A stretch of DNA of 64,000 nucleotides from an uncultured Candidatus Saccharibacteria bacterium (GTDB lineage Bacteria; Patescibacteriota; Doudnabacteria; UBA920), in assembly GCA_964402965.1 (NCBI GenBank), contig CAYODY010000001.1, positions 5,724-69,723 of the forward strand, written 5' to 3'. Position numbers and translations under genes: made by a program. The notes beneath the pieces are model-generated. The model saw only the letters and a list, made by a program, of their open reading frames with translations. It did no database searches and was not told the DNA's origin. Positions within the stretch are counted from its first letter, which is position 1, and each line of letters begins with the position of its first letter. Shown here in pieces: positions 1-64,000 of the stretch.

Positions 1-202
1 CGCTTCCTAAAACTTTCATATAGTCACCGCAATGATCTGGTGCAACAATAATCAAAATTTCTTTTATTCCGGCAGACAACAGTTTCTCCAATGGATAGTA
101 AATCATTGGCTTGTTATATATCGGTAAAAGTTGTTTAGAGGTAACTTTGGTTAGTGGTCGTAGGCGAGTGCCTTCACCTCCTGAGAGAATAATACCTTTC
201 AT
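1..202 (-). CDS. rmlA: glucose-1-phosphate thymidylyltransferase, N-terminal part (gene runs off window start)
   Basis: Reverse-strand translation from ATG at 202: [38 protein letters not shown]..., matching the RmlA/RfbA G-x-G-T-R-L nucleotide-binding N-terminus. It lies downstream of rmlD-rmlC-rmlB on the same strand. Confidence 0.8.
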
Positions 203-248
203 AATTTCTGTGGTTTAAGTTAATTTGGAATTATTATTGATAATCTAC

Positions 249-1091
249 TCAAATACTCTCGTTAAGGTACTCACGCAATGCTTCTTGCCATGGGCGGAGT
301 TTCGGGAGTTTTGTGTTCATAAGTATACCATACTGAGGTCTGTCCGCAGGACGAACCCAATCCTTAAATGAATTGGCCTTTAGCGCAATATTTATGTTTT
401 TAATTTTAAAAATTTCCTCCGCCCATCCGTACCAACTAGTTTGGCCATCATTCACAAAATGATAAATCCCGTATGGGTTTTGACTCGATACCAATTGCAA
501 AGTATGATTTGCGAGGTCAAATGTCCAAGTTGGCTGACCATATTGGTCGGAGACACATTCAATTTCAGATTTTTGTTCAGCTAGTTCTAGCATTATGTCT
601 ACAAAATTCTTTTTACTAGATTTGCTTTGACCTTGTTTTCCGTATAACCAAGTCGTTCTAGCTATAAATGTTTTAGAACAATGTTTTTGAGCTTCAACTT
701 CGCCAAGCAGTTTTGATCTGCCATAGTTGCTTTGTGGATTTGGTTGGTCTGTTTCTTTATATCCGTTGGGATCATCTCCAGAAAAAACATAGTTCGTACT
801 ATAGTGAACGAATTTAGCACCAACAACTTCTGCGGCCTTAGCAAGGTAGCCAACTGCTGTCCCGTTAATTAAGTTTGCAACTTCAGGCTCATCTTCAGCT
901 TTATCTACAGCGTTGTATGCCGCGCAGTTAATTATTGTTTCTGGTTTTATTTCCGAAATTTTTTCTAGAACCTTAGATTCATTTGTAATATCTAAATCCT
1001 CAATTCCTAAGTAAACTGCTTGGTTGCCGAGCATTCTTTGGAATTCGCTTCCTAACGTACCGTCTTTGCCAATTATTAAATACTTCGTCAT
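249..1091 (-). CDS. rmlD: dTDP-4-dehydrorhamnose reductase
   Basis: 280-aa ORF in the rmlBCD(A) operon. It has a Rossmann N-terminus (IIGKDGTLGSEF) and RmlD-like length and composition. Confidence 0.8.
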   Translation of the reverse strand: MTKYLIIGKDGTLGSEFQRMLGNQAVYLGIEDLDITNESKVLEKISEIKPETIINCAAYNAVDKAEDEPEVANLINGTAVGYLAKAAEVVGAKFVHYSTNYVFSGDDPNGYKETDQPNPQSNYGRSKLLGEVEAQKHCSKTFIARTTWLYGKQGQSKSSKKNFVDIMLELAEQKSEIECVSDQYGQPTWTFDLANHTLQLVSSQNPYGIYHFVNDGQTSWYGWAEEIFKIKNINIALKANSFKDWVRPADRPQYGILMNTKLPKLRPWQEALREYLNESI

Positions 1092-1094
1092 ATT

Positions 1095-1637
1095 TTAGAA
1101 TTTATCTGGAAATAGGAATTCCATTGTTGGGTTATTGCTGTCTTTTTCTGAGATTACAGGAGTTGCTGTTTGCCATTCAATTCCAATTCGCTCGTCGTCC
1201 CAAGCTAAATTTCTTTCCATGTTTGGAGCCCAATACTCCGTCGTTAAATATGTATAGTCAGCATAATCGCTGAGTACTAGAAATGCATTTCCACAGTTAG
1301 CAGGAATGAATATACTGCGGAAATTATCTTCTCCTAAAATAATTGAAATATGCTCACCAAAAGTTTTTGAATCCGGTCTTGTGTCTACAACGATTTGCTG
1401 AACTTGACCGTTTACGCAAGTAATAAGTTTATTCCACGGAGCAATGTGAATTCCCCTGAGTGAATCGCGTTTTGAGCGAGAGTGGTTTGCTTGAGCAAAT
1501 GAAAATTCAAAACCTAGTTTAGAATCTAAATCGCTTTTGCGAAAAGTTTCTCTAAAAAATCCTCGTTCATCTGAAAAAACAGGACGTTCTATGATGTATA
1601 CACCTTCTAGTTCTGTCTCTGTAATGTAATCTGACAT
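1095..1637 (-). CDS. rmlC: dTDP-4-dehydrorhamnose 3,5-epimerase
   Basis: 180 aa with the cupin-fold RmlC signature (ERGFFRETF ... H ... K) and operon context. Confidence 0.85.
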   Translation of the reverse strand: MSDYITETELEGVYIIERPVFSDERGFFRETFRKSDLDSKLGFEFSFAQANHSRSKRDSLRGIHIAPWNKLITCVNGQVQQIVVDTRPDSKTFGEHISIILGEDNFRSIFIPANCGNAFLVLSDYADYTYLTTEYWAPNMERNLAWDDERIGIEWQTATPVISEKDSNNPTMEFLFPDKF

Positions 1638-1648
1638 TTTACTCGTGC

Positions 1649-2662
1649 TTAATTCTCAATAATTTGCTCACCTTTTTTCTCGTAGAACTGCTCGCTTTCT
1701 TCTGCTTGTTTTTGCCACCAATTTTTATTTGCCTGATACCAATCTATGGTAGTTGCAAGCCAAGTTTTAAAATCTGCTTGAGGTTCCCAACCGAGCTCTC
1801 TATTTATCTTAGACCAATCCACTGCGTATTTTACATCGTGACCAGGACGGTCTGTAACCATTTCCAAACGAGATTCTGGTAAGTCTAAATGAGACAGAAT
1901 TAATTTCGCGACCTTAGTATTAGAAATTTCATCTGTCATTCCTCCAATACAATATGTTTCGCCAATTTTTCCTTTTTGCAAAATTGCATCAATCGCTCGG
2001 CAATGATCTTCAACAAACAACCAGTCGCGAATTTGATTGCCAGGTGTGTATAGCCGAATATTTTCTCCGTTTAACAAACGCACTATAGAGCGAGGGATAA
2101 ATTTTTCGGTATGTTGAAATGGCCCAAAGTTGTTACTGCAATTGCTAATCGTAAAAGGAATTCCGTAGGTTTCTCCGTAGCTTCTTACTAAATGATCACT
2201 TGAAGCTTTGCTTGCCGCGTATGGACTATTTGGTTCGTATGGAGACTGTTCGTTGAATTTATAATTTTGTTCCAATGGGATTGAACCAAAAACTTCATCT
2301 GTAGAAATATGATGAAATCTAGGAATTTTAAGTGCGCGTGCCATTTCTAAAAGAACGTGAGTTCCTAAAACATTTGACCTTGTAAAGACGTACGGGTCGG
2401 CAATGCTTCTGTCCACATGACTTTCTGCCGCAAAGTGGACTACGCAACCTGCACCAGACATTGCTCGATGGACTACTTCTGGATCGGTCACATCTCCTTC
2501 AATAAATTCAATCTGGTCTTTAACTTGAGCTAAACTTTCTATATTTCCTGCGTAAGTAAGTTTATCTAAAACTGTAATTGAGTCTTCTGGGTGATTTTTA
2601 CGCCAATAGTGCACAAAATTAGCGCCAATGAATCCAGCGCCACCTGTAATAAGTATTTTCAT
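1649..2662 (-). CDS. rmlB: dTDP-glucose 4,6-dehydratase
   Basis: 337 aa; N-terminal MKILITGGAGFIGANFVHYW and YxxxK SDR catalytic context; first gene of the rml operon. Confidence 0.9.
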   Translation of the reverse strand: MKILITGGAGFIGANFVHYWRKNHPEDSITVLDKLTYAGNIESLAQVKDQIEFIEGDVTDPEVVHRAMSGAGCVVHFAAESHVDRSIADPYVFTRSNVLGTHVLLEMARALKIPRFHHISTDEVFGSIPLEQNYKFNEQSPYEPNSPYAASKASSDHLVRSYGETYGIPFTISNCSNNFGPFQHTEKFIPRSIVRLLNGENIRLYTPGNQIRDWLFVEDHCRAIDAILQKGKIGETYCIGGMTDEISNTKVAKLILSHLDLPESRLEMVTDRPGHDVKYAVDWSKINRELGWEPQADFKTWLATTIDWYQANKNWWQKQAEESEQFYEKKGEQIIEN

Positions 2663-2742
2663 ATATTCAGTATATCAAAGCTTGGCTAGCCCGTAAAAAA
2701 ATAAAAACGCATCATGGGAAGACGCGTTTTCGTTTGTGTAAA

Positions 2743-3267
2743 CTATTTCGAATCAATGATTTTCTCAAATGATTCAAAATCTTGTAAAAATTCTCCTACA
2801 AAGTCAGCATGTGCACTCAGTGCTTTCTGGGAACGAATCCTGAGGTACTGCTGGCCAATTTTTGTAATAGACTTCACATCATTTTCGGCAAGCACAATGT
2901 GCTTCCAAACTTTCTCCTCCTGTTCGTTAGTGTCGGCATACTCAAGCGCAGAACGGAAATCTTTAATAGAGTCGTTTGCACGGAGGTACGCATTTAGGAT
3001 ATCTTCGAACTTATTGCCGAAGTTATTGTTTTGTTCGAGTTTTTTAACGCCCGCTTCGAAATGCTCTGTAAACAAAGCTTCTCTTTGAATCCGCGCTTGT
3101 TGCGCTGCTTCATTGGCGTAGAAACTCAAAACCCAAAGTGAGTAAACACTTCCGACTGCGAAAAGAAAGATTCCTGCTAACTTCAACAGCTTAGATGCGC
3201 AGTTATCGATACAAAATGTCATCTTGGCTTCCTCCTGTTTCCTCTGCCTGTAGTCTGAGCAAATCAT
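2743..3267 (-). CDS. hypothetical membrane-anchored protein
   Basis: 174-aa ORF with one N-terminal TM helix (LLKLAGIFLFAVGSVYSLWVLSFY) and a helical remainder. No family recognised. A weak hairpin follows it at about 2700-2725. Confidence 0.4.
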   Translation of the reverse strand: MICSDYRQRKQEEAKMTFCIDNCASKLLKLAGIFLFAVGSVYSLWVLSFYANEAAQQARIQREALFTEHFEAGVKKLEQNNNFGNKFEDILNAYLRANDSIKDFRSALEYADTNEQEEKVWKHIVLAENDVKSITKIGQQYLRIRSQKALSAHADFVGEFLQDFESFEKIIDSK

Positions 3268-3344
3268 ACTCTTTTTGCTGTAAAAGTCAATGGCTTTGGT
3301 TAAATAAAACCCACTGTAGGTTAGTTTTCTGCTATTATATAGAC

Positions 3345-4361
3345 ATGTCTAAAGTTGCTTTGGTTAATATTGTCTACAATTCAATGAAATATATTCCGAA
3401 GGTTTTTCCTTCGGTATTAAATCAGACACATAAAAACTCAACCTTTTATGTAGTAATTGCAGGCAATGAAAATGGTGAAAAAGAGTTTATTCAAGAAAAC
3501 TATCCTGAAATTGTAATTATTGATCCAGGGTATAACATTGGTTTTGCTAAGGGTCATAATGAGCTGTTTTCTTCCATAGGTGCAGATTTTTTTCAGCTTG
3601 TTAATCCTGATTTAGTTCTAACTGAAAATTTTGTAGAGGAAATGCTAAAGCCATTTGAAGATCCAAACATTGGGGCAGTTTCTGGAAAAATTTTACAATA
3701 CGATTTCGAGAAAAATTCAACTACAAATATAATTGATACTACTGGAGTTCTTATTTCAAAATCTGGACGTGGCCGAGATAGGGGACAACATGAAGTAGAT
3801 TCTGGTCAGTACGATACTCAGACGAACTTAATTGCTGTTTCAGGCGCCGCGGCTATGTATCGAAAATCTGCTTTAGAAAGTGTAAAATATACGTATCCAA
3901 ACAGGCATGTAAAAGCAGGACAAACTGAGTATTTTGATGAAGAGTTTTTTATGTATTGGGAAGATGTAGATTTGTCTTGGCGAATAGTTAATAGTGGGTG
4001 GAAAATTCAGTACAACCCGAAAGCTATTGCTTACCATGGTAGAACAGCCGCATCTAGTCCTGGAGGGTACAAAAAAGTCTTGCAATTTATTAAACACCAT
4101 AAAAAAATATCTTCAAGAATTTTAGAGTGGAACTATAAAAATCACATTTTTATGTTCATAAAAAATTCACCTAAATTCTATTTTAAATTTTTTCAAAGGG
4201 AAATTTTCTATCAAATATACGTACTTGTTTTTGAATCAGCAACTTTAAAAATTCTGCCAACATTTTTCAAACAATTGAAAAGCATGTGGCAGAAAAGAAA
4301 ATTTATTCAATCAAACCGTAAAATCTCAATAGAAGATATGGAAAACCTTTTCACTAGCTAA
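3345..4361 (+). CDS. family-2 glycosyltransferase (rhamnosyltransferase-like)
   Basis: Start trimmed from track ORF 3195 to the in-frame ATG at 3345 (MSKVALVNIVYNSMKYIPKVFPSVLNQT is the GT2 N-terminus). Internal GT2 motifs are present (DPGYNIGFAKGHN, YWEDVDLSWR). It sits next to the rml operon. A TATTAT box at 3334-3339 suggests a very short leader. Confidence 0.75.
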   Translation: MSKVALVNIVYNSMKYIPKVFPSVLNQTHKNSTFYVVIAGNENGEKEFIQENYPEIVIIDPGYNIGFAKGHNELFSSIGADFFQLVNPDLVLTENFVEEMLKPFEDPNIGAVSGKILQYDFEKNSTTNIIDTTGVLISKSGRGRDRGQHEVDSGQYDTQTNLIAVSGAAAMYRKSALESVKYTYPNRHVKAGQTEYFDEEFFMYWEDVDLSWRIVNSGWKIQYNPKAIAYHGRTAASSPGGYKKVLQFIKHHKKISSRILEWNYKNHIFMFIKNSPKFYFKFFQREIFYQIYVLVFESATLKILPTFFKQLKSMWQKRKFIQSNRKISIEDMENLFTS

Positions 4362-4416
4362 GTTTTGAAAACTCTGATTAAAAATTAAACTCCCATTTAA
4401 CTCGAACTAACTTACT

Positions 4417-5292
4417 ATGACTTTGTCTATAATAATACTTTTATATAATTCACGTGATGTAATTGAGGTAACACTTGATTCTGTTTTTGCGTCGAAAGTA
4501 AATTTTCCATACGAAGTCATTATAGTAGATAATAATTCTCCGGATGATGGTGTTGAATTAGTTAAGACAAAATACTTAAGCCGGCCTGAATTAGCAAGTA
4601 AAATTAAATTAATTTTACGTGACAGTAACGATGGTTTTGGAATAGGCAATAACGCAGGGTTAAAACAAGCAGTGGGTGACTATTTGTTGCTTTTAAATTC
4701 TGATACAAAACTTTCACCTGAAAACTTAGAGATCATGGTGGACTTTATGAAAACCCGACCAGATATTGGTGCCGCTACTTGTAAGTTAATAAAAGCAGAT
4801 GGGGAAATAGACTTAGCATCTCGTCGCAGTGAACCAAACTTAGCTCGGTCATTCTTTAGATTGTTCGGCTTCCAAAAACTATTTCCTAAAATCTTTGGTG
4901 GCTACAACATGTTAAATAAAAGCCCGGATATAGAAAGTGAGATTGAAGCATGCAGTGGTGCGTACACTTTAATGTCCAGGAAAGCCTATGAAGTTTCAGG
5001 TGGTTTTGACGAGCGATATTTTATGTATGCTGAAGACCTTGATCTTTGTCGGACAATCCGCGAATCTGGATTAAAAATTTGGTGGTATCCAAAAACAACA
5101 TGCGTGCATTTTAGAGGGCAGTCTACTAAAAAAACATCACAAAAAATGCTTCATGCTTTTTATCATGCAAACTGGATTTACTATAAAAAGTGGTATAGCA
5201 CGAAATACTATCATTTAATGGATCTTCCTGTGTATTTTGCGAATTGGAGTTTGTACTACTTTAAATCAGTGCTAAATTTTTTCAAAAATTGA
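4417..5292 (+). CDS. family-2 glycosyltransferase
   Basis: MTLSIIILLYNSRDVIEVTLDSV...IIVDNNSPDDG, then the DxD region and a YAEDLDLC motif typical of GT2 (GT-A fold). Confidence 0.8.
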   Translation: MTLSIIILLYNSRDVIEVTLDSVFASKVNFPYEVIIVDNNSPDDGVELVKTKYLSRPELASKIKLILRDSNDGFGIGNNAGLKQAVGDYLLLLNSDTKLSPENLEIMVDFMKTRPDIGAATCKLIKADGEIDLASRRSEPNLARSFFRLFGFQKLFPKIFGGYNMLNKSPDIESEIEACSGAYTLMSRKAYEVSGGFDERYFMYAEDLDLCRTIRESGLKIWWYPKTTCVHFRGQSTKKTSQKMLHAFYHANWIYYKKWYSTKYYHLMDLPVYFANWSLYYFKSVLNFFKN

Positions 5293-5324
5293 CAAAAGCC
5301 TAAAATTTAGGCATAATATAACAA

Positions 5325-6767
5325 ATGTCAGATGAATCTTTGCACCCCACAGGGGAACCTAAGAAACCGTTAATTGCGTCAGAACAAATGCGCAAGTTTT
5401 TAAATATGGAGTCTGGTCAATCACAGCAAGAACCACTACATGCGGGAGATATTCCACCAGACTTACCATTTTTAGAAACATTAGAAACTCCACCAAAAAA
5501 TGCTTTGGAAATAATGAGTGCAGGTGCAAATCCAAAAGTTGGAGAAGGGAAACATTCAAATCCAATCACTCAAATTTTGCGTCCTTCTACAGAAAAAGGC
5601 CACGAAGCATACGCGTTTGTTCTTTGGGCATTAAAGAGTATTGTTCCGTACGTTGTAATTTTCGCTATTGGGCTTGGCTTGTACTTTTTCTATTTCAGCG
5701 ATTTTTCTATTAACAATTTATTCAAGTCCAATAACTTAACAATTGAAAATGTTAGTACGACAACAAATGCAGATTTGGAAAAACTTAAGACTTCTGAAAA
5801 AATAAATTACGATGCTTGGATAAAACAATTTTTCTTTGAAGTAAATGATGCTGAAATTATTTCTATGGATACAGATGTATCTGGAAATGGTTTAACTAAC
5901 TTTGAAAAATATTTATTAAATTTAAATCCGAAAGTTTACAGTACTCGAGGGGGCAATCAGCCTGATGGGCAATTGGTAATAAATGGCACAAGTCCATGGA
6001 CCGGAAAACCTTTCACTGACAAACAAAAAGAATTAGTAGATAAATACTTAAATAAGGAAGTAATTAGTAATCGCATTACTGCTGCGGCATTAACACGTGG
6101 TGCAACAAAATTTGCGGAATATGTAAATCCTGATTCTCCATACTACATAACTCCAAGTACAGAACAAACCGGAGTACCTCAAACACCTGGTAGTTCAGGA
6201 ATCTATGAGCCAACAAATACAAACCCTGAAATTGTAAACAATCAAACGGCGGGGAATGTAGCACAGCAAACACAGAATCAATCTCAAGGAAATCTAAATT
6301 CAAACACAGATATCAATCTAAGTGTTCCTGGAAGAATAGAAATTCCTTCAAACAATATTTCAGTACCATTAATATGGACTACCGCTGTTGCAAATTTTGA
6401 AAAGGACTTAAAAAAGGGAGTTGTTCACTACCCAGGAACAGCGCTTCCAGGTCAAACTGGAACAAGTTACATTTCTGGACATTCCAGCGGATATCTTTGG
6501 GACAAGTCACCATACAAAACAATTTTTGCTGGTTTAGGAAATGTAAAAGATGGTACTTCGTTTACAGTTACAGTAACTCTTAAAAATGGAAAACAGGTTA
6601 GGTATAATTATGTTGTTGAACGTCGTGGGGAGTATGCAGCGAACGATCAAGCACAATTTGTGAACACAGCAGATTCTGTTGTAGCGCTATCTACATGTTG
6701 GCCAATAGGAACTACAGCAAAACGATTAGTTTTGTTTGGAAAACTCACTCAAACAGAGAATCTATAG
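5325..6767 (+). CDS. sortase-family transpeptidase (Cys type) with a long N-terminal cytoplasmic/low-complexity region and one TM helix
   Basis: The C-terminal ~150 aa carries the sortase catalytic triad context. This is VVHYPGTALPGQTGTSYISGHSS (His), ALSTCWPIG (the TLxTC-type Cys, codon tgt) and AKRLVLFG (Arg). A TM helix lies at about residues 100-125. Confidence 0.7.
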   Translation: MSDESLHPTGEPKKPLIASEQMRKFLNMESGQSQQEPLHAGDIPPDLPFLETLETPPKNALEIMSAGANPKVGEGKHSNPITQILRPSTEKGHEAYAFVLWALKSIVPYVVIFAIGLGLYFFYFSDFSINNLFKSNNLTIENVSTTTNADLEKLKTSEKINYDAWIKQFFFEVNDAEIISMDTDVSGNGLTNFEKYLLNLNPKVYSTRGGNQPDGQLVINGTSPWTGKPFTDKQKELVDKYLNKEVISNRITAAALTRGATKFAEYVNPDSPYYITPSTEQTGVPQTPGSSGIYEPTNTNPEIVNNQTAGNVAQQTQNQSQGNLNSNTDINLSVPGRIEIPSNNISVPLIWTTAVANFEKDLKKGVVHYPGTALPGQTGTSYISGHSSGYLWDKSPYKTIFAGLGNVKDGTSFTVTVTLKNGKQVRYNYVVERRGEYAANDQAQFVNTADSVVALSTCWPIGTTAKRLVLFGKLTQTENL

Positions 6768-6816
6768 TATTTCCTTAGTCAATACTTCATTAGATTTTAC
6801 TATTTTCCGCATATTT

Positions 6817-6840
6817 AAGCCATAAAAAATGGCTTTTTAT
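6817..6840 (+). terminator. rho-independent terminator after the sortase gene
   Basis: AAGCCAT-aaaaa-ATGGCTT hairpin followed by a TTTTAT run. Confidence 0.55.
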
Positions 6841-6871
6841 GTGCTATTATTTAATTATATACACAGCTATT

Positions 6872-6900
6872 GACTTATATGCATTTTTATGTTATATTAT
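6872..6900 (+). promoter_or_regulatory. sigma70-like promoter upstream of the GC-rich island gene
   Basis: TTGACT, a 17-nt spacer (tatatgcatttttatgt), then TATATT. The leader to the ATG at 7117 is about 215 nt. Confidence 0.5.
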
Positions 6901-7116
6901 TGGGTCATAGTTGAGTTTGGTGAGAAAACTGTACTCACAACCTATGGCTGATAGATTTATGTCCATCACCCTGAAATATTAACTTAGTCAGGGCTTTGGT
7001 GGACAATGATCTGTCTAATCAATATCAAACTGATAGTTAGCAGAAACTTTAGTAGGTTTGAACAATTGTTGTTTGAGTCGTTACTAAAGTACACAATTCC
7101 TGAGGAGGATAAAAAG

Positions 7117-8046
7117 ATGATTCAGAAATTTTTAATCGCAATATTTTTGCTGCTGGCGTTGTCAGTGGTCGGATTTGGCCAGGAATACAACCTGGTCAAG
7201 GTGCAGGACAACGGTGCTATACAGAAATGTGGCCCGTTGCCGGACTGGGACTTCTCAAAAGTCGTCCCATACAAGCCGCGATTCAGAACCGCAGCAGTCG
7301 GGTATGTTCGTGTCGAGAGATATAATAAAATCACTCTCGCTTGCGAACAAACGTCGTTGCCCAACTACCGTTCGAACAACGGTTATGGTTGGGTGCTAAA
7401 CGTCGAGGGAAGCCATTATGGTTTCACTAGTACTGGGCAAATTCGGTACCTTGGTACCGCTGATGGTGCTTACCTGAAATGTCACAACCACGTTGTGGGA
7501 TTTTGGGAGGTGAATGTGAATATTGTTGAGGAAAAGGAAGAATTTGTTCCTGTTCCGAAACCTTCGCCTTCACCTTCGCCCAGTCCCTCGCCTTCGCCGT
7601 TGCCTGTCGCACCGATTTGTAAAACGGTGAATGGTCAAGCCAACACTGTTGGTCTGACTATAGAGCAGGCCGTCAAGAGCGGTTTGCTTGTTGACGGAGA
7701 AGGAAACTGCGCCCAGCATCCTGAACCGGTGGTTCAGGAAAAAGTGAAGAAGAAAGGCGCTAACAAGTGGCTTTCTGCACTTTGTGGAGCCGCAGGTGGT
7801 GGGATAACCGCTTACCTGAGGACCGGACAGCTCGGCGGAACTCTAGCAGGTGCTGGAGTAGGCAGCGGTGCTGGCCTTGGTATAGGCTTCATTCCGGGTT
7901 CAAAAACCTGGTACGGTTGTTTTGGCGGCGCAGCGGGGTTGTTAATCCCGAAGAACGCCGTAAAGAACCAAAGTAACGGAGGAGGTCCAATCCGCGGTAG
8001 CGGAAACGGGCAAGGTGCGCCGGTCGTTAGGCCGACTCGCCAATAG
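7117..8046 (+). CDS. secreted protein with (PS)n linker and glycine-zipper C-terminus, encoded on a compositional (high-GC) island
   Basis: Start placed at ATG 7117, directly after a GAGGAGG RBS; the track ORF starts at 7006 in AT-rich sequence. Features in order are a signal peptide MIQKFLIAIFLLLALSVVGFG, a Cys-containing domain, PSPSPSPSPSPSPLP, a second Cys-containing segment and a Gly-rich hydrophobic tail (GAAGGGITAYL...GAGVGSGAGLGIGFIPG...GGAAGLLIP). GC content and codon usage (CTG, GGC, CCG) differ sharply from all neighbours. Confidence 0.6.
   Translation: MIQKFLIAIFLLLALSVVGFGQEYNLVKVQDNGAIQKCGPLPDWDFSKVVPYKPRFRTAAVGYVRVERYNKITLACEQTSLPNYRSNNGYGWVLNVEGSHYGFTSTGQIRYLGTADGAYLKCHNHVVGFWEVNVNIVEEKEEFVPVPKPSPSPSPSPSPSPLPVAPICKTVNGQANTVGLTIEQAVKSGLLVDGEGNCAQHPEPVVQEKVKKKGANKWLSALCGAAGGGITAYLRTGQLGGTLAGAGVGSGAGLGIGFIPGSKTWYGCFGGAAGLLIPKNAVKNQSNGGGPIRGSGNGQGAPVVRPTRQ
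7561..7602 (+). repeat. in-frame Pro-Ser dipeptide repeat coding tract
   Basis: ccttcgccttcaccttcgcccagtccctcgccttcgccg encodes PSPSPSPSPSPSP. Confidence 0.7.
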
Positions 8047-8080
8047 TCCCTAACGTAATCTGTCTCATCTGTCCTCTAGT

Positions 8081-8132
8081 CAGCGGAATCCATTTGCATT
8101 TATTTGCACTTGGTTTCCGCTGATTTTTTTTT
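8081..8132 (+). terminator. rho-independent terminator after the island gene
   Basis: CAGCGGAA ... TTCCGCTG stem with a long loop, followed by a T9 run. Confidence 0.5.
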
Positions 8133-8209
8133 GTTTAATTACATTAGGCTTCTAAAATTCCCCGAAACCATTAAATTTGTTATACTTAATACAAGTAATT
8201 TAATAAAAA

Positions 8210-8935
8210 ATGAAAAAACTATCAGTCGTCATTCCAGCATATAACGAGGAAAAACGTATTGCTGAAACTTTGGCAAACATCGACAGTTACTTAGAAAAAC
8301 AGAGTTATGACTACGAAATTATCGTAGTTGTAAATAATTCAAAAGATAGAACTGTTGAAGTTGTAAATGAACTAGAAAAATCCACGATTCAAAAAGCGAC
8401 AGCTTTAAACTTAAAAGAAGGTGGAAAAGGAAACGCTGTTAAGCGTGGGATTTTAGAGAAGGCAACAGGGGACATAATTATGTTCATGGATGCCGACAAT
8501 GCTACTCCAATTAATGAGATTGAAAAGTTTTTACCATATTTTGATCAAGGTTTTGATGTAGTAATTGGTTCAAGATATACAAACCCAGACTTGGTTAAAG
8601 TACATCAGCCTTTTTACCGAATTGTTCTTTCAAGAATGAGTAACTTGCTTATTCAATTCTTAGCAGTTCCTGGGATTAAAGATACTCAACTTGGTTTTAA
8701 AGCTTTTACAAACAAAGCGGCAAAAGAAATATTTCCTATCGTTACCGTGCTTCGTTGGGGTTTCGACATGGAAGTTCTAACAATTGCATTGGCACGTGGG
8801 TTTAAGATTAAAGAAATTGGTGTGTCTTGGACAGAACATGGTGGCGGACACGTTCCATTAATCGCATATGTTGAATCTTTAATTGATCTTTTCAAAATTA
8901 AATTACGTTCAATTACTGGTAAATACAAAAAATAG
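8210..8935 (+). CDS. polyprenol-phosphate glycosyltransferase (GtrB/Dpm1-like GT2)
   Basis: MKKLSVVIPAYNEEKRIAETL ... FMDADNATP (DAD motif) ... GSRY. Length is 241 aa, and there is no large C-terminal membrane domain, as in the GtrB/DPM1 family. Confidence 0.8.
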   Translation: MKKLSVVIPAYNEEKRIAETLANIDSYLEKQSYDYEIIVVVNNSKDRTVEVVNELEKSTIQKATALNLKEGGKGNAVKRGILEKATGDIIMFMDADNATPINEIEKFLPYFDQGFDVVIGSRYTNPDLVKVHQPFYRIVLSRMSNLLIQFLAVPGIKDTQLGFKAFTNKAAKEIFPIVTVLRWGFDMEVLTIALARGFKIKEIGVSWTEHGGGHVPLIAYVESLIDLFKIKLRSITGKYKK

Positions 8936-9022
8936 AATTTTAAAATAGATTCTATTAGCTTGCAAATTTCTGAAACAATTCCTCAACTCCGAACGTTATA
9001 CTTACAAATATCCAAATTATAA

Positions 9023-10885
9023 ATGAATAAATTCTTAGTTAAATTTTCTTTTGGTTTTTTAATCGCCGCTGTTATGGGCGGTGGTTTTGCTTTTTTTAGT
9101 GTTGAAGCTCAAGCAAAATCAGGCGAGGTAAACTATGTTATTCAATTTAAAAATTCTGAGTCAGTTCAAAATGCTCAAACTGCAGATCCTCAAATTAATT
9201 TAGAAAAAATTTACGGTTTTGCATCGGATTCTAAATTCGGTAGTTACTACCGATTCAGTTCTGCCAAATCTTTGGAGCAAATACGACATGACTTTAATGG
9301 GTTGTATAAAATTTTACAAGTAGATAATTCAATTACAACAAGTCTAAAAACTTCTGTACTCACTCCGGACGATCCAGGGTTTACAAAAAATTCAGCAAAC
9401 ACAGACAAACAATGGGGTTTAGTAAAAGCCGGATTTTTAGATGCATGGCAAAAAAGCACAGGTGACAAAAAAACAATAATTGCAATTGTAGATACAGGTA
9501 TAGATGGTACTCACGAAGATTTAAGAAATGCAAAAATTGTTAAAGGTTACGATGTAGCTAGCAAAAGTATAATTTCAGGTAAATCAAATTCAGATGACAA
9601 CGGACACGGAACTTTAATCGCTGGAGTTATTGCAGGAACAGCAAATAATTCCAAAGGAATTGTCGGTGCTGGTTATAACTTAGGGCTAATGCCAATTAAA
9701 GCTCTGGACGCATCTGGTTCCGGTACTTCATCTTCAATCTCTCAAGCAATTGTTTGGGCAACAGATAAAGGCGCAAGTGTAATTAACTTGTCTTTAGGTG
9801 GCATGGGCTTTGGTCATGACACAGTATTGGCAGAAGCCATAAGCTATGCTTTTGCGAATAATGTTGTAATAATTGCTGCGGCAGGAAATGATGTAGCAGT
9901 TACCGGAGGAAATTTAGATGTTGATCCAGTTTTTCCCATTTGTGATGATAACGGTAAGAATATGATAATCGGAGTCACTGCAACAGACGTTAATGATTTA
10001 AAACCTTCATTTGCAAACTATGGTAAGGCATGTGTAGATGTCTCTGCACCGGGACGTAGGATACTTTCTACTATTAATCATGATCCTGCTACTGGTGGAA
10101 TTTCTCCAAACTCATATGCGTATGCATCTGGGACATCTCTAGCAGTTCCATTCGTTTCTGCAGAAGCAGGACTTTTAAAATCGCTATATCCAAAAGCAAC
10201 AAATAGACAAATTAGAGATCGTATTCTAGCAACAGCAGACAATGTAGATAGTTTAAATATTAGTCAGTGTGCCGGAGGTTCGTGTAGAGGATTCCTTGGT
10301 TCTGGCAGAATTAATGTTGCCGCAAGTTTAGTTACGCAAATAATTACTTTAAATGATGGAGACTTAGTACAAGAACAATCATCAGGAAATTTTTACTATA
10401 TAAACGGTGGGAAGAAACAGCTTGTTAGTCCATTTGTACGAAGTCAACGTTTTGCATTCACTCCAGCAAAACTTGTAACCCAAACAGATTTAGATATGTT
10501 CTCTGAAGGTTCATACGCAGAACCTCAAGACGGAACATTAGTGAAAAGTCCAAATGATGGCGCAGTGTATTACATGCAGTCCGGCTTGCGTAGACCATTA
10601 ACTTTTCAAGTTTTCACAATGCGAGGCTATAAGTTTTCTGACATAGTTACGCTAACTAACGTTGAAGTGAATTCTTGGGTAGAAGGTAGTTTCCTTACAC
10701 CCCCAGATAATATTTTAGTAAGAGGAGAAAAAAATAAAACTTTGTACGCAATTACGAACGGAGTTTTGCATCCAATGAACTATAAATTCTATGTTGAAAG
10801 AAATTTACAAAGTATGCCAATTGTAATTTTCCCAGACAAAGATATTCTAAAGTTTTCTATCGGAGATGCATACATAATTCAATAA
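9023..10885 (+). CDS. secreted subtilisin-like serine protease (S8) with C-terminal tandem repeat domain
   Basis: A signal peptide is present. The S8 triad motifs are AIVDTGIDGTHEDL (Asp), NGHGTLIAG (His) and GTSLAVPFVS (Ser). The last ~180 aa consist of 3-4 copies of a ~55-aa module (G..YYI.NG.K...). Confidence 0.85.
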   Translation: MNKFLVKFSFGFLIAAVMGGGFAFFSVEAQAKSGEVNYVIQFKNSESVQNAQTADPQINLEKIYGFASDSKFGSYYRFSSAKSLEQIRHDFNGLYKILQVDNSITTSLKTSVLTPDDPGFTKNSANTDKQWGLVKAGFLDAWQKSTGDKKTIIAIVDTGIDGTHEDLRNAKIVKGYDVASKSIISGKSNSDDNGHGTLIAGVIAGTANNSKGIVGAGYNLGLMPIKALDASGSGTSSSISQAIVWATDKGASVINLSLGGMGFGHDTVLAEAISYAFANNVVIIAAAGNDVAVTGGNLDVDPVFPICDDNGKNMIIGVTATDVNDLKPSFANYGKACVDVSAPGRRILSTINHDPATGGISPNSYAYASGTSLAVPFVSAEAGLLKSLYPKATNRQIRDRILATADNVDSLNISQCAGGSCRGFLGSGRINVAASLVTQIITLNDGDLVQEQSSGNFYYINGGKKQLVSPFVRSQRFAFTPAKLVTQTDLDMFSEGSYAEPQDGTLVKSPNDGAVYYMQSGLRRPLTFQVFTMRGYKFSDIVTLTNVEVNSWVEGSFLTPPDNILVRGEKNKTLYAITNGVLHPMNYKFYVERNLQSMPIVIFPDKDILKFSIGDAYIIQ

Positions 10886-10945
10886 ATTAAGTTGCATTCA
10901 AAGTAGTTTTCTAGTATTGTTAATATACCCATAAAATAAATTCGC

Positions 10946-12718
10946 ATGAAGAAACAAACATCATTTATAATTATCACAAGTTTAATTTTTTCGTTCTTAA
11001 TTAACGGAAATTTTGTTTATGCACAAGAAGCAATTCAGGCAGGCTTCACTCCAAATAATTTAATTGATGATAGTGTTTTCTCAAACACAAACACTTTTTC
11101 AAGTGCATCAGGTATACAGCAATTTTTGCAGAGCAAAGGAAGTGTTTTAGCTAATACAAGTGAGTCATTCGTTGCGCAACTCAAAGAACCAACAAGTACG
11201 ATTTTAAAACAGACTTTGGAAGACCCACAGCCAAACTTAAACCGTAACAGAACTGCTGCAGAATTAATTTATGATGCATCTCGTTCAAGTGGATTAAACG
11301 CACAAGTTATCTTAGTTACTCTTAATAAAGAACAAAGTTTAATTTCTGGTCGCCAAAATGCAACCCCTGAACAACTTCAACGCGCATTAGACTTCTCAAT
11401 GGGTTTTGGTTGTCCAGATAGCCAGCCTTGTGGAAGTATTTACCAAGGTTTTTATGCTCAACTTTTCGGTGGTGTGGATGCGGAAAACAATCGTTACTTG
11501 GGAGCTGCTAAATCTTTAATGAAGTCTTTTCAAACTCCAGGTGGTCGTGGACCATACTACAATGGAGGCACAAGTAGAGTCGGGGATACTATTGTGTTAG
11601 ATAACACACTTGGTGGGTATGAAGGGGTTCAACCTCAACAAACAGTTAAGCTTTCAAATGCTGCAACCGCTGCGCTGTACAGATACACTCCTCACGTTTT
11701 CAATGGTAATTACAATTTTTGGAGATTCTTTAAAGCATATTTCGGTGCTCCAAATTCCAATTCAGTGAATACAAATACCAGAGTGAAAAATGCAAACCTT
11801 ATTCGTGAATCATCATCTTCTCCAATGTACATAGTTGAGAACGGTGGTAAATATAGAATCGTTCCTTTTGTAGCAAAAGCTAGAAAGTTAGACACTTCAA
11901 AAGTAAAAAATGTTTCGTCCGATGTTTTAAATAGCTACAACACTTTAGGTTTAGCTGCTGCTCCAGACAACACTTTAATTAAGTACAATGGCGCGTACTA
12001 CGTCTTTAAAAATAATTTAAAGCAACAAGTTTCTTTGGAACAAATTAAAGCAATGAATTTAAACTCAGCGAACGCTATAGAAGTTGAGCTAGTTGACTTT
12101 GCTTCATTCAACTCGTCAGATCCTGCTCCTGCACAACCTACTACTCCTGCAACTCCACCTGCTACTCCTGCTCCACTACCTTCAGGTATACCACCAGCAG
12201 GCAGTTTGGTTAAAAGTGCTTCCTCACCAACAATATACTTATTGGAAAATGGTCAAAAGAAGCCAATGGACGGAGAAATCTTCAGAAATAGAAAATTCAC
12301 TTTTGCAAATTTGGTTACTCTAACTCAAGCTCAAATAGATAGTATTCCGCTAGGTCCTTTCCCAGCCCCATTAGATAATACATATTTTAAAGATAAACTA
12401 GGTCAGCTATATGTATATAGAAACGGTAAACTAAGTACGATTTCAAAAATCGCAGCAACTCAGCGTTTAATAACTCCTGACTTCACTTTTGGAGAAGATT
12501 TAGTTAAATCATTGCCAATGGGGTCGCCTGTAATGCCAAAAGATGGAACGCTCGTAAAAGGAGATAAAAAGGCAGAGGTATACTTAATTAGTGGAGGGTT
12601 GGCATCTCCAATGTCTGGACCTGCATTTACTGCAAGGAAGTTTACTTACAGCCAAATCCAAACAATTACCCAATCAGAAATGGACTCATTTTCTAAAGGT
12701 CCAGCAATTACTAAATAG
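10946..12718 (+). CDS. secreted repeat protein sharing the ~55-aa module with the upstream S8 protease; N-terminal domain of unknown function
   Basis: A signal peptide is present. It is followed by a ~250-aa N-terminal domain, about five copies of the same module as in 9023..10885, and a Pro/Thr linker PAPAQPTTPATPPATPAPLP. Confidence 0.6.
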   Translation: MKKQTSFIIITSLIFSFLINGNFVYAQEAIQAGFTPNNLIDDSVFSNTNTFSSASGIQQFLQSKGSVLANTSESFVAQLKEPTSTILKQTLEDPQPNLNRNRTAAELIYDASRSSGLNAQVILVTLNKEQSLISGRQNATPEQLQRALDFSMGFGCPDSQPCGSIYQGFYAQLFGGVDAENNRYLGAAKSLMKSFQTPGGRGPYYNGGTSRVGDTIVLDNTLGGYEGVQPQQTVKLSNAATAALYRYTPHVFNGNYNFWRFFKAYFGAPNSNSVNTNTRVKNANLIRESSSSPMYIVENGGKYRIVPFVAKARKLDTSKVKNVSSDVLNSYNTLGLAAAPDNTLIKYNGAYYVFKNNLKQQVSLEQIKAMNLNSANAIEVELVDFASFNSSDPAPAQPTTPATPPATPAPLPSGIPPAGSLVKSASSPTIYLLENGQKKPMDGEIFRNRKFTFANLVTLTQAQIDSIPLGPFPAPLDNTYFKDKLGQLYVYRNGKLSTISKIAATQRLITPDFTFGEDLVKSLPMGSPVMPKDGTLVKGDKKAEVYLISGGLASPMSGPAFTARKFTYSQIQTITQSEMDSFSKGPAITK

Positions 12719-12744
12719 TAAAACTTGAAATTATTATTAGAAAA

Positions 12745-12771
12745 GCCCTCGTGAAAACGAGGACTTTTTTT
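12745..12771 (+). terminator. rho-independent terminator
   Basis: CCTCGT-gaaa-ACGAGG hairpin followed by T7. Confidence 0.6.
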
Positions 12772-12802
12772 ATAACTCATAAATTGATACAATGAATACA
12801 AC

Positions 12803-14242
12803 ATGTCCAGCCCATCCAAAAATATATTATGGTTAACAGTTTCTAGGGTAGTTTCTCTACTCCTTTTGTTTATTGCCTACAGACAACTGTTCAAATATTT
12901 AGGACCATACAACTATGGTCAATTTCAGTTTGTACTTTCGTATGTAACTCTATTTGGAGTGGTTATTGACTTTGGTTTACAGCAGTACATTGTAAAAAAG
13001 ATGAGCGAAGATCGTTCAAGGGCGAAACACTATTTCCATAATTTTTTAGCAGTAGAGGTTTTATTGGTCGCGCTAGTATATGCCGCAATGATCGGTGTTG
13101 CTCTATTTAACGGCTATGAACCAATAGTTTTTAAAGCCATTTTGGTGGCAGGTTTTGGAACTGCTATAACTGGGTTGTCCTATCCGTTCTTGGCTGTTGT
13201 TACTGCGTTCTATGATTTAAAAAAAGCTGCGTTTATTAATTTCTTGGCATCGGCTGTAAACGTAACAATAATTTTTGTGACTATCTATGTTGGTGGAAGT
13301 ATTGTAATGCTAACAACACAACAGGGGATTGTCGCAATTCTTTCTTTTATAATTTACTATCAGTTTGTACAGAAGTATATAGGCAAGCCTCATGTTCTGA
13401 AAGGAATGAGCGAGCTAGATTTCTCTTTAGTAAAAACTATGTTTGCGGCAGCATTGCCGTTCGCTATTCTAGTCGGGTTTAGCACTCTATACAATAGAAT
13501 TGATGTAGTTTTAATTAAACACATGTTGGGTTACACAGAAACAGGTCTATACTCAGCTGCGTATAAATTTTATGATTTGGTAGCATTTTTCCCAGCGGTT
13601 GTTTCTCATGCATTGTATCCATTGTTTGCAAGTTTAATGGTGACTCGTGACTTAGTACAAGTTAGATCTATTTTGGAAAAATATCTGCGTTTCATGATGA
13701 GTCTTGCTATACCAATGGGAGTCGGTGGAACTATTCTTGCCAAACCAATAATCACATTGCTCACAAATAGCAATGAGTATGCTGGTGCTGCTCCTGTCCT
13801 ATCTATTTTAGTTTGGGCGCCAGCAATTCTATTTGTTTACATAATTGTGAATTCTCTGGTTATTTCTCAATTAACAAAATGGGCAACTGCAATAACTGGC
13901 GTAAATGTCCTGGTTAATATAGTTGGAAACCTAATTCTATTACCAAGAATAGGAATTATTGCAGCAGCAATAATGACTGTCGTTTCAGAATTTTTGCAGG
14001 GTCTGTTCTATTTCTATTTCGTGCGCAAGAAAATTACTGATTTTAAATTTATTTCATATTTGTGGAAACCGATTATAGCTAGTGCAGTTATGGGATTAAG
14101 TATTTGGTATATACAGTATTTGCACGTTCTCATTTTAGTAGCAATTGCAGTTGTAGTTTACGCGGCATGTTTGTTCGTTCTTCGTTTCTTCCAAAAAGAC
14201 GATATCGCATTTATTAAGGGATTGCTTGGTCGTGGTGTTTAA
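12803..14242 (+). CDS. Wzx-like polysaccharide/teichoic-acid flippase (MOP superfamily)
   Basis: 479 aa with about 12-14 predicted TM helices. The N-terminal region is typical of the polysaccharide biosynthesis protein (Wzx/RfbX) family. Confidence 0.7.
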   Translation: MSSPSKNILWLTVSRVVSLLLLFIAYRQLFKYLGPYNYGQFQFVLSYVTLFGVVIDFGLQQYIVKKMSEDRSRAKHYFHNFLAVEVLLVALVYAAMIGVALFNGYEPIVFKAILVAGFGTAITGLSYPFLAVVTAFYDLKKAAFINFLASAVNVTIIFVTIYVGGSIVMLTTQQGIVAILSFIIYYQFVQKYIGKPHVLKGMSELDFSLVKTMFAAALPFAILVGFSTLYNRIDVVLIKHMLGYTETGLYSAAYKFYDLVAFFPAVVSHALYPLFASLMVTRDLVQVRSILEKYLRFMMSLAIPMGVGGTILAKPIITLLTNSNEYAGAAPVLSILVWAPAILFVYIIVNSLVISQLTKWATAITGVNVLVNIVGNLILLPRIGIIAAAIMTVVSEFLQGLFYFYFVRKKITDFKFISYLWKPIIASAVMGLSIWYIQYLHVLILVAIAVVVYAACLFVLRFFQKDDIAFIKGLLGRGV

Positions 14243-14756
14243 AAAAGAGAAACAATCTATTGAGCCAATTCGAGTGATGGTTTTTGGTACGTTCGATATG
14301 GTCCATGCAGGACATAGAAATATGTTTCAACAGGCAAGGGATTTGGTAAACCACTTTAATTCAAGAAATTCAGGAGTAAAAAACAATTCAGGAGTAAAAA
14401 GTTCTACTGCCGAAAACAAATTAAAACCGTATCTAATAGTTTCTATTGCAAGAGATAGAAACGTAAAACGCATTAAGGGCAGGAATGCGTCGCGCGGGGA
14501 GAGGGCGAGGATGGAGATGGTGGGTAAGGCGCGGGGTGTAAATAAAGTAGTTCTAGGTGCAACGGGGAATCATATTCCGCATATAGTGAAAGAAAAACCT
14601 GATATAATTGCATTAGGTTATGATCAAACCGCTTATGTCTCAGGATTAAAATCTGAGCTTAAAAAAGTTGGCTTGAAAACTAAAGTTGTTAGACTTAAGC
14701 CATATAAAGAACATATATATAAAACATCATTTTTAAAAAATAGAAAGTTAAAATAA
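14226..14756 (+). CDS. cytidylyltransferase-superfamily nucleotidyltransferase (RibL/TagD-like)
   Basis: GTFDMVHAGH is the (T/H)xGH nucleotidyltransferase motif. IVSIARDRNVKRIKGR and KPDIIALGYDQT resemble archaeal RibL FMN adenylyltransferase and TagD. The more likely start is ATG 14277 (VMVFGTFD). The gene contains an in-frame 18-bp tandem duplication and a short GC spike. Confidence 0.6.
   Translation: MVVVFKKEKQSIEPIRVMVFGTFDMVHAGHRNMFQQARDLVNHFNSRNSGVKNNSGVKSSTAENKLKPYLIVSIARDRNVKRIKGRNASRGERARMEMVGKARGVNKVVLGATGNHIPHIVKEKPDIIALGYDQTAYVSGLKSELKKVGLKTKVVRLKPYKEHIYKTSFLKNRKLK
14368..14403 (+). repeat. 18-bp in-frame tandem duplication
   Basis: aattcaggagtaaaaaac followed by aattcaggagtaaaaagt, encoding NSGVKN NSGVKS. 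Confidence 0.7.
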
Positions 14757-14769
14757 CTAATAAAAATAT

Positions 14770-16164
14770 ATGCAACAAAATCACAAAAATTTAATTCAAA
14801 TCGCCGCATTGGTTGCAGTAACAGCCGTAGGTGTTTTTTGGATAGTTAACTACAAGTCAAACGTTCCAATTAAACAATCAAATATAAATTCGGGCTTTAA
14901 CGAATTACTTTCAAATAAACTTACGATTAGTAATGTTGGCGCAGAGTCTTTCGGTGATTTAAAAAAGTTTGCTCAAGTTGTGGAGACAAAAAATTCTGGA
15001 GATGGTGGTAATAGCGCAAATACAGTTGTAGCTACAAACAAAGTTGGAAGTAATTCTCCACAGAGCGAAATTTACTCTGGAACTGCAGTTGCCACATCCA
15101 GCGCTGGGAATGCTACTGGTTTTGGTATGGGAGTAGGCGGCGGTGTCCCTGATTCAAAAATGATTGCCCCAGGTGAACCATATCCTATTCCTCAAAATTT
15201 CTCCTTTGTGTACAAGGGAAAGCCATTGGAAGAACTTAATCTTTTATCTGAAAATCAATCAGTCATGAAGCGTAAGCTTCCGCAACAAATATCTGGTTTT
15301 GTAAATCAAATCGCTGGGTTCTTAAGTTTTGGTCTAGTAGATATTAATAAATTTACAGATACTAAATTGTGGAATATTAGTTTTTATGAAGATCATGAAT
15401 TCGGATATAGTTTTTATGGTGACTTTCAAAACGGAACAGTAAATATTTCTCAAAATTATGAAAAGTGGCCGCAACCAAAATATGGTTGTGAAAAAGATTA
15501 TTGTGGTAATTTGCCTCAATTAACTGAGAACCAACTACCAACAAATGACGAAGCAATTGCAATTGCTTCTAAATTCCTCGCTGATTACGGAATATCACTA
15601 GATGGATATGGCTCTCCAGTAGTTCAAGATTATTGGAGAAATGAAATTGTTCCATTAGGTCAAGTACGTTATATTCCTGAACAAGTACAAGTTATCTATC
15701 CATTAGAACTTGAAGGAAAGCAGATATATGATGAAGGGTATAGTGTCTATGGGCTTACAGTAATGGTTGATGCCCGTACTAAGCGTGTTGTTAATGTATA
15801 CGAGCTGAATTCGAAACAGTATGAAAAGTCAGAGTATGCTGGCGAAATAGATGTCAAAAAAATTCTGAAAATTGCTGAGGCAGGTGGATTTAGAAACTAT
15901 TTGTATCAGGATCCAAATGCAAAAACAGTAAAACTAGAATTAGAAACTCCTCAAGTTCAATTAATAAAGATGTGGTACTACGACGAAGCAAAAAAATTCA
16001 ACGGAGAATTGTATGTTCCATCGTTAGTATTTCCAATAAAAAATGCTCAAGAATCTAAGTATTGGCAAAAAAGTTTGTATGTCCCACTTGTGAAAGATAT
16101 TTTAGATGCTGAGCAAAGTAAACCAATACCAGTAGATTTAGAAAAACAATATGAATCACGATGA
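14770..16164 (+). CDS. hypothetical membrane-anchored extracellular protein
   Basis: 464 aa. There is an N-terminal TM (LIQIAALVAVTAVGVFWIV), a Gly/Ser-rich linker and a large C-terminal domain. No family recognised. Confidence 0.45.
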   Translation: MQQNHKNLIQIAALVAVTAVGVFWIVNYKSNVPIKQSNINSGFNELLSNKLTISNVGAESFGDLKKFAQVVETKNSGDGGNSANTVVATNKVGSNSPQSEIYSGTAVATSSAGNATGFGMGVGGGVPDSKMIAPGEPYPIPQNFSFVYKGKPLEELNLLSENQSVMKRKLPQQISGFVNQIAGFLSFGLVDINKFTDTKLWNISFYEDHEFGYSFYGDFQNGTVNISQNYEKWPQPKYGCEKDYCGNLPQLTENQLPTNDEAIAIASKFLADYGISLDGYGSPVVQDYWRNEIVPLGQVRYIPEQVQVIYPLELEGKQIYDEGYSVYGLTVMVDARTKRVVNVYELNSKQYEKSEYAGEIDVKKILKIAEAGGFRNYLYQDPNAKTVKLELETPQVQLIKMWYYDEAKKFNGELYVPSLVFPIKNAQESKYWQKSLYVPLVKDILDAEQSKPIPVDLEKQYESR

Positions 16165-16459
16165 AATTAAAAACGCCATTGAGCGTGTAAAAAAAGGTGA
16201 AGCAAAAGTAATTGATGTGCGTACAGACGCTGAGTGGAACGAAGGTCATGCTGTCGAAGCTTTGCATTTTGATAGCAAAAGAATAGAAGCAGGGGAGTTG
16301 CCTCCTGTAAATAAAGAAACGCCATTATATCTTTATTGCCGTAGTGGCGGGCGTGCAGGTCGAATGAAAACTTTATTGAAGAATGAAGGTTTTGCTGAGG
16401 TACATAATCTTGGAGGTCTGTTAGATTGGAGTGAGGCAGGTGGACAAGTAGAAAATTAG
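16151..16459 (+). CDS. rhodanese-domain sulfurtransferase
   Basis: 102 aa; the active-site loop CRSGGRAG and VIDVRTDAEWNEGH are typical of single-domain rhodanese. Confidence 0.8.
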   Translation: MNHDEIKNAIERVKKGEAKVIDVRTDAEWNEGHAVEALHFDSKRIEAGELPPVNKETPLYLYCRSGGRAGRMKTLLKNEGFAEVHNLGGLLDWSEAGGQVEN

Positions 16460-16486
16460 GCCAGTACAAAATTAAAATTAGACTAA

Positions 16487-17281
16487 TTAGTCTAAAGATT
16501 TAGGTAATTCAAAATCGCCAATTTTTGTGCGTTTAAGTTTAAGCAACATAGCTTTTGACCCAAGTTGCTTGCCTAGCTCTTGAGCTAGACTGCGTATGTA
16601 AGTACCGCTCGAACAATTTATTGTGGCTGTAATAAGCTTAAAGTTTTTAGAGGCTTCGCATTTAGAGCTTAAACTTGCCCAAGCATTGGCGATTTCAGTT
16701 TGTCTAAAATCCCCACTTACTTTTGCTTGAGACAGAAAAACATATTCGTAAATATCACTCCAGCTTTTTTCTTCAAGTGTGGCTACATTAAAATCGTATA
16801 TAGTGGTGGTTTTTGTAGGAATTTCTATGGAATGAAGTAGATTTTCTTTCGCCCAATGCCACAGTGGTTTTCCATTTACTTCAGGAGATGAAAATGCAGG
16901 CAAAGTTAAAGTTACTTCGCCAGTTAAGTTGTCTGCTATTTGTTGTGCAGACTCGACTGAGAAGTTTTGTGAAATATTAAAACTATTTTCATGAAATGTA
17001 GGGATTCCCAGAATATCTTGTGAGTCAGTTGAAATTCCAAACAGTATGGTAGCTTCGTAAGTTTTGTTGAGTTTTAAAAATTCGTCTTTTCGATGCACAG
17101 CATCACCAACAAGTAGCAATAATAGCCCTTCCGCCATAGGGTCTAAACGTCCTGCATAGGTTATCGGTATATCCTCTAATTCAGAATAACTAGATTTAAG
17201 TTTCTGAATTACTTCTAATGGAGTCATTCCAACGGGCTTGTTGTATATGATCATGTCATTCATTTGAGTATTATATCTCAT
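16487..17281 (-). CDS. truB: tRNA pseudouridine(55) synthase
   Basis: GRLDPMAEGLLLLLVGDA contains the catalytic Asp motif of TruB. Start trimmed from the track ORF (17389) to Met 17281 to avoid overlap with divergent msrA. Met 17254 is an alternative. Confidence 0.8.
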   Translation of the reverse strand: MRYNTQMNDMIIYNKPVGMTPLEVIQKLKSSYSELEDIPITYAGRLDPMAEGLLLLLVGDAVHRKDEFLKLNKTYEATILFGISTDSQDILGIPTFHENSFNISQNFSVESAQQIADNLTGEVTLTLPAFSSPEVNGKPLWHWAKENLLHSIEIPTKTTTIYDFNVATLEEKSWSDIYEYVFLSQAKVSGDFRQTEIANAWASLSSKCEASKNFKLITATINCSSGTYIRSLAQELGKQLGSKAMLLKLKRTKIGDFELPKSLD

Positions 17282-17308
17282 ATCCGCTTCGCGTGATATA
17301 CTGAAAAT

Positions 17309-17863
17309 ATGGAAAATAATTCGCAAGAAAATTTGGAGATAGCGGTTTTTGCTGGAGGATGTTTTTGGTGTACAGAAGCAGTGTTTCAAAAATTACGTGG
17401 TGTGCATTCTGTTTTGCCGGGCTACACAGGAGGCAATACAGACAATCCTACATATGAACAAGTTTCATCTGGGAGTACTGGTCACGCAGAAGTAATTAAG
17501 TTTGAGTACGATCCAAAGTTAATTTCTTACAGAGATTTACTAGAAGTATTTTTTGCGACTCATGATCCAACAACTTTAAACAGACAAGGTAATGATGTCG
17601 GCACTCAATATCGCTCATCTATTTTTTACACATCGGAATCTCAAAAAGAACAAGCGGAAGATATTATTACTGAACTGAGAGAATCGCATTCCTATACCAG
17701 CCCAATAGTAACTACTGTAGAGCCACTAACAAAATTTTACGAGGCAGAAGATTACCATAAAAATTATTTTGAAAGGAATCAAGGCGCGCCATATTGCATG
17801 GTAGTAATTAACCCAAAAATTAAAAAATTTAAAGAAAAGTTTGCATCATTAATACAAGAATAA
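17309..17863 (+). CDS. msrA: peptide methionine sulfoxide reductase A
   Basis: GGCFWCTEAVF active-site motif; 184 aa. Confidence 0.9.
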   Translation: MENNSQENLEIAVFAGGCFWCTEAVFQKLRGVHSVLPGYTGGNTDNPTYEQVSSGSTGHAEVIKFEYDPKLISYRDLLEVFFATHDPTTLNRQGNDVGTQYRSSIFYTSESQKEQAEDIITELRESHSYTSPIVTTVEPLTKFYEAEDYHKNYFERNQGAPYCMVVINPKIKKFKEKFASLIQE

Positions 17864-17864
17864 T

Positions 17865-18275
17865 ATGTCAGAAGATGTACAAAAGATTCAAAAATCAGAT
17901 GATGAATGGAAAAAAGATTTAACACCAGAGCAGTTTTCAGTTTTACGTGGCAAAGCAACTGAAGCACCATTTTCTGGAGAGCTGGTAGATAATCATGAAG
18001 ATGGAATGTACACTTGCGCTGGTTGTGGTCTGCAGTTGTTTGACTCTGGAACTAAATTTGATTCTCATAGCGGATGGCCGTCGTTCACAGATCCAGTAAA
18101 TTTAGAACATGTTGAACTTTTACCTGACCATGATGCTGGAATGGTCCGCACTGAAGTTGTCTGCAAACGTTGCGGTGGGCATTTAGGGCACGTTTTTGAT
18201 GACGGACCACAAGATAAGGGTGGAAAGCGTTATTGCATTAATTCTTGTGTGTTAAAGTTCCATAAAAAATCTTAA
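17865..18275 (+). CDS. msrB: peptide methionine sulfoxide reductase B
   Basis: Two CxxC zinc motifs (CAGCG; CKRCGGHLGHVF) and RTEVVC; 136 aa; directly follows msrA. Confidence 0.9.
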   Translation: MSEDVQKIQKSDDEWKKDLTPEQFSVLRGKATEAPFSGELVDNHEDGMYTCAGCGLQLFDSGTKFDSHSGWPSFTDPVNLEHVELLPDHDAGMVRTEVVCKRCGGHLGHVFDDGPQDKGGKRYCINSCVLKFHKKS

Positions 18276-18295
18276 AACTTTAGAACCAAAAACTA

Positions 18296-19024
18296 ATGCA
18301 AATGATTAGAAAAATTCAGAGTAATCTGAAAAAACTAGGCACGCCGGAAAGAGCTAAGTCATCTGCGTGGTTTTTCAAAACAGGACCAGGTCAATACGGA
18401 GAAGGAGATGTTTTTTACGGAATCACAGTTCCAGAACAACGGAAAGTTGCAAAACAATTTTTCGAACAAATTACTTTTCAGGAAATACTGCAATTGCTAA
18501 AAAGCAAAGTTCATGAAGAACGTTTTGTTGCGTTGGAAATCTTAGTTATGAAGTATGAACTGGCTCAAAAACTTTCTGATCTAAAAACACAGAAGAAAAT
18601 ATTCGAATTGTATTTAAAATCAGCAAAGTTAGTTAATAATTGGGATTTAGTAGATACCTCCGCGCCGTATATAGCAGGAGCATATTTACACACCCGCCCC
18701 GCACAAGAACGTGCAAAAGTTTTGCGAAAATTAGCGTTGTCAAAGAATTTGTGGGAACGTCGTATTGCAATTGTTTCCTGTTTATTTCCAATTTCTCAAA
18801 AACAGTTTAAAGACGCTTTGGTGGTGTCTCAACTTCTTCTTTCCGACAAGCATGATCTAATCCATAAAGCAGTTGGCTGGATACTAAGAGAAATTGGAAA
18901 AAAAGATTTGGAAACCGAAATTTTATTTTTGGATAAACATTTAAAGAGCATGCCACGTACCACGCTCCGCTATGCTATTGAGCGATTTCCAGAAAAGCTT
19001 AGGCTAAAATATTTACGGACTTAA
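18296..19024 (+). CDS. DNA alkylation repair protein (AlkC/AlkD-like HEAT-repeat glycosylase)
   Basis: 242 aa, all helical. The N-terminus (KLGTPERAKSSAWFFKTGPGQYGEGDVFYGITVPEQRKVAK) matches the DNA_alkylation family. Confidence 0.65.
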   Translation: MQMIRKIQSNLKKLGTPERAKSSAWFFKTGPGQYGEGDVFYGITVPEQRKVAKQFFEQITFQEILQLLKSKVHEERFVALEILVMKYELAQKLSDLKTQKKIFELYLKSAKLVNNWDLVDTSAPYIAGAYLHTRPAQERAKVLRKLALSKNLWERRIAIVSCLFPISQKQFKDALVVSQLLLSDKHDLIHKAVGWILREIGKKDLETEILFLDKHLKSMPRTTLRYAIERFPEKLRLKYLRT

Positions 19025-19057
19025 TATATATCCACCTTAATATATCCACAAGGTCTA

Positions 19058-19438
19058 GTGTATGCCCTGTGTGGTATAATTAATCCTATGAATGATTTAC
19101 AAGAAGTATTTAACCGTATTCGCGAAACTCGCACTAAAGCAAAAGAGATTCGCAGAATGTATCAAGATTCGCTAATTGCGAACCAAGAGTATCAAGAAAT
19201 AAAAGAAAAGCTTGAGGACCTTAAATTGCGAAAGAAAGCAATTGAGGCAGAAATTCAAGAAGAGCAAATTGCCGATTTTCAAAAACTAGATGCATATAAA
19301 ATGCATGTTAAGAATGACTTAGAAATGCTTTCAGATTTAGCACTAAATAAATTAGTCTCAGGAGAATCTGTAGAAGTCGTTGACGAAGCTAATAACAAGT
19401 ACGAGCCATTATTTACAGTGAAGTTTAAGAAATCCTAA
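19058..19438 (+). CDS. hypothetical coiled-coil protein
   Basis: 126 aa, charged and helical (EIKEKLEDLKLRKKAIEAEIQEEQIADFQKLDAYK). Its stop TAA is immediately followed by the ATG of the next gene. Confidence 0.4.
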   Translation: MYALCGIINPMNDLQEVFNRIRETRTKAKEIRRMYQDSLIANQEYQEIKEKLEDLKLRKKAIEAEIQEEQIADFQKLDAYKMHVKNDLEMLSDLALNKLVSGESVEVVDEANNKYEPLFTVKFKKS

Positions 19439-19795
19439 ATGACAGAAATACCAAAATTGCGTTCACTCCAAGAGTTACGCTTGATGGTAAGACGTGTTAT
19501 GTTGGAATCTGAAAAAATAGTTGGCAATAAGCCAAATGAGCTTAGGCTTAAACCAATGAAGTCGCAGTGGGGAAGTTGCAGTAGTCGAGGAGTCATATCA
19601 ATCAATACAAAATTGATGTTTCTTCCAGATAGACTAGTTGCTTATGTTGTGCACCACGAAATGTGCCATTTGAAAGTAATGGCACATGACAGAAATTTTA
19701 AATTGTATGTAGAGGCAATGTTTCCGGATAGGTTGTTGCTAGATAAACAACTTCGTGGTTTTGGATATATTTTGCGTGCTGGGAAATTGGGGTAA
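19439..19795 (+). CDS. minimal YgjP/DUF45-like (WLM/SprT-type) HExxH metal-dependent hydrolase
   Basis: QWGSCSSRGVISINTKLMFLPDRLVAYVVHHEMCHLKVMAHDRNFKLYVEAMFPD matches the DUF45 core (RWGSC ... YVxxHExxHL ... H.xxF). The protein is only 118 aa, against about 230 aa typical for the family. Confidence 0.6.
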   Translation: MTEIPKLRSLQELRLMVRRVMLESEKIVGNKPNELRLKPMKSQWGSCSSRGVISINTKLMFLPDRLVAYVVHHEMCHLKVMAHDRNFKLYVEAMFPDRLLLDKQLRGFGYILRAGKLG

Positions 19796-20299
19796 TTACT
19801 GGCTCACCGAGAACATAGTCATAACTGGAATACCTTTATTGGTCACAGCTTTATCTAGCGAGTCTGTGAATTTTTTATCTCCGTTGTCTTCACGAAGCAT
19901 GGCAATGTACTTGCTTCCTGCAACGAGCATAGCTTTAATTTCTAAATCTTGTTTACCACCTGTAGAAAGCAATCCGCTTGTGCCAATAATTTTTCCAGCT
20001 TTTCCTTTGGCATCTACTTCGTGGATTGTTATAAATCCAGCTTTACTTAGAAAAACGTTATCTATAGTAACTGAGTCACCTGCTAATTGAGTGCTAACTG
20101 CAACTGTATCTGTGGTTGGAGCAGGGATTGGAGTGTTTTCGTCGTTTGGTACATCACCAATTGGCTCGGTGATTTGATTAGTGTCATTTACAGTTAAGTC
20201 ATCGCTCTCTGGACCATAGTTTTTTTGAATATAAACGAAAAGTCCCGCACCAATTATAATGGCAATTATAATTAGCATGATCCAATGTTTTTGTTTCAT
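19796..20299 (-). CDS. hypothetical membrane-anchored secreted protein
   Basis: 167 aa. It has an N-terminal TM (IMLIIIAIIIGAGLFVYI), an acidic/Pro linker and a small beta-rich C-terminal domain. Confidence 0.45.
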   Translation of the reverse strand: MKQKHWIMLIIIAIIIGAGLFVYIQKNYGPESDDLTVNDTNQITEPIGDVPNDENTPIPAPTTDTVAVSTQLAGDSVTIDNVFLSKAGFITIHEVDAKGKAGKIIGTSGLLSTGGKQDLEIKAMLVAGSKYIAMLREDNGDKKFTDSLDKAVTNKGIPVMTMFSVSQ

Positions 20300-20367
20300 T
20301 TTTTAGTAGTTAATTATATGAATATTATAGCATAATTTAGTGGTATATTGATAATATCATCTGCATC

Positions 20368-20892
20368 TTGTACAATGCGTTTATGGGTGAAATATATCAA
20401 CCAAATCTGTATTCTGAACAAAGCTTAAATGAGCTACAGGAGGAAAAACGAATGGTAGAACCAATAACGCTTGAATCTGTTGGCGCGGCCATAGAAAGAA
20501 TCGGTTCAAAATCTGAGCCTGTTTTGGGCCAGCTAATCGCTAGAAAAGATTCTCGTGGGAAAACTATCTTTTTGTATTGGGGAGAGCTTGCTCCTGAAGT
20601 AGTAAAAAATCTAAAGTTGGATTCTGCTGTTTCAGCAATCCTTCTTGACGATGATCTGCAGGCAAAATGCCAAGAGTTCGCTTCTACCTATTTCGAGCAT
20701 GAAAGTTCGATTCACAAAACAGATGATATTCTCTCTACAGAGTATCTAAACGATCCAAAACCTTCACTCGTGCAAAATCAGCAAACAGAAGCTGAAATTA
20801 AAACGAGTGACGAACCTATTGGCAAGACGCCATCTGGTGAGCCTATGTACGCGCCAGATAAATACAATCCTGCCACAGGAAGATACGAATAG
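20368..20892 (+). CDS. hypothetical protein
   Basis: 174-aa ORF with coding-like composition. No motif recognised; the start is uncertain. Confidence 0.35.
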   Translation: MYNAFMGEIYQPNLYSEQSLNELQEEKRMVEPITLESVGAAIERIGSKSEPVLGQLIARKDSRGKTIFLYWGELAPEVVKNLKLDSAVSAILLDDDLQAKCQEFASTYFEHESSIHKTDDILSTEYLNDPKPSLVQNQQTEAEIKTSDEPIGKTPSGEPMYAPDKYNPATGRYE

Positions 20893-20965
20893 TTTCATCA
20901 TAAAAGGAACAATAATTGACGGTAGCAAATTAAAGCACCGTCTCTTTTTATGTTAAAATACATTT

Positions 20966-22066
20966 ATGATTATCGGAATTGAAGCAGAACGAGCAAATAA
21001 CAAATACAAAACTGGCGTTGAGCACTATGTAAAAGAGCTAATTTTAGAGTTGGCAAAAATTGATTCTAAGAATCAATACATTTTGTACCTTCGAACTAAA
21101 CCAGAAGAATGGTTTTTAGCTTTACCTAAAAATTTTACTGTGAAAGTGCTGCCATTTCCAATTTTTTGGACCCAGCTTCGTTTAAGTTGGGAGATGTTGT
21201 GGAATGCTCCAGATGTATTGTTTGTTCCTGCATCTACTCTCCCTCTGATTCACCCAAAGAGTGTTTATACAGAACATGATGTTGCATGGATCTATTTTCC
21301 AGAAATTTTCACTTGGTACATGAGACAATTTCATAGAATTTTTTCAGCACTGGCACGAAATGGCGCTACAAAAATTATCTCAATTTCTGAGTCTACAAAA
21401 AAAGATTTAGTTGAGCACTATAAAATTAGTCCTGCGAAAATTGCAGTTGTGCAACATGGTTATACAAAGACACAAAATATACCAGACGAACTTTCTAAAG
21501 AGGTGGAAACAAAGTTGCCCTCGGAATATCTATTATTCCTTTCTACTTTACAACCACGAAAAAATCTTGAATTACTCATAGATGCGTTTCGTGAATTTAA
21601 AAATGAACATCCAGAATTTCCACATAAACTAGTAGTTGTTGGTCAACCAGGTTGGAAATTTGAATCAATCTTGAAAAAAATTGAAGAAAACAACGACATT
21701 GTAGTGTACTTGGGACGGATAGCAGATAACGACCGATGGCCTGTATATAAAAGAGCAAAACTCTTTATTCATCCAAGTTTGTACGAAGGTTTTGGTATGT
21801 GGATACTTGAAGCATTTGAGTGTGGTGTGCCTGTTGCGGTTTCTGGAACGTCTAGTTTGCCAGAAGTTGGAGGAAACGCTTCGTTGTATTTTGATCCGCA
21901 TAGTAAAGATGAAATGAAAGCAGTAATACTTCGTGTATTGCAAAATCCAGAGCTATCTCAAGAAATGATTGCTAAAGGTAAACAACAGCTTGCAAAATTT
22001 AGTTGGGAAAAGTGCGCTCAAGAAACATTGGCAGTTTTAGAAGAAGTCGGAAAAAAGGAAAAATAA
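20966..22066 (+). CDS. GT4-family glycosyltransferase (GT-B)
   Basis: The C-terminal motif is LYEGFGMWILEAFECGVPVAVSGTSSLPEV (the E-x7-E region of GT4 retaining transferases); 366 aa. Confidence 0.8.
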   Translation: MIIGIEAERANNKYKTGVEHYVKELILELAKIDSKNQYILYLRTKPEEWFLALPKNFTVKVLPFPIFWTQLRLSWEMLWNAPDVLFVPASTLPLIHPKSVYTEHDVAWIYFPEIFTWYMRQFHRIFSALARNGATKIISISESTKKDLVEHYKISPAKIAVVQHGYTKTQNIPDELSKEVETKLPSEYLLFLSTLQPRKNLELLIDAFREFKNEHPEFPHKLVVVGQPGWKFESILKKIEENNDIVVYLGRIADNDRWPVYKRAKLFIHPSLYEGFGMWILEAFECGVPVAVSGTSSLPEVGGNASLYFDPHSKDEMKAVILRVLQNPELSQEMIAKGKQQLAKFSWEKCAQETLAVLEEVGKKEK

Positions 22067-22072
22067 AATAAT

Positions 22073-23788
22073 ATGACAACTCTGAAAAAAATATTTCCAA
22101 CAGAAGATGTAAATAAAATTATTGTCACGCTAACTGCTTGGCAGTTTTTAAGCGTAGCATTAATGGCAGTGGGTACGTGGCCGGCGTACGTTGCGATTAC
22201 TAATGCAATTTTGCTTTCAATTTTTATTCTGTTCGCAAAACCCTACCATAGTGTACTGTTGTTAACTCTTTCAATTCCGTTTTACATAATTTTGCCGAAT
22301 CCATATGTTGAAAATTTGCCAATGTGGCGCGTACTCTTTGTGTTGTTATTTGTGGTTTGGTTTGTACGGTTACTTTTTGCACAAAAAGAAAGACTTAAGC
22401 AGATTTTTGAAATCCAGCATTGGCACAAACATCGCTCAATATCATTTGCAAGAGCGCGCGTGATATTAACACAAAGCATTAAAAGAATTGATTCTAGATT
22501 TATGATCTGGGATAGAGCTTTTTTGCTGCTGTTTATTTTAGCAATGTGTTCTTTGATCTTTTCACGATTCCCAATACATGGGCTTAAGCAAATAATCTTT
22601 GTATTTAACATTTACTTACTCTATGTAGTAATTATTAATGTAGTTACAGACGAAACTAAACTGAAAGAACTAATTAAATATACTTTTTATTCCTTAGGGA
22701 TTATGTTAGCACTTGGTTATGTCCAGTATATTGGCACCTTGTTCGCTCTGCCTTACTATTTTTGGCAATACTGGGCAACGATGGTTTCAAGTTTGTACTA
22801 TGGTCAAAGTTTAGCAAGTGTTTTAATTTATTCTAATTCTTGGTTTTCTTCGGATGGTAGTGGGCAAGCGCTACGTATGTTTGGAGTTTTGCCAGATACT
22901 CACGCTTTTGGGGTCATTAGTATTTTCTTTTTGGCATTTCTTATACCTCTTAAGAATGCAATGTTTAATTCTTTCGACTGCCCACGGTTTTTAAAATGGC
23001 TTTGGTATGGGTTGGTAATTTTTGCAGGTTTTGGAGTTATGGCAAATGGTACGAGAGGTGTTTGGCTTTCGATGCTTGCTCCGTTAGCTTTGACTTTTTG
23101 GTTTTACTGGCGCAAGAGTTGGTCGAATGGTTTCAGAACATTTTTCAAAACTATGCTAATGGTGTACATGAGTATTATTGTGCTATTCGTAGTTTCTCCT
23201 TACATTTCTACAGGACTAAATTTTATTAGATCATACAACGTGGACGACAACTTTTTAAATCGTGCAAGCAGTATTTACGATCTATCAGAAAACTCAAATG
23301 CTGGTCGAATAGATATATGGAAAAATAGTGTTAAATTTTCAGCCATGCATCCGTTTGGAACAGGGTATGGGAATTTCATAACATCAATAGTTCAAGAAAT
23401 TCCTGAACAGTCATCTTTCGAAGATGTCTCTACAGAAAAAAACCTGCGATATAATTTACCTCAAGCTTTTGTAACAGCGCATAGTCTATATTTACAACTT
23501 CTAGTTGAGTTAGGTTTTGCTGGTTTGTTGTTATTTGCAGTTTTGCTAGTGCAATTCTTTGGAAAAGTTTCATCTTACTTAGAGTATGTGAAGAGTTCTC
23601 AGACCCAATTTACAAATTTAGTAATTAGTTTAAGTTTGGCTTTTGTGTGGATTTTAGCATATGGAGTTTTCGATCTAACAATTCTGAACGATCGAGTACT
23701 ACAGTATTTACTTATATCTATGGCAATTTGTGGACTTATCTTTGTAAAGTATCATATTCAACACACAGATACAAAGAAACATCATTAA
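22073..23788 (+). CDS. O-antigen ligase/polymerase-like membrane protein (Wzy/WaaL family)
   Basis: 571 aa, polytopic. AHSLYLQLLVELGFAGLLLFAVLLV resembles the Wzy_C/O-antigen ligase signature helix. It follows a GT4 gene. Confidence 0.65.
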   Translation: MTTLKKIFPTEDVNKIIVTLTAWQFLSVALMAVGTWPAYVAITNAILLSIFILFAKPYHSVLLLTLSIPFYIILPNPYVENLPMWRVLFVLLFVVWFVRLLFAQKERLKQIFEIQHWHKHRSISFARARVILTQSIKRIDSRFMIWDRAFLLLFILAMCSLIFSRFPIHGLKQIIFVFNIYLLYVVIINVVTDETKLKELIKYTFYSLGIMLALGYVQYIGTLFALPYYFWQYWATMVSSLYYGQSLASVLIYSNSWFSSDGSGQALRMFGVLPDTHAFGVISIFFLAFLIPLKNAMFNSFDCPRFLKWLWYGLVIFAGFGVMANGTRGVWLSMLAPLALTFWFYWRKSWSNGFRTFFKTMLMVYMSIIVLFVVSPYISTGLNFIRSYNVDDNFLNRASSIYDLSENSNAGRIDIWKNSVKFSAMHPFGTGYGNFITSIVQEIPEQSSFEDVSTEKNLRYNLPQAFVTAHSLYLQLLVELGFAGLLLFAVLLVQFFGKVSSYLEYVKSSQTQFTNLVISLSLAFVWILAYGVFDLTILNDRVLQYLLISMAICGLIFVKYHIQHTDTKKHH

Positions 23789-23850
23789 AAAGAATGATAT
23801 ACTAACTAAGTAATATAATTTCAGAACAGCTCAATTTTAAATAAACCTAT

Positions 23851-25143
23851 ATGAATGAAAATTTAGAAAACAATAATTTCGACAAAGTAACAGGGACACA
23901 GCCAGCTCCGAATATTCAGCCAAAAGAACCAAAGCACTACAAACGGTGGATTTTGGGAATTTTGATTATTTTCTTGGTAGTAGGTGGTTCGTTTCGTTTA
24001 GGCTATGTTTCTGGATCTAAAGGCTACACCGTAGACGCGAAAAAGTTTCTTGTTGTAAATAAAGCCGATGCTCCTCAAAAAGTAGATTACGATTTGTTAT
24101 GGCAAGCATTAAAAATAGTTCAAGATAAATACATAGATAAAGAAAATATTGACCAAACAAAAGTTTTGTATGGAGCAATTCATGGTGCAATTTCTGCCGC
24201 TGGGGATCAGTACACAGAATTTTTTGATCCAGAAAGCTATGCTGGGTTTAAGCGTGATTTGCAAGGCAGTTTTTCTGGTATTGGTGCAGAAATTACCGCA
24301 GTAGATGGTAACATTCAAGTTGTTGCTCCACTAGACGGGAGTCCTGCGCAACAATCTGGTATTCGAGCCAAAGATTACATTTTAAAAATTGATGATGTCT
24401 CAACGGGAGGCATGACTAGTGCAGATGCAGCAGAGAAAATTCGTGGTCCAGAAGGCACACAGGTAAAATTAAATATTATTCGCGAAGGACTAACAGCACC
24501 TATCGATATAACAATTACGCGTGCAAAGATTGAAATTAAGAGTGTAAAACTTGAGTACAAAGAATACCAAGGAAAATATATTGCTGTTGTCTCTATTTTA
24601 CGTTTTGGTGATGATACAAAAGATTTATTTAACTCAGCTGTACAGGACATAGTAAAGAAAAATCCAGCAGGAATTGTTTTGGATTTACGTAACGATCCAG
24701 GTGGATACCTAGAAACTTCTGTTGATGTTGCATCAAAGTGGTTAGAAAAAGGCAAGCTAATTGTGAGCGAAGAACATAGTTCTGGTGAAAACATTACATA
24801 CAACTCAAGTGGCGATAATCGTTTGGGAAATATTAAAACAGTAATTTTGGTAAATGGGGGTAGTGCTTCAGCGTCGGAAATTCTTGCAGGAGCACTAAAA
24901 GACAATGGCAAAGCAGTGTTAATTGGTGAAAAGACTTTTGGTAAGGGAAGCGTGCAAGAACTTGTACCGCTAGGAACGGACATGGCGGTAAAAGTAACAA
25001 TTGCAAAATGGATAACTCCAAGCGGGAAGAACCTTAACAAGAATGGCTTAGACCCAGACATTAAAGTACTGTTAACATCGGCAGATATTGATGCAAAAAA
25101 AGATCCACAAATGGATACAGCATTGCAGGAAGTTGTAAAATAA
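23851..25143 (+). CDS. ctpA: carboxyl-terminal processing protease (S41)
   Basis: An N-terminal TM is followed by a PDZ domain. VILVNGGSASASEILAGALKDNGKAVLIGEKTFGKGSVQ contains the S41 Ser/Lys dyad context. Confidence 0.85.
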   Translation: MNENLENNNFDKVTGTQPAPNIQPKEPKHYKRWILGILIIFLVVGGSFRLGYVSGSKGYTVDAKKFLVVNKADAPQKVDYDLLWQALKIVQDKYIDKENIDQTKVLYGAIHGAISAAGDQYTEFFDPESYAGFKRDLQGSFSGIGAEITAVDGNIQVVAPLDGSPAQQSGIRAKDYILKIDDVSTGGMTSADAAEKIRGPEGTQVKLNIIREGLTAPIDITITRAKIEIKSVKLEYKEYQGKYIAVVSILRFGDDTKDLFNSAVQDIVKKNPAGIVLDLRNDPGGYLETSVDVASKWLEKGKLIVSEEHSSGENITYNSSGDNRLGNIKTVILVNGGSASASEILAGALKDNGKAVLIGEKTFGKGSVQELVPLGTDMAVKVTIAKWITPSGKNLNKNGLDPDIKVLLTSADIDAKKDPQMDTALQEVVK

Positions 25144-25307
25144 TTCCAGAAAATTTTTAGCAGATTAAGTAAAGAGCGTTAAGTACAAAGCCCAGAGTTG
25201 ACTCTGGGCTTTAATACAGAACGGTGCTATAAGCGTAAGGTCGAAAGATCTTCACGCTTTTCTTTTTACCTCAATTTTTGCTAGAATTACAAGGTAAACA
25301 ATATTTT

Positions 25308-27092
25308 ATGAATAAAATCACTGCTCAAGAGTTACGCACAAAATGGCTCGAATTTTTTAAAGAAAAGAACCATACTATTATTCCTTCAGCTTCCTTAGTC
25401 CCAGAGAACGACCCCTCTGTTCTTTTTACAATGGCTGGAATGTTCCCGCTGGTTCCGTATCTAATGGGACAAGAGCACCCAGGTGGTAAACGTGTTGCGA
25501 ATGTTCAAAAATGTATTCGTACTATCGACATTGATGATGTTGGCGACAACACTCATCTTACTTTTTTTGAAATGATGGGTAACTGGTCATTTGGTGATTA
25601 TTTCAAAAAAGAAGCAATCGAATGGAGTTATGAATTTCTAACTTCCGAGAAGTGGTTAAACATTCCATTGGAACGTTTGGCATTCTCTGTTTTTGCAGGC
25701 GATGAAACTGCTCCATTTGATGATGAAAGTTATGAACACTGGAAACGTTTGGGTGTACCAGAAGCGCGCATTGCGAAGCTTCCGAAAGAAGACAACTGGT
25801 GGATTGCAGGAACAACTGGACCTTGTGGTCCAGACACAGAAATGTTTTTTTGGATAGACGACAGCACCCCTGCTCCTGCTAACTATCAAGAGACATATCA
25901 AGACAAGCGTTGGGTTGAAATTTGGAATGATGTCTTCATGCAATATGAGCAGAAAGCAGATGGTTCTCTAGTCCCATTGGCGAAACAAAATGTAGATACA
26001 GGTATGGGACTAGATCGTGTTATAGCAGTATTAAACGGTCACAAATCTGTCTACGATTCAGAATTTTTCCAAGGAATGTTTGAAGTGATTGGTCAAAGCC
26101 AATCTGTAATTAGTGGAGATGAAGTTCGTGAGTCCAGAATTATTGTGGATCACATTCGGGCCGCTGTATTTATGGCAGGCGATGGCGTGGAGCCATCTAA
26201 CAAAGAACGTGGATATATTCTGCGTCGACTACTTCGTCGTGCAATGGTGTATGCTCGTCGTTTGAATTTGCAAGAAAATTGGATGCAAGCACTAATAGGT
26301 AAGGTAATGGAAGAATATAGTCATGCATACCCTGAACTCGTGCAAAATTCAGAACGTATTTTCACAAATCTTCAAACTGAACAAGAAAAATTTGGTAAGA
26401 CTTTGGAAAAAGGACTTAAAGAGTTTGGAAAGATGTTCGAAAAACAAGGAAGTCTATCTGGAACAGATGCGTTTAACTTATATCAAACTTATGGTTTTCC
26501 TTTAGAGCTTACAGAAGAACTTGCTCAAGCATCTGGCCAAGAAGTAAACAAGGAAGAGTTCGAAGCTGGTTTTCGCGCTCATCAAGATCTTTCTCGAACA
26601 GCAAGCGCGGGAACTTTTAAAGGAGGTTTAGCAGATAATTCAGATGTCGTAGTTCGCTATCACACGGCTACTCATTTATTACAAAAGGCTTTGCGCACAG
26701 TTTTGGGAGAAGATGTATGGCAAAAGGGTAGTAACATTACTGCTGAGCGTACACGCTTTGACTTTACATACCCACAAAAAATGACCGACGAACAGAAAAA
26801 AGAAGTGGAAGATTTGGTTAACAAATGGATTGCTCAAGATTTAGAAATGAAACAAGAAATGATGCCGTTAGAAAAAGCGCGCGAACTTGGAGCGATTGGA
26901 CTTTTCGGTGAAAAGTATGCCGACATTGTTTCAATATATACAGCATCAGACAAGCGTACTGGCGAAGTTGTCTCTAGAGAATTTTGTGGTGGACCACATG
27001 TTGAACATACAAACTTAATTGGTAAATTCCGAATTGCGAAGGAAGAGGCGGTTTCTGCTGGAGTTCGTAGAATTAAAGGAGTTATTGAGTAG
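25308..27092 (+). CDS. alaS: alanine--tRNA ligase, short form lacking the C-terminal C-Ala/oligomerisation domain
   Basis: The class II catalytic core is present (FTMAGMFPLVPY, QKCIRT, FFEMMGNWSFGDYFK). The editing-domain zinc motifs are present (HTATHLL; CGGPHV). The ORF ends about 270 aa short of canonical AlaRS. The start is the in-frame ATG 25308 (MNKITAQE). Confidence 0.85.
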   Translation: MNKITAQELRTKWLEFFKEKNHTIIPSASLVPENDPSVLFTMAGMFPLVPYLMGQEHPGGKRVANVQKCIRTIDIDDVGDNTHLTFFEMMGNWSFGDYFKKEAIEWSYEFLTSEKWLNIPLERLAFSVFAGDETAPFDDESYEHWKRLGVPEARIAKLPKEDNWWIAGTTGPCGPDTEMFFWIDDSTPAPANYQETYQDKRWVEIWNDVFMQYEQKADGSLVPLAKQNVDTGMGLDRVIAVLNGHKSVYDSEFFQGMFEVIGQSQSVISGDEVRESRIIVDHIRAAVFMAGDGVEPSNKERGYILRRLLRRAMVYARRLNLQENWMQALIGKVMEEYSHAYPELVQNSERIFTNLQTEQEKFGKTLEKGLKEFGKMFEKQGSLSGTDAFNLYQTYGFPLELTEELAQASGQEVNKEEFEAGFRAHQDLSRTASAGTFKGGLADNSDVVVRYHTATHLLQKALRTVLGEDVWQKGSNITAERTRFDFTYPQKMTDEQKKEVEDLVNKWIAQDLEMKQEMMPLEKARELGAIGLFGEKYADIVSIYTASDKRTGEVVSREFCGGPHVEHTNLIGKFRIAKEEAVSAGVRRIKGVIE

Positions 27093-27161
27093 TTCTATAG
27101 AAGAGTAGTTCAATAGAATTTGTCTGCGTATTTGCAATCAAAATAAAATTTCGAAAACAAA

Positions 27162-28328
27162 ATGAAAATAGAATTCCATAATTGCCCTGCACCACAAAAG
27201 TTTGAAACTTCATTGCTTCCAGACAAGCCGGCGTTTTTATCTTACTCGCCAAACTTTGAGTTAATGGCAGAATTAGCAGAAGAATTTAGTAAATACAAGA
27301 ATCTATTATTAATTGGTCATGGTGGCAGTATTTCAAGTTTTTATGGAATATATAGCGCTCTTAAAGAGCAATCTTTGAAAGATGTATACTTTTTAAGTAC
27401 TGTGGATCCTGATGCAATCTGCGAGCTAAAGAAAACTTTAACACCTGACAATACACTAGTAATAGCAATTAGCAAATCTGGAGAAACAGTCACGCAAATA
27501 GAAGCACTGATGCAATTTGCGAATTTTCCAATAGTTGCAGTAACAGGTTTAATGGGACCTTTGTATGAAATTGCATCCAACCTAGGTGCAAAAATTGTAG
27601 CGCATCCAGCAATTGGTGGAAGATATACTGGGCTTACAGAAGTTGCTTTGTTGCCAGCAACTCTTTGTGGCTTTGATGTCGAAACAATTTTTAAGTCTGC
27701 GCAAAAAGTTTATCAGACTTTCAACAAAACAAACGACGCATTTAATTCAGCAAGTATATTTTACCAATTAGAAGAAAAAGGTTTCGTAGATGTGTTTATG
27801 CCTGTTTATGATGAACATCTTTTTCCTTTCACAAGTTTAATTGTTCAACTTTGCCATGAAAGTTTTGGTAAAGATGGTGAAGGTCAAACGTATTTTGCTC
27901 ACCAAGCTCCAGAATCACAACATCACACCAACCAACGTTTTTTTGGTGGACGTAAAAATATTGCAGGGTTTTTCTTAGCGACAGAAAAACCTCTTCACGA
28001 TTTAACAACTACAATTCCAGACAACGCCAAAGCGCTATCCTTTAAAGAAAGTACTTTAGGAGTTTTGGACGGTATTCCTCTTTCAGTTTCACTTAGTTCA
28101 GAACTTAATGGAACTTTGGAAGATGCTAAACTAAAAAATATCCCTGTAGCTATTCAACAAATTTCTCACAGAACAGCAAGTGAAATGGGGGAGTTGCTAG
28201 CTTTTTGGCAACTTTACGCAGTTTACAGTTCATTACTACGAAACGTAGATCCTTTCGACCAGCCTCAAGTGGAATCTTCAAAAAAAATATCTTTTGATAA
28301 GCGACTGCAGTACAAAGGTAAGTTATAG
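27162..28328 (+). CDS. SIS-domain sugar-phosphate isomerase (glucose-6-phosphate isomerase-like)
   Basis: LLLIGHGGSISSFYG and VIAISKSGETVTQ are SIS phosphosugar-binding motifs. 388 aa, shorter than canonical PGI. Confidence 0.55.
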   Translation: MKIEFHNCPAPQKFETSLLPDKPAFLSYSPNFELMAELAEEFSKYKNLLLIGHGGSISSFYGIYSALKEQSLKDVYFLSTVDPDAICELKKTLTPDNTLVIAISKSGETVTQIEALMQFANFPIVAVTGLMGPLYEIASNLGAKIVAHPAIGGRYTGLTEVALLPATLCGFDVETIFKSAQKVYQTFNKTNDAFNSASIFYQLEEKGFVDVFMPVYDEHLFPFTSLIVQLCHESFGKDGEGQTYFAHQAPESQHHTNQRFFGGRKNIAGFFLATEKPLHDLTTTIPDNAKALSFKESTLGVLDGIPLSVSLSSELNGTLEDAKLKNIPVAIQQISHRTASEMGELLAFWQLYAVYSSLLRNVDPFDQPQVESSKKISFDKRLQYKGKL

Positions 28329-28395
28329 AAAGAACTTTTCAAGGCATTGCGGTATCTTGAGAAAATCTTTAGAATAAATATAGATACAGACTAGA

Positions 28396-28419
28396 AACCC
28401 TTAAATATAAGGGTTTTTT
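28396..28419 (+). terminator. rho-independent terminator
   Basis: AACCCTT-aaatat-AAGGGTT hairpin followed by T5. Confidence 0.6.
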
Positions 28420-28458
28420 GAACCGATTTGAATCAATTCGAGGAAACTTCTAGAAATT

Positions 28459-30231
28459 ATGACAAAAACACTTTATTTAAATTTAGAAGATGATGTAGCC
28501 AAAATTGCTGCTAAGTTAAAGCGTGAAAAAGGTGCAGATGTAGTATTGGTAATTCCAAAGGGTAGTTACATTTTTTCAGACAGCATAAACATGCGACTAC
28601 TTAAAAAACAGGTAGACATGTTGGCAAAAAATGTTTCTATTTTAACTATGGATGAAAAAGGTCAGAACTTTGCTCAAGAAGCTGGCTTTGCTTTAAAACA
28701 TTTGCCAAAAACAAATCGTTCTCAAAGCTTTTCAGATATTCGTTTCCGTTCATCACCTGTACCAGAAACAATTGCCGTATCTGAAACTCCAAGTTATATA
28801 GCAGATGATTTCGTAGAACATGCAGTTCCTACAAAGCCTACTAATAGAACAAGATCTATTGAACCAGAAAAAATAGCTACACCGCGTCCTAAGAAGCCAG
28901 CAAGTAAAAAAGTTATTGAGTTTACTGGAAAGACAAAAGCGCCGCATATTAAAACAGGTTCAGGAAATTTTGCACAACAAACTTTTAAATCCCACACTCC
29001 TTTAAGTTCAATTTTTGAAGAAGAAAAAGTTGAAAGCAAAGACAATATTTTTCTACCTCCAAATTCAAAGTTAATGGATGCCCCGCGTCCTCGTCGTTCT
29101 TACAGAGGATTTGTTATTGGATTTGTCGCGACTGCATTAATAGTAGTATTACTACTCGTATTGGTAATTTTACCAAGCGCCAATATTACTGTATTTGCTA
29201 AATCACAAACAGTTGCGCGAGACATAGACGTAATTGCAGATACAAAAATTCAAACTCCAGACTCTCAGAAACTAACAGTTCCTGCGACAGCAGTTCAAGA
29301 AAGCCAAACAATTGCAGGTACTTTTCAAACAAATGGAAAAAAAGAACTGGGTAGTAAAGCTGAGGGGCGTGTGGCTTTGTACAATTTAACAGGTAGTCCA
29401 CTCGCTTTAAAAGCATCGACTACAACTTTAACCATTGGAAGTAAGTCATACACATTCAAATCTGATCAGATGAATGTTAAAGCTCTTACAAGTCCTTCGG
29501 CAGACACAAACGCAACTCTTGCAGACATCGTTGCGTCCGATGGGGGAGAAAGTTTTAATGTTCCTGCTGGAACAAGAATGGAAATAACTAACGTTGCATT
29601 TGGAAGCAAGCCCCAAAAACTTTACGCAAAAACTGTCACGCAAGTAATTGGTGGTAATTCACGTTTCGTTTCTTCTATCTCTAAAGATGATTTAACTAAC
29701 GCACAAAATTCATTAATCAAAAAAGTTGTAGATGGAATTAATGCAAATTTGGCAAGCGCGAATGTAAAACTTGTAGATGGAGCGTACGATATTGGAACAC
29801 CTACTTTCACAACAGATAAACCAGAAGGAACAGAAACACAAAGTTTTACTGCTCAGCTTCAAGTGACAATCACTGGGTTAGCTTTTGATGAAACTGCTTT
29901 GAAAAATATGGTTCGCAGTCGTTTGTTATTTTCTTTAGGGGCAGAGAAAACCCTGCAAGACTTAGAAAAAGATACTGTAATCTATCAGATTAAGAATTTA
30001 GACCCAACTAATGGTGTGATGCAACTCGCGTTACACTATGAATCTCAATCTAAACCAAATATTGAAGAGTCTATTTTGAAAAATAAATTGGCAGGGAAGT
30101 CCAAGCAGGAAGCTTCTGAGTTAATTCTTTCTAATCCAGATGTAGATCATGTGGAAATGGTAGTGCAACCTAGCTGGGCGACCTCTTTACCAAGATTCAC
30201 CGGTAAAATCCACTTAGAAGTCAAAGAATAG
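28459..30231 (+). CDS. hypothetical bitopic membrane protein
   Basis: 590 aa. It has a ~210-aa cytoplasmic N-terminal region with a basic, Pro-rich linker, one TM helix (GFVIGFVATALIVVLLLVLVILP) and a ~350-aa Thr/Ser-rich extracellular domain. No family recognised. Confidence 0.45.
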   Translation: MTKTLYLNLEDDVAKIAAKLKREKGADVVLVIPKGSYIFSDSINMRLLKKQVDMLAKNVSILTMDEKGQNFAQEAGFALKHLPKTNRSQSFSDIRFRSSPVPETIAVSETPSYIADDFVEHAVPTKPTNRTRSIEPEKIATPRPKKPASKKVIEFTGKTKAPHIKTGSGNFAQQTFKSHTPLSSIFEEEKVESKDNIFLPPNSKLMDAPRPRRSYRGFVIGFVATALIVVLLLVLVILPSANITVFAKSQTVARDIDVIADTKIQTPDSQKLTVPATAVQESQTIAGTFQTNGKKELGSKAEGRVALYNLTGSPLALKASTTTLTIGSKSYTFKSDQMNVKALTSPSADTNATLADIVASDGGESFNVPAGTRMEITNVAFGSKPQKLYAKTVTQVIGGNSRFVSSISKDDLTNAQNSLIKKVVDGINANLASANVKLVDGAYDIGTPTFTTDKPEGTETQSFTAQLQVTITGLAFDETALKNMVRSRLLFSLGAEKTLQDLEKDTVIYQIKNLDPTNGVMQLALHYESQSKPNIEESILKNKLAGKSKQEASELILSNPDVDHVEMVVQPSWATSLPRFTGKIHLEVKE

Positions 30232-30251
30232 TCGAAAACTGGTCTAAATAG

Positions 30252-30280
30252 TTGACAATATCTTCAAAACCCTTTAAAAT
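30252..30280 (+). promoter_or_regulatory. consensus sigma70 promoter of the infA-rpmJ-rpsM-rpsK-rpsD-rpoA-rplQ-rplM-rpsI operon
   Basis: TTGACA, a 17-nt spacer, then TAAAAT. Confidence 0.55.
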
Positions 30281-30328
30281 TAGTCCTGTAAGTCAAATAA
30301 GTTAATTTCCTAAGGAAAAACCAATAAT

Positions 30329-30556
30329 TTGGGCAACGAAGCAGAAAAACAGACAATTGAACTAGAAGGTAAAGTCATTGAAAGCTTACCAAACGCAGTT
30401 TTTCGTGTTCAATTAGATGCAGGTCAAATTATTCTTGGTCACCTAGCCGGAAAGATGAGAATTCACAGAATTCGCGTACTCCCAGGTGACAAAGTCCTTC
30501 TAGAAGTAACTCCATACGATTTATCCAAAGGACGTATTATTCGCAGACTACGCTAG
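30329..30556 (+). CDS. infA: translation initiation factor IF-1
   Basis: The S1-like fold sequence [60 protein letters not shown] aligns with IF-1 along its length. Apparent TTG start with AAGGA upstream. Confidence 0.85.
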
Positions 30557-30682
30557 TAGTTCTAAAATACAACCTTTCGTTAATATATTTATCAATATTT
30601 AGCGGCCTCTAAAGCTGCGGAAGCAATTACTAAACCTGCTTCCTGAATTGTAGCCTTAAAGGCTTGCAAGGATTTCTAAAGA

Positions 30683-30796
30683 ATGAAAGTTCGAGCAAGT
30701 GTAAAACCTATGTGTAAGAAGTGCAAAATCGTAAAACGATTCGGTCGTGTTTACGTTATTTGCGAAACACCGAAACATAAGCAACGTCAAGGATAA
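30683..30796 (+). CDS. rpmJ: 50S ribosomal protein L36
   Basis: Not in the ORF track (37 aa). Translation is [37 protein letters not shown] with the canonical L36 C-x2-C ... C-x4-H zinc ribbon. It sits between infA and rpsM as in most bacteria. Confidence 0.85.
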
Positions 30797-30834
30797 CCTT
30801 GCTGTTTTTTATTTTATTAATTAACTACTAAAGT

Positions 30835-31224
30835 ATGGCTCGTATCGCCGGAGTAAACATTCCAAACGAAAAAAGAATAGAAGCATCCCTCCAATATGTT
30901 TATGGAGTTGGATTAACGATCGCTAAGCGTGCTTTGAAAGAAACTGGTGTAAATCCAGATATCCGCACAAAGGATCTTTCAGAAGCAGATTTAAACAAAC
31001 TACGTGATTTTCTTGAACAACACGTGAAAACTGAAGGTAACCTTCGTCAAGAAGTTCTTCTAAACATCAAACGTTTAAAAGAAATCGGTTCTTACCGAGG
31101 TATGCGCCACAGTCGATCTCTTCCTGTTCGTGGTCAACGTACAAAGACCAACTCTCGTACCCGTCATGGCAACGTTCGTAGAACTGCTGGTAGCGGACGC
31201 AAGAAATCATCAGATAAGACCTAA
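30835..31224 (+). CDS. rpsM: 30S ribosomal protein S13
   Basis: [34 protein letters not shown]... is canonical S13. Confidence 0.9.
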
Positions 31225-31235
31225 ACTATAGAACT

Positions 31236-31736
31236 ATGTTAAAAGACGAAGAAACAATTGAATCAACTGCTAGCGACTCAGGAGCAAGTGCAGCAGAAAT
31301 AGTTGCAGCGGAAGTTGCAGCAGCTTCTGCAGCATCAGCAAGTCCTTCAGCTAAGATTAAAGGAAGCAAGAAGAAGCGTTCAAAGATTAAAATTCCAAAA
31401 GGAAAAATCTTTATCAATTCTACTTACAATAACACTATCATTGCCGCAACAGATCCATTAGGAAATGTATTCGCATGGGGTAGTGCAGGATTAGCTGGAT
31501 TTAAAGGATCTAAGAAGTCTACTCCTTACGCTGGTGGAAAGACTATGGAAGATTTGCTTGCTCGTATTAAAGACCGCGGATTAACTGAAGTAGAAATTTT
31601 CATCAAAGGTATTGGTACCGGTAGAGAATCTGCTATTCGTGCTCTACAAGCATCCGGTTTGAACGTTTTGACTATTAAGGACCGCACTCCTAGCCCACAC
31701 GGTGGTGTTCGACCAAAGAAGGTGCGCCGCGTTTAG
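31236..31736 (+). CDS. rpsK: 30S ribosomal protein S11 with ~45-aa Ala/Ser-rich N-terminal extension
   Basis: The core is GKIFINSTYNNTIIAATDPLGNVFAWGSAGLAGFKGSKKSTPYA. It is preceded by the low-complexity tract ASAAEIVAAEVAAASAASASPSAKIKGSKKKRSKIKIPK. Confidence 0.9.
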   Translation: MLKDEETIESTASDSGASAAEIVAAEVAAASAASASPSAKIKGSKKKRSKIKIPKGKIFINSTYNNTIIAATDPLGNVFAWGSAGLAGFKGSKKSTPYAGGKTMEDLLARIKDRGLTEVEIFIKGIGTGRESAIRALQASGLNVLTIKDRTPSPHGGVRPKKVRRV

Positions 31737-31749
31737 GCAATAATATTAT

Positions 31750-32358
31750 ATGAGATATACAGGACCAAAAGTTAAAAAAGCTCGCCGTCTAGGCATGGCC
31801 TTTACGGAAAAAGATGCTCGAATTATGGCACGCCGTCCAACCCCTCCAGGGCAACACGGTGCAAGTCGTGCTCGCGTTTCAGAATACGGATTGCAGTTGC
31901 GTGAAAAGCAGAAGGCAAAAATCAACTACGGTGTAGCTGAAAAACAATTCTTACGCTATTTCGATAAAGCTTTGAATCGCCCAGGTGTTACCGGTGATTA
32001 CTTGCTAGAAATGCTAGAACTTCGCTTAGACAATGTAGTATTCCGTTTAGGATTTGCAGAAACTCGCGCTCAAGCTCGCCAATTAGTAAACCACGGTTTC
32101 TTTGAGGTTAATGGCAAGCGCGTAGACATCCCTTCTTACTCTACAAAACCAGGGGATACAATCGCAGTACGAGAAAACAAGAAGAAGAGCAAATACATGG
32201 AAGTTCGAAAAGAAAAGCTAAAATCAGTGAAGACCCAAGAATGGGTTGAACTGCAACCAGCAACTCTTTCCGGTAAAGTACTTTCTGTACCAACTCCAGA
32301 CCAAATCGGTAACGTAATTAACACTCAGTTAATCGTTGAACATTACAGCCGTATTTAA
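31750..32358 (+). CDS. rpsD: 30S ribosomal protein S4
   Basis: MRYTGPKVKKARRLG ... S4 domain (LDNVVFRLGFAETRAQARQLVNHG). Confidence 0.9.
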   Translation: MRYTGPKVKKARRLGMAFTEKDARIMARRPTPPGQHGASRARVSEYGLQLREKQKAKINYGVAEKQFLRYFDKALNRPGVTGDYLLEMLELRLDNVVFRLGFAETRAQARQLVNHGFFEVNGKRVDIPSYSTKPGDTIAVRENKKKSKYMEVRKEKLKSVKTQEWVELQPATLSGKVLSVPTPDQIGNVINTQLIVEHYSRI

Positions 32359-32464
32359 TCTATCAATTAATTAATTATTAAATAATTAACGCTTCTCGAG
32401 GATCGCAACCACAAGATTATTGGACGTTTGAGAAAAACGAGCCAGAAAGAAGCAAAAGGATCTT

Positions 32465-33433
32465 ATGGAACAAATTCCATTACCACATCAAGCCCGAACT
32501 GAACATTTGGGCGGCAACTCATACGAAGTAACCTTGGAACCATTGTACCCAGGTTATGGAGTAACAATTGGCAACGCGATGCGTCGTGTTTTGCTATCTT
32601 CAATGCCTGGTGCTGCAGTAACCGCGGTCAAAATTAAGTATGCTGACCACGAATTTTCTACTGTACCGCATGTAAAAGAAGATGTAATTCAAATTATTTT
32701 GAATTTAAAACAACTTCGTTTACGAAGCTTCTCTCGCGATGCAGTTCGCTTAACACTAAAAGCTAAAGGCGAAGGTGTTGTAACTGCAGGAATGATAGAA
32801 GAAACTGACCAAGTAGAAGTTACAAACAAAGATTTGTACATTTGTACTTTGGACAGCAAGAATGCAGACTTTGAGATGGAACTAATTGTTGAACAAGGTC
32901 GTGGTTATGTACCAGTTGAAGCTCGTGATTCTAGCTCAAAACTAGAAATTGGTATGCTTGCAATTGATGCAATCTACACACCTGTTCGTTCTGTATACTT
33001 TGATGTTTCAAACGTACGTGTTGGTGGAATGACTAACTTTGACAAACTTGTTCTAAAGATGGAAACAGATGGAACAATTACTGGTCAAGAAGCAACAGAT
33101 ATTGCATCTCACATTTTAGTTGATCACTTCTCAATGCTATTTAACAACGAAGGTGCTGCTCGTATTGAAATGATGGCTCCAAATCTTGTTGAAGAAGAAG
33201 CATCAGGAAGCGAAGCTTCTATGGATGAAACACCGGTTGAAGTTCCAGTAAATACAGGTACAAGCTTGGATGAATTAAATCTTTCTAATCGCGCTAAAAA
33301 CGCACTTTCTAAAGCTGGGATTTCTAGCGTAGAAGCTTTGCAAGGTCTAACAAACGATGAAATCACCAATACTGGTGGACTCGGTGAAAAGACTATTGCA
33401 GAAATATTAGAAGTATTAGGACGCAATCAGTAA
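32465..33433 (+). CDS. rpoA: DNA-directed RNA polymerase subunit alpha
   Basis: N-terminal-domain motifs (GYGVTIGNAMRRVLLSS) and C-terminal-domain motifs (ELNLSNRAKNALSKAGISSVEAL); 322 aa. Confidence 0.9.
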   Translation: MEQIPLPHQARTEHLGGNSYEVTLEPLYPGYGVTIGNAMRRVLLSSMPGAAVTAVKIKYADHEFSTVPHVKEDVIQIILNLKQLRLRSFSRDAVRLTLKAKGEGVVTAGMIEETDQVEVTNKDLYICTLDSKNADFEMELIVEQGRGYVPVEARDSSSKLEIGMLAIDAIYTPVRSVYFDVSNVRVGGMTNFDKLVLKMETDGTITGQEATDIASHILVDHFSMLFNNEGAARIEMMAPNLVEEEASGSEASMDETPVEVPVNTGTSLDELNLSNRAKNALSKAGISSVEALQGLTNDEITNTGGLGEKTIAEILEVLGRNQ

Positions 33434-33451
33434 TAATTTTTAACCACAGAT

Positions 33452-33796
33452 ATGAGACATTTAAACAAGAAAAAATTTGGAAAAGGACCTGACCATCGTC
33501 GCAAACTTTTGCGCACTTTGGCTAGTTCAGCAATTCTTTATGAAAGAATTGAAACTGGCTATGCCAATGCTCGTGCTGTTAAGCCTTACATTGAAAGACT
33601 TATCACTCGTGCAAAAGTAGATTCTCTAGCGAATCGACGTCATCTTCTATCTAAGTTAACCCGCAATGCTGCTTACAAAACTTTAGAAGTTTACGGTCCA
33701 AAGTATGCTTCTCGTAACGGTGGTTATATGCGTCTAATTAAATTAAACGATCCCAAAGCCGGCGCCTCAAAAGTCGTATTGGAATTTGTAGAATAA
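33452..33796 (+). CDS. rplQ: 50S ribosomal protein L17
   Basis: MRHLNKKKFGKGPDHRRKLLRTLASS... is canonical L17. Confidence 0.9.
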   Translation: MRHLNKKKFGKGPDHRRKLLRTLASSAILYERIETGYANARAVKPYIERLITRAKVDSLANRRHLLSKLTRNAAYKTLEVYGPKYASRNGGYMRLIKLNDPKAGASKVVLEFVE

Positions 33797-33801
33797 GATA
33801 T

Positions 33802-34260
33802 ATGGCAAAAGTAATTAAAGGACAAAAGAGTACATTACCTACAGCAGTCGCTCGTAAGTGGCATGAAATTGACGCTTCTAGTGATTCTATGGGCCGAGTA
33901 GCAACTAAAATTGCTAATCTTCTTCGTGGTAAACATAAGCGTGATTTCATTCCTCACATGGACATGGGTGATTTTGTGGTAGTTACAAACATCGATAAAA
34001 TGAAGTTCACTGGCCGTAAGATTGAACAAAAGAAATACTACCATCACTCAGGATACTTGGGTGGTTTGAAGACAAAGACATTGAAAGATGAAATTGTTCG
34101 TAGCCCAGAAACTGTCTTACGTAAAGCTGTATTTTCTATGATTGATGACATTAAGTTCCGCAAGACTTTACTATCTCGTTTGAAAATTGCTAAAAACAAT
34201 GAACACTCATACAAGATAGATAAGCCAAAGGCTAAGCCTGTGAACAAGGAAGCAAAATAA
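33802..34260 (+). CDS. rplM: 50S ribosomal protein L13
   Basis: WHEIDASSDSMGRVATKIANLLRGKHK matches the L13 N-terminus. Confidence 0.9.
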   Translation: MAKVIKGQKSTLPTAVARKWHEIDASSDSMGRVATKIANLLRGKHKRDFIPHMDMGDFVVVTNIDKMKFTGRKIEQKKYYHHSGYLGGLKTKTLKDEIVRSPETVLRKAVFSMIDDIKFRKTLLSRLKIAKNNEHSYKIDKPKAKPVNKEAK

Positions 34261-34262
34261 TT

Positions 34263-34841
34263 ATGGATAAAGAAACTACAACAAAGAAAGCGGCTGTGAA
34301 AAAGCCAACTACTGCTAAGACTGCTGCTGCAAAGAAACCGGCTGCAAAGAAGCCTGTTGCAGAAAAAGCTCCTGTAGCTGTGAAATCTCCAATTGCTGAA
34401 GCAGTGGTAGATACACAAGACGCTATTAAATACGAAAAGCCAACCTTAGCTAAGGGTCGCTACGTATTTGCAACTGGTCGTCGTAAGACTGCTGTGGCGA
34501 ATGTTCGTCTTTTTGCAGGAACAGATGATAGCATGGTAAACAAGAAGAAATTGGATGTATTCTTTAACCAAAAGTCTATGCAAGATACATCAGTTCGTCC
34601 TTTGGCTCTTACTGGATTGCTTGGAGATTTTTACTTCATGGCTAATGTCCGCGGTGGCGGAAGCAATGCACAATCCGAAGCTATTCGTCATGGTATTGCC
34701 CAAGCTTTGGCATCTATGAACGATGAAATGAAGCTTGTGATGAAGAAAAACGGCTTTATGACCCGCGATGACCGTAAGAAAGAACGTAAGAAACCAGGTT
34801 TGCGTCGTGCGCGTCGTGCTCCACAGTGGGCGAAGCGTTAA
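34263..34841 (+). CDS. rpsI: 30S ribosomal protein S9 with Lys/Ala-rich N-terminal extension
   Basis: The core is YVFATGRRKTAVANVRLFAG ... NVRGGGSNAQSEAIRHGIAQAL ... RRARRAPQWAKR. The N-terminal ~50 aa form a KKPAAKK-type repeat tract. Confidence 0.9.
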   Translation: MDKETTTKKAAVKKPTTAKTAAAKKPAAKKPVAEKAPVAVKSPIAEAVVDTQDAIKYEKPTLAKGRYVFATGRRKTAVANVRLFAGTDDSMVNKKKLDVFFNQKSMQDTSVRPLALTGLLGDFYFMANVRGGGSNAQSEAIRHGIAQALASMNDEMKLVMKKNGFMTRDDRKKERKKPGLRRARRAPQWAKR

Positions 34842-34867
34842 TCCTCAACGATTACTATATACAAACA

Positions 34868-34896
34868 AAACTCCCTCGATTGAGGGAGTTTTTAGT
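34868..34896 (+). terminator. rho-independent terminator ending the ribosomal operon
   Basis: CTCCCTC-gatt-GAGGGAG hairpin followed by T-rich TTTTTAGTTT. Confidence 0.7.
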
Positions 34897-35052
34897 TTAA
34901 GAGGTGATTTATTTGTCCAAATCCAGTCTCAAACTTTCCTCTTAGTTCATGGTAATTAAAAACTTGATTTTTTATTTAATTAGGACTATACTATGGTTAC
35001 TAAATTTATTAAATAATCGCTTATTTAAGGTAAGTGTTTCTAATCAAATAAT

Positions 35053-38000
35053 ATGAAATATATGAACAATTACGAATCTAGTCCGCGTTCAGTTTCAAGT
35101 TATGGCACTCAAGCAAAGCCGTCTTTTCGAGACTTGGCGCTTAAGAGTGCTGTTTTTGTAACTGCATTTTCGATGGTCTTTTCAGTTTTCATGCCAATAG
35201 CAAAAACTGCACAAGCCAACCATGATCCATTCAATGGTCAGGTATTTGTTAAAGAAAATAAAAACCATAAGGTAGATATTTGTCACGCTCCAGAAGGTCA
35301 AGGTGGAGCAAAATATAATCAGCAAAATGTGAGTATTGATTCAATTGTAAAAAACAATGGACATGACTCTCATTCTTCAGATGTAATCCCACCATTTCAC
35401 TACAAAGAAAAAAATAACTCTCAAAATGTAATTTCTTATAGTGGCAAAAATTGGAATTCATTAAACGAAGCTATTTGGAATGCAGATTGTAAAGTAGCAA
35501 AGTTAACTCTACTTAAAAAAGTTCAGGGTGGAGACGCTCTAGCTACTAGCTGGACTCTAAACGCTGATGGACCAGTAGATTTATCTGGTGCAACAGGCAC
35601 AAGCGCTGTTTCAAATAAAACAGTTCCTGCTGCTCAATACACTCTTTCAGAAACTGGCCCATCTGGATACTCAGCATCAAATTGGGAATGTGTTAACAAA
35701 TCTACTCAACCGGTTGCTGTAACTGGAGGAAATATTGTTACTTTAACAGATAGTTCCGAAGTAACATGTACAATTACTAATACTTTTATTGATGTGGAAA
35801 TCGATCCATGTCTTTTAGATAACATTGTAAATGAAGATTGTAACCCAGATCCATGTGATGAGTTAACTAAGAATTTGCTCACAAATCAGGTAATGGATTG
35901 TAATCCATGTGATTTAGAATCTGCAGTAAATAACCCAGATTGTAACCCAGATCCTTGTGATCCTAATATCGTCGCATCAAAGCATGATTCAGAATCAAAT
36001 AATGAAAATGATAATTGTCCAAAGCCAAAAAAGCGCTATTTAGTTATTAAAAAAGTTTGGCAAGGTTTTGAAGGTGAAGCAGGTCCTTCTAATAAAGGTG
36101 AAATTCAGGTTAATGTAAACTCAGACCTAGATGAAGAAGAATGTGATTACGACAAAAAAGGGGAGTTTTCTTGTAAAATCCGTTTCACCGAAGGCACAAC
36201 TGTTTCTATTGATGAAGAAAATATTCCAGCTGGATGGACAGTAGATCAGTCAACAGTAGGCGACATAGTTCCAAATTGTGATGAAGATTCCGAAGATGAT
36301 AATGTTGGGCCTTTCAAACTATTTGGCAAAAAAGACGACAAGGGTGATGAAGATGATAAAGATGATAAAGATGATAAGGATTGTACACATACAATCGTAA
36401 ATGTTTACAAACCAGCGGAACCTTGTGGAACAGAATTAGTAGCGAACGGAAATTTTGAACTTCCAGAAGTTAAGGATGGTGCTAATTGGGAAGTTTTCCC
36501 ATCAGGTACTCCAGGAATGGGTTGGTCTGTTAATTGGGTTCGCGAAAGCAAAGACTCTCCAGTTCCAGCTAATATGGAATTGCATGAAGGCGTAAATGGA
36601 TGGCTAGCACATAGCAGTAACCAATACGCTGAATTGGATTCAGACTGGGGAGGTCCTTCTAGTAATCAAAATGGCGAAGATGCATCTGTTGTTATGTACC
36701 AAGATTTAATTACTGTACCAGGCGGAACATACACAGTTAGCTTATGGACATCTCCACGTCCAGGCCAAGGCAATGCTCAAAACAAGACTGAAGTCAAAAT
36801 GGGTTCTACATTGCTAGATACTATTATTGAAGATGGGTCTTCAAACAGCAATACTGTTTGGACTAAGCACACTTACAGTTTTGTAGCAGAAGAATCAATG
36901 ACCCGTTTAAGCATTACAGACTTAGGTGTTGGTAATACTCTAGGTGGTTTTGTAGATGATGTTTCTGTAAAACAAGATTGTCTTTCAAACGTTACAATCT
37001 GTAAATATGATAATACTGAAACTCCACTATCTAACTGGAATGTATTATTAAAGGGCGATTTGTTAGAAACAGTTACTGTAAATTCTAATAGTTCAACTGG
37101 GGCTAACTCTGTAAACGCACTGGAATCAGGCCAAGATTATTTGGTTGAAGTTTCAGGGACATGGCAAAATCGTACATTCGAAACTGTAGATGCAAGTTAC
37201 ACAACTCCAGACAGCTGGTCCACAGTACTTCCTGCCCCTCAAGGTGGTTACCCGGATGACTTGTTGGAAACTCAAATAAATGGAAATTTTGTAAATTGGG
37301 GTCCTTACTCAAGCGGTCATAAATATCAGCTAACAATGGCTGGTAATGGAAGTACAGCAAATTTCAGAGTATTCGATGGTGATGCAAATACTAATACTCA
37401 ATTCCCAGATTGGTTCGGAGATAATATTGGATCTTTAACAGTTAAGATTTACCCTGTATACCAAGGAATCACTGGTGTTAGTGGTTGTGTAACTTTAGAA
37501 AATGTTCCGTACAACAGCTATAAGCTTGATGAAATAATGCAAGCAGGTTGGGAAAACCAATCCGGTCAAAACACAACTTCTGTTGTAGATTCATCTACTG
37601 AAACATTTAATCTAGTAAACAAATGTACTGGTGAAGAATGTCGTCAAACAAAACCACAACTACACTTAATTAAAGTAGTGTGTGATGATTTCTCTGACAT
37701 TCAAGGAAACTATAGTGCAGATGAATATGATGATACTAATGGTAACTATGTTCACTTCAACAATTACCCAGAATTTAATAACGTTGTAAAACCTGTTAAC
37801 CCAGAAGAAATCCCAAGTTCCGAATCTGGTTGTGAAACAAGATCTGGTTGGAGCTTTACTCTTTCTTCTGATCAAAACCAAGATCAGGATGTACAAACAG
37901 TGACTACTGGTGAATCAGGAGAATATGTTGGCGATCTACCAGAAAGCGGAGTTCTATGGGTTAGCGAAGTAATGCAAAAAGGTTACGACTTTGGTGCCAT

Positions 38001-39318
38001 CCGTTGTTACAACGATGCTCTAAATGGGGATAACCTAGAATTCATAAACTTAGAAGGTGATTTGCCAGCAAATGTTTACTGTATTGCATACAACATTGAA
38101 CAAATAGTGCCTTGTGAAGTTACTCCTATTTACGCGGTAAGTGGTGCAGCAACACAATTCCTTGGATTAAAAGAAGGTTCTGCTCCAACTGATTTGAAAA
38201 ACCCAGCAGATTATTCTGGTGGTTCAGCAGGTGCTGTCCCTGTAACTCCAACTGGTTATGCAGGAGCATGGGATGGTTCGGCTTTAGATCCTATTATGAC
38301 TGCCTTACCTGGAGCAGTTTACGTGAGCAATGACACGGTACAACCAACCTTTGGTGGTGGTGCAGGTCACGATGGTTCAGTGGATTCATGGAGACTGTTC
38401 AGCGATACCTTTACTATTCCAGCTGGTGCAACAGGAATATCTTCACCAAGTTTGCACTTTGCAGCGGATAATGAAGTTTCAGTATTCTTTGATGATGTCT
38501 TAATTGGTTCAAGCGCAAGCTTTGGTTCTGTAACCAGCGTTGCTCTTCCGTCACTAACACCAGGAACTCACACATTGAAGTTTGCTGTTAAGAATTACGC
38601 TTTTGACCAAACAAATAACCCAACAGGTGTTATCTATAAGTTAGATACAATTACATATGACTGTGATAGTCATGGCGACTCTCACCGCAACCTAGCTGGT
38701 ATGGTTTATTTGGATGAAGACCAGGATGAAACTAAAGATCCTGAAGAAAATCCAATAGAAGGTCTAACAGTTAAACTTATACGCGCTACTGCAGATGATG
38801 AAGATGAAGACTTGAATTTGGAAGAAGAAGAAATTGCTTCTGATGTCTCTGATGTAGATGGTAATTACTCATTTAGTGATGTAGCTGATGGATGTTATAT
38901 CCTACGTGAAGTCCCTGAATCTTACCAACAAACAGAACCTCCTGTAACACATGAGTATTATGTTAAAGTAGGGGATGCAGATTGTAACTTTAATCTAGTT
39001 ACTTTCGCAGACTACTTGTTTAAAACAGCTAACGCAGCTGACTCTTCTACAGTATTCGTTGCGTACACAGGACAACCACTAAACTTTGGAAACTTTTTGT
39101 CAGGTGGTTCTAATGGTGGTGGTTCAAGAGGCGGCTCTAGTGGAGGTTCTACTCCATTAAATCCACAAGTTTTGGGTGATACCACAACAGTACCTAGCGT
39201 ACTAGGAGCTACTACAGAGCTTCCTCGCACAGGTTCTCCAATCTCAGTACTATTCGTACTAATCACCCTGTTAAGTGGGGCAGTTTTGGCACCAAAAGTG
39301 CTTAAAATTACTCGTTAA
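35053..39318 (+). CDS. giant LPXTG-anchored surface adhesin (1421 aa) with Cys-rich and acidic repeats and Cna-B/SpaA-like modules
   Basis: An N-terminal signal/TM is present. There are DCNPDPCD-type Cys repeats (about 35.80-35.98 kb) and a DDKGDEDDKDDKDDKD acidic repeat (about 36.33-36.38 kb). Prealbumin-like Cna-B motifs are present (SDVDGNYSFSDVADGCYILREVPESYQQTEP; ...VTCTITNTF). A Gly/Ser linker precedes the sorting signal LPRTG (39220-39234), a hydrophobic stretch and the basic tail KVLKITR. Confidence 0.75.
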   Translation: MKYMNNYESSPRSVSSYGTQAKPSFRDLALKSAVFVTAFSMVFSVFMPIAKTAQANHDPFNGQVFVKENKNHKVDICHAPEGQGGAKYNQQNVSIDSIVKNNGHDSHSSDVIPPFHYKEKNNSQNVISYSGKNWNSLNEAIWNADCKVAKLTLLKKVQGGDALATSWTLNADGPVDLSGATGTSAVSNKTVPAAQYTLSETGPSGYSASNWECVNKSTQPVAVTGGNIVTLTDSSEVTCTITNTFIDVEIDPCLLDNIVNEDCNPDPCDELTKNLLTNQVMDCNPCDLESAVNNPDCNPDPCDPNIVASKHDSESNNENDNCPKPKKRYLVIKKVWQGFEGEAGPSNKGEIQVNVNSDLDEEECDYDKKGEFSCKIRFTEGTTVSIDEENIPAGWTVDQSTVGDIVPNCDEDSEDDNVGPFKLFGKKDDKGDEDDKDDKDDKDCTHTIVNVYKPAEPCGTELVANGNFELPEVKDGANWEVFPSGTPGMGWSVNWVRESKDSPVPANMELHEGVNGWLAHSSNQYAELDSDWGGPSSNQNGEDASVVMYQDLITVPGGTYTVSLWTSPRPGQGNAQNKTEVKMGSTLLDTIIEDGSSNSNTVWTKHTYSFVAEESMTRLSITDLGVGNTLGGFVDDVSVKQDCLSNVTICKYDNTETPLSNWNVLLKGDLLETVTVNSNSSTGANSVNALESGQDYLVEVSGTWQNRTFETVDASYTTPDSWSTVLPAPQGGYPDDLLETQINGNFVNWGPYSSGHKYQLTMAGNGSTANFRVFDGDANTNTQFPDWFGDNIGSLTVKIYPVYQGITGVSGCVTLENVPYNSYKLDEIMQAGWENQSGQNTTSVVDSSTETFNLVNKCTGEECRQTKPQLHLIKVVCDDFSDIQGNYSADEYDDTNGNYVHFNNYPEFNNVVKPVNPEEIPSSESGCETRSGWSFTLSSDQNQDQDVQTVTTGESGEYVGDLPESGVLWVSEVMQKGYDFGAIRCYNDALNGDNLEFINLEGDLPANVYCIAYNIEQIVPCEVTPIYAVSGAATQFLGLKEGSAPTDLKNPADYSGGSAGAVPVTPTGYAGAWDGSALDPIMTALPGAVYVSNDTVQPTFGGGAGHDGSVDSWRLFSDTFTIPAGATGISSPSLHFAADNEVSVFFDDVLIGSSASFGSVTSVALPSLTPGTHTLKFAVKNYAFDQTNNPTGVIYKLDTITYDCDSHGDSHRNLAGMVYLDEDQDETKDPEENPIEGLTVKLIRATADDEDEDLNLEEEEIASDVSDVDGNYSFSDVADGCYILREVPESYQQTEPPVTHEYYVKVGDADCNFNLVTFADYLFKTANAADSSTVFVAYTGQPLNFGNFLSGGSNGGGSRGGSSGGSTPLNPQVLGDTTTVPSVLGATTELPRTGSPISVLFVLITLLSGAVLAPKVLKITR

Positions 39319-39365
39319 ACAGGTTGGCATGCATTGAAGCATGAAACTTAGCTAAAACTTAAAAA

Positions 39366-39390
39366 GGGCCCCCTAGAGGGGCTCTTTTTT
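39366..39390 (+). terminator. rho-independent terminator after the adhesin gene
   Basis: GC-rich hairpin GGGCCCCC-tag-AGGGGCTC followed by T6. Confidence 0.6.
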
Positions 39391-39404
39391 GTTATACTAA
39401 AGAC

Positions 39405-40007
39405 ATGAAAACCTATTTTAAATACTTGGGGATTATACTCTTAGCTGTTGTTATTGTTTTCGTATTGCTAAATTTCGATTATTTTAAGAAACAACTGAGT
39501 TATATCTTAAGTAAACCTCAAACAAAACAAGACGACCAAGCGCTAAGTAATAGTGAGAATTTAAAAAGTATAATGGAGCAAAACTTCCTATCTATTCCTA
39601 GTTTAGATATAAAAGCTCCAATTAAATTTGTAACTCAAGCTAATGAAAAAGCTTTCCAAGAAGCTTTAATTGATGGTGTTGTTCAATTTCCGGGAACAGC
39701 TAAAGTTGGAACAGTTGGGAATACATATATTTTTGGTCATTCGTCAGACTTCGCTTTTAGTAAAGGAAAATATAAAACAGTGTTCGCACTACTACCAAGC
39801 ATAGACATAGGCGCGGAAATTATTGTTTCGGACGAATCTGGAAAGGCGTTTACGTATGAGGTGATTAAAAAATTTGTTGCAAGCAAGAAAGATGTGCATT
39901 TGCTGGACCAAAATACAAATGGTGAGAAAATTCTAACTGTTCAAACTTCGTACCCAATAGGAACTGCTTTACAGAGATATATTGTGGTTGCTAGGTTAAG
40001 AGAATAA
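39405..40007 (+). CDS. sortase-family paralogue with Ser at the catalytic-Cys position
   Basis: 200 aa with an N-terminal TM. It aligns with the sortase domain of 5325..6767. The motifs are VVQFPGTAKVGTVGNTYIFGHSS (His conserved), ILTVQTSYPIG (codon tcg where the paralogue has tgt in ALSTCWPIG) and LQRYIVVARL (Arg conserved). It lies immediately downstream of the LPRTG protein. Confidence 0.6.
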   Translation: MKTYFKYLGIILLAVVIVFVLLNFDYFKKQLSYILSKPQTKQDDQALSNSENLKSIMEQNFLSIPSLDIKAPIKFVTQANEKAFQEALIDGVVQFPGTAKVGTVGNTYIFGHSSDFAFSKGKYKTVFALLPSIDIGAEIIVSDESGKAFTYEVIKKFVASKKDVHLLDQNTNGEKILTVQTSYPIGTALQRYIVVARLRE

Positions 40008-40092
40008 TCGCATATATAAGCCATTTTTTGGTTTTCCATGAATGGAATTTGCAAAAACCTTAGGAAAACCCTTGACATCTCCTGAAAAATCC

Positions 40093-40121
40093 TTGATTTT
40101 ACTGGGAAATTTGTATATTAT
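40093..40121 (+). promoter_or_regulatory. sigma70-like promoter for hup
   Basis: TTGATT, a 17-nt spacer, then TATTAT. Confidence 0.45.
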
Positions 40122-40201
40122 GAATTCGTAATCAATTTTCCTTTGGAAAAAACATTAAACAAATCCGTAGCCTAATGGGCGCAGGATTTAAGGATACAAA
40201 C

Positions 40202-40474
40202 ATGACTAAGTCAGAGACTCTAGTAGCCTTGGCAGAAACAACTGGCAAGACAAAAAAAGAAGTAGTAGAAATGTTAGATGCAATCGTTGCATTGGCATAC
40301 AAAGAAACTAAGAAGAGTGGTGAATTCACAATTCCTGGTCTAGGTAAGTTGAAGAAGAAACACCGTGATGCACGTCAAGGACGTAACCCAGCAACTGGTG
40401 AAACTATCCAAATTGCTGCTAAGACAGTTATTAAATTCACTGTTGCTAAAGCTGCTAAGGACGCTATCCTTTAA
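40202..40474 (+). CDS. hup: DNA-binding protein HU
   Basis: MTKSETLVALAETTGKTKKEVVEMLDAIV ... the arm motif RNPATGETIQIAAKTVIKF. 90 aa from Met 40202. Confidence 0.85.
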   Translation: MTKSETLVALAETTGKTKKEVVEMLDAIVALAYKETKKSGEFTIPGLGKLKKKHRDARQGRNPATGETIQIAAKTVIKFTVAKAAKDAIL

Positions 40475-40613
40475 TTTTCAGATAAAACAAAAAAAGACTA
40501 CATTCCACGAAAACAAGCTTCGCTACATTTGCTCGGCTCACGCCAGCAAATTGGGCTCAGATAGTTTTCTTAGGAATTAGTCTTTTTTGTTTATCAAAGT
40601 GAAAGAAAAAACT

Positions 40614-40645
40614 AAAATAAAACCTCGCACAGTGCGAGGTTTTTA
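40614..40645. terminator. bidirectional rho-independent terminator between hup (+) and the receiver gene (-)
   Basis: CCTCGCA-cag-TGCGAGG hairpin flanked by an A-run upstream and a T-run downstream. Confidence 0.6.
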
Positions 40646-41134
40646 ATCAGTAAGAGGGGACATTGGTGTTGTCTTCGGTGGTGGATCTGTTGGTGTTGGC
40701 GTTGTTGGTGAAGTAGTTACTGGTTCAATGGCTTGGTTTGGGTTTGCCAGTACTTCATTTATCTTTTTAAGGATTTCCTCAGTGGTAAAGTATGCCTTCA
40801 CCAGGTAAGCCTGCACATTGAGGGCTTTTGTTTTGAGAATGTCTTTATTGCTCCAAAGGTTAGAAAGGACAATAATTGGAGTTTTGGCAACAGCAGTATC
40901 TTTATGGTGGCGAATCTTTTCAAGGACTTGAAAACCGTCTACTTCAGGAAGCATAAGGTCTAGGAGGACAATATCTGGTTTTTCAGCAATAATAAGGTCA
41001 ATTCCTTGTTGACCATCTTCTGCTTCTTTAACATCAAAGCCGTTAGCGGAGAGTTTGTGGACAACAATTTCACGCATAGCCACATCGTCTTCTACCATAA
41101 CAACTTTAATTTGTTTTGGTGATTGCTCAGCCAT
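40643..41134 (-). CDS. stand-alone response-regulator receiver domain with Pro/Thr-rich tail
   Basis: Key motifs are VVMVEDD, LLDLMLP (phospho-acceptor Asp) and the K-containing loop. There is no DNA-binding output. The C-terminal tail is TTSPTTPTPTDPPPKTTP. Confidence 0.75.
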   Translation of the reverse strand: MAEQSPKQIKVVMVEDDVAMREIVVHKLSANGFDVKEAEDGQQGIDLIIAEKPDIVLLDLMLPEVDGFQVLEKIRHHKDTAVAKTPIIVLSNLWSNKDILKTKALNVQAYLVKAYFTTEEILKKINEVLANPNQAIEPVTTSPTTPTPTDPPPKTTPMSPLTD

Positions 41135-41252
41135 TTTATTTCGTATAGTTAGGCTCTACTTTTGCGTATGTGCATAAGTGAACTTTAAGTAACTAATTAA
41201 AGTATAGCATGATTTATAAAAATACCGTATAATTTAGGTAGAAATTCATATC

Positions 41253-42173
41253 ATGAACTGGTTTTTAATTGCATTACTAAATCCAATACTTCACGCGTTT
41301 ATCAATCACTTTGATAAGTATTTATTGTCTAAGTACATTAAAGGTGGTACTGTTGGCGCATTAATATTATTTTCGGCACTTTTCGCCGTCGTAGCTTTGC
41401 CTGTAATTTTTTTCATTAATCCACAGGTATTGAGTTCAGTAAGTTTTTGGCAAGGATTAATTCTAATGCTGAATGGCGCGCTTCTAACAGTTGCCATTCT
41501 TTTTTATTTGTATGCATTAGATACAGATGAAGCTTCGTATGTTGCACCGTTCTTTCAACTCGTACCTGTTTTCGGGTTCATTACAGGGTTTTTAATTTTA
41601 GGAGAAGTGCTAACATCTCAACAAGTTGTTGCTGGATTGGTTATTCTTGCGGGAAGTTTTTTGCTCTCCTTAGAATTAAACGAGGGTAAAACAAGAATTA
41701 AGAAAAAAATGGTTTTGTTGATGCTTGGCTCATCATTTTTTTATGCCATAAACGCAGTAATATTTAAATCCATCGCAGTACATCAAGGGTTTCTGGATTC
41801 TTTGTTTTGGGATATGGCAGGAAAGTTTTTATTTGGTGTAATTTTGTATTTCGCTGTTGCGTCGTATAGAAAAGAATTTATCCATTTAATCAAAGTAAGT
41901 GGAAAAGCAGTAATCTCGTTAAACGTTTTTAATGAAATAATTGGTTTAATAGGGGAGTTTGCTCTGATTTTCGCAGTTTTGTATGCACCGGTGGCGTTAG
42001 TGCAATCTGTTAGTGGTATGCAACCAGCGTTTGTATTAATCATCGGCGTATTTTTAACTGTATTTTCCCCGAAGTTTGCAGAAGAATCTTTGACCCGAAA
42101 GTTTTTAGCTCAAAAGATTCTAGGAATAGTTATAATTACCATTGGTGTTTATCTATTAGAATTTTCAATTTAA
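41253..42173 (+). CDS. EamA/DMT-family transporter
   Basis: 306 aa with about 10 TM helices in two EamA-like halves. Confidence 0.7.
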   Translation: MNWFLIALLNPILHAFINHFDKYLLSKYIKGGTVGALILFSALFAVVALPVIFFINPQVLSSVSFWQGLILMLNGALLTVAILFYLYALDTDEASYVAPFFQLVPVFGFITGFLILGEVLTSQQVVAGLVILAGSFLLSLELNEGKTRIKKKMVLLMLGSSFFYAINAVIFKSIAVHQGFLDSLFWDMAGKFLFGVILYFAVASYRKEFIHLIKVSGKAVISLNVFNEIIGLIGEFALIFAVLYAPVALVQSVSGMQPAFVLIIGVFLTVFSPKFAEESLTRKFLAQKILGIVIITIGVYLLEFSI

Positions 42174-42182
42174 CAGATATCT

Positions 42183-43091
42183 ATGCTGCCTAAATTTCCA
42201 GTATTCAAAAAATTAGAACTTAGTGACCAAATAGACATCGAAAAAATTACATCAAAATATCAACCTTATTCCGATTTTGATTTTTTTAGTATGTGGTCTT
42301 GGGATGTACTTGGAACTTACAGGATTTCTGAGTTGAACGGGAATTTAGTAGTAGTACTTCTAGACCACTTTACAAATGATCCTGTCTACTCATTTATAGG
42401 TAATAATCAATCAGAAAAAACAATTAAGCAACTCTTCGCTTTTTTTGAAATTATTGATAACCCTACTCCTGTAATGAAATTAATCCCTGAAATTTCTCTC
42501 CAGGATGTAAACTTTAAAAAATACCTCATAGAAATTGATTTAAATAATTACGACTATGTTTATAGTACAATGGAGTTATCAACCTATGAAGGATCTAAAT
42601 TCAGCGGGAAAAGAAAATTATCGAATAGATTTTTTAAAAACCATAATAACGTTGAATTGAAATTGCATGATTTAAAATCAGATTTTGTTAAGTCTGAAAT
42701 AATTAATTTTTCAAAATATTGGAAAAGCCAAAAGACAACGGAAGTTGATGGGTTGGATTTACAAAAAGAATTGACTGCGATTCAGAGGTTTTTGGATGCT
42801 AATTTCGAAGAATCGTTTTGCACTCTTTTGTATGCTGATCAAAAAATGGTTGGGTATCAATTATTTACTCCGTCAACGCACGGATATGCAATTTGCCACT
42901 TCGGTAAATCAGACGTTAATTTTAATGGGGCCTTTGAATATATGATGAGTGAAAGTTGCAAATTGCTGGTTAATAAAAATATACAATTCCTTAATACAGA
43001 AGAAGATTTGGGAATACAGCAGCTGAGGTTTACCAAAAATTCATATCATCCAATTACACTACTCAGGAAATACACAATCAAAACCTTGTAA
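42183..43091 (+). CDS. hypothetical protein, possibly DUF2156-like (MprF C-terminal aminoacyl-transferase-like fold)
   Basis: 302 aa, soluble. The N-terminal motif YSDFDFFSMWSWDV recalls the DUF2156/LPG_synthase_C family. The assignment is from memory and weak. Confidence 0.35.
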   Translation: MLPKFPVFKKLELSDQIDIEKITSKYQPYSDFDFFSMWSWDVLGTYRISELNGNLVVVLLDHFTNDPVYSFIGNNQSEKTIKQLFAFFEIIDNPTPVMKLIPEISLQDVNFKKYLIEIDLNNYDYVYSTMELSTYEGSKFSGKRKLSNRFFKNHNNVELKLHDLKSDFVKSEIINFSKYWKSQKTTEVDGLDLQKELTAIQRFLDANFEESFCTLLYADQKMVGYQLFTPSTHGYAICHFGKSDVNFNGAFEYMMSESCKLLVNKNIQFLNTEEDLGIQQLRFTKNSYHPITLLRKYTIKTL

Positions 43092-43127
43092 ATCATGATA
43101 TAATTTATATGTCAATATTAAAAAAAT

Positions 43128-43955
43128 ATGATAAAAGACTTTTTTAAGCAATTTATTGATAGTAAATGGACTAAGATACTATCCGCGATATTCGCCATAC
43201 TAGTAATATGGTGGATAACTATATTCGCCAGAGGGTTAGAAGAAGGGTTTGAAAATGACTATTTCACCTTAGCTTACCCAATTTTGGCTTTAATGGGTGG
43301 AGTTGCTGGTTTGGTGTTCGCAAGAAAATGGGGTGGATTTAAGAGTAAATTAGGAATGTCCATTTATATGTTTTCTTTTGGTTTGCTTGCACAATTTTTT
43401 GGACAATTACTCTACAGTTATTATATCTTCATTTTAGGTGTAGAAGTTCCATATCCTTCATTAGGTGATGCAAGCTATTTGGCAAGCGTAGTGTTCTATA
43501 TATTTGGTTCTTACGAACTTGCAAAAGTCAGTGGGATTAAACTTAGTTTTAAATCAATTTCTGGAAAATTAAAGTCATTCGGAATACCATTATTAATTCT
43601 TGTAGTATCTTATTTGGTATTAATGAAAGATTATGATTTTACTTCTGCTACACCGCTCTTGTTATTTTTCGACTTTGGATTCCCAATCGGCCAAGCAATC
43701 TATGTTTCTTTCGCAATATTGGCACTACTAATATCTAAAGATATTCTTGGCGGTATGATGCGAAAACCAATTATGCTTTTGATTCTCGCCTTGATATTGC
43801 AATTCATCTCAGATTTCTCGTTCTCTTATCAGTTTAGCCAAGGTGTGGTCTACACTGGAGACATCCTAGACTTACTTTACTGTACATCTTACTTCCTCAT
43901 GGCAATATCACTATTCTCAATAGGAAATATGTTCTATAAAGTTCAAGAATCCTAA
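43128..43955 (+). CDS. hypothetical polytopic membrane protein (possible sensor module)
   Basis: 275 aa with about 7 TM helices. It sits upstream of a TM-less GAF histidine kinase. Confidence 0.45.
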   Translation: MIKDFFKQFIDSKWTKILSAIFAILVIWWITIFARGLEEGFENDYFTLAYPILALMGGVAGLVFARKWGGFKSKLGMSIYMFSFGLLAQFFGQLLYSYYIFILGVEVPYPSLGDASYLASVVFYIFGSYELAKVSGIKLSFKSISGKLKSFGIPLLILVVSYLVLMKDYDFTSATPLLLFFDFGFPIGQAIYVSFAILALLISKDILGGMMRKPIMLLILALILQFISDFSFSYQFSQGVVYTGDILDLLYCTSYFLMAISLFSIGNMFYKVQES

Positions 43956-43966
43956 GTAAAACAAAC

Positions 43967-44272
43967 ATGGAAACTCTCACAAAAACAATGACAATTTTTG
44001 ATCAAATTTCAGTAAGAATAATCAAAGAGCAAGAACTTGTAATTGGACCATTAGCATGGGACGAAGCCAAAAAAGTTTCAGGTTTAACTGTGGTGGATCA
44101 AGCTAAAGGGGAAGTTACTATGGACGGAGATCCAAAAGTTATCCTAAATAGTTTAGTTGCCCAATACTCCAAACTGTTTGGTCGTGTATCTGCAGAAGTC
44201 TGTAAAGATGCGGTTCAAGATATTATCGCCGAACTTCCACAAGACCAAGTACCAGATAGCCTTAAAGCATAA
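43967..44272 (+). CDS. hypothetical small protein
   Basis: 101 aa; coding-like; no motif recognised. Confidence 0.35.
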   Translation: METLTKTMTIFDQISVRIIKEQELVIGPLAWDEAKKVSGLTVVDQAKGEVTMDGDPKVILNSLVAQYSKLFGRVSAEVCKDAVQDIIAELPQDQVPDSLKA

Positions 44273-44338
44273 TAGAGGCACTAGCTAATTTCGGCGACTT
44301 CACTACTGAATAGCCATATAACGCAAATAAAAACTAAA

Positions 44339-45730
44339 ATGCCACCACAAACTGCATCCAACAGCAATTTGGAAGAGATTAACAAAGAAATTTACAAGCA
44401 TAGCCTTGAGCTGGCTATTGTAAATAAAACTTTATCTCTTTTAAAAAAGCTCTACCAAATTAGTCTTTTAACACTTAACCCGGCATCTCTTTCCGAAAAA
44501 GTTTCGGATACAGTCCGGGTTGATTTAAATATGGAAGCCGTTGGTGTGTTTTTGTATAACACAGAAAAAGATTTTCTTACTCCTTTTAAATTTGCTAAAT
44601 CAGATAGATTCACGAAAACTTTAGATAAAAATAAAGTTAAACTTGATGAGGTTTTAATAGAAAAAGCATGTACAAATGACTTTTTAAAAAGCATCCTTTC
44701 AGAAAAAAAACTTGCTGAAACTTCTAACCTTTCGGATGTGTGGAATGGAGTGGTGGATACAAAACAACTTCATGCTATTTCGAATGAATCACATATTAAA
44801 ACATTATTACTCTACCCATTGGTTGCACAAGATAAAGTAATTGGTTTGCTAATTTTAGCGCTAAACCGAGAGTACGAAATTTTAAGTAATTACGAAAAAG
44901 ATTCTATTAATAGCTTTAACGATGTAGTCGCAGTTGCTTTGGACAAAGCGTTAATTTATGAACAGTTGCAAGAAGCAAATAAACAATTGTTGGCGCTAGA
45001 CAAAGCTCGCGCTGAATTCATCTCTATTGCTAGTCATCAACTGCGTACACCTCCTGCCACCATTAAATGGTACTTGGGGTCTGTATTGGCTGGCGACTTT
45101 GGTGAACTGTCAGAAGAACTTTCCGCCGCGCTTAAACGTACCAATGTAACGAACGATGCGCAAATTGCAACGATTGATGATCTTCTAAACGCCTCTCGCA
45201 TTGAACGTGGCAAACTTGAATTCTTCTTCGAAGAAAACCCACTTGAACCTATAGTCTCATCTTTGGTAGAACAAATGCAACCTCTTGCTCAAATGAAAAA
45301 GCAGTCCATAGAATACACTCCTCCAAGCGGGAAACTTCCTAACATTTTAATGGACAAAGAAAAGATTCGTCAGGTCATAAATAACATGATAGACAACTCC
45401 ATTAAATACTCCAAAGCTGGGCCAATTAAAGCAGTTCTAAAACAAGAGAAAGAAAATCTTGTTGTGAGCGTTACAGATACTGGAAAAGGAATTGCCAAAG
45501 CTGAGCTTAATACTATTTTTGAAAAGTACAAACGAGGCAATGACTCCGTCACACATGCTACCGGTCTGGGATTGGGTATGTATGTTGCCAAAGTTATTGT
45601 AGAGCAGCACAATGGCCGTATTTGGGCGGAAAGCCCTGGAGTAGGGCTTGGGTCCACTTTTAGCTTTAGCCTCCCAATTCATAGCGAATTAACGGCTACT
45701 ACGGTGGATTTAGCCTCCCAAATTGCCTAG
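44339..45730 (+). CDS. cytoplasmic sensor histidine kinase with GAF domain
   Basis: The HisKA H-box is FISIASHQLRTPPATI and the HATPase G-boxes are DTGKGI and GLGLGMYVAKVIVEQHNGRIWAES. The N-terminal ~220 aa are GAF-like. No TM segments. Confidence 0.8.
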   Translation: MPPQTASNSNLEEINKEIYKHSLELAIVNKTLSLLKKLYQISLLTLNPASLSEKVSDTVRVDLNMEAVGVFLYNTEKDFLTPFKFAKSDRFTKTLDKNKVKLDEVLIEKACTNDFLKSILSEKKLAETSNLSDVWNGVVDTKQLHAISNESHIKTLLLYPLVAQDKVIGLLILALNREYEILSNYEKDSINSFNDVVAVALDKALIYEQLQEANKQLLALDKARAEFISIASHQLRTPPATIKWYLGSVLAGDFGELSEELSAALKRTNVTNDAQIATIDDLLNASRIERGKLEFFFEENPLEPIVSSLVEQMQPLAQMKKQSIEYTPPSGKLPNILMDKEKIRQVINNMIDNSIKYSKAGPIKAVLKQEKENLVVSVTDTGKGIAKAELNTIFEKYKRGNDSVTHATGLGLGMYVAKVIVEQHNGRIWAESPGVGLGSTFSFSLPIHSELTATTVDLASQIA

Positions 45731-45783
45731 CTTGCCAACGGAAAAACGACTCAAACTCAAATTCAATATGATATACTAAACCT

Positions 45784-46638
45784 ATGGTAAAAAAGACATT
45801 TGCTATAGGGTTTTTAATTATTTTCTTACTTGGTGGACTCGGACTTTGGCGAGTGTACCGGTCTTATGAAAATCGTAAAGCAGAGGCTTTGGCGCGAATG
45901 CAAGCGAAGGTTGCAGAAGTTACAGTTACTACAATTGAGGGCTGGAGCAATGTAGAAGTTGCGGAATATTTAGAAAAGCAAGGCTTGTTTTCAAAGAGTG
46001 AATTTTTATCTGCTTTAAACAAATTCGACACATCGAAATTCCCATTAGTTCATGCAAGACCTGCAAATACAAGTTTGGAAGGTTATCTTTTTCCAGATAC
46101 GTACCGATTTAGTAAAGATGTAAAACCTGAAGAGGTGATTTCAAAAATGCTTGCGAATTTTTCATCCAGATTAGAAACTATTGGCGTTAGTTCAACAGAC
46201 ATTGCAAGTAATCAAAAATTTAATGGCTTGTCTTTGTACGAAGTAGTAACTTTGGCATCTATTGTCGAAAAAGAGAGCGGTGGAAAAGGTGCAGTGAGTG
46301 GAACGCTTTCTTTGCAAGATGAACGCAATCTTGTTGCAGGGGTTTTCTTTAACAGATTAAAAATCGGCCAAGCTTTGGAAAGTGATGCCACTATTAACTA
46401 CATAACAGGTAAAAACAATCCTTCTCCTTTGTTTAAAGATTTAGAAGTTAACTCAGCGTATAACACCTATAAAAACCCTGGTCTACCTCCAGGGCCAATT
46501 TGTAATCCATCTTTAGGTAGTATTCGTGCTGTGCTAAGTCCTGCTAAAACAGATTATATGTATTTCCAGCATGCGCAACCAAGTGGAAAAGTAGATTTTA
46601 GTAAAACTTTCCAAGAGCACGTTAGTAAAAAACAATAG
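45784..46638 (+). CDS. mltG: endolytic murein transglycosylase MltG (YceG-like)
   Basis: An N-terminal TM is followed by the YceG domain. ASIVEKES carries the catalytic Glu, and YNTYKNPGLPPGPICNPS is the hallmark motif. Confidence 0.8.
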   Translation: MVKKTFAIGFLIIFLLGGLGLWRVYRSYENRKAEALARMQAKVAEVTVTTIEGWSNVEVAEYLEKQGLFSKSEFLSALNKFDTSKFPLVHARPANTSLEGYLFPDTYRFSKDVKPEEVISKMLANFSSRLETIGVSSTDIASNQKFNGLSLYEVVTLASIVEKESGGKGAVSGTLSLQDERNLVAGVFFNRLKIGQALESDATINYITGKNNPSPLFKDLEVNSAYNTYKNPGLPPGPICNPSLGSIRAVLSPAKTDYMYFQHAQPSGKVDFSKTFQEHVSKKQ

Positions 46639-46643
46639 AAAAA

Positions 46644-47384
46644 ATGGAAGAGCAATACATTCTACATTATCAACCGATGGTTACTTTGTCTGACTATAGA
46701 ATAGTTGGGGCAGAGGCGTTGGTGCGTCGTGTTGAAGGTAAAAAAATAATTTCACCTAGCGACTTTATTCCAGATGCTGAGCGCACTGGGAAAATTATTT
46801 CCATTGGACAATGGGTGTTAGCAGATGTGTGTCGTCAAATTAACGAGTGGCAGGGGAGCGGAGTCGAGCCTGTTCCTATAGCGATAAACATTTCTGCACG
46901 TGAACTTTTCCATACCAATTTTACTGAAAATGTTTTGGAAGTTGTGAAGGCTGCAAAAGTAGATCCAAAACTAATTAAATTTGAGTTAACAGAAACTTTC
47001 CCAGTAGAAGAACTGGAGCGTGCCGATAAAATTCTTAAGCAACTAAAAAAACAAGGTTTTACCTTGCTTATAGATGATTTTGGTACCGGGTACGCGTCTT
47101 TAAAATATTTAACTTATTTACCGTTTGATGGTGTAAAGATAGACCAGACTTTTGTTGCAACACTCCCAGATAGTTTGCCAGATGCCGCTATTATTTCTGC
47201 AGTTTGCGGATTAGCGAGACAATTAAAGTTAAGAGTCATTGCTGAAGGTGTCGATAAAAAGTCACAGTTAAATTTCTTGCGCGCTGTTGGCTGTAATTCG
47301 GCACAAGGTAACTATTTTTGCAAAGCTGTTTCAGCAGAAGCTCTTACTAAATTATTGCAAGGGAAGCGCAAATTGCCTGCTTAG
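46644..47384 (+). CDS. stand-alone EAL-domain protein (putative c-di-GMP phosphodiesterase)
   Basis: Motifs EALVRR, ELTE, LLIDDFGTGYASLKYL, DGVKIDQTFV; 246 aa with no GGDEF domain. Confidence 0.8.
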   Translation: MEEQYILHYQPMVTLSDYRIVGAEALVRRVEGKKIISPSDFIPDAERTGKIISIGQWVLADVCRQINEWQGSGVEPVPIAINISARELFHTNFTENVLEVVKAAKVDPKLIKFELTETFPVEELERADKILKQLKKQGFTLLIDDFGTGYASLKYLTYLPFDGVKIDQTFVATLPDSLPDAAIISAVCGLARQLKLRVIAEGVDKKSQLNFLRAVGCNSAQGNYFCKAVSAEALTKLLQGKRKLPA

Positions 47385-47428
47385 TCAGAACTCTATTAAC
47401 TTCAATTAGCTAGCTACGATAACAACAA

Positions 47429-48355
47429 TTAACTTAGCTTAAAGTCTTTATATCCTCGCAAAAAGTCGTCCATTTTGGTCGGCTTTTTTCCTTCTAATTG
47501 AACAGACATTAGTTCAAGGTAAGTGTCTTTTGCACATGGGATTATTGCTCGGTTTGCTGGGTCACGCGGTTCGTCTTGTGCAACTACACGGCATTCCAAA
47601 ATTTTTAACTGTTTTTCAGGCTCGCTTTCAACTGGTGAACATTTTGTATAGATCCCAGGCCACAACGCAAATGCACGCCACATGTTGTATATCTCTTGTG
47701 CTGTTTTCGCAGTAAAGTCTACAAAACCATCTTCTTTTTTAATTAACTTGGTGGAAGTAGCTTCGTCATGAATTTGTGTTCGTGGTTCAATGCCGTTGTC
47801 TGCGTACACGGGAAGTAGATCAATTAAGATATGCGCAGAAAGATATGAAAGTTTTTCTGCTAGAGTTAGAAATGTATCTGTTGGTTCAATGTCTATTGCA
47901 CCTTGAGCAATTATGTCACCATGGTCAACAAGCTCGTCAAGAATGAAAATAGTTGTGCCGGTTGTAGTTTCTCCGTTGAGTAAGGCATATTGAATTGGTG
48001 CAGCTCCTCTGTATTTTGGTAGTAACGAAAAATGCACGTTAATTGTTTTTAACGGTGGAATATCTATGAGTTCTAGTGGAAGTATTTTGCCATAAGAGAC
48101 GACAATAAAAATATCTGCGTTGAGTTCTTTTAGATGCTGAATAAACTCCGCATTGTTCTTTACTTTTTCGGGTTTAGATATTTTTAACTTGAGCTCATTT
48201 GCACGGTCGGAGATTGCAGATGGCGTAAGAATTTGTTTACGTCCAACGAGCGCGTCCGGACTGGTGACAACTTCTAAAATTTCGTGCCCCGCTTCGTGTA
48301 ACGCAGTTAGGATTGGTGCTCCAACAATAGATGTTCCAAAGAAAACTATTTTCAT
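47429..48355 (-). CDS. fmt: methionyl-tRNA formyltransferase
   Basis: MKIVFFGTS ... INVHFSLLPKYRGAAPIQ (the formyltransferase N-H-D catalytic region); 308 aa. Confidence 0.9.
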   Translation of the reverse strand: MKIVFFGTSIVGAPILTALHEAGHEILEVVTSPDALVGRKQILTPSAISDRANELKLKISKPEKVKNNAEFIQHLKELNADIFIVVSYGKILPLELIDIPPLKTINVHFSLLPKYRGAAPIQYALLNGETTTGTTIFILDELVDHGDIIAQGAIDIEPTDTFLTLAEKLSYLSAHILIDLLPVYADNGIEPRTQIHDEATSTKLIKKEDGFVDFTAKTAQEIYNMWRAFALWPGIYTKCSPVESEPEKQLKILECRVVAQDEPRDPANRAIIPCAKDTYLELMSVQLEGKKPTKMDDFLRGYKDFKLS

Positions 48356-48382
48356 ACTTTTAAAATATATTATGCTAATTCA

Positions 48383-48949
48383 TTAAACCTTCAACTTTTT
48401 AACAAGCGCGCGGAAAATCTCCGCTTCGTATTGGCAGTCTACAATTGCATTGTGTCTGTTTTCAATTTTCTTAACACCCAATGCTGTACCAACATCTTCC
48501 AAAGTAAATCCAGCAAACTTTTTAGGATTAGTTAATTTCTTGTGTTTCGCCATGTAGAAGTAACAAAGAGGCCATAAATTAAATGTGTATTGCAAAGTAA
48601 ATGGGTATTTCATTTTTACAGAACGATATGCGGCAGGGAAAAAGACAATATCTAAATTTCCGCCGTACATTGCAGGGGTTACATCTGAACCAAAAGTTTT
48701 ATTAAACTTTTTTAGTGCTGTTGCCATGCTTGGAGCATTTTTTAAATCTTCTGCTGAAATCTTATTTACAGCCATGGCTTCGGGGTCGCGTTTTGCCCAT
48801 CGTTGAGGTTTAACAAAAGTAGAAAAAGACTTTTTCTCTTTCAAAGTTTTACGGTCAAGCAAAATTGCCGCAATTTGAATAATCTCGTGCTTGGTTACAT
48901 CTAGTCCTGTCATTTCTAGATCGAACAGTAAAATATCTTTTTTGAACAT
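48383..48949 (-). CDS. orn: oligoribonuclease-like DEDDh 3'-5' exonuclease
   Basis: Exo I is LFDLEMTGLD (compare Orn WIDLEMTGLD), Exo II is GGNLDIVFF and Exo III is RHNAIVDCQYE (H-x-A-x-x-D). 188 aa, Orn-sized. Confidence 0.65.
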   Translation of the reverse strand: MFKKDILLFDLEMTGLDVTKHEIIQIAAILLDRKTLKEKKSFSTFVKPQRWAKRDPEAMAVNKISAEDLKNAPSMATALKKFNKTFGSDVTPAMYGGNLDIVFFPAAYRSVKMKYPFTLQYTFNLWPLCYFYMAKHKKLTNPKKFAGFTLEDVGTALGVKKIENRHNAIVDCQYEAEIFRALVKKLKV

Positions 48950-49024
48950 AATTTAGGCTTATTTAAGGGTAAATTTCATTTTTAAACTTAGTTAGCTATT
49001 ATTCGCTGCAGTATCCAGCTACAA

Positions 49025-49558
49025 TTAGCCAGCTACAATGCGTTTAAATACTTCCGCGGCTAGCCGTGCTTTTTCTAACGCATTGCTTCTATTTTTAATT
49101 TTCAAATTAAAATGTTGAAACAGTGTTTCTAGAGTAGGCATTTTTTTAATGCCATAGTGCAAGGTGTAAACATATCCCAATGACCATAGATCTAGAATAT
49201 GCGCATCGTACTCGTAAGGGATGAAAGTTTTTTTAAAAGCTTGTCTTAAAAATTGCACATTCTGAACTGTGTGAGTTGCTAGCAGGGGAGTGTATCCAAA
49301 TTTAGTTGTGAAATTTTTTATTACTTCGTGCAGTTTTGGACTTGTTCTTAGGACATCAAATGGCACGTTCAAAAGTTGAGCGTGTTGTTCTAATGTTTGA
49401 TCAATAAAACTAACTTTAACATAAGAGTTAAAAAAATCTTTTTCTAAAAGATTATCTTTGTCGAGTAATATTGCAGAAAGTTGAACTATTACGTCGCGAT
49501 CTAAATTGGACCCAGTTGTTTCTACTTGGAAAAATAGTATGTCTTTTATGAATTTCAT
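49025..49558 (-). CDS. catalytically degenerate oligoribonuclease-like paralogue
   Basis: Same fold and length, and a paralogue of 48383..48949. The DEDDh residues are replaced. Exo I is FFQVETTG (D to Q), Exo II is VQNVQFL (D to N) and Exo III is NRSNALEKA (H to S, D to K). Confidence 0.55.
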   Translation of the reverse strand: MKFIKDILFFQVETTGSNLDRDVIVQLSAILLDKDNLLEKDFFNSYVKVSFIDQTLEQHAQLLNVPFDVLRTSPKLHEVIKNFTTKFGYTPLLATHTVQNVQFLRQAFKKTFIPYEYDAHILDLWSLGYVYTLHYGIKKMPTLETLFQHFNLKIKNRSNALEKARLAAEVFKRIVAG

Positions 49559-50052
49559 TTTTTTTCTGCGTATTTTGGTAATAGTTCTTCACCTGTAGTT
49601 ATCTTTTCGAACTTATCTATTATTAAGATGTTATTTAAATGATCTATTTCGTGCTGTAACACTCGCGCAAGGAAGGTATCGTCAGTAATGGTAAACTTTT
49701 CTCCATTAGTATTGTAAGCTTCTACGGTAATTTTCTTTGGGCGTTTTACTGTTCCAAAAACACCTGGGAGTGACAAGCATCCTTCTTCCATTTCAGTCAT
49801 TACTTTTGAACTCTTTGTAATTTTAGGATTGATGATGGGAAAAGCAGGGAGTCCAGCATCTTCTAAATAAATTAGAGCCATATCCAAACTTTTGCTAACT
49901 TGAGTACACGCAAGACCAACACCATTCGCAGAAATTACGGTGTCGTGCATGTTTTTTATTAATCGTAAGATGTCTTTCTTGAGGGGGAACTTTAACTCCT
50001 CAACTGGTTTGCGCAGCACTTGCGCTGGTAGTTTTGCAATTGGTAATATCAT
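49555..50052 (-). CDS. def: peptide deformylase
   Basis: GVGLACTQV, EGCLS and QHEIDHL are the three PDF motifs. Confidence 0.9.
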   Translation of the reverse strand: MILPIAKLPAQVLRKPVEELKFPLKKDILRLIKNMHDTVISANGVGLACTQVSKSLDMALIYLEDAGLPAFPIINPKITKSSKVMTEMEEGCLSLPGVFGTVKRPKKITVEAYNTNGEKFTITDDTFLARVLQHEIDHLNNILIIDKFEKITTGEELLPKYAEKK

Positions 50053-50321
50053 TTCTTGTTTTCAGCGTTATATTTCTTGATTAAATAGGCAAATAGTTTG
50101 CCGGGGGTTTTTACTTTCGGATTTTCCATTATCTCCCCAGCAATTTTGCGTAATGTGTCTTCGGGGTAGGTAACTGCCATTTTAAGATAGAATCCAAAAT
50201 GGGCACGATCATTAAATAGATTTGCCAAATCATCAGCTAAGACATGTGCTTTGCTATGTAATTTTGGGTCACGTTTGCGGACCAATTTGTGCTTTGGAAC
50301 CAAATCTTTTAGAGAATCCAT
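50049..50321 (-). CDS. hypothetical small basic protein, first gene of the def-fmt operon
   Basis: 90 aa. Its stop overlaps the def start (ATGA). No motif recognised. Confidence 0.4.
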   Translation of the reverse strand: MDSLKDLVPKHKLVRKRDPKLHSKAHVLADDLANLFNDRAHFGFYLKMAVTYPEDTLRKIAGEIMENPKVKTPGKLFAYLIKKYNAENKK

Positions 50322-50377
50322 ATATACATTATACCTTACTCGCTAAAATTGCGCGAAAACTGTATAATATTAAGGAT

Positions 50378-51232
50378 ATGACTACTAAATCAATCTTATT
50401 AGCAATCATAGTTTTAGGTATATTTATTGGAATTATGGAAAAAGTTCCACAGCGTTCTTGGGATTGGTTTTCTAACACTTCTATTGGTAACCAAGTTTTA
50501 AATTACAAATCAGGGAATCAGGTTTTACCAGACCCACTACGCGGACTTATTGACCCAAATATTAAGAGTCAATTAACCATGGAAGGCGTGGTGAAATATA
50601 CAAATTTACAACGTGGTACAAATGGACAGTCTACACTAAAGATAAATGCAAAATTAAATGCTGCTGCAATGGCAAAAATTGATGATCTTTTTGCTCAGCA
50701 ATATTTTGAACACAAATCTCCAAATGGTAATACTCCTGCAGATATAATTAAGGCACAGGGCTACGAGTATATTGTAGTTGGAGAAAATTTGGCGTTAGGA
50801 AATTTTAAAGACGACGAAACTTTAGTACAAGCATGGATGGATAGTCCAGGGCATCGTGCGAATATTTTAAATCACAAGTATCAAGAAATTGGTGTAGCAG
50901 TAAAAAAAGGAATGTTTGAAGGTAACGAAGTTTGGTTGGCTGTGCAAGAGTTTGGTGCTCCACTTTCTGCATGCCCTCCAGCAAATCAAAGTATAAAAAC
51001 TCAACTAGATGCAAACAAGTCTTTACTGGCAGAGTACGAAACTACTTTAAACAGACAAAAATCTGATTTAGATAGCAATAGTTTTGCAAGTCCTGCTGAG
51101 TACAACAGAGCGGTCACACAATACAATATTTTAGTAAAAAAGACTCGTGAATTAAGCGAGAGAACCAAAGAGTTGGTGGATCAATATAACGATTCTGTAA
51201 ATAATTTTAATAGTTGTCTAGAAAGTAATTAG
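50378..51232 (+). CDS. CAP/SCP (PR-1/YkwD-like) domain protein with N-terminal TM and C-terminal coiled coil
   Basis: Start at ATG 50378 (MTTKSILLAIIVLGIF), downstream of a TATAAT box at 50363. The CAP motifs are GENLALGNFKDDETLVQAWMDSPGHRANILNHKYQEIGVAV. Confidence 0.65.
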   Translation: MTTKSILLAIIVLGIFIGIMEKVPQRSWDWFSNTSIGNQVLNYKSGNQVLPDPLRGLIDPNIKSQLTMEGVVKYTNLQRGTNGQSTLKINAKLNAAAMAKIDDLFAQQYFEHKSPNGNTPADIIKAQGYEYIVVGENLALGNFKDDETLVQAWMDSPGHRANILNHKYQEIGVAVKKGMFEGNEVWLAVQEFGAPLSACPPANQSIKTQLDANKSLLAEYETTLNRQKSDLDSNSFASPAEYNRAVTQYNILVKKTRELSERTKELVDQYNDSVNNFNSCLESN

Positions 51233-51245
51233 AAATTCACAAAGA

Positions 51246-52565
51246 ATGATAGATATTGCAGGTTTAAAAATTAGTAATATAACAAAGCGCGAGTTACTAG
51301 AACAAGTCCGTGAACGTGTCGCTAAGAAGCAAAAAACTTTTGTAACAACACCGTACTCAGAGTTTTTGTACGCGAGCATGCGTAACCCAGAAGTCCGGGA
51401 AATGTTAAATAAGTCAGATTTCGCAATACCAGATGGGATTGGGATTCTTTGGGCTCATCTATTTTTGTCTCGTCCTTTTAGTTTTAAGAATTTCTACCTA
51501 AAAATTATCCAGTCGTGGTTTCAGGTGGTGTGGACAGGGGCATCTATTATTTTCAAACCGAGTTTGCTGTATAGAGAGATTCCAGAAAAAATTGTTGGAG
51601 CAGATTTAATTTGGGATTTGTGTGCAATGGCAGAACGCGAGAATTTTTCTGTGTTTTTATTAGGTGGCTTTGGTCATACTACGGAAATTGCAAAACAGAA
51701 ACTTTTACAAAAATTTCCTAAACTGCAAATTGCAGGGACTTCAAATAAGAATCCTAAAGATGTTGAAGTTTTGGATCAAATCAATTCTGTTAAACCAGAT
51801 TTGCTTTTTGTAGCTTTCGGGCCAATAAAACAAGAGAAGTGGATTGCGGAAAACTTACAAAATATTTCAGCGAGTTTTGCAATTGGTTTAGGAGGAACTT
51901 TTGACTACATAGCAGGAACTAAAAAAGCACCACCAAAATTTATCCGTCGTATTGGATTGGAATGGTTGTATCGGTTAGTTACTCAACCAAGTAGGTTAGC
52001 AAGAATTTACAAAGCGGTTGTTGGTTTAATAATTTCGCTCATGCGACACAAAGTTTTTTCTTCAATGCCTTTTCGAAAAAATGTAATAGCGGTTGTTCTA
52101 AATGATGAGGGTAAAATTTTTATTGCCCAACGGAATCCCAGAGATCCGTACTTAGTAAAAACAGCAGGTGGAATTATGCTTGAGAAGTATGCAAATTATT
52201 GGCAGTTCGCTCGTGGTGAAGCTGAAAAAAATGAAACCTTAGAGGAAACAGGTAGACGTGAGTTGATGGAAGAAACTGGAATTACATCTGTTGAGCTAAA
52301 AAAAATTTCTAAACAAACTAGCTCGTATCTTTGGAACAATTCATTAAGACCTTTATTTGGGAATATATACAAAAAAAAGGGACAAAATCAAAACATTGTC
52401 TATTTTAATTTTGTTGGAGAAGATTCAGAAATCAAGTTAGACCAAAGGGAGTTAGTCAATTATAAATGGGTAAAAATGAGTGATTTAGATTCAACTTTGC
52501 ACCCGGAACAAGCAGACGTAATTCGTATAATAAAAGAAGATCTGGGTGTTGAAAATCAGGCTTAA
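51246..52565 (+). CDS. fusion protein: WecB/TagA/CpsF-family glycosyltransferase (GT26) plus C-terminal NUDIX hydrolase
   Basis: GT26 motifs FAIPDGIGILWA, FLLGGFG and GGTFDY in the first ~260 aa. The Nudix box GEAEKNETLEETGRRELMEETGI (G-x5-E-x7-REUxEExGU) follows in the last ~150 aa. Confidence 0.7.
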   Translation: MIDIAGLKISNITKRELLEQVRERVAKKQKTFVTTPYSEFLYASMRNPEVREMLNKSDFAIPDGIGILWAHLFLSRPFSFKNFYLKIIQSWFQVVWTGASIIFKPSLLYREIPEKIVGADLIWDLCAMAERENFSVFLLGGFGHTTEIAKQKLLQKFPKLQIAGTSNKNPKDVEVLDQINSVKPDLLFVAFGPIKQEKWIAENLQNISASFAIGLGGTFDYIAGTKKAPPKFIRRIGLEWLYRLVTQPSRLARIYKAVVGLIISLMRHKVFSSMPFRKNVIAVVLNDEGKIFIAQRNPRDPYLVKTAGGIMLEKYANYWQFARGEAEKNETLEETGRRELMEETGITSVELKKISKQTSSYLWNNSLRPLFGNIYKKKGQNQNIVYFNFVGEDSEIKLDQRELVNYKWVKMSDLDSTLHPEQADVIRIIKEDLGVENQA

Positions 52566-52598
52566 ACTTGCTATAATTAAGCTCTAAATTAGAAATAG

Positions 52599-54128
52599 AT
52601 GAATATTACAAATCCAAAAATCCGCACAAGATTTGCCCCAAGCCCAACTGGTTATGTTCACGTTGGTAGCTTGCGCACATCACTTTTTAATTATTTGTTC
52701 GCAAAGAATTTAGGCGGAGTAACTGTTCTTCGTATTGAAGATACAGACCAGACTCGTTTAGTAGAAGGTGCGGCTGAAAATTTAGTTTCAGTTTTGGGAA
52801 AACTCGGAATAACTTTTGATGAAGGCCCAACTTTAAATGAAGCAGGGGAGTTAGTTGAAGTTGGGGAGTTTGGACCATATACACAATCTAAACGTTTAGA
52901 TATCTATAAAAAATACACAGAAGAACTACTAGAAAAAAAAGCAGGCTACTATTGTTTCTGTTCATCTGAACGACTGGATGAACTTCGTAAAGAACAAACT
53001 GCTTTAAAGAAGCCTCCAATGTACGACAGGCATTGTCGTAATCTTTCAGAAGATGAAATTTCTGCAAAGCAAGTAGAGTTTAAGGAAGCTGGTAAAAATC
53101 CAGTAATACGCCAAGCGAATCCGTTAGAAGGTGAAACCATTGTGAACGATTTAGTATATGGCGAAATAAAATACGACAATGCATTGTTAGATGACCAAGT
53201 ACTAATTAAGTCAGATGGGTTTCCTACTTACCACTTTGCAGTTGTAATTGACGATCATCTTATGCAAATTTCTCACGTAATTCGTGCAGAAGAATGGATT
53301 CCTTCTACTCCAAAACATGTTTTGCTTTACAAGGCATTTGGCTGGGAAGCACCGCAGTTCGCACATATGCCGTTAATTTTAAATCCAGATAAGAGTAAAT
53401 TGTCTAAACGCCAAGGAGATGTAGCTGTAGAAGATTTCTTGAACAAAGGTTACTTACCGCAAGCGTTGGTGAACTTTGTCGCATTTTTAGGATGGAACCC
53501 AAAAACAGAACAAGAACTTTTTTCAATGGAAGAGCTTGTAGCTCAATTTGATTTGGCAAAAGTAAACAAGTCCAGCGCAGTATTTGATGTGAATAAATTA
53601 GACTGGATGAATAGTGAATACATTCGTGCTATGTCCAACTCAGAACTTGTTAATGCTTGTAAACCGTATTGGAAAACTTCTTGGGATGTGTTAATGATAG
53701 AAGGCGAAAAATTCCCTGAAAACTATTTAGAAGCAATTTGTGCTTTAGAAAAAGATAGACTTAAAAAACTTTCAGAAATCGCAGAAAGAACTAACTACTT
53801 CTTCGCAACTCCAGATTACGATGGACAGATTTTAGTTTGGAAAAAATCTACACCTGAAATAACAAAGCAAAGTTTGGCATTGCTTCAAGATTTAGTTCGA
53901 ATTACCGATTTAGAAACTTTACAGTCTATAGAAAAGTTTGAAAAAACTGTGAAAGACTTTATTGCAGAACATGAGTTAGATAACGGTTCAGTATTGTGGC
54001 CACTGAGAGTTGCTATGACAGGACTTGAAAAGAGTCCAAACCCATTTGAAGTTTGCGCTACAATTGCTTTGGGCTGGGGAAAAGATGAAGTTCTATTCCG
54101 TCTAGAAAAAGCAATTAGTCTTTTGTAA
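52599..54128 (+). CDS. gltX: glutamate--tRNA ligase
   Basis: FAPSPTGYVHVGSLRTSLFNY carries the HIGH-class motif, and KLSKRQ is the KMSKS motif; 509 aa. Confidence 0.9.
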   Translation: MNITNPKIRTRFAPSPTGYVHVGSLRTSLFNYLFAKNLGGVTVLRIEDTDQTRLVEGAAENLVSVLGKLGITFDEGPTLNEAGELVEVGEFGPYTQSKRLDIYKKYTEELLEKKAGYYCFCSSERLDELRKEQTALKKPPMYDRHCRNLSEDEISAKQVEFKEAGKNPVIRQANPLEGETIVNDLVYGEIKYDNALLDDQVLIKSDGFPTYHFAVVIDDHLMQISHVIRAEEWIPSTPKHVLLYKAFGWEAPQFAHMPLILNPDKSKLSKRQGDVAVEDFLNKGYLPQALVNFVAFLGWNPKTEQELFSMEELVAQFDLAKVNKSSAVFDVNKLDWMNSEYIRAMSNSELVNACKPYWKTSWDVLMIEGEKFPENYLEAICALEKDRLKKLSEIAERTNYFFATPDYDGQILVWKKSTPEITKQSLALLQDLVRITDLETLQSIEKFEKTVKDFIAEHELDNGSVLWPLRVAMTGLEKSPNPFEVCATIALGWGKDEVLFRLEKAISLL

Positions 54129-54194
54129 ATCTGTTACATAAAGTTTTCGTAAAACTTTGGCAAAACCACATCAAATGTGATATAATTATCTCAA

Positions 54195-55499
54195 ATGATT
54201 GGTAAAAACTCTGAAACCAAAACTGTTTTTAAGCTTCTCGTATCTGCCGGAATAATTGGCTTATTTGGGCTATTTTTGGTTGTTGGAAAATTCGTTGTGT
54301 TCAATGATGCTCAAGCTGTGGTAATAAACCCAAGCATAGACTTAAACGATAGACTTCAGAAAATTCAAGCACAAATCAACGCTTACCAGCAATCCATTAG
54401 TCAAACCAAAAAGCAAGGAGCTAGTCTAGCAAACGAAATTAGCATGTACGATAACCAAATTGCATCTTTGGAGTTACAAATGCAGGCTAATTCTACTCAA
54501 ACAGAAGACACAACATTGCAAATTAAAGAGTTGCAAACTCAAATAGACCGTCGTCGTGCAGAAATAGATCAAAATAAAGTTATTCTAGGTTCATTAATTC
54601 GCCAGCTTTCTGAGTTAGACGAAAACTCGTTCTTGCACATAGGTCTTGGTACAGATAATTTCTCATCATTCTTAGATCAAATTCAGTACAACCGAAGTGT
54701 GCAAGATCAGGTATATTCTTTAGTCGTCAAAATTAAAGAAATTAAGGCGAAATTAGAAGTTCAGCAAGATGATTTAAAGAAACAACTCGAAAAACTAAAG
54801 CAACTTGGTGAGCAGTTAAACATTGCAGAGAAAGCTTTAGCAGATGAGCGTTCTTCTAAGTCAGAATTATTAGCAAAGACAAAAGGAACAGAGAAGAACT
54901 ATCAGAAATTACTACAAACAAGTAAGGGTGAGGCAGATAAAATCCAACAAGAACTTTACGATCTTGACCAAGCGGCACGTGGACGTGCTGGAAACCCAAG
55001 CATCTCTGCTAAGAAAGGTGTGTTGGCTTGGCCAATGGATGGTGTGTTAACTCAAGGTTATGGAAATACTGGGTTCACTTCTCTAGGTTACAATTTCCAC
55101 AATGGAATAGATTTAGCCGCCCCTGCTGGGAAGCCAATCTATGCAGCAGCAGATGGTACTGTTGCAAACTGTAATTCATCTCAAGCTGCCTATGGAAACT
55201 GGTGTACTATCTATCACTCTGTTTCCACAAATGATGGAATTCGAGATATCGTTACGTTATATGCTCACATGAGCTCTATTAAAGTTTCCCCAGGATTGCA
55301 AGTAAAAATGGGTGATTTAATTGGGTACGAAGGTAATTCTGGAAACACAACTCGTTTGCTATATGGACCAGATAGGGGATACCATCTTCACTTTACTGTT
55401 TTTGACCGTAAAGGTTATGCCGTAACAAAAGGTAAATATGGTGACTACTATGTTCCAAGCGGAGTAACATATAATCCACTTAATTTCTTAGGTAAATAA
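54195..55499 (+). CDS. M23 (LytM) peptidoglycan endopeptidase with N-terminal TM and coiled coil (EnvC-like)
   Basis: A TM anchor, then a ~250-aa coiled coil, then HNGIDLAAPAGKPIYAAADGTV ... YAHMS ... GYHLHF (the M23 HxxxD / HxH zinc site). Confidence 0.8.
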   Translation: MIGKNSETKTVFKLLVSAGIIGLFGLFLVVGKFVVFNDAQAVVINPSIDLNDRLQKIQAQINAYQQSISQTKKQGASLANEISMYDNQIASLELQMQANSTQTEDTTLQIKELQTQIDRRRAEIDQNKVILGSLIRQLSELDENSFLHIGLGTDNFSSFLDQIQYNRSVQDQVYSLVVKIKEIKAKLEVQQDDLKKQLEKLKQLGEQLNIAEKALADERSSKSELLAKTKGTEKNYQKLLQTSKGEADKIQQELYDLDQAARGRAGNPSISAKKGVLAWPMDGVLTQGYGNTGFTSLGYNFHNGIDLAAPAGKPIYAAADGTVANCNSSQAAYGNWCTIYHSVSTNDGIRDIVTLYAHMSSIKVSPGLQVKMGDLIGYEGNSGNTTRLLYGPDRGYHLHFTVFDRKGYAVTKGKYGDYYVPSGVTYNPLNFLGK

Positions 55500-55508
55500 T
55501 TTTAGATA

Positions 55509-56615
55509 ATGTTCGACAAAATAAAAAACCTAAGGCGTGTAGGGAAAGCTTTAGCGCTTAGTTTTGTTATTTTCCAAATAGCATTTAGTCAAATTGGCTT
55601 TGCTAGTGCACAAACTGCTTCACAAATCCCTGGCGGTTTAAAACCAGATACTTCAGGAGCAATAAACGTTCCTCAATACGATAAAGGCGTTGATGCTAGT
55701 ATTGCGCAATATTTATGCGTTCCAGAAAGTGTAGATGAAGGCGCTGCGCTGTTTCAATGTATTAGCAAAGTATATAGATTTGGAATTGCGTTTGGAGCAA
55801 TTGCCTTGGTGTTCTTTATTGTTTTGGCAGGATATTTGTATATGGCAGGAGGGGAGGCGAGTAAAGAAAAAGGTAAGACTATTTTTACAACAGCACTGAC
55901 AGGTATGATAATTATGCTTTCCAGTTTTGTGTTGTTAAATTTTCTTAACCCTAGTTTAACTTTAATTCGACCAATTCAAGCCCCTATTTTTAGTGCAGTA
56001 GATTTACCAAGTTGCGAGTCTATTGGTTTTAGTGGAACTTGCGTACTTCCTAGTGGGCAAGTAAGCGTCGGTGCTGGTGGTGGCGTTCCTGGGTCTGCGA
56101 GTGAGGCGGCTGTCGCTCCTTTAATAGCAAAGTATGCAAAAGCGAATGGGCTAACCTATTGTCAGTTGTCGTCCTTGGTAAACAAAGAATCGTCTTTCAT
56201 TACTAATAATGTATCGAATGGACCTCCTAACAGGGTAGACATCAAAAGCACTGCTAAATATTATGGTTTACCATTTACTAATGGATCACCTCCTGGGCAT
56301 GGAATTGGGTTGGCTCAAGTATATATTTATGGACCTCCGCCAAGTAAATTTTGGACAAATCCAAATACTCCATCACGCGATGGAAAGGAATTTGGGTTTA
56401 ATAAACCACTCACTATTCCAGATTTGGTAGATCCAGATACAGCATTAAGTGCAGGTGCTTACTTCTTTGCATCAAAGGTGGGAAAGAATAAAGGGGATAT
56501 TGGAGCAGCATATGCAGCGTATTATGGTGATCCCAATCAAACAAAAGAATCTACTAAAAAAGTTGTAGCAAAAATGTTAAGTATGTACGCAGAATGCGAA
56601 AAGAAACAAAAATAA
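55509..56615 (+). CDS. membrane-hairpin protein with C-terminal lytic-transglycosylase-like (SLT) domain
   Basis: The N-terminal ~160 aa form the module signal peptide, C-x15-C, two TM helices, PIQAP and C-x7-C. This module is paralogous to 57164..58807. The C-terminus has KESSF (catalytic Glu-Ser), GIGLAQV (GLMQ-like) and AAYAAYYGD (AYNAG-like). Confidence 0.5.
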   Translation: MFDKIKNLRRVGKALALSFVIFQIAFSQIGFASAQTASQIPGGLKPDTSGAINVPQYDKGVDASIAQYLCVPESVDEGAALFQCISKVYRFGIAFGAIALVFFIVLAGYLYMAGGEASKEKGKTIFTTALTGMIIMLSSFVLLNFLNPSLTLIRPIQAPIFSAVDLPSCESIGFSGTCVLPSGQVSVGAGGGVPGSASEAAVAPLIAKYAKANGLTYCQLSSLVNKESSFITNNVSNGPPNRVDIKSTAKYYGLPFTNGSPPGHGIGLAQVYIYGPPPSKFWTNPNTPSRDGKEFGFNKPLTIPDLVDPDTALSAGAYFFASKVGKNKGDIGAAYAAYYGDPNQTKESTKKVVAKMLSMYAECEKKQK

Positions 56616-56616
56616 T

Positions 56617-57162
56617 ATGTTTGAATTCATAGAAAAACACAAAAGATTGATAATTATTATTGTGATTACAATACCAATCATAATGCTACTAGTTTTGTTA
56701 TCTTTAAGCATGAAAAATGAAACTAATAATGTTACTCAAAATTCTGATAATAGCATTGACTTGGTAGCTAAAGAACTAAATTATCCATTTTTATTAGATA
56801 GCACACCAGAAAAAGATCAATATTTAATGTTATTAGCTAAAAGAATGACTGAGGATTATGGAACTTACGAAAGTTCTGATTTAAGATCACTAGAGTCTGT
56901 AAAAAATCAATCAACAGAATCATTTAAATCTACTGTACAAAACCTCATTGATAAAGTTAGTTCTGAAGTAAATATTTCAACAGAAGTTGATCCTAACTCG
57001 ATAGAGTTAACTCGCTTGTCCGAAAATACTGCAAAAGTGCAAATGGATGCTATCACAACGAACATAAATAATTCTAAAAATATTGAGATTTCTAGCGAAG
57101 TCAAATTATATTATGATGGCACGTATTGGCTAGTTGATAACATTACTTTTATAAATAAGTAA
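56617..57162 (+). CDS. hypothetical small bitopic membrane protein
   Basis: 181 aa with an N-terminal TM (LIIIIVITIPIIMLLVLLSL). It is tightly packed between the two paralogous hydrolase genes. Confidence 0.4.
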   Translation: MFEFIEKHKRLIIIIVITIPIIMLLVLLSLSMKNETNNVTQNSDNSIDLVAKELNYPFLLDSTPEKDQYLMLLAKRMTEDYGTYESSDLRSLESVKNQSTESFKSTVQNLIDKVSSEVNISTEVDPNSIELTRLSENTAKVQMDAITTNINNSKNIEISSEVKLYYDGTYWLVDNITFINK

Positions 57163-57163
57163 A

Positions 57164-58807
57164 ATGCAAAATTTGAAACACATTATATTTGGTACATTTT
57201 TAGGTTTGACGTTATTCATTCCTACGTTGGTTCTTGCGCAAGCCACAACTACCGCTCCAACCTCGGGAGTTTCTGGTGCAACAGAATACAAAGGGGTAGA
57301 TGCCAGCATTGCTAGTTACTTGTGTGCCCCTAGTGATTCTGTTACAGACAATAGCCAAGATCTGCCAAATTGTATAAATAAAGTATATAGATTTAGCATT
57401 GCTTTTGGTGCAATTGCTTTAGTGTTCTTTGTTGTTTATGCAGGATATTTGTATATGATAGGAGGGGAGACAGGTAAGGCAAGTGCGAAGACAATGATTC
57501 AAAATGCAATCATCGGTATTTCACTTTTATTGGGTAGCTATGTGATTCTAACTTTCATTAATCCTAATTTGGTTATTTATAAACCAATACAAGCTCCGTT
57601 GTTTACTGCGAATGATTTTCCTAGTTGCGAAGAGATTGGATATACAGATAGCTGTACTATTGACCAAGAGTCAGGCAATACTAATACAGATGGTATGACA
57701 AGAGGTACTGCGGCACCTTGTAAAGGAGGTTTAATCTCAATACCATCAGAGATACCTCATAGCGGAAAAGTTACTCAAATATGTAAAGATCTATCGGATA
57801 AACTACTTCAACTTGTAAAAATATTACCTCCAAAGGGTGATAATGCATGGATAATTTCTCAAACTTTTTCAGCTTCTACTCCAAGTAAAAGTCGTTGTCA
57901 TCACGTGTTGGGATGGGTTAGTCCTACTGGTATAAAAACTACTGAAACAGGTAATTGTGCTGATTTCAATATGGTGGGGCAAACACCAGGTAAATCCCCA
58001 TCAGATAAAAGTTATGCTAATTTATGTAAAGCGATTAAACAAATTGGCGGACTTAACTATTTGAATGAAGCTAGTACAGAAGCAGAGTGTGGACCATTTG
58101 ATTCTGAAGTAAAACGTACTGGCTCTAATTTGCATGTGAATTACATAGGGTCAAGTGGTGGCGGTGGAAGCAGTTCATCAGCTGGTGGAACAAGACCTAA
58201 CTGTATTCCTGTAGCAAAAACTCCTGGAGTTTGTGACGATAATTTATCGTCTGGTTCAAAAGCTCCTGATGATGATTTTCAAAATGCAGATCCTGGTGTT
58301 AAAGTTGCTTTCGATACTTTAAAAAAGCAATATAAGAATTTAAATGCAAAACAGGTTTATAGGTCTCCCGAGTATGGAGCTCATATGCGCTCCTCGTTTG
58401 AAGCATATGCATTTAATCAAGGATGGACCGAATCTCAAATTCGTTCATATGGTCAGTATTGCGCAAGTCAAAACATACTATACGTCACTGCCGCAGATGC
58501 TAAAAATTCAAATACAATTACTTATGGCAAAAAACATTTTAACGATCATTTTGCGAGCAAAAATTTAGACCCATTAGAAGCCCCGATGACTTGTTATTCT
58601 GATCATGGCAGAGGTTTGGCAGTTGATATAGAACAAACAAGTACTACTCAAACAAAAGCTTTTGAGCAGGCTGCGAGAGCTGCTGGTCTTTGTCATAATG
58701 TTCCTCAGTTCACAGCACATGGCCATACAACAAGAAAGGATTATCCCCATTATGTTTTATTCAGTAAATTCCCTCAAAAAGAAAAAATTTGCATAAACTA
58801 TTATTAG
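57164..58807 (+). CDS. membrane-hairpin protein with C-terminal M15 (VanY-like) peptidase domain
   Basis: The N-terminal module is paralogous to 55509..56615 (KVYRFSIAFGAIALVFFVVYAGYLYMIGGE ... PIQAPLF ... FPSCEEIGY). The C-terminus has YRSPEYGAHM, SDHGRGLAVDI (SxHxxGxAxD) and HGH, consistent with an M15 zinc peptidase. Confidence 0.5.
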   Translation: MQNLKHIIFGTFLGLTLFIPTLVLAQATTTAPTSGVSGATEYKGVDASIASYLCAPSDSVTDNSQDLPNCINKVYRFSIAFGAIALVFFVVYAGYLYMIGGETGKASAKTMIQNAIIGISLLLGSYVILTFINPNLVIYKPIQAPLFTANDFPSCEEIGYTDSCTIDQESGNTNTDGMTRGTAAPCKGGLISIPSEIPHSGKVTQICKDLSDKLLQLVKILPPKGDNAWIISQTFSASTPSKSRCHHVLGWVSPTGIKTTETGNCADFNMVGQTPGKSPSDKSYANLCKAIKQIGGLNYLNEASTEAECGPFDSEVKRTGSNLHVNYIGSSGGGGSSSSAGGTRPNCIPVAKTPGVCDDNLSSGSKAPDDDFQNADPGVKVAFDTLKKQYKNLNAKQVYRSPEYGAHMRSSFEAYAFNQGWTESQIRSYGQYCASQNILYVTAADAKNSNTITYGKKHFNDHFASKNLDPLEAPMTCYSDHGRGLAVDIEQTSTTQTKAFEQAARAAGLCHNVPQFTAHGHTTRKDYPHYVLFSKFPQKEKICINYY

Positions 58808-58816
58808 CACTTAAAG

Positions 58817-59068
58817 CTATATAACCAACCTAACTTTCTTCTCGCGAGAAAGTTTTTTTATTTCCATTTCGCGTTTGGTTGCTGAGCTTCTGCTAGTGCA
58901 TGATTCTGTGTAAACTATTTTCTTGGCACCTCGAGCTTTGGTATATTTAGCACCCATACCGTCTTTGTGTTCTTGGAAACGTTTTCGCACATCTAAAGTA
59001 ATTCCGGTATACAGAGAACCGTCAGAGCAGAGGAGTATGTATACAAACCATGTTTTTGTTTTAGTCAT
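58817..59068 (-). CDS. GIY-YIG domain protein (UPF0213/YhbQ-like)
   Basis: WFVYILLCSDGSLYTGITLDVRKRFQEH ... REMEIKKL; 83 aa. Confidence 0.75.
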   Translation of the reverse strand: MTKTKTWFVYILLCSDGSLYTGITLDVRKRFQEHKDGMGAKYTKARGAKKIVYTESCTSRSSATKREMEIKKLSREKKVRLVI

Positions 59069-59709
59069 AAATAATCTTGTAGGTTCAACTCAAGAATATG
59101 TCTTGAGGAAATAACTGAGAAAATAACATAAAGTTATTCTAAATTAATTGTATCATTTCAATAAAATATTTTTCCTGCATAAAAACAGGCGAGTACTCCA
59201 CTTCTTCCTTTTAGACGACCGTCGCTTGAAAAAAGTGAAATGACCTGATTCAGGGGATTCAATAAATAGGTGATAATTAAATATAAAATACTCTTAGCGT
59301 GACTTGAAACAGAGGATACACATTTATATGAAAAAGTTTTATAAGATTAAATACAGACATTAATTAAACTATAAACTAATATTAATTAAATCAATCCAAA
59401 TTGCTGTTTTTACCTGATTTAAAGAATATTAGATACTATCTATGTCGCAGAAGATACATTGTGCGACACGCAAAGTATTTCTTTTTGAATATTCCCCTTG
59501 TAGTTTAAGGTAAAGATTTAAGCAGACAATAAAAGCCCGGTTATATCCCCGCGCTCTATGCCTACTAATATTCTCTATGATCCTTATTTATATTTTTATT
59601 TAAATAAATAATTATTTAATTCTTCGCTCTCCTCTAAGACCTTGTCTATGCCTTAGAGACGGTCGTTGTAGGTTAAAAGTAGTTATTGTATATCTGCAAT
59701 TTAAGCCTA

Positions 59710-61017
59710 CTAATTCAAACTCTTTACCTTACGTAGCATTGGAACTAGATCAGCCAATGCCTCTATTACGAAGTCTAGATCCTTTTTGGTAGTATTAACA
59801 CCCATGGTAAACCGAATAGCGCTGTAGGCTTGGCCTTGTGTTGAGCCTAATGCAATTAAGACATGTGAAGGATCAGTACTAGTAGTCGCACATGCACTAC
59901 CAGTAGCAACAGCTATATTTAAGTTGTCTAAATATAGCATTAACGTTTCGCCTTCAACTCCATTAAAACTAATATTAATGTTGTTTGGCAACCTGACTAA
60001 ATTTTCGGATACAGATTTATTTTTGCTAGCTGGTTGTTTAGTTTTGGAAATAATTTCTGGACCATTTACTATAAATTCATCTACTCTTTTCGAAAGACGG
60101 TCGACAAAATATTGTTGAAGGCCCTGTAAGCGAATACTTTCTTTAGTGGAACTTTTTTGAGCAAGGGTAAGTGCTGTTGCGAGTCCTACAATCCCAGGTA
60201 CATTTTCTGTTCCACTGCGTAGATTATTTTCTTGACCACCGCCATGAATGATTGGTTCCAATTTTGTCCCTGTGCGAATATATAAAATTCCAGTTTGCTT
60301 TGGTCCGTAAATTTTACTTCCGTTCAAAGTCAGTAAATCAATTTTTAACTTATGAGTGTCTAGACTTAATGCACCTGCCGCTTGGCAAGCATCTGTGTGA
60401 AATAGAATCTTTGGTAAAGTCTTATTGTTTTTAGTTAGGCTAGTTCCCTTGCCTAACATTCGAGCCTTGTTTAAACCACTAAGCCATTTCCCTATCTCTG
60501 CGATTGGTTGAATAGTTCCGACTTCATTGTTTGCGTACATAATAGAAATCAATACTGTATCTTTGCGCACCAAACTCTTTAGATGATCTAAATTTACAAA
60601 ACCTTCTTTATCTATTTCTACGTAGCTAATTTTCCATCCCCATTTTTTTAATGCGTCCATAACATGCAACACAGAATGATGTTCAATTGGGGTGGTAATT
60701 ATATGACCCGCTTGTCCATGGGTTTTTTGAAAAGCTTGGGCAGTGCCAAGAATTGCCATGTTATTACTCTCAGTGCCCCCAGCAGTGAAAACAATTTCGC
60801 TACTAGATGCATTCAAAACTTTTGCAATTTCTGCACGCGCTGAGGTTATGGTTTGTTTTGCCCGAACCCCGCTTTTGTACAAAGCAGACGGGTTGGCAAA
60901 TTCTTTAGACCAATATGGCTGCATAGACTTTAATACGCGTTCATCTACTGGTGTTGTTGCTGCGTAGTCTAGGTATATGTATTTAGAAGATTTTCTCGAA
61001 GATTTTTTCATAGTCAA
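59710..61017 (-). CDS. cysteine desulfurase (IscS/NifS-like, class V aminotransferase)
   Basis: The PLP lysine context is TLNGSKIYGPKQTG and the C-terminal active-site Cys loop is ATGSACATTSTDPSHVL; 435 aa. Confidence 0.85.
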   Translation of the reverse strand: MTMKKSSRKSSKYIYLDYAATTPVDERVLKSMQPYWSKEFANPSALYKSGVRAKQTITSARAEIAKVLNASSSEIVFTAGGTESNNMAILGTAQAFQKTHGQAGHIITTPIEHHSVLHVMDALKKWGWKISYVEIDKEGFVNLDHLKSLVRKDTVLISIMYANNEVGTIQPIAEIGKWLSGLNKARMLGKGTSLTKNNKTLPKILFHTDACQAAGALSLDTHKLKIDLLTLNGSKIYGPKQTGILYIRTGTKLEPIIHGGGQENNLRSGTENVPGIVGLATALTLAQKSSTKESIRLQGLQQYFVDRLSKRVDEFIVNGPEIISKTKQPASKNKSVSENLVRLPNNINISFNGVEGETLMLYLDNLNIAVATGSACATTSTDPSHVLIALGSTQGQAYSAIRFTMGVNTTKKDLDFVIEALADLVPMLRKVKSLN

Positions 61018-61048
61018 AGTATAACAAAAAGGACAAGTTAGTAATACA

Positions 61049-61153
61049 TTACTTTCTTGTCTCTTTTCGGTGTTCTATTGCTAGTGATATGGCTATCATT
61101 CCTGGAACGATAAACATCACCGTAATAATTGCAATTATAAAGAACTCATTCAT
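61049..61153 (-). CDS. candidate small hydrophobic peptide (34 aa) upstream of the desulfurase
   Basis: Not in the ORF track. Translation is MNEFFIIAIITVMFIVPGMIAISLAIEHRKETRK. A GGAGGT RBS lies about 7 nt upstream of the ATG. The stop is 31 nt before the desulfurase start. Confidence 0.25.
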   Translation of the reverse strand: MNEFFIIAIITVMFIVPGMIAISLAIEHRKETRK

Positions 61154-61230
61154 TTTCTTACCTCCGATTTTGATCTATTTTAACTAACTTTATAATAACA
61201 TATTTTCTCGGTTTTGTCAATGAGCACGTA

Positions 61231-61273
61231 CGTGGGATACAAACGTGTTCGTGGGATACAAACACGTTCGTGG
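61231..61273. repeat. 19-bp tandem direct repeat (2.3 copies) in the desulfurase upstream region
   Basis: CGTGGGATACAAACGTGTT, then CGTGGGATACAAACACGTT, then CGTGG. Each unit contains the inverted half-sites ACGTGT/ACACGT. The palindrome ACGTACGT sits just upstream (61226-61233). Confidence 0.7.
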
Positions 61274-61314
61274 AAACGTCTGTGTATGTTTGGAATGAGT
61301 ATCTTAGTACGGTG

Positions 61315-61743
61315 TTATCTACTAGACTTAGTAAACCCCGCAGATAGAGCTTCATCTTCTGTATTAAAACACTGCACTGCAGTAGTTCTGTTATAGAATG
61401 AACCGCCTTGTATATGGTAGATTTTACTTTTACTTCCTTTCACTGGGCAATTTTCTTGATCAATTGATTTGGTGTTAGTTGTTTGAGTGTTTGTGGTCTC
61501 AGTTGTATTTGCGGTATCATTCGTGGCGTTTGCCCCTGTTTTCGTGGTATAATTATTTAAAGTTCGTGGTGATATTGATGAACTAGTGCTATTGTTTACA
61601 CCATTGTTGAGGTGAGGTCCGCTCAATCGACCTGCGCCAAATCCACAAACGAAAACAAATGCCAAGCACAACCCAGCAACAACCACTGGCTTCCCTTTAA
61701 TAGTTATCTTTTCAAAATCTAAATTTTTTATAAAATCAATCAT
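61315..61743 (-). CDS. hypothetical membrane-anchored protein with Asn/Thr-rich linker and conserved Cys-containing C-terminal motif
   Basis: An N-terminal TM is followed by low-complexity NNSTSSS...TNTQTTNTK. The C-terminus CPVKGSKSKIYHIQGGSFYNRTTAVQCFNTEDEALSAGF resembles a widespread extracellular C-x-IKGN...IYH-x-PG...Y...T...CF-x-TE-x-EA-x-x-AGF-R motif (from memory). Confidence 0.45.
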   Translation of the reverse strand: MIDFIKNLDFEKITIKGKPVVVAGLCLAFVFVCGFGAGRLSGPHLNNGVNNSTSSSISPRTLNNYTTKTGANATNDTANTTETTNTQTTNTKSIDQENCPVKGSKSKIYHIQGGSFYNRTTAVQCFNTEDEALSAGFTKSSR

Positions 61744-61774
61744 AAATTAGGAGGGGTTAATAAATAATAAATAT

Positions 61775-63058
61775 ATGCAATACGCGTTTATTTTAGGAAG
61801 AGTTTATACTCTTTCGCTCGCAGAACTTTTTTCATACTTCAAGACTCATGGAATTGAGATTAGTATTATTGATGCGTCTCCAGAGGTGTTGGTGGTAGAA
61901 GTACCAGGTCAATTAGACTGCCAAAAGATTCAAAAGGAACTTGGTGGTGTAGTTAAAATATTGCGTATCGTGGATACTTTAAAGAAGCGTCCCGATGATT
62001 CCATCAATTTTGCCCTTCAGCACTATTTTAAGCCAAGTAAATTAAAAACAGACTTTCTAAAAAACTATAAAGGCAAAATCCAGTTTGGCGTTTCTGTGTA
62101 TTTATTGGACATGCAATTGAAAGCATTCGGTGAACCAAAACGTTTGGGAATGTTCATTAAACGCGCAATGCAAGATAGCGGTGCGAGTATTCGCCTTGTA
62201 ATCCCTGAATTCAATTCTCTTGCACTTGCTTCTGTAGTAGTCACAAAAAACCTATTGTTAGAGAAAGGTGCAGAAATCTGTATCTTGGCTAGTACTAACC
62301 ACGTGTACGTTGCAAAAACTTTGGCTGTACAAGATTTCGAGGACTATGGCCGTCGTGACTATCAGCGTCCAATTCGCGATGATAAGCAAGGCATGATTCC
62401 TCCAAAAGTTGCCCAACTCATGCTTAACTTTGCTGAAACAAAACTTGGTGAAACTATGTTAGATCCATTTTGTGGAATTGGTACAATCGTCCAAGAAGGC
62501 GTATTGCTTGGCTACAGAATGCTTGGAAGTGATATCAATCCAAACGCAATTACAGGTAGCGAAACAAACCTTGAGTGGTTCCGCAATCGCTATAAGATTG
62601 CAAAAGGAAAATTCCATGTTGAAACAGCGGATGCCCAAAAGGTTTCATCTCTTGTTGAAAACTTGGCAAAAATTGGCGCATTTCCAAAAATCTCTGGAAT
62701 AGTTACTGAAGGGTATCTTGGGCCAATGTATACTAAATTCCCCTCCCCTGTGGATATTGAAAAGAATTTTAAGGACCTAACTGAATTGTACACAAATGCC
62801 TTTCAAGATTGGATAAAGTTTTTATCAAAAGGAGATAAAGTCGTAATTTGTATACCAGCATATAAGTCTTCACGAGGTTATACTCCCCTGCCTAGCCTTG
62901 ACTTTATTACAAAACTTGGCTATAATATTGTAGATCTGATTCCCTCTATTTTGGCAGATTCTATGCCCTTTTTACAGCTCACAAGCCGTAAAACCGCTGT
63001 GTACGATCGTAAAGACCAGATAGTCGCCAGGGAAATCGTGATTTTCGAGAAAGCATAG
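61775..63058 (+). CDS. putative SAM-dependent RNA methyltransferase (Trm11/RlmL-like)
   Basis: LDPFCGIGTIVQEG ... GSDINP matches the DPFCGxGT motif I of N2-guanine/N6-adenine RNA MTases preceded by a THUMP-like N-terminal region. No clear (D/N)PPY motif was found. Confidence 0.5.
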   Translation: MQYAFILGRVYTLSLAELFSYFKTHGIEISIIDASPEVLVVEVPGQLDCQKIQKELGGVVKILRIVDTLKKRPDDSINFALQHYFKPSKLKTDFLKNYKGKIQFGVSVYLLDMQLKAFGEPKRLGMFIKRAMQDSGASIRLVIPEFNSLALASVVVTKNLLLEKGAEICILASTNHVYVAKTLAVQDFEDYGRRDYQRPIRDDKQGMIPPKVAQLMLNFAETKLGETMLDPFCGIGTIVQEGVLLGYRMLGSDINPNAITGSETNLEWFRNRYKIAKGKFHVETADAQKVSSLVENLAKIGAFPKISGIVTEGYLGPMYTKFPSPVDIEKNFKDLTELYTNAFQDWIKFLSKGDKVVICIPAYKSSRGYTPLPSLDFITKLGYNIVDLIPSILADSMPFLQLTSRKTAVYDRKDQIVAREIVIFEKA

Positions 63059-63090
63059 CTTTCAAAAAATCTTAATTATAATTATATTTT

Positions 63091-63480
63091 ATGGCTCATA
63101 AAAAAGCCGGTGGCTCGACCGCCCTGGGTCGTGACTCCGTATCAAAACGTTTAGGTGTTAAAATCTTTGGTGACCAATGGGTTAAAAAAGGTGAAATCAT
63201 TGTTCGTCAACATGGAAATAAATTCCACGCTGGTGACAATGTTAAAACAGCTGGTGATTCTACTCTTTACTCTATGGTAGATGGACTAGTAAAATTCCAA
63301 AATAAGATGTTGGTAAAATTCCATGGTAATTTGCGCAAGACTCGTTTAGTAAGCGTAGTTCCTGCAGATTACAAACTTGGAAAACCTTCCGCAATTAAAG
63401 CTATGGCTGAAAATGCTGTTGCTAAGAACACTCAAGCAAAGGAAGAAAAAGCTAAAGTTGCTGAAACTATAGAAGTTTAA
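63091..63480 (+). CDS. rpmA: 50S ribosomal protein L27 with ~45-aa C-terminal extension
   Basis: [51 protein letters not shown] is canonical L27. The ORF continues to 129 aa. Confidence 0.85.
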
Positions 63481-63534
63481 TACTTAGCTTAATTTAATTA
63501 AAAAGATAAATTCTAAATTAAATTCCAAAGATAA

Positions 63535-63565
63535 ATGCCGCTCCATAGTTGGGGCGGCATTTTTG
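63535..63565 (+). terminator. rho-independent terminator after rpmA
   Basis: ATGCCGC-loop-GCGGCAT hairpin followed by T5. Confidence 0.65.
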
Positions 63566-63617
63566 TTGTTGCGTCATGGTCAGCATTTTTGTGGTCAGTG
63601 TTACATACGACCAACTG

Positions 63618-63824
63618 CTAATCGGCGGATGTTCGTCTAACTTCGATCCGGCCAAGATGACCCAGTTCTTCATCGGTCCCGTCTCCGAAATTGTATTTCG
63701 GGAGTTGGGCTGCTGAAGCTTTTTGCTTTTGTTTTTCTTCAGCAGTTAGTGTATGTCCACAGTCGGGACAAAACGATCCTGAGACTCTCGTCCCGCATAT
63801 GGGACATTCAATTTTTCCTGCCAT
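63618..63824 (-). CDS. zinc-ribbon protein
   Basis: CPICGTRVSGSFCPDCGH has two CxxC pairs. 68 aa. Local GC (about 48%) is higher than the surroundings. Confidence 0.5.
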   Translation of the reverse strand: MAGKIECPICGTRVSGSFCPDCGHTLTAEEKQKQKASAAQLPKYNFGDGTDEELGHLGRIEVRRTSAD

Positions 63825-64000
63825 GTCTGTTCCTCCATATAATATAGCCTAGAAAGCTTTAAGCGGAATTGCTTTAACTTTCCGTTAAAGTAACACAGAA
63901 TTGAGGAAATGTCAATATTTGAGTAAGTCTTATTTGTTCTAATCTTCGCCCTTGTCTTACCATTTCTACAGTTGATATTTTTACGTCAGACTACTTAGGG

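Follow-up and report, generated by a model that had tools for sequence, protein, structure and literature searches.

The 64,000-nucleotide stretch analysed here (the window), from an uncultured Saccharibacteria genome, contains one strikingly GC-rich gene which is probably the present allele of a fixed-position, variable surface-protein gene, imported by recombination from a GC-richer relative. The gene stands in a slot, between a sortase gene and a glycosyltransferase gene, which is occupied in all relatives examined, and it follows a conserved leader RNA which belongs to the locus. A single-gene GC island can thus flag allele turnover at a resident hypervariable locus, and not necessarily a new function. 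To our knowledge, little has been learned of how ultrasmall episymbionts, Saccharibacteria among them, recognise host cells and stay attached to them, and most of their surface proteins are unannotated. The locus offers a concrete candidate, a clade-specific predicted surface protein whose head is swapped wholesale between near-identical genomes and whose gene lies beside sortase and envelope-glycan genes. Two items found here are absent from current libraries: a confidently modelled head domain without a fold relative, and a co-varying leader RNA.

Composition and position of the gene

Features of the region are listed in Table 1. The earlier note had put the coding sequence (CDS) at about 55% GC; the anomaly is real, but GC for the whole CDS is 0.519 (GC1, GC2 and GC3 of 0.577, 0.471 and 0.510) and the value of 55% holds for the last third alone. 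The 55 other long ORFs in the window have a mean GC of 0.372 ± 0.029 and a mean GC3 of 0.281 ± 0.034 (maximum 0.345), which places the CDS at z = 5.1 for GC and z = 6.8 for GC3. The most GC-rich 930-bp window in the whole 64 kb starts at 7151 (GC 0.527; runner-up 0.439), and the segment 7561-7620, noted earlier as exceeding 60%, was measured at 63%. When host codon usage was applied to the amino acids of the target protein an expected GC of 0.435 and GC3 of 0.263 were obtained, so that about half of the excess reflects Gly/Ala/Pro content and about half codon choice. Among the codons singled out earlier CTG, CCG and GCC are indeed enriched, as are TCG, GTC and ACC, but GGC is so only marginally.

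Table 1. Features of the slot and its flanks, with positions counted from the first letter of the window.
Feature	Position	Strand	Basis or remark
Sortase-domain protein, 480 aa, conserved left neighbour of the slot	5325-6767	+	Pfam Sortase 2.2e-17
Terminator-like hairpin closing the sortase transcription unit	6817-6835	+	terminator scan; fold -8.0 kcal/mol
Resident promoter TTGACT-17-(TG)TATATT	6870-6898	+	promoter scan, 10/12 matches plus TG extension
Leader 5'-terminal hairpin P0	6903-6949	+	folds; starts a few nt from predicted transcription start
Conserved leader core, long interrupted hairpin, 23 pairs, loop AAUAUUAACUUAG	6944-7022	+	RNAalifold
Third leader hairpin P4	7046-7090	+	folds; AT-rich version, relatives close the domain with CCGCG/CGCGG
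Ribosome binding site (RBS) GAGGAGG, 8 nt 5' of ATG	7102-7108	+	
CDS, 309 aa, modular, predicted secreted and membrane-anchored	7117-8046	+	translation
Signal peptide	aa 1-21 (7117-7179)	+	
Head domain type A	aa 22-137 (7180-7527)	+	
E-rich and (PS)6 linker	aa 138-167 (7528-7617)	+	
Cys mini-domain	aa 168-198 (7618-7710)	+	
Gly-rich hydrophobic tail	aa 214-282 (7756-7962)	+	
Basic Gly/Pro-rich C-terminus	aa 283-309 (7963-8043)	+	
GC-rich block	7149-8091	.	two-change-point likelihood segmentation
Intrinsic terminator, hairpin (8078-8125) then T9	8078-8133	+	hairpin fold -27.5 kcal/mol
Promoter element of GT2 gene (TTTGTTATACT), start of conserved right flank	8176-8186	+	
GT2 glycosyltransferase, 241 aa, conserved right neighbour of the slot	8210-8935	+	Pfam Glycos_transf_2 2e-30

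The tetranucleotide check that had been proposed together with GC and GC3 came out divided. As with GC and GC3, the raw distance deviated, being the most extreme among 131 windows (z = 9.1), but the GC-corrected signature was ordinary, with a correlation with the genome of 0.41 versus 0.53 ± 0.09 (z = -1.3; 13 of the 131 windows fell below the target; power is limited at 930 bp). An ordinary signature of this kind is as expected for a related donor. Segmentation gave 52.9% GC within the GC-rich block and 33.6% outside (log likelihood ratio 54), with support intervals of 7137-7156 for the left edge and 8040-8124 for the right, so the deviation in GC and GC3 has the definable borders expected of a compositional island. 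The promoter and leader, at 31%–36% GC, lie outside the block.

Gene order is conserved, running from sortase through the gap, GT2b, an S8 protease and a 590-aa protein to a flippase, and in every related genome examined the gap between sortase and GT2b holds one or two genes for secreted proteins. The slot keeps its place in 15 loci, with the sortase gene and leader to its left and the promoter and gene of GT2 to its right, and each of the five family members whose DNA context could be recovered sits in this slot. No empty slot was found, all relatives which span the site being occupied, and this does not indicate an insertion. The view that a single-gene island had been newly placed in the glycan locus was accordingly abandoned, as homologous or analogous secreted-protein genes fill the slot in all relatives examined. 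The sortase is 54%–64% identical in most syntenic relatives and was assigned to the general NCBIfam family TIGR01076 (41.3 bits, cut-off 39.35), the class C, D and E models remaining under their cut-offs. The GT2 protein is 79%–88% identical over the leader-bearing clade, and TTTGCTATAMT...AAGTAA is found upstream of GT2b in most relatives. A terminator follows the last slot gene in every relative. The one in the window, correctly predicted in the earlier note, contains an inverted repeat (I2, 8080-8098/8105-8123).

Like LPXTG sortase substrates, the target gene lies directly 3' of a sortase gene. Unlike them, neither the target nor its family has a canonical sorting signal at the C-terminus, an (R/K)x(0-1)TG motif before the Gly-rich stretch being all that is present. 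A regular-expression scan of all ORFs for a C-terminal xPxTG, hydrophobic stretch and basic tail gave no match in the target or its family; the sole canonical substrate in the window was a 1421-aa protein at 35053-39318. In more distant Saccharibacteria the slot is taken by large proteins with repeats, in which (A/T)P(K/T)TG, then a hydrophobic stretch and then a basic tail form the end.

The encoded protein and its module family

The layout described in the earlier note was found in full. The protein has a signal peptide and seven cysteines, and its (PS)6 linker leads to a small Cys domain and then to the hydrophobic, Gly-rich tail, which has hydropathy segments at residues 218-234, 242-262 and 268-282. 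The signal peptide, the domains that contain Cys, the Pro/Ser linker and the hydrophobic tail underlie the prediction of surface display; membrane topology is likewise predicted. AlphaFold2 modelled the head with a pLDDT of about 90 and the Cys mini-domain with about 94, while the tail remained below 50. A fold search with the head domain found no relative.

An exhaustive phmmer search of 1.84 billion representative sequences gave 15 matches, of which about 12 were genuine, indicating a narrow family. P0001 was matched across the head (2.3e-29) and P0005 across the linker, Cys domain and tail (2.1e-21). Module HMMs revealed that the family is a mosaic of head, Cys-repeat and tail modules, in which head type A is found with either tail type and the tail type of the target is also found with head type B. 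When profiles were compared, four gap proteins that have the other tail type matched the target in the Cys mini-domain only (E = 0.0019, probability 14%), and full-length homology of all slot proteins is therefore not claimed. No credible match to the target was obtained in Pfam, NCBIfam, PHROGs or PADLOC. A match to InlK was rejected, as it scored 14.5 bits against a cut-off of 1100 and was confined to the E-rich stretch and the first part of the Pro/Ser linker.

Description of the tail as a glycine zipper is reasonable, in that it has GxxxG-rich hydrophobic segments like those of PF13488 (Gly-zipper_Omp) and PF13441 (Gly-zipper_YMGG), and the homologous tail of P0005 approached both models (24.6 bits, cut-off 25; 24.3 bits, cut-off 28.9). 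The target tail itself, however, scored only 8.2 bits against PF13488 (E = 3.2, cut-off 25), with no Pfam match for the whole protein, and unlike the Pfam domains the tail has two conserved Cys residues and three hydrophobic segments in place of the usual pair.

Head exchange and the source of the GC excess

Replacement of alleles by recombination was observed directly in two relatives, L024 and L008, which are not of the window's own species. The two are 100% identical at the sortase end and 99.17% identical over 4681 bp from the tail onward, but identity falls to 86.7% over the leader and signal peptide and 90.7% over the linker, and is undetectable over the head. The arrangement resembles the S-layer cassette of Clostridioides difficile, a surface-protein cassette exchanged by recombination (PMC7677006; PMC6254364). 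In both, a surface-protein gene which varies greatly and has its own strong promoter occupies a fixed position with conserved flanks beside cell-envelope or glycosylation genes, and is exchanged between lineages by homologous recombination (here L008 and L024). They differ in that the slot protein family, its domains and the organism are unrelated to those of the cassette, the slot proteins are small (about 260-480 aa) and predicted to be tail-anchored with shuffled modules for head and tail, nothing indicates that they assemble into an S-layer, and the compositional contrast to the host is much stronger.

Codon usage of the target fits Saccharibacteria of 44%–46% GC better than its own genome by 47 log-likelihood units (-373 under L054, with 46% GC, versus -420). 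In L028 and L025, clade members of 44%–47% GC, the slot genes have a GC of 0.50-0.53 and a GC3 of 0.45-0.50, like the target. The composition is best explained if the gene came from a GC-richer genome, and to this extent the earlier proposal of a recent acquisition from a higher-GC donor is supported; a novel insertion, or a distant or mobile donor, is not. Since no donor allele was found among the 1.84 billion representatives (closest head 41% and closest tail 45% identical), the term recent is used here on grounds of composition. All seven samples which carry the target encode an identical protein, which counts against this explanation.

On this basis we suggest that the gene body (7149-8091) arrived by homologous recombination from a relative with a genome of approximately 44%–46% GC, the left crossover probably falling in the conserved leader/signal-peptide region and the right either in the 3' UTR or at the GT2 promoter, which is conserved. 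An earlier allele would have been displaced, and the imported segment would have yet to drift to the 37% GC of its new genome. Transcription would be driven by the near-consensus resident promoter through a resident leader of about 210 nt with three hairpin domains. The signal peptide would export the protein and the glycine-rich hydrophobic tail would hold it in the membrane, so that the disulfide-containing head and the small Cys-bridged domain would be displayed on the Pro/Ser linker. The protein may serve in contact with the host cell or with its surroundings, under diversifying pressure.

The pattern among relatives bears on a different account, in which no recent import occurred and the slot is a recombination hot spot whose genes are kept GC-rich by GC-biased gene conversion (or mRNA selection). 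Slot-gene GC3 is above that of the host in 13 of 14 genomes (mean +0.10, Wilcoxon p = 0.0004), the difference ranging from -0.02 in L028 and +0.006 in L027 to +0.24 in the window, the largest value. The excess is one-sided, and the slot gene of L009 has a GC3 of 0.58, higher than the background in any member sampled from the leader-bearing clade. Such one-sidedness suggests that GC3 is pushed upward systematically, for instance by GC-biased gene conversion at a hot spot of recombination, besides or instead of simple import. Recombination at the slot was seen directly (L008/L024), and a positive correlation across bacteria of the GC content of genes with evidence of intragenic recombination has been reported (Lassalle et al. 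2015, PMC4450053). On the other hand, graded excess among hosts, with none in L027 and L028, is as expected for differing residence times, and both these genomes lack the excess despite having the same modules; as tail, Cys-repeat and head modules occur at GC3 0.24 in L027, high GC3 is not required by the protein. The GC3 excess of +0.24 is also large for a gradual process, given that its edges are sharp, one lying 11 codons into the CDS and the other immediately after the stop, and the leader is at host GC though inside the recombining zone, as its reduced identity between L008 and L024 attests. We therefore consider persistent enrichment without recent import rather unlikely, although a serious alternative. 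Gene conversion is compatible with allele replacement, and the 14-genome pattern is a small natural series with which amelioration could be separated from GC-biased gene conversion.

Three further readings fared worse. Cultivated Saccharibacteria live on high-GC Actinobacteria, and a gene from such a host, or from a phage, plasmid or other unrelated higher-GC organism, would account for the large GC and GC3 shift and for a new island with its own promoter, leader and terminator. This is very unlikely, as homologues are confined to the same slot in related Saccharibacteria, promoter and leader match the host in GC and are conserved in the clade, and the GC-corrected signature is ordinary. There is no tRNA in the 64 kb, no integrase, and no general flanking repeat; a 12-nt repeat which brackets the CDS was dismissed as the border of a cassette, since it occurs in the window only. 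Searches of phage and plasmid collections (tblastn) were empty, no real copy of the leader was present in viral contigs, and a word-indexed search of 5.8 billion proteins (E ≤ 0.01) gave no homologue of the target. A secreted membrane-active weapon, either a glycine-zipper bacteriocin or a contact-dependent toxin as the earlier note had suggested, seems highly improbable. The Gly-rich hydrophobic tail, the near match of its homologue to the Pfam glycine-zipper models and a head which is variable, as in polymorphic toxins, speak for it. However, the tail is a conserved module found with various heads, and a variable N-terminal part with a conserved Gly-rich C-terminal module is the reverse of the arrangement in polymorphic toxins. 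The alternative tail type is not zipper-like, the neighbourhood (sortase and GT2) offers neither an immunity gene nor a dedicated exporter or processing signal, and both the family libraries named above and the fold searches were empty. Least credible is an artefact, whether a chimeric assembly or a bias in composition due to a protein rich in Gly, Ala and Pro. In five samples short contigs end near the gene borders, and amino-acid make-up alone lifts the expected GC to 0.435. Against this, contigs that were assembled independently from other samples, L001 (23 kb) and L002 (4.6 kb), contain the same junctions, which rules out the chimera raised in the earlier note, and seven samples yielded the identical protein. 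The reading frame, leader and terminator are continuous, and a GC3 of 0.51 against an expected 0.26 goes beyond amino-acid content. The contig breaks sit in the most AT-rich flanks (27%–31% GC), where low-coverage assemblies probably often fail.

Compositional genomic islands are classically attributed to horizontal transfer followed by amelioration. Like them, the slot departs sharply from its host in GC and GC3, with sharp borders, and shows graded adjustment in other hosts. Unlike them, it has no mobility genes, tRNA or att repeats, and in the replacement favoured here a resident gene gives way at a homologous site to the allele of a relative, with no new function.

The conserved leader RNA

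The promoter, leader and RBS had been thought to arrive with the gene, but all three are resident, clade-conserved and at host GC. The promoter TTGACT-17-TATATT was confirmed in sequence, its position being 2 nt from that given earlier, and relatives keep an equivalent element (TTGACA-17-TG.TATACT) at the same place. The GAGGAGG RBS was located as described, and the leader, earlier estimated at about 215 nt with hairpins, is about 212 nt in the window (about 180-225 nt across loci) and folds into three hairpin domains. In 12 loci a hairpin starts 1-3 nt from the predicted transcription start, and in the folds the RBS is mostly open. The P0 stem is kept in relatives by compensatory changes (GTCATAG/CTATGAC, GTCAGT/ACTGAC, GTCAGAGTC/GATTCTGAT).

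Folding of the leader, which the earlier note had recommended together with an Rfam search, thus gave a conserved structure, and its conservation with covariation was found in 15 loci. The core of about 80 nt is present as a single copy per locus, invariably after the sortase gene, and both sides have changed in 10 of its 23 pairs; these counts are from alignment A7, which was fitted to the model, with agreement from an independent MAFFT alignment (A5), and they rest on 14 distinct, related sequences. In the core 94% of cells were paired versus 87% in shuffles, a value which none of the 500 shuffles reached; all five measures beat 500 of 500 shuffles, and slid controls paired at 30%–44%. A covariance model scored 83.7 bits on the plus strand and 17.6 on the minus strand of the window, and 52-94 bits versus at most about 40 across loci. 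The leader is a structured cis-acting RNA, conserved with compensatory changes and strand-specific.

The Rfam search of 6500-8400 gave no match, the best scores being 13-20 bits against thresholds of 54-100 and belonging to eukaryotic miRNA and snoRNA models on the opposite strand. Filter-free searches with a refined model extended the family by only one marginal match (L042, 17-19 bits, alike on both strands). A pattern scan of viral contigs gave 37 matches, all of which were rejected by the covariance model, and the alternative 5' flank of L003 had no match among the sequences compared. A leader peptide, such as a small ORF in the core (MTDRLLLITPGILT), was considered and discarded: the start codon is CTG, GTG or GTT in 6 of 15 leaders, a 1-nt indel breaks the frame, variation does not favour third positions, and the changes are compensatory in the RNA.

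Viewed as a possible riboswitch, the leader has no intrinsic terminator inside it, and no consistent helix sequestering the RBS emerged among 15 folds. The leader may stabilise the mRNA or may place it under control of a trans-acting factor. The 5' UTR of ompA is one of the structured 5' UTRs with a stabilising effect. In lactobacilli, the structured 5' UTR of slpA stabilises the mRNA of an abundant surface protein (PMC10221546), and like it the leader is long and follows a near-consensus promoter, with a hairpin at or near the predicted 5' end, more stable hairpins further on and an RBS in an open, A-rich stretch (folds). Unlike in slpA, the middle hairpin keeps not just its shape but also its sequence, that of its 13-nt loop included, though the proteins encoded downstream share only 13%–25% identity. 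Conservation peaks in the stems and terminal loop, and not in the junctions. Such conservation of hairpin and loop suggests that a specific factor recognises them, over and above any protection of the 5' end. It is conceivable, as a tentative extension, that the hairpin is a new regulatory RNA of soil Saccharibacteria, bound via its invariant loop and stem sequence by a dedicated protein or RNA, and that it controls a modular surface protein, shuffled by recombination, whose new-fold head decides to which host cell the episymbiont can attach; on this view, exchange of alleles at a locus for host specificity would have been unusually frequent and would have left the GC excess as its visible scar. 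In the variable part of the leader (the P4 segment), GC content tracks that of the host genome over 14 loci (r = 0.77, p = 0.001).

Composition and integrity of the target locus

The target gene, which lies between a sortase gene and a conserved GT2 glycosyltransferase gene (GT2b), has a GC content of 0.519 (0.577, 0.471 and 0.510 at codon positions 1, 2 and 3). The window's remaining 55 long ORFs have a mean GC of 0.372 ± 0.029 and a mean GC3 of 0.281 ± 0.034, with GC3 never above 0.345, which places the target at z = 5.1 for GC and 6.8 for GC3. The richest 930-bp stretch in the 64 kb also lies at the target (0.527; runner-up 0.439). The anomaly described in the earlier note was thus confirmed, although its figure of roughly 55% GC applies to the last third of the gene and not to the whole coding sequence. 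Under host codon usage the same amino acids would give a GC of 0.435 and a GC3 of 0.263, so that about half of the excess reflects amino-acid content (Gly, Ala, Pro) and about half codon choice (CTG, CCG, TCG, GTC, ACC, GCC); of the codons named earlier as deviant, CTG, CCG and GCC are among these, and GGC is only marginally enriched. The tetranucleotide comparison proposed at the same time gave a divided answer, the raw distance being the highest of 131 windows (z = 9.1) and the base-composition-corrected signature ordinary (z = -1.3).

A two-change-point likelihood fit placed the GC-rich block from 7149 (support 7137-7156) to 8091 (support 8040-8124), that is, from 11 codons inside the signal peptide to a point between stop codon and terminator. 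The promoter and leader have a GC of 31%–36%. All of the expression signals that had been proposed (promoter, long leader, GAGGAGG RBS, terminator) were found, as were the signal peptide, Cys-containing domains, (PS)6 linker and Gly-rich tail of the protein.

Coordinates of the target gene, its expression signals and a sortase substrate in the window
Feature	Position	Strand	Description
Promoter	6870-6898		with TG extension
Leader	upstream of target		~212 nt
Leader core hairpin	6944-7022		~80 nt; loop AAUAUUAACUUAG
RBS	7102-7108		GAGGAGG
Target ORF	7117-8046	+	309 aa
Terminator	8078-8125		plus T9
Sole canonical sortase substrate found in window	35053-39318	+	1421 aa; LPRTG, hydrophobic stretch, basic tail; 28 kb from sortase gene

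The exact target protein was recorded in seven samples, and two independently assembled contigs (L001, 23 kb; L002, 4.6 kb) carry the same genes on both sides of it at 99.8%–100% identity. The locus is not an assembly artefact, and the earlier question of chimerism is answered by these two contigs, which reproduce both flanks. Relatives of the neighbouring sortase-domain protein came from MAGs mostly labelled Candidatus Saccharibacteria or Patescibacteria; the source organism is a Saccharibacterium.

Five short contigs, recovered from different samples, span no more than the leader core, target gene and terminator. All five break on the right at 8145-8193 and four break on the left at 6908-6951, the most AT-rich flanks (27%–31% GC); the breaks probably stem from poor coverage of AT-rich DNA, or the flanks may be strain-variable. 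The fifth, scaffold L003, leaves the window sequence at 6929, where the identical gene and leader core follow 117 nt of unrelated sequence (L003 1-117) with its own TTGACA-like promoter and GC-rich hairpin, which had no match among the other loci of this analysis. Either this scaffold is chimeric, or the same allele also occurs in a second genomic context. Over 17.9 kb the window and L001 differ at 37 positions, 28 of them packed in ~530 bp (15597-16128) and none at 5680-15596. The dense tract falls within an ORF of 464 aa (14770-16164), the L001 copy of which has no Pfam hit on record, and resembles a short tract of recombination within a further gene of the envelope locus.

The slot and its modular proteins

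Relatives share the gene order GT2, sortase, gap, GT2b, S8 protease, 590-aa secreted protein (p590) and flippase, and the gap (1.4-3.2 kb), or slot, is always filled by one or two secreted-protein genes. An exhaustive phmmer search of 1.84 billion representatives returned just 15 matches to the target (P0001-P0015), ~12 of them genuine; P0012, P0014 and P0015 were rejected since their similarity is confined to the Pro/Ser linker. All five family members with recoverable DNA context occupy the slot. When metagenomes were scanned through GT2b, the GT2b-S8-p590-flippase block extended to lineages at ~55% GT2b identity, the target's modules were detected in the narrow leader-bearing clade only, and both metagenome loci bearing the leader had a GT2b at least 85% identical to that of the window.

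The family is a mosaic of modules. The type A head (CG.LP.WD...C.QTSLPQY..NNGYGWV...YLGTPDGQYLRCHN, with C38, C76 and C122 invariant) is carried by the target, P0001-4, P0006-10 and P0013, and an unrelated type B head by L008, P0005 and P0011. A small Cys-bridged unit, C..(V)..G..N..LTI.QA...GY.VD....C, was detected in one to three copies. Tails come in two types: the Gly-rich hydrophobic tail of the target (45% identical to that of P0005), and one in which a CPxCP...RLTGG motif precedes a beta-rich domain. The latter is combined with a target-type head in P0001, and P0005 combines a target-type tail with the other head. Four imperfect tandem units of 12 nt (CCTTCGCC...) make up the coding sequence of the (PS)6 linker (7549-7604) and could permit in-frame length change by slippage. 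Tail Cys 223 and 268 (7783-7785, 7918-7920; ALCGA, YGCFGG) lie within hydrophobic segments and are kept in 4/4 target-type tails; on these residues and a low-confidence model, the Gly-rich region would be either membrane-spanning or a compact disulfide-linked unit. The earlier reading of an acquired secreted membrane-active protein was not supported.

Recombination at the slot was observed directly in a comparison of two relatives, L024 and L008, which are 99.17% identical over 4681 bp from the slot-gene tail through GT2b, S8 and p590, 100% at the sortase gene end, 86.7% in leader and signal peptide and 90.7% in the Pro/Thr linker. Their head domains, of type A in L024 and of type B in L008, show no detectable similarity. 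Such a pattern is what replacement by homologous recombination leaves behind, the breakpoints lying in the leader/signal-peptide region and the linker. The searches gave neither a tRNA or integrase nor general flanking repeats, and no phage or plasmid homologue. A 12-nt direct repeat, ATCTGTCT(A/C)ATC, brackets the coding sequence at 7009-7020 (3' end of the leader hairpin) and 8058-8069 (just past the stop codon), and a similar stretch, CTGTCTCA...CCTCTA, occurs in the 3' UTRs of L008 and L024 and is absent in other relatives.

At the slot position, more distant Saccharibacteria encode large repeat proteins whose C-terminus consists of (A/T)P(K/T)TG, a hydrophobic stretch and then a basic tail, which identifies them as canonical sortase substrates. 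The target family has no canonical sorting signal; both tail types have just an (R/K)x(0-1)TG motif ahead of a Gly-rich stretch, which is a candidate lead.

In many relatives, although not in the window genome, the slot encodes as its second product a small secreted protein, Gln/Asn/Tyr-rich and also GC-elevated (L009 13022-13378; L010 6412-6990; L016 13477-14289; L027 7487-8254; L029 6456-6851), with a C-terminus in several resembling ...RPDIRV.T..Y. L016 also has a GC-rich insert (~50% GC; 11379-11674) between sortase gene and leader; its translation contains VLGLRPA... twice, as an internal repeat, and it may be a small repeat element.

The leader RNA

The leader RNA is structured and conserved. 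Although the slot proteins downstream share just 13%–25% identity, the interval between sortase and slot genes retains a near-consensus promoter (TTGACA-17-TG.TATACT), a hairpin that starts where transcription is predicted to start and whose stem shows compensatory changes, the ~80-nt core hairpin and its loop AAUAUUAACUUAG, a third hairpin domain and an open A-rich stretch with the RBS. Among 14 distinct core hairpin sequences both-side changes were seen at 10 of 23 pairs, and 94% of cells were pairing, compared with 87% in shuffles and 30%–44% in slid controls; the hairpin surpassed all 500 shuffles in each of five measures. A separate MAFFT alignment of the core concurred, and the entire window leader had a folding z of -4.5. 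A covariance model located exactly one copy per locus, which in every case follows the sortase gene and scores much higher on the + strand. Neither the remainder of the 64-kb window nor viral contigs yielded another. The Rfam search suggested in the earlier note matched no family.

More distant Saccharibacteria loci have a similar leader layout at the corresponding position, L039 with a similar loop, with scores that were not significant; the age and spread of the leader may therefore exceed what the model can reveal. Its 5'-terminal hairpin and open RBS resemble the lactobacillar slpA-type mRNA-stabilising leaders of abundant surface proteins (PMC10221546). Conservation of stem and loop sequence suggests recognition by a specific factor, and neither a terminator nor a consistent RBS-masking helix was seen in the leader. 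The mechanism of the leader and the role of the protein are both what we infer.

The L039 hairpin (about 2830-2880; loop AATATTCATTAG) precedes a lipoprotein-like gene (2922-3845) of 57% GC in a locus of 41.5% GC. L042 has a promoter, GGTCA start and long hairpin at 1668-1735 (19 bits, marginal), and L041 retains the flanks AUGACAGA...UCUAACA alone (487-516).

Origin of the GC-rich body

Slot-gene GC3 exceeded background GC3 in 13 of 14 genomes (mean +0.10; Wilcoxon p = 0.0004), the difference ranging from -0.02 (L028) and +0.006 (L027) to a maximum of +0.24 in the window. L027, from a 34% GC genome, shares the target's head, Cys-repeat and tail modules, here with a GC3 of 0.24, so GC-rich codons are not required by the protein. 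The slot genes of L028 and L025, the GC-richest clade members, are target-like (GC 0.50-0.53, GC3 0.45-0.50). The target's synonymous codons fit best to Saccharibacteria of 44%–46% GC (log-likelihood -373 to -376) and poorly to its own genome (-420), and its ordinary GC-corrected tetranucleotide signature suits a related donor. GC of the sequence-variable third leader domain tracks host GC (r = 0.77, p = 0.001), and in the window this domain is AT-rich with its hairpin shape unchanged, which indicates that the leader is old in the window genome and the coding body is not.

We propose that the target body was imported from a GC-richer relative, displacing the previous allele at the resident slot. 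The earlier claim of recent transfer from a higher-GC donor finds support in this narrower form, a relative's allele replacing the resident one. Import does not fully account for the one-sidedness of the GC3 excess, which is positive in 13 of the 14 genomes, and GC-biased gene conversion at a hot spot of recombination (Lassalle et al. 2015, PMC4450053) competes seriously with it as a partial explanation. Among known systems, the nearest in kind are surface-protein cassettes that recombination exchanges at a fixed locus, such as the S-layer cassette of C. difficile (PMC7677006). The target family differs in being unrelated, module-shuffled and apparently membrane-anchored, and its slot in its new leader RNA and in a compositional contrast of unusual strength.

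Follow-up and report, generated by a model that had tools for sequence, protein, structure and literature searches.

Serine in place of the catalytic cysteine in a conserved family of CPR/Patescibacteria sortases mostly encoded next to LPRTG surface proteins

Two adjacent genes of the window (the whole 64-kb stretch of DNA that was analysed) belong together as one instance of a two-gene module that is conserved in CPR/Patescibacteria, as judged from the recurrence of the pair in related loci. The first gene (35053-39318) encodes a giant secreted surface protein, the putative dedicated substrate, and the second (39405-40007) a membrane-anchored sortase with Ser at the position of the catalytic Cys. 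Alignments and trees indicate that the Ser-for-Cys proteins are a large, strictly conserved family and that the Cys-to-Ser change is of single origin. On balance we favour the reading that the second gene encodes a dedicated, Ser-nucleophile and possibly low-turnover sortase. The fuller proposal, to which we give about an even chance, is that these would be the first natural sortases with a serine nucleophile, a family of His/Ser/Arg transpeptidases that arose once from CPR Cys-sortases, work with low or single turnover, act in cis on one hypervariable giant adhesin and process themselves where they are fused to it.

The Ser-sortase (39405-40007, plus strand, 200 aa) was characterised with Pfam, AlphaFold2, Foldseek and the family alignment. 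It starts with an N-terminal membrane helix (aa ~2-26), hydrophobic over aa 2-22, from which a linker leads to the sortase beta-barrel (aa 62-198) bearing His112, Ser182 and Arg191. The Pfam Sortase profile PF04203 matched aa 62-198 with 73.4 bits (cut-off 26.6) over profile positions 1-124 of 125. The AlphaFold2 model reached a mean pLDDT of 88.5 and, when it was compared to the PDB with Foldseek, 50 of 50 among the matches listed were sortases, the best one being 4d70_A with an E-value of 1.4e-11. This structure, the class D sortase SrtD of Clostridium perfringens, was the best match of the Ser-sortase both in sequence and in structure; PDB matches by profile and fold included class D, C, A and E sortases. 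In the profile alignment to 4d70, Ser182 falls on the catalytic Cys, while the His and the Arg fall on their equivalents. On the plus strand, the codon of His112 (motif FGHSSD, containing GHSS) lies at 39738-39740, those of Gln180-Thr181-Ser182 (TLQTS) at 39942-39950, with Ser182 encoded by TCG at 39948-39950, and that of Arg191 (motif GTALQR) at 39975-39977. The whole TLxTC region reads ILTVQTSYPIG. The earlier note had read a Ser (tcg) at the TLxTC position together with a His (GHSS) and an Arg, and the motif alignment and the profile alignment agree on this assignment. Regarding the features of the sortase superfamily (PF04203; MEROPS C60), the beta-barrel, the His/Arg couple and the membrane anchor with an LPXTG partner are present and the Cys of TLxTC is absent. 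We also considered whether another residue could be the nucleophile, and rejected it: no Cys occurs anywhere in the 200-aa translation, and 206 of 231 members of the family have no Cys in their sortase domain. The serines of GHSS are common to the Cys clade and therefore do not compensate for the lost Cys.

The Ser sortase had been treated in the earlier note as the oddity of a single genome, and its relatives now reveal a whole family. All of its 120 closest homologues (47-62% identical) have Ser at the TLxTC Cys position. Among 146 aligned representatives of 50%-identity clusters, 120 carry Ser and the remaining 26 constitute a sister clade in which Cys is found in 26 of 26. Neither Ala, Gly nor Thr was detected at the Ser182 position among the 120 closest homologues and the 146 aligned representatives. 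The two clades split cleanly in a NJ tree and have distinct motifs, TLQTS[YW]P for the Ser clade and TL[MI]TC for the Cys relatives. Their strongest differences are C182S and M/I180Q, to which can be added D115 and P131, more fixed in the Ser clade. At position 180, Gln reaches 98% in the Ser clade (Ser182 being at 100%) and the Cys sister clade displays Met (16), Ile (6), Ser (2) and Val (1). The catalytic His is kept in 152 of 152 aligned relatives and the catalytic Arg in 145 of 146, and conservation in the Ser family peaks in the strand and loop of the active site, TLQTSYP[IV]GTALKR. The canonical nucleophile is replaced by an invariant potential nucleophile, with no relaxation of His and Arg. 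Across 78 species loci, Ser is encoded by TCT (34), TCG (18), TCC (12), TCA (11), AGC (2) and AGT (1). The tree places three TCN to AGY switches on separate tips within TCN clades, each switch needing two nucleotide changes. We conclude from these comparisons that Ser at this site is real and under selection. The family appears confined mainly to CPR/Patescibacteria records, many of which are labelled Doudnabacteria. No curated model, solved structure or publication on a Ser-containing sortase family was found, the literature search covering openly available full texts.

A canonical Cys-sortase of 480 aa is encoded at 5325-6767 on the plus strand, with Cys458 (TGT, 6696-6698) in the motif ALSTCWPIG. 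Its N-terminal extension is long, and the protein also has a membrane segment and a linker in which a DTDVSGNGLTNFEKY motif occurs. The two sortases of the window share 32% identity over 169 aa (E-value 7e-21), which upholds their proposed paralogy and lengthens the match, previously put at about 110 aa. More generally, the CPR Cys-sortases (GHSS...TL[MI]TC[WTV]P, including 5325-6767) are 32-40% identical to the Ser family and have in common with it GHSS, P184, G186, R191 and the N-terminal anchor, some of them also sharing a TSP3-like acidic repeat linker; they differ by Cys and Met/Ile, where the Ser family has Ser and Gln. No LPXTG gene adjoins the Cys-sortase 5325-6767 in the 64-kb window, and no LPXTG protein adjoining the Cys relatives was found in the three contexts inspected (the window, L086 and L087/L088), which form a small sample.

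The upstream gene (35053-39318, plus strand) is an ORF of 1421 aa with 30 Cys, and its product is the sole LPXTG-type protein within the window. From the N- to the C-terminus, it comprises a signal peptide, a SpaA_2 domain, DCNPDPCD Cys repeats, a D/K-rich run, a DUF642/choice-of-anchor C domain, a SpaA/SdrD_B region, a Gly/Ser linker and the sorting signal. The probable signal peptide (aa 1-55, 35053-35217, plus strand) was judged by eye on the translation, in which a hydrophobic core LALKSAVFVTAFSMVFSVFMPIA is followed by AQA|N. Pfam detected SpaA_2 at aa 148-241 (67.6 bits) and SpaA/SdrD_B at aa 1216-1300 (37 and 33 bits), all above the cut-offs; the match of Pfam and NCBIfam to DUF642/choice-of-anchor C at aa 462-640 was weak. 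The Cys repeats of the DCNPDPCD type (aa ~251-305) and the D/K-rich run (aa ~425-443) were located on the translation. The protein had been described as combining Cys repeats, D/K-rich repeats and several prealbumin modules. These elements were all retrieved, the prealbumin-like (SpaA/Cna-B type) stalk modules given by Pfam being two rather than several.

The cell-wall sorting signal (39193-39318, plus strand) contains SVLGATTE-LPRTG, a 20-aa hydrophobic segment and the basic tail KVLKITR before the stop, so that the C-terminus reads ...VLGATTELPRTG-SPISVLFVLITLLSGAVLAP-KVLKITR. LPRTG itself occupies aa 1390-1394 (nt 39220-39234). The three elements noticed at first, LPRTG, hydrophobic stretch and KVLKITR, are seen in the translation, and the features of an LPXTG cell-wall-anchored protein are present: a signal peptide predicted by eye, a C-terminal LPXTG, a hydrophobic segment and a positive tail.

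The association of the sortase with an adjacent LPXTG megaprotein, which the earlier note had drawn from the window, is recurrent among relatives. An LPxTG protein is encoded directly upstream and on the same strand in 69 of 79 evaluable species-level Ser-sortase loci, which were viewed with flanks of up to 10 kb. The motif of these 69 partners is LPRTG in 59, LPVTG in 5, LPKTG in 2 and another one in three, within the extended consensus P-Q-V-L-G-A-[AT]-T-E-LPRTG-x-P. Other synteny is far weaker: of 80 loci, 23 have HU and 5-7 the ribosomal genes. The partners are often giant and their passenger domains heterogeneous: BLASTP detects a resemblance to the 1421-aa protein in just 31 of 74 partners, mostly at the C-terminal end, and only the C-terminal ~200 aa of the 1421-aa protein are widely common with other partners. 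In at least 3 cluster representatives (P0129, P0138 and P0157), the two proteins are fused in a single frame in the order passenger, LPRTG, TM, basic loop, TM, Ser-sortase. Two of the fusions were confirmed on contigs from independent assemblies, and L089 has its own signal peptide. Two LPRTG proteins were observed in 2 of ~80 loci, in tandem upstream of the sortase in L069 and on either side of it in L024. A pilus-type (class C) role was considered as a general function and seems unlikely, LPRTG proteins being paired in just these two loci.

Dedicated sortase-substrate pairs are known in Gram-positive bacteria, such as the class B sortase SrtB with IsdC and the class D sortases with LPNTA proteins. 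Like them, the module associates a membrane-anchored beta-barrel with His and Arg and, beside it, a presumed substrate possessing the motif, the hydrophobic stretch and the basic tail. It differs from them by the Ser in place of Cys and the Gln at x of TLxTC, by a signal made of a plain LPRTG with a conserved upstream VLGATTE extension, and by the fusion of some Ser-sortases to their substrate. The difference also concerns the NCBIfam class models, whose scores for the 200-aa protein are all far under the cut-offs: 46.4 for the SrtD exception model, the best one (cut-off 140), 44.9 for class D (165), 31.1 for class E (160), 28.5 for class C (160), 24.2 for GN (158) and 20.8 for class F (166). 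The generic model TIGR01076 scored 30.4 bits, below its cut-off of 39.35. Placement of the Ser-sortase in a known class (A-F, GN/marine) was rejected on the basis of the class scores.

The balance of evidence leans towards a functional active site in the Ser-sortase, because His and Arg are invariant, Ser is kept without drift, the M/I to Q substitution accompanies it and in-frame fusions exist. We infer nucleophilic catalysis by Ser182, and the identity of the acceptor, along the following scheme. The surface protein would be exported by Sec, while its C-terminal anchor keeps it in the membrane. Its LPRTG signal would be bound by the neighbouring Ser-sortase, tethered to the same membrane via the N-terminal helix. 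Ser182 would then attack the Thr-Gly bond with the help of His112 and Arg191, and perhaps also of Gln180 and Asp115, and form an oxy-ester acyl-enzyme. This ester would be resolved, in a manner resembling that of penicillin-binding proteins, by an amine of a cell wall precursor, or by water if the site were less shielded. The enzyme may be slow, its client being a single adjacent or fused protein. Peptidoglycan transpeptidation by penicillin-binding proteins runs via serine acyl-enzymes, and Cys/Ser nucleophile swaps have occurred within protease clans, for instance the PA clan. Wall transpeptidation can proceed through a Ser ester in the penicillin-binding D,D-transpeptidases or through a Cys thio-ester in the YkuD L,D-transpeptidases; the folds of both are unrelated to that of the Ser-sortase, and the comparison is a mechanistic analogy only.

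Several observations speak against a Ser nucleophile. The thiolate/imidazolium pair of sortases is not obviously suited to the activation of a serine, and the Ser and Cys clades differ by two or three active-site changes with little remodelling. The canonical Cys sortase 5325-6767 of the same genome could do the chemistry. No sortase column co-varying with the X of LPxTG (R versus V/K/G/D/T) was found to be discriminating in 57 R and 10 non-R pairs. Finally, the C184S mutant of S. aureus SrtA loses most of its activity, according to the summary in PMC4827206.

These observations partly feed the main alternative, possible but in our view less likely, in which the family consists of conserved pseudo-sortases. 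The protein would no longer perform catalysis and would bind VLGATTE-LPRTG as a membrane-bound receptor, chaperone or substrate trap. In that role it would retain or position the giant protein, or pass it on to the Cys sortase (5325-6767), and Ser182, His112 and Arg191 would have been kept for binding and not for chemistry. Substrate traps are classically made by mutating the Cys of Cys enzymes to Ser. The almost complete inactivity of the S. aureus mutant (PMC4827206), the Cys paralogue in the 64-kb window and the limited remodelling of the active site past C-to-S and M-to-Q are all consistent with a binding role. There is also a precedent for an inactive helper in a sortase pathway, SipA/LepA of S. 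pyogenes, a relative of signal peptidases that lacks their catalytic residues but without which pili do not polymerise (PMC4049620). SipA/LepA resembles the protein postulated here as a look-alike without nucleophile, essential in a sortase pathway and encoded with its clients; it differs in having a signal peptidase fold and in having lost both catalytic residues, whereas the sites of the Ser-sortase are all chemically competent. Against the pseudo-sortase reading, pseudoenzymes usually let their remaining catalytic residues drift, whereas His, Ser and Arg are near-invariant in 120 clusters and Ser was kept across the three independent codon-family switches. The substrate-sortase fusions fit cis processing better than a chaperone tethered for good to its client, and none of the Cys sortases examined is encoded near the Ser module.

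An active Ser hydrolase or sheddase, which would cut LPRTG between T and G and free the giant protein to the medium or to a non-covalent surface layer, is improbable, even though everything that speaks for a functional active site also counts in its favour. In oxy-esters, compared to thio-esters, hydrolysis is favoured over aminolysis. The Ser to Cys change that turned subtilisin into subtiligase raised aminolysis relative to hydrolysis, which implies the converse for a Cys to Ser change. Penicillin-binding proteins nevertheless channel Ser esters to amines, and a tripartite sorting signal together with a membrane-anchored enzyme is of the wall-anchoring type. As for an artefact, in which TCG would be a single-base error of TGY in an ordinary Cys sortase, we dismiss it. 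Contigs of three collections (NCBI, ENA and Logan assemblies), 9 in all, encode an identical protein. The nearest homologues have Ser without exception (120 of 120), as do 120 of 146 representatives, and each of the six Ser codons occurs in one species or another. Gln180 goes with Ser, and TCG is one base away from TGG (Trp) and not from Cys, TGT or TGC needing the third base to be changed too. Thus, from the three readings of the Ser that the earlier note had listed, sequencing or assembly error is refuted, and both the dead substrate-binding protein and the Ser nucleophile survive.

Sortases are defined as cysteine transpeptidases, and inhibitor design as well as 'sortagging' depend on the thiol. 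If the Ser clade is active, the sortase scaffold would support oxy-ester catalysis in a large and ancient clade, and would provide a thiol-free, oxidation-insensitive ligase scaffold with the extended recognition motif VLGATTE-LPRTG. It would be a further Cys/Ser nucleophile switch, and its TCN/AGY codon pattern would bear on how such switches evolve. If inactive, the family would represent a conserved pseudo-sortase, the first to our knowledge, and a receptor devoted to a sorting signal. In either case, the module allows the main variable surface protein to be recognised in many CPR bacteria. As these bacteria are thought to live attached to other cells, the proteins so identified are likely to serve in host attachment, and the module also hints at how they are mounted on the cell.

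The spacer between the substrate and sortase genes measures 86 nt by the ORF coordinates, instead of the 87 nt first given. It contains a GC-rich hairpin, GCCCCCTAGAGGGGC, with flanking T-runs at 39366-39392, which carries no strand assignment and was identified from the sequence and a terminator scan. The scan reported it on the minus strand (39382-39368); the plus-strand T-run was read by eye. The hairpin resembles an intrinsic terminator or attenuator that would act in both directions between the two genes.

The single-gene oddity described in the earlier note can be upgraded to a conserved, apparently undescribed family of Ser-variant sortases with a dedicated LPRTG partner. The Ser-sortase is a 200-aa protein encoded at 39405-40007 on the forward strand, and the Pfam Sortase model matches it from end to end (73.4 bits). 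Its supposed paralogy to the 480-aa sortase encoded at 5325-6767 was borne out (32% identity over 169 aa, E-value of 7e-21), as was the replacement of the catalytic Cys: the TLxTC site reads TVQTS, with Ser182 encoded by TCG at 39948-39950, whereas the paralogue reads ALSTC, with Cys458 encoded by TGT at 6696-6698. His112 (FGHSSD) and Arg191 are kept. Aligning the family profile with 4d70, the class D sortase of Clostridium perfringens, placed Ser182 on the catalytic Cys, His on His and Arg on Arg. The AlphaFold2 model has a sortase fold (mean pLDDT of 88.5) and the 50 PDB matches listed by Foldseek were all sortases, 4d70_A coming first (E-value of 1.4e-11). Fold, His and Arg, membrane anchoring and substrate type all place it in the sortase superfamily, yet it lacks the defining feature, the catalytic Cys. 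It scored under every curated NCBIfam cut-off (at best 46.4 bits against 140 for a class D model; 30.4 against 39.35 for the generic TIGR01076). Its nearest relatives are CPR Cys-sortases sharing the GHSS...P.G....R framework.

The serine is a family trait. A homologue search over 5.8 billion proteins returned 389 relatives, the best 120 of which (47-62% identity) all read [TS][LVI]QTS[YW]P.GT[AS].[KQR]R. Searched exhaustively with HMMER, 1.84 billion cluster representatives yielded 3287 hits; in the top 150 or so, the position was Ser in 120, Cys in 26 (TL[MIV]TC[WTV]P) and uncovered in 6, while His was found in 152/152 and Arg in 145/146. Neighbour-joining split the Ser from the Cys sequences as two clean clades, which fits a single Cys-to-Ser event. 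The clades are distinguished by position 182 itself and by position 180, which is Gln in 98% of the Ser clade and mainly Met or Ile in the Cys clade. Asp115 is present in 94% of the Ser clade versus a D/N/Y mix in the other, and Pro131 is also more fixed. Nor can another thiol take over, since the sortase domain is entirely free of Cys in 206 of the 231 proteins of the Ser type. Over 78 species-level loci the codon was TCT (34), TCG (18), TCC (12), TCA (11), AGC (2) or AGT (1), the AGY codons (L061, L069 and L078) occupying three separate tips inside TCN clades. This pattern points to three independent TCN-to-AGY switches, each requiring two nucleotide changes (via a Cys TGY or Thr ACY codon, or a double hit), which argues that Ser is actively retained. 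The Ser type has a single origin, and Ser, His, Arg and Gln are under strict purifying selection.

The putative substrate is the 1421-aa giant surface protein encoded at 35053-39318 on the same strand, the sole LPXTG-type protein of the whole 64-kb window. The textbook tripartite sorting signal attributed to it was confirmed in the translated C-terminus, ...PSVLGATTELPRTGSPISVLFVLITLLSGAVLAPKVLKITR, the LPRTG motif lying at nt 39220-39234. The earlier description of this adhesin held overall, but where several prealbumin-like modules had been described Pfam backs two: SpaA_2 (aa 148-241) and SpaA/SdrD_B (aa 1216-1300). A DUF642/choice-of-anchor C domain (aa 462-640) was matched weakly.

Surveying related genomes for Ser-sortases beside LPXTG proteins, we found that the directly upstream same-strand gene ended with an LPxTG-type signal in 69 of 79 evaluable loci (LPRTG 59, LPVTG 5, LPKTG 2, LPTTG, LPGTG and LPDTG 1 each), at a median gap of about 80 nt; in these 79 loci a signal-bearing gene was never found downstream. 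The conserved stretch reaches upstream of the motif, as P-Q-V-L-G-A-[AT]-T-E-LPRTG-x-P. The passengers preceding it are very varied (137 to 1965 aa), and only 31 of 74 showed any BLASTP similarity to the 1421-aa protein, chiefly over the last 200 aa or so. Three homologues on long contigs shared the same gene order (giant protein, Ser-sortase, HU, response regulator), and each giant protein there closed with TLPRTG and an anchor. Other synteny fades much faster (HU in 23/80 loci, response regulator in 18/80, ribosomal genes in 5-7/80). When a single genome was scanned for each GTDB species, 160 genomes had a relative, a set serving as context only because the patterns used (GNxY[ILF]FGHSS and [LV]QTSYP[IV]GT) are biased to the Ser type. 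Most records bore the label Doudnabacteria, Patescibacteria group or 'uncultured Saccharibacteria', with one each of Uhrbacteria and Yanofskybacteria.

In three cluster representatives (P0129, P0138 and P0157) the two genes are fused in frame, in the order signal peptide, passenger with CLIPPER/DUF11 domains, (E)LPRTG, a first hydrophobic (TM) segment, a basic loop, a second TM segment and Ser-sortase (TLQTS domain), consistent with an outside, in, outside topology. Two fusions were checked on contigs of independent assemblies (L089:3429-6188 and L090:4001-5554), the former having its own signal peptide. By the Rosetta-stone argument, such fusions are evidence that the product of the preceding gene is what the Ser-sortase acts on, and they may be self-processing proteins.

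From these sequence patterns we infer the role of Ser182, and on balance we favour the reading in which it would be the nucleophile of an active enzyme. The other catalytic residues show no drift, no non-nucleophile ever takes the place of the hydroxyl, the switch comes with a specific change at a second site, and fusion to the substrate suits processing in cis. Penicillin-binding proteins, whose serine acyl-enzymes carry out wall transpeptidation, provide a precedent. A slow, even single-turnover enzyme would be enough when serving one neighbouring protein. The main rival, less probable, casts the Ser protein as a partner of the canonical Cys sortase at 5325-6767 that would bind the signal but not catalyse. 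The S. aureus SrtA C184S mutant was reported to lose most activity (PMC4827206), active-site remodelling in the Ser clade is only modest, and SipA of S. pyogenes pili is a known dead helper enzyme (PMC4049620); the undrifted catalytic residues and the invariant hydroxyl favour the nucleophile. That an active Ser enzyme would hydrolyse its substrate instead of transferring it seems improbable. The one-base sequencing or assembly error also envisaged earlier is refuted by the unchanged protein on 9 contigs (NCBI, ENA and Logan assemblies), by Ser throughout the best 120 homologues and by the six Ser codons.

The module resembles the dedicated sortase-substrate pairs of Gram-positive bacteria. 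Unlike them, it has a different nucleophile (putatively Ser) and an extended upstream signal, is apparently found mainly in CPR records, and sometimes has the sortase fused to its substrate. We found no PDB entry and no NCBIfam or Pfam subfamily for a Ser-containing sortase, nor a description in the open-access literature, whose silence is not proof of absence. A strictly conserved non-Cys sortase clade would surprise a sortase specialist, and a defined enzyme-peptide pair now allows a direct test of whether serine can drive catalysis on the sortase scaffold.

The identical Ser-sortase P0029 occurs on two contigs with differing upstream giant genes (L001:4895-9547 and L002:5241-9905). In one the gene is an unbroken ORF of 1550 aa; in the other it falls into two pieces of 469 and 1047 aa, and the N-terminal part differs. 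The exact 1421-aa protein is likewise missing from the protein collection, yet both sortases of the window are present there. Passenger genes appear hypervariable or often disrupted. Right after the signal peptide of the 1421-aa protein (35200-35400, aa ~70-117) lies a Cys/His-rich segment, VDICHAPEGQGG...NGHDSHSSDVIPPFHY, matched by no Pfam model. The 86-nt spacer between the giant and sortase genes contains a GC-rich hairpin bordered by T-runs at either end (39366-39392), which may attenuate read-through and yield less enzyme than substrate. Some contigs with this CPR-type module belong to MAGs assigned to unrelated phyla, labelled Gammaproteobacteria (L036, L048, L063, L066) or Binatia (L042), and many further ones are labelled 'uncultured Candidatus Saccharibacteria'; these labels probably reflect mis-binning or placeholder taxonomy, not real distribution.

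The Cys sortase's own substrates are not nearby. Upstream (3195-5292) are two ORFs resembling family-2 glycosyltransferases by eye, and downstream (7006-8046) is a 346-aa secreted/membrane protein with a (PS)n linker, a Gly-rich C-terminus and no LPXTG signal. Between its membrane anchor and catalytic domain (aa ~183-205), as in several Ser-sortases, lie acidic repeats of the DTDGDG/DxDxSGNGLTNFEKY type (also in P0137, P0140, P0154, P0165, P0190 and L086:5440-5709), an unusual sortase accessory resembling thrombospondin type-3 or dockerin calcium-binding loops.

Follow-up and report, generated by a model that had tools for sequence, protein, structure and literature searches.

A catalytically dead DEDDh-fold protein maintained under purifying selection in the def-fmt operon of Candidatus Doudnabacteria

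The operon p90-def-exoI-exoA-fmt is found throughout Candidatus Doudnabacteria, and its third gene, exoI, encodes a working pseudo-enzyme, not a decaying copy. Although it has lost catalytic residues, exoI is conserved better than any other gene of the operon. Regarding its function, we give about an even chance to the reading that exoI is a free-standing pseudo-exonuclease and forms the non-catalytic core of a nucleic-acid module with p90 and, usually, exoA. The cluster was analyzed in a window of 64,000 nucleotides, which is the whole stretch of DNA under study, and its conservation extends to more than 130 loci of Patescibacteria.

Eukaryotic pseudo-enzymes are well documented. To our knowledge, those of bacteria have rarely been characterized, and the dead exonuclease domains that we found described in bacteria are fused to helicases or polymerases. 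In the housekeeping operon studied here, the gene conserved best encodes a dead DEDDh protein that is free-standing. Doudnabacteria are a minimal-genome lineage, in which useless genes are quickly lost. The function of exoI would reveal what a 3'-end-binding fold does without catalysis and would give roles to exoI and p90, both of them unannotated gene families. Furthermore, it might uncover an unrecognized connection of N-terminal methionine processing with the handling of nucleic-acid ends in Patescibacteria.

Layout and conservation of the five-gene operon

Five open reading frames on the minus strand, in the order p90, def, exoI, exoA and fmt, had been read by the first-pass annotation, and all were located as follows, together with the spacer and the promoter element.

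50049-50321, minus strand: p90, 90 aa, the first gene of the operon, which matches nothing in HMM searches
49555-50052, minus strand: def, peptide deformylase, 165 aa (PF01327, 146.5 bits; TIGR00079, 131.6 bits, cutoff 103.95)
49025-49558, minus strand: exoI, catalytically dead DEDDh-fold protein, 177 aa (PF00929, 32.6 bits, cutoff 24)
48950-49024, minus strand: exoI-exoA spacer of 75 nt, without a terminator-like site on the minus strand
48383-48949, minus strand: exoA, intact DEDDh 3'-5' exonuclease, 188 aa (PF00929, 93.5 bits, cutoff 24)
47429-48355, minus strand: fmt, methionyl-tRNA formyltransferase, 308 aa, the last gene of the cluster (TIGR00460, 257.9 bits, cutoff 201.5; PF00551 and PF02911)
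50328-50333, minus strand: -10 promoter hexamer TATAAT, read in the sequence, ending 6 nt before the p90 ATG

The def sequence carries the GxGxAAxQ, EGCLS and HExxH motifs. A 4-nt overlap had been noted for the first two genes only; it is present, but the def/exoI junction is likewise a 4-nt ATGA overlap. Across the genome loci, def and exoI overlap (by ATGA or by 1 nt) in 19/80, and the exoI-exoA spacer is 30 nt or shorter in 28/72, with a median of 65 nt. A search for an internal terminator on the coding strand of the operon found none. Of the 76 orthologous loci, 50 have an exact TATAAT at a distance of 4-9 nt upstream of the p90 start, and in 41 of them this distance is exactly 6 nt. An SD-like motif upstream of p90 was seen in only 5/77 loci. 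Because the hexamer ends 6 nt before the p90 ATG, its placement implies that the operon mRNA is probably leaderless.

In E. coli and many other bacteria, def and fmt form a canonical operon. As in that operon, def precedes fmt on one transcript, and both genes pass their equivalog models. In contrast, two DEDDh-fold genes lie between def and fmt here, and the small uncharacterized gene p90 heads the operon, the mRNA of which appears to be leaderless. This order was followed in relatives and recurs in 74/80 loci of species-representative genomes and in 51/51 informative metagenome loci; therefore, the arrangement is not due to chance. The genes surrounding exoI and exoA are housekeeping genes (def, fmt, gltX and mltG). 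A stand-alone EAL-domain gene (46644-47384) directly adjoins fmt in the window and also in several relatives. An Rfam search of the whole window returned no structured RNA, and literature searches returned no description of the five-gene operon or of the exoI protein family.

Dismantled catalytic centre and selection on exoI

The catalytic residues of exoA are D10/E12 (FDLEMTG), D100 (GGNLDIV) and H166/D171 (HNAIVD), and the DEDHD set is retained in 72/73 orthologues. The corresponding columns of exoI are Q11/E13 (FFQVETTG), N100 (VQNVQFL) and S158/K163 (RSNALEKA). These motifs were present as quoted earlier, and a profile-profile alignment placed the catalytic columns of both proteins in register (probability 100%, E 9e-42). 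The claim that exoI had lost all DEDDh residues was too strong, since the motif-I Glu (E13) is retained and four of the five are lost.

The loss extends to the whole family. Among 81 sequences, consisting of the window copy and 80 orthologues, the catalytic pentad (D, E, D, H, D) is intact in none. exoI has the RNase H-like alpha/beta fold of the DnaQ type that defines the DEDDh/DnaQ-like superfamily; without the pentad, the DEDDh fold is present in a protein that is not an active member, which favours the pseudo-enzyme reading. The motif-II position is never Asp in the 81 sequences and is N in 58 of them, and the motif-III position is likewise never Asp and is K/R in 73. Motif I of every exoI still has an acidic residue at one or more positions. 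In the 76 sequences whose loci also contain exoA, the His position is occupied by 13 different residues, and 51 different five-residue patterns occur, a natural series in which the dismantling and refilling of a metal site can be studied. Conservation is much higher in exoA than in exoI only at the motif-I Asp and Glu, the motif-II Asp, the motif-III His and R54. To judge from these alignments, the former active-site positions of exoI vary freely, which argues against a precisely conserved ligand pocket there. A clade-specific signature, G136-x-x-K139-x-P141-T...T145, is retained even in lineages lacking exoA, and the polar residues D6, D22, D33, D35, E39, H59 and H120, near the old site or elsewhere, are invariant.

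The sequence and fold neighbours of both proteins are the DEDDh domains of PolC, DinG and the epsilon subunit. The best named matches of exoA are PolC/DnaQ-type exonucleases, including PHROG 192 'DNA polymerase exonuclease subunit' (103.7 bits). In comparison with the PF00929 domains of PolC, DinG and Pol III epsilon, exoI and exoA are stand-alone and domain-only, without a polymerase, a helicase or an epsilon tail; exoI is also without a catalytic centre, and no equivalog model is passed by either protein. The PF00929 match runs from residue 8 to 179 of exoA (188 aa) and from residue 12 to 171 of exoI (177 aa). Thus, the exonuclease domain fills both proteins, and there is no epsilon-type C-terminal tail for clamp or alpha (PHP) binding.

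Several specific assignments were rejected. For the epsilon subunit, exoA scored 33 bits with TIGR01406 (cutoff 222.7) and 40.1 bits with NF004316 (cutoff 196), and exoI scored 32.1 bits with TIGR00573 (cutoff 71.5). The oligoribonuclease-like label of the first-pass annotation was not upheld: the Orn model NF003765, whose cutoff is 106 bits, gave exoA 24.4 bits in a match confined to residues 4-44 and did not match exoI, and the PDB Orn entry 1j9a matched residues 3-34 only (E 0.0056). Orn/REXO2 proteins resemble the two proteins in length (about 180 aa) and in having one DEDDh domain, and exoA also has the catalytic residues. Orn itself is a homodimer, and its active site, with a 5'-phosphate cap and a leucine wedge, admits dinucleotides alone. 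Ribonuclease T was rejected at 20.9 bits for exoA (TIGR01298, cutoff 246.2) and no match for exoI. For an anti-phage defence component, PADLOC returned generic DEDDh matches only (PDLC01247, 82.8 and 43.7 bits), and the neighbours are housekeeping genes.

The two genes had also been described as tandem paralogues of the same length. The lengths agree only approximately (177 and 188 aa), and a recent duplication is contradicted by the identity of 28%: exoI and exoA are no closer to each other than either is to other small DEDDh proteins of the candidate phyla radiation (CPR), and exoI forms its own clade.

A dead exonuclease fold of the bacterial DnaQ superfamily has been reported as a DEDDy-type domain fused to a helicase, in which the C-terminal acidic residues and the general base are lost; its authors proposed single-stranded nucleic acid binding and a regulatory or structural role. 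exoI resembles this domain in being a bacterial DnaQ-superfamily fold with lost catalytic residues. It differs in being DEDDh-type and free-standing, beside an active relative and within a def-fmt operon. Eukaryotic non-catalytic DEDD-fold proteins, such as Drosophila Exuperantia (PDB 5l80), are multi-domain and belong to another biological context, and exoI has no specific sequence relationship to Exuperantia.

Selection on exoI was strong and purifying, with no sign of relaxation. Its dN/dS was 0.003-0.065 (NG86 Nei-Gojobori omega, eight unsaturated pairs), and its omega was equal to or lower than those of def, exoA and fmt in most of these pairs. In 80/80 genome loci, exoI has an uninterrupted frame of 177-179 aa, and no frameshifts were found in more than 130 orthologues. 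The median pairwise identity was 59% for exoI, 56% for def, 56% for p90, 53% for fmt and 51% for exoA. exoI is therefore a homologue of an enzyme family with lost catalytic residues under purifying selection, which is the operational definition of a pseudo-enzyme and bears out the initial proposal.

Partners of exoI within the cluster

The co-occurrence of the two DEDDh-fold genes is asymmetric. exoA was never seen without exoI (51/51), and both genes are present in roughly 125 loci. Judged on 12-kb loci, exoA is absent beside exoI in L070-L074, L086 and L085, which fall in three lineages. Decayed exoA remnants were sought in L086, L085 and L070-L073, and none were found; L082 carries an exoA start at the contig end. 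In the exoA-less lineages, the p90-def-exoI-fmt core persists, and the omega of exoI is 0.037-0.042. Because exoI persists there, exoA cannot be its obligate partner, unless those genomes encode a substitute exonuclease at some other place. exoI thus outlasts its active neighbour, which indicates that the non-catalytic function is the important one.

The covariation of evolutionary rates was compared between the genes. Because partial Mantel tests are liberal under shared phylogeny, only the ranking of gene pairs is informative: exoI-exoA was the strongest pair in the cluster (partial r 0.55), p90-exoI reached 0.44-0.46, and both exceeded the def-fmt positive control (0.38-0.40), with exoI-fmt at 0.10 and 0.26 and def-exoI at -0.01 to 0.14. 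This result holds with two different background gene sets. The partnership of an active and an inactive copy proposed at first therefore stands insofar as exoA always co-occurs with exoI and covaries with it most strongly, but exoI is equally constrained where exoA is missing from the locus.

The p90 family is basic (median pI 9.8) and is predicted to form four helices; it is possibly nucleic-acid-binding. Neither single p90 sequences nor a p90 profile gave usable matches in Pfam, NCBIfam or PDB sequences, and Foldseek of the p90 model against the PDB gave no match.

In the module reading favoured above, exoI would be a DnaQ-like DEDDh protein that has lost its two-metal catalytic centre and is retained, under strong purifying selection, for a non-catalytic job. 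The former metal site would be filled by the Lys/Arg at the motif-III Asp position, probably in a salt bridge with the retained motif-I carboxylate; in the window copy, K163 would pair with E13. exoI would serve as the binding or scaffolding core of a small module that handles the 3' ends of nucleic acids, either RNA or DNA, and would associate physically with the basic helical p90 and also, in the majority of lineages, with exoA as the active 3'-5' exonuclease. This module would be co-transcribed with def and fmt, yet would evolve as a unit separate from them. Against this reading, exoI persists without exoA in three lineages, its former active-site positions vary freely, and its 4-nt overlap with the adjacent def may instead speak for a translation-linked role.

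Alternative roles of exoI

A translation-linked role is unlikely. According to this explanation, exoI is a partner of Def, Fmt, the ribosome or initiator tRNA; it might, for instance, bind the (f)Met-tRNA 3' end or dock Def, and exoA would be an unrelated passenger. The DEDDh fold is built for holding a single-stranded 3' end and would suit such a task. exoI is always directly downstream of def, the two overlap in part of the loci, and the core without exoA persists. However, the evolutionary rate of exoI is not tracked by def and is tracked only weakly by fmt, and the nearest active relatives adjoin recR, gyrA or cysS, not def or fmt. A more specific proposal, to which we assign a slim chance, is that exoI and p90 constitute an accessory factor of the formyl-methionine cycle, whose 3'-end cleft would present the 3' end of initiator tRNA or another RNA, uncut, to Fmt, Def or the ribosome. 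If true, it would account for the fixed position of exoI between def and fmt and for its conservation, which exceeds that of both.

A replication or repair pair, in which exoA would proofread or repair as a DnaQ-like exonuclease and exoI would be a non-catalytic accessory subunit resembling epsilon, is quite unlikely. All DnaQ and PolC equivalog scores are far under their cutoffs, the exonuclease domain leaves no room for an epsilon alpha-binding tail or a clamp-binding motif in proteins of 177 and 188 aa, and the operon partners are translation genes.

We consider it distinctly improbable that exoA is an Orn analogue clearing dinucleotides such as pGpG, with exoI binding nucleotides as a sensor or regulatory subunit. 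Like Orn, both proteins are small and have a single DEDDh domain, and the product of the EAL-domain gene adjoining fmt would make pGpG; the Orn model scores are those given above.

The probability that exoI is still a nuclease, with a non-canonical residue set, is very slight. Several polar residues are invariant and one motif-I carboxylate is always retained, but every exoI lacks two of the three Asp residues that bind metal, one of them being replaced by a cationic Lys/Arg, and the general-base position is unconstrained. Furthermore, D6, D33, E39 and H120 are common to the active relatives, and these residues are therefore fold determinants, not a new active site.

Finally, a decaying pseudogene or a gene-calling artefact, which the low Pfam score and the lost catalytic residues of exoI might suggest, has next to no probability and is ruled out by the dN/dS values, the intact frame and the confident AF2 model of the most conserved gene in the cluster.

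Organization and distribution of the operon

The five ORFs of the cluster were arranged head to tail on the minus strand, preceded by a promoter-like hexamer.

50328-50333, minus: TATAAT, 6 nt upstream of the p90 ATG, with no Shine-Dalgarno motif
50049-50321, minus: p90, 90 aa
49555-50052, minus: def, 165 aa (TIGR00079, 131.6 bits; cutoff 103.95)
49025-49558, minus: exoI, 177 aa, catalytically dead DEDDh-fold gene (PF00929, 32.6 bits; cutoff 24)
48383-48949, minus: exoA, 188 aa, intact DEDDh gene (PF00929, 93.5 bits; cutoff 24)
47429-48355, minus: fmt, 308 aa (TIGR00460, 257.9 bits; cutoff 201.5)

The 4-nt overlap of p90 and def reported in the first-pass annotation was present as ATGA, and the def/exoI junction likewise was a 4-nt ATGA overlap. 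The exoI-exoA and exoA-fmt spacers in the window were 75 nt and 27 nt. The cluster is most likely read as a single leaderless transcript beginning at the p90 ATG, because 50 of 76 loci had an exact TATAAT at 4-9 nt upstream of the p90 start codon (41 of them at a distance of exactly 6 nt), Shine-Dalgarno-like motifs upstream of p90 were rare among orthologous loci, and no terminator-like site was found on the coding strand of the intergenic regions.

More than 330 exoI homologues were found; the best 120 of them were 55-100% identical, and 116 of these 120 were 177-179 aa long. A locus scan with one genome per GTDB species yielded 80 loci, all from Patescibacteria MAGs, and the specifically named ones were Candidatus Doudnabacteria. 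Many third-party MAG records among these loci (L001-L080) were titled 'uncultured Candidatus Saccharibacteria', and orthologous loci from other projects were titled Candidatus Doudnabacteria; the former title looks like a generic placeholder. The common gene order was gltX<, wecG<, p90>, def>, exoI>, exoA>, fmt>, mltG<.

exoI was followed by exoA in 74 of the 80 loci, and one locus ended at a contig edge. Five loci (L070-L074) had no exoA downstream of exoI; the exoI-fmt spacer was 0 nt in L070-L073, and fmt was directly downstream of exoI in L074. With exoA as the seed, a separate scan of metagenomes found 55 exoA-orthologue loci, 51 of which had room upstream. exoI was upstream of exoA in all 51, and exoA without exoI was not seen among them. 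Two further divergent exoI lineages lacked exoA at the locus: the exoA slot of L086 (5538-5945) was a 409-nt non-coding spacer rich in AGTAAACAG-like repeats, in which a search found no exoA remnant, and that of L085 (747-1100) was occupied by an unrelated ORF of 117 aa that matched no Pfam family. In a third divergent lineage, L082, the start of exoA was present.

Catalytic site and selection on exoI

The motif strings quoted in the first-pass annotation were found in both exonuclease-fold genes. The catalytic residues of exoA were D10/E12, D100, and H166/D171, and the corresponding columns of exoI contained Q11/E13, N100, and S158/K163. This column mapping was backed by BLASTP (28% identity, E 8e-21) and was the same in a profile-profile alignment (probability 100%, E 9e-42). 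exoI had been described as having lost all DEDDh residues; four of the five were gone, and the motif-I Glu (E13) was kept.

Across genome loci, exoA had the intact DEDHD pentad in 72 of 73 sequences, and none of the 81 exoI sequences had it. The exoI sequences from exoA-containing loci (n = 76) displayed 51 distinct five-residue patterns, with 13 different residues at the general-base His position. Asp was absent from both the motif-II and motif-III Asp positions in all 81 sequences, with N in 58 at the former and K/R in 73 at the latter. Conservation was much higher in exoA than in exoI at only five columns: Asp and Glu of motif I, Asp of motif II, His of motif III, and R54. Since at least one motif-I carboxylate was retained in every exoI sequence, a Lys/Arg-carboxylate salt bridge may occupy the former metal site.

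The dN/dS of exoI was 0.003-0.065 across eight unsaturated orthologue pairs (Nei-Gojobori), which confirmed purifying selection on the dead copy, and in most of the pairs it was equal to or below that of def, exoA, and fmt. In the exoA-less lineage, omega was 0.037-0.042 (pairs among L070, L071, and L072). Decay of exoI was refuted by these low values, including those of the lineage without exoA. Median amino-acid identity over 2080 species pairs was 59% for exoI, 56% for p90, 56% for def, 53% for fmt, and 51% for exoA. Therefore, the 'degenerate' gene is the best conserved of the five.

Family assignment and origin

The genes had been annotated as oligoribonuclease-like, which was not borne out: the Orn equivalog model covered only residues 4-44 of exoA (24.4 bits; cutoff 106) and did not match exoI. 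RNase T and DnaQ equivalog memberships were also rejected, with scores far under cutoff. The best named matches of both proteins were PolC/DnaQ-type exonuclease domains, and PHROG 192 'DNA polymerase exonuclease subunit' was a further match of exoA.

Comparison table for known exonuclease folds
PolC exonuclease domain: 20.6
S. aureus DinG exonuclease domain: 19.7
E. coli epsilon: 18.9
ERI1: 18.7
RNase T: 18.4
REXO2/Orn: 16.6
Exuperantia (non-catalytic): 16.0

When the exoI profile HMM was searched exhaustively against 1.84 billion representative proteins, only 712 matches reached E ≤ 0.001. The top-scoring clusters were all degenerate and formed one clade in a neighbour-joining tree; in the same tree exoA belonged to another clade, made up of small, active DEDDh proteins. 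Beyond the exoA clade, the active relatives with the highest scores (P0373, P0380, and P0378) were about 180 aa long, had DEDHD, and were 31-34% identical to exoI. Their genes followed ybaB-recR or gyrA or preceded cysS, and none was in a def-fmt context.

Active DEDDh relatives from uncultured bacteria (each about 180 aa, DEDHD intact):
L081, 1176-1718 (its start overlaps the recR stop)
L088, 278-820
L168, 916-1455

The reading of exoI and exoA as tandem paralogues from a recent duplication was overturned: the two are only 28% identical and fall in different clades, and active relatives elsewhere are only 31-34% identical to exoI, so exoI and exoA are old relatives. The signature G136-x-x-K139-x-P141-T...T145 was specific to the dead clade and was retained also without exoA. 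The inactivation of exoI is older than the diversification of the sampled clade.

These results firmly show exoI to be a conserved free-standing pseudo-exonuclease inside the def-fmt operon of Doudnabacteria. Precedents for a dead DEDD-fold domain include Pop2-like proteins and Exuperantia in eukaryotes. Some polymerases have a proofreading domain that is inactive (PMC12926913), and bacterial pExoDinG has an uncharacterised pseudo-exonuclease domain (PMC11981726). In the literature, no description was found of a free-standing bacterial DEDDh pseudo-enzyme that is better conserved than its active neighbour and fixed within a def-fmt operon.

Rate covariation and candidate roles

Pairwise evolutionary distances of the five genes were compared after removal of the shared divergence signal (partial Mantel). 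Two backgrounds were used: the other cluster genes, and the flanking housekeeping genes gltX, wecG, and mltG.

Partial Mantel r (cluster background / housekeeping background)
exoI-exoA: 0.55 / 0.55
p90-exoI: 0.44 / 0.46
def-fmt (built-in positive control): 0.40 / 0.38
p90-exoA: 0.17 / 0.35
exoI-fmt: 0.10 / 0.26
def-exoI: -0.01 / 0.14

Shared phylogeny makes the p-values of partial Mantel tests liberal, so only the ranking of gene pairs was relied on. By this ranking, p90, exoI, and exoA form one group and def and fmt the other. Adjacency was ruled out as the cause, since def-exoI and exoA-fmt are also neighbours.

The p90 family was confined to the same clade as the cluster, was strongly basic (median pI 9.8), and had the invariant residues H22, H26, H41, and Y45. 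It had no match in Pfam or NCBIfam. A four-helix domain was predicted (pLDDT 83); Foldseek retrieved nothing for this model from PDB, fold matches to PHAX-like and DnaD-like domains were weak, and a phage 'transcriptional repressor' PHROG matched weakly (E 1.3e-5). A nucleic-acid-binding role is plausible, and a metal-related one is possible. The p90 gene lies directly upstream of that for the metallo-enzyme Def.

The DEDDh fold is a 3'-end-binding one. Given this, the asymmetric co-occurrence, and the rate covariation, exoI would most likely serve a small nucleic-acid-handling module as its non-catalytic core, together with p90 and usually exoA. The heterodimer of exoI and exoA proposed earlier is compatible with the covariation but is not obligate, because exoI survives where exoA was lost. 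The two may act as an epsilon-like replication or repair pair; they consist of the exonuclease domain and nothing else, and therefore lack the C-terminal tail with which epsilon binds the polymerase and the clamp. exoI may also have a translation-linked role.

A nanoRNase/pGpG role may be considered as well, as suggested by an EAL gene adjoining the cluster:

46644-47384, plus, convergent to fmt: stand-alone EAL-domain protein of the c-di-GMP phosphodiesterase type (PF00563, 219.8 bits)

EAL enzymes produce pGpG, which Orn-type nucleases normally clear; a link between the EAL gene and exoA is possible. A minority of related loci (e.g., L006, L008, L010, L020, L089, and L090) likewise had an EAL gene close to the cluster.

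Elsewhere, Rfam detected no family at gathering score in the whole 64 kb (1-64000), including no tRNA, rRNA, or riboswitch. The mechanical ORF of a CAP-domain gene (cysteine-rich secretory protein family; 50222-51232, plus) began at a TTG inside p90 on the opposite strand; this overlap is probably an ORF-calling artefact, because the gene as called on identical contigs encodes a shorter product of 284 aa. The 439-aa product of 51246-52565 (plus) is a fusion of a WecG/TagA glycosyltransferase with a NUDIX hydrolase domain at the C-terminus. The match was limited to the WecG part (~270 aa) in many related loci, and the fusion appears variable among loci. The 1421-aa product of 35053-39318 (plus), which has prealbumin-like fold domains of the SpaA/SdrD type, is probably a large surface adhesin.
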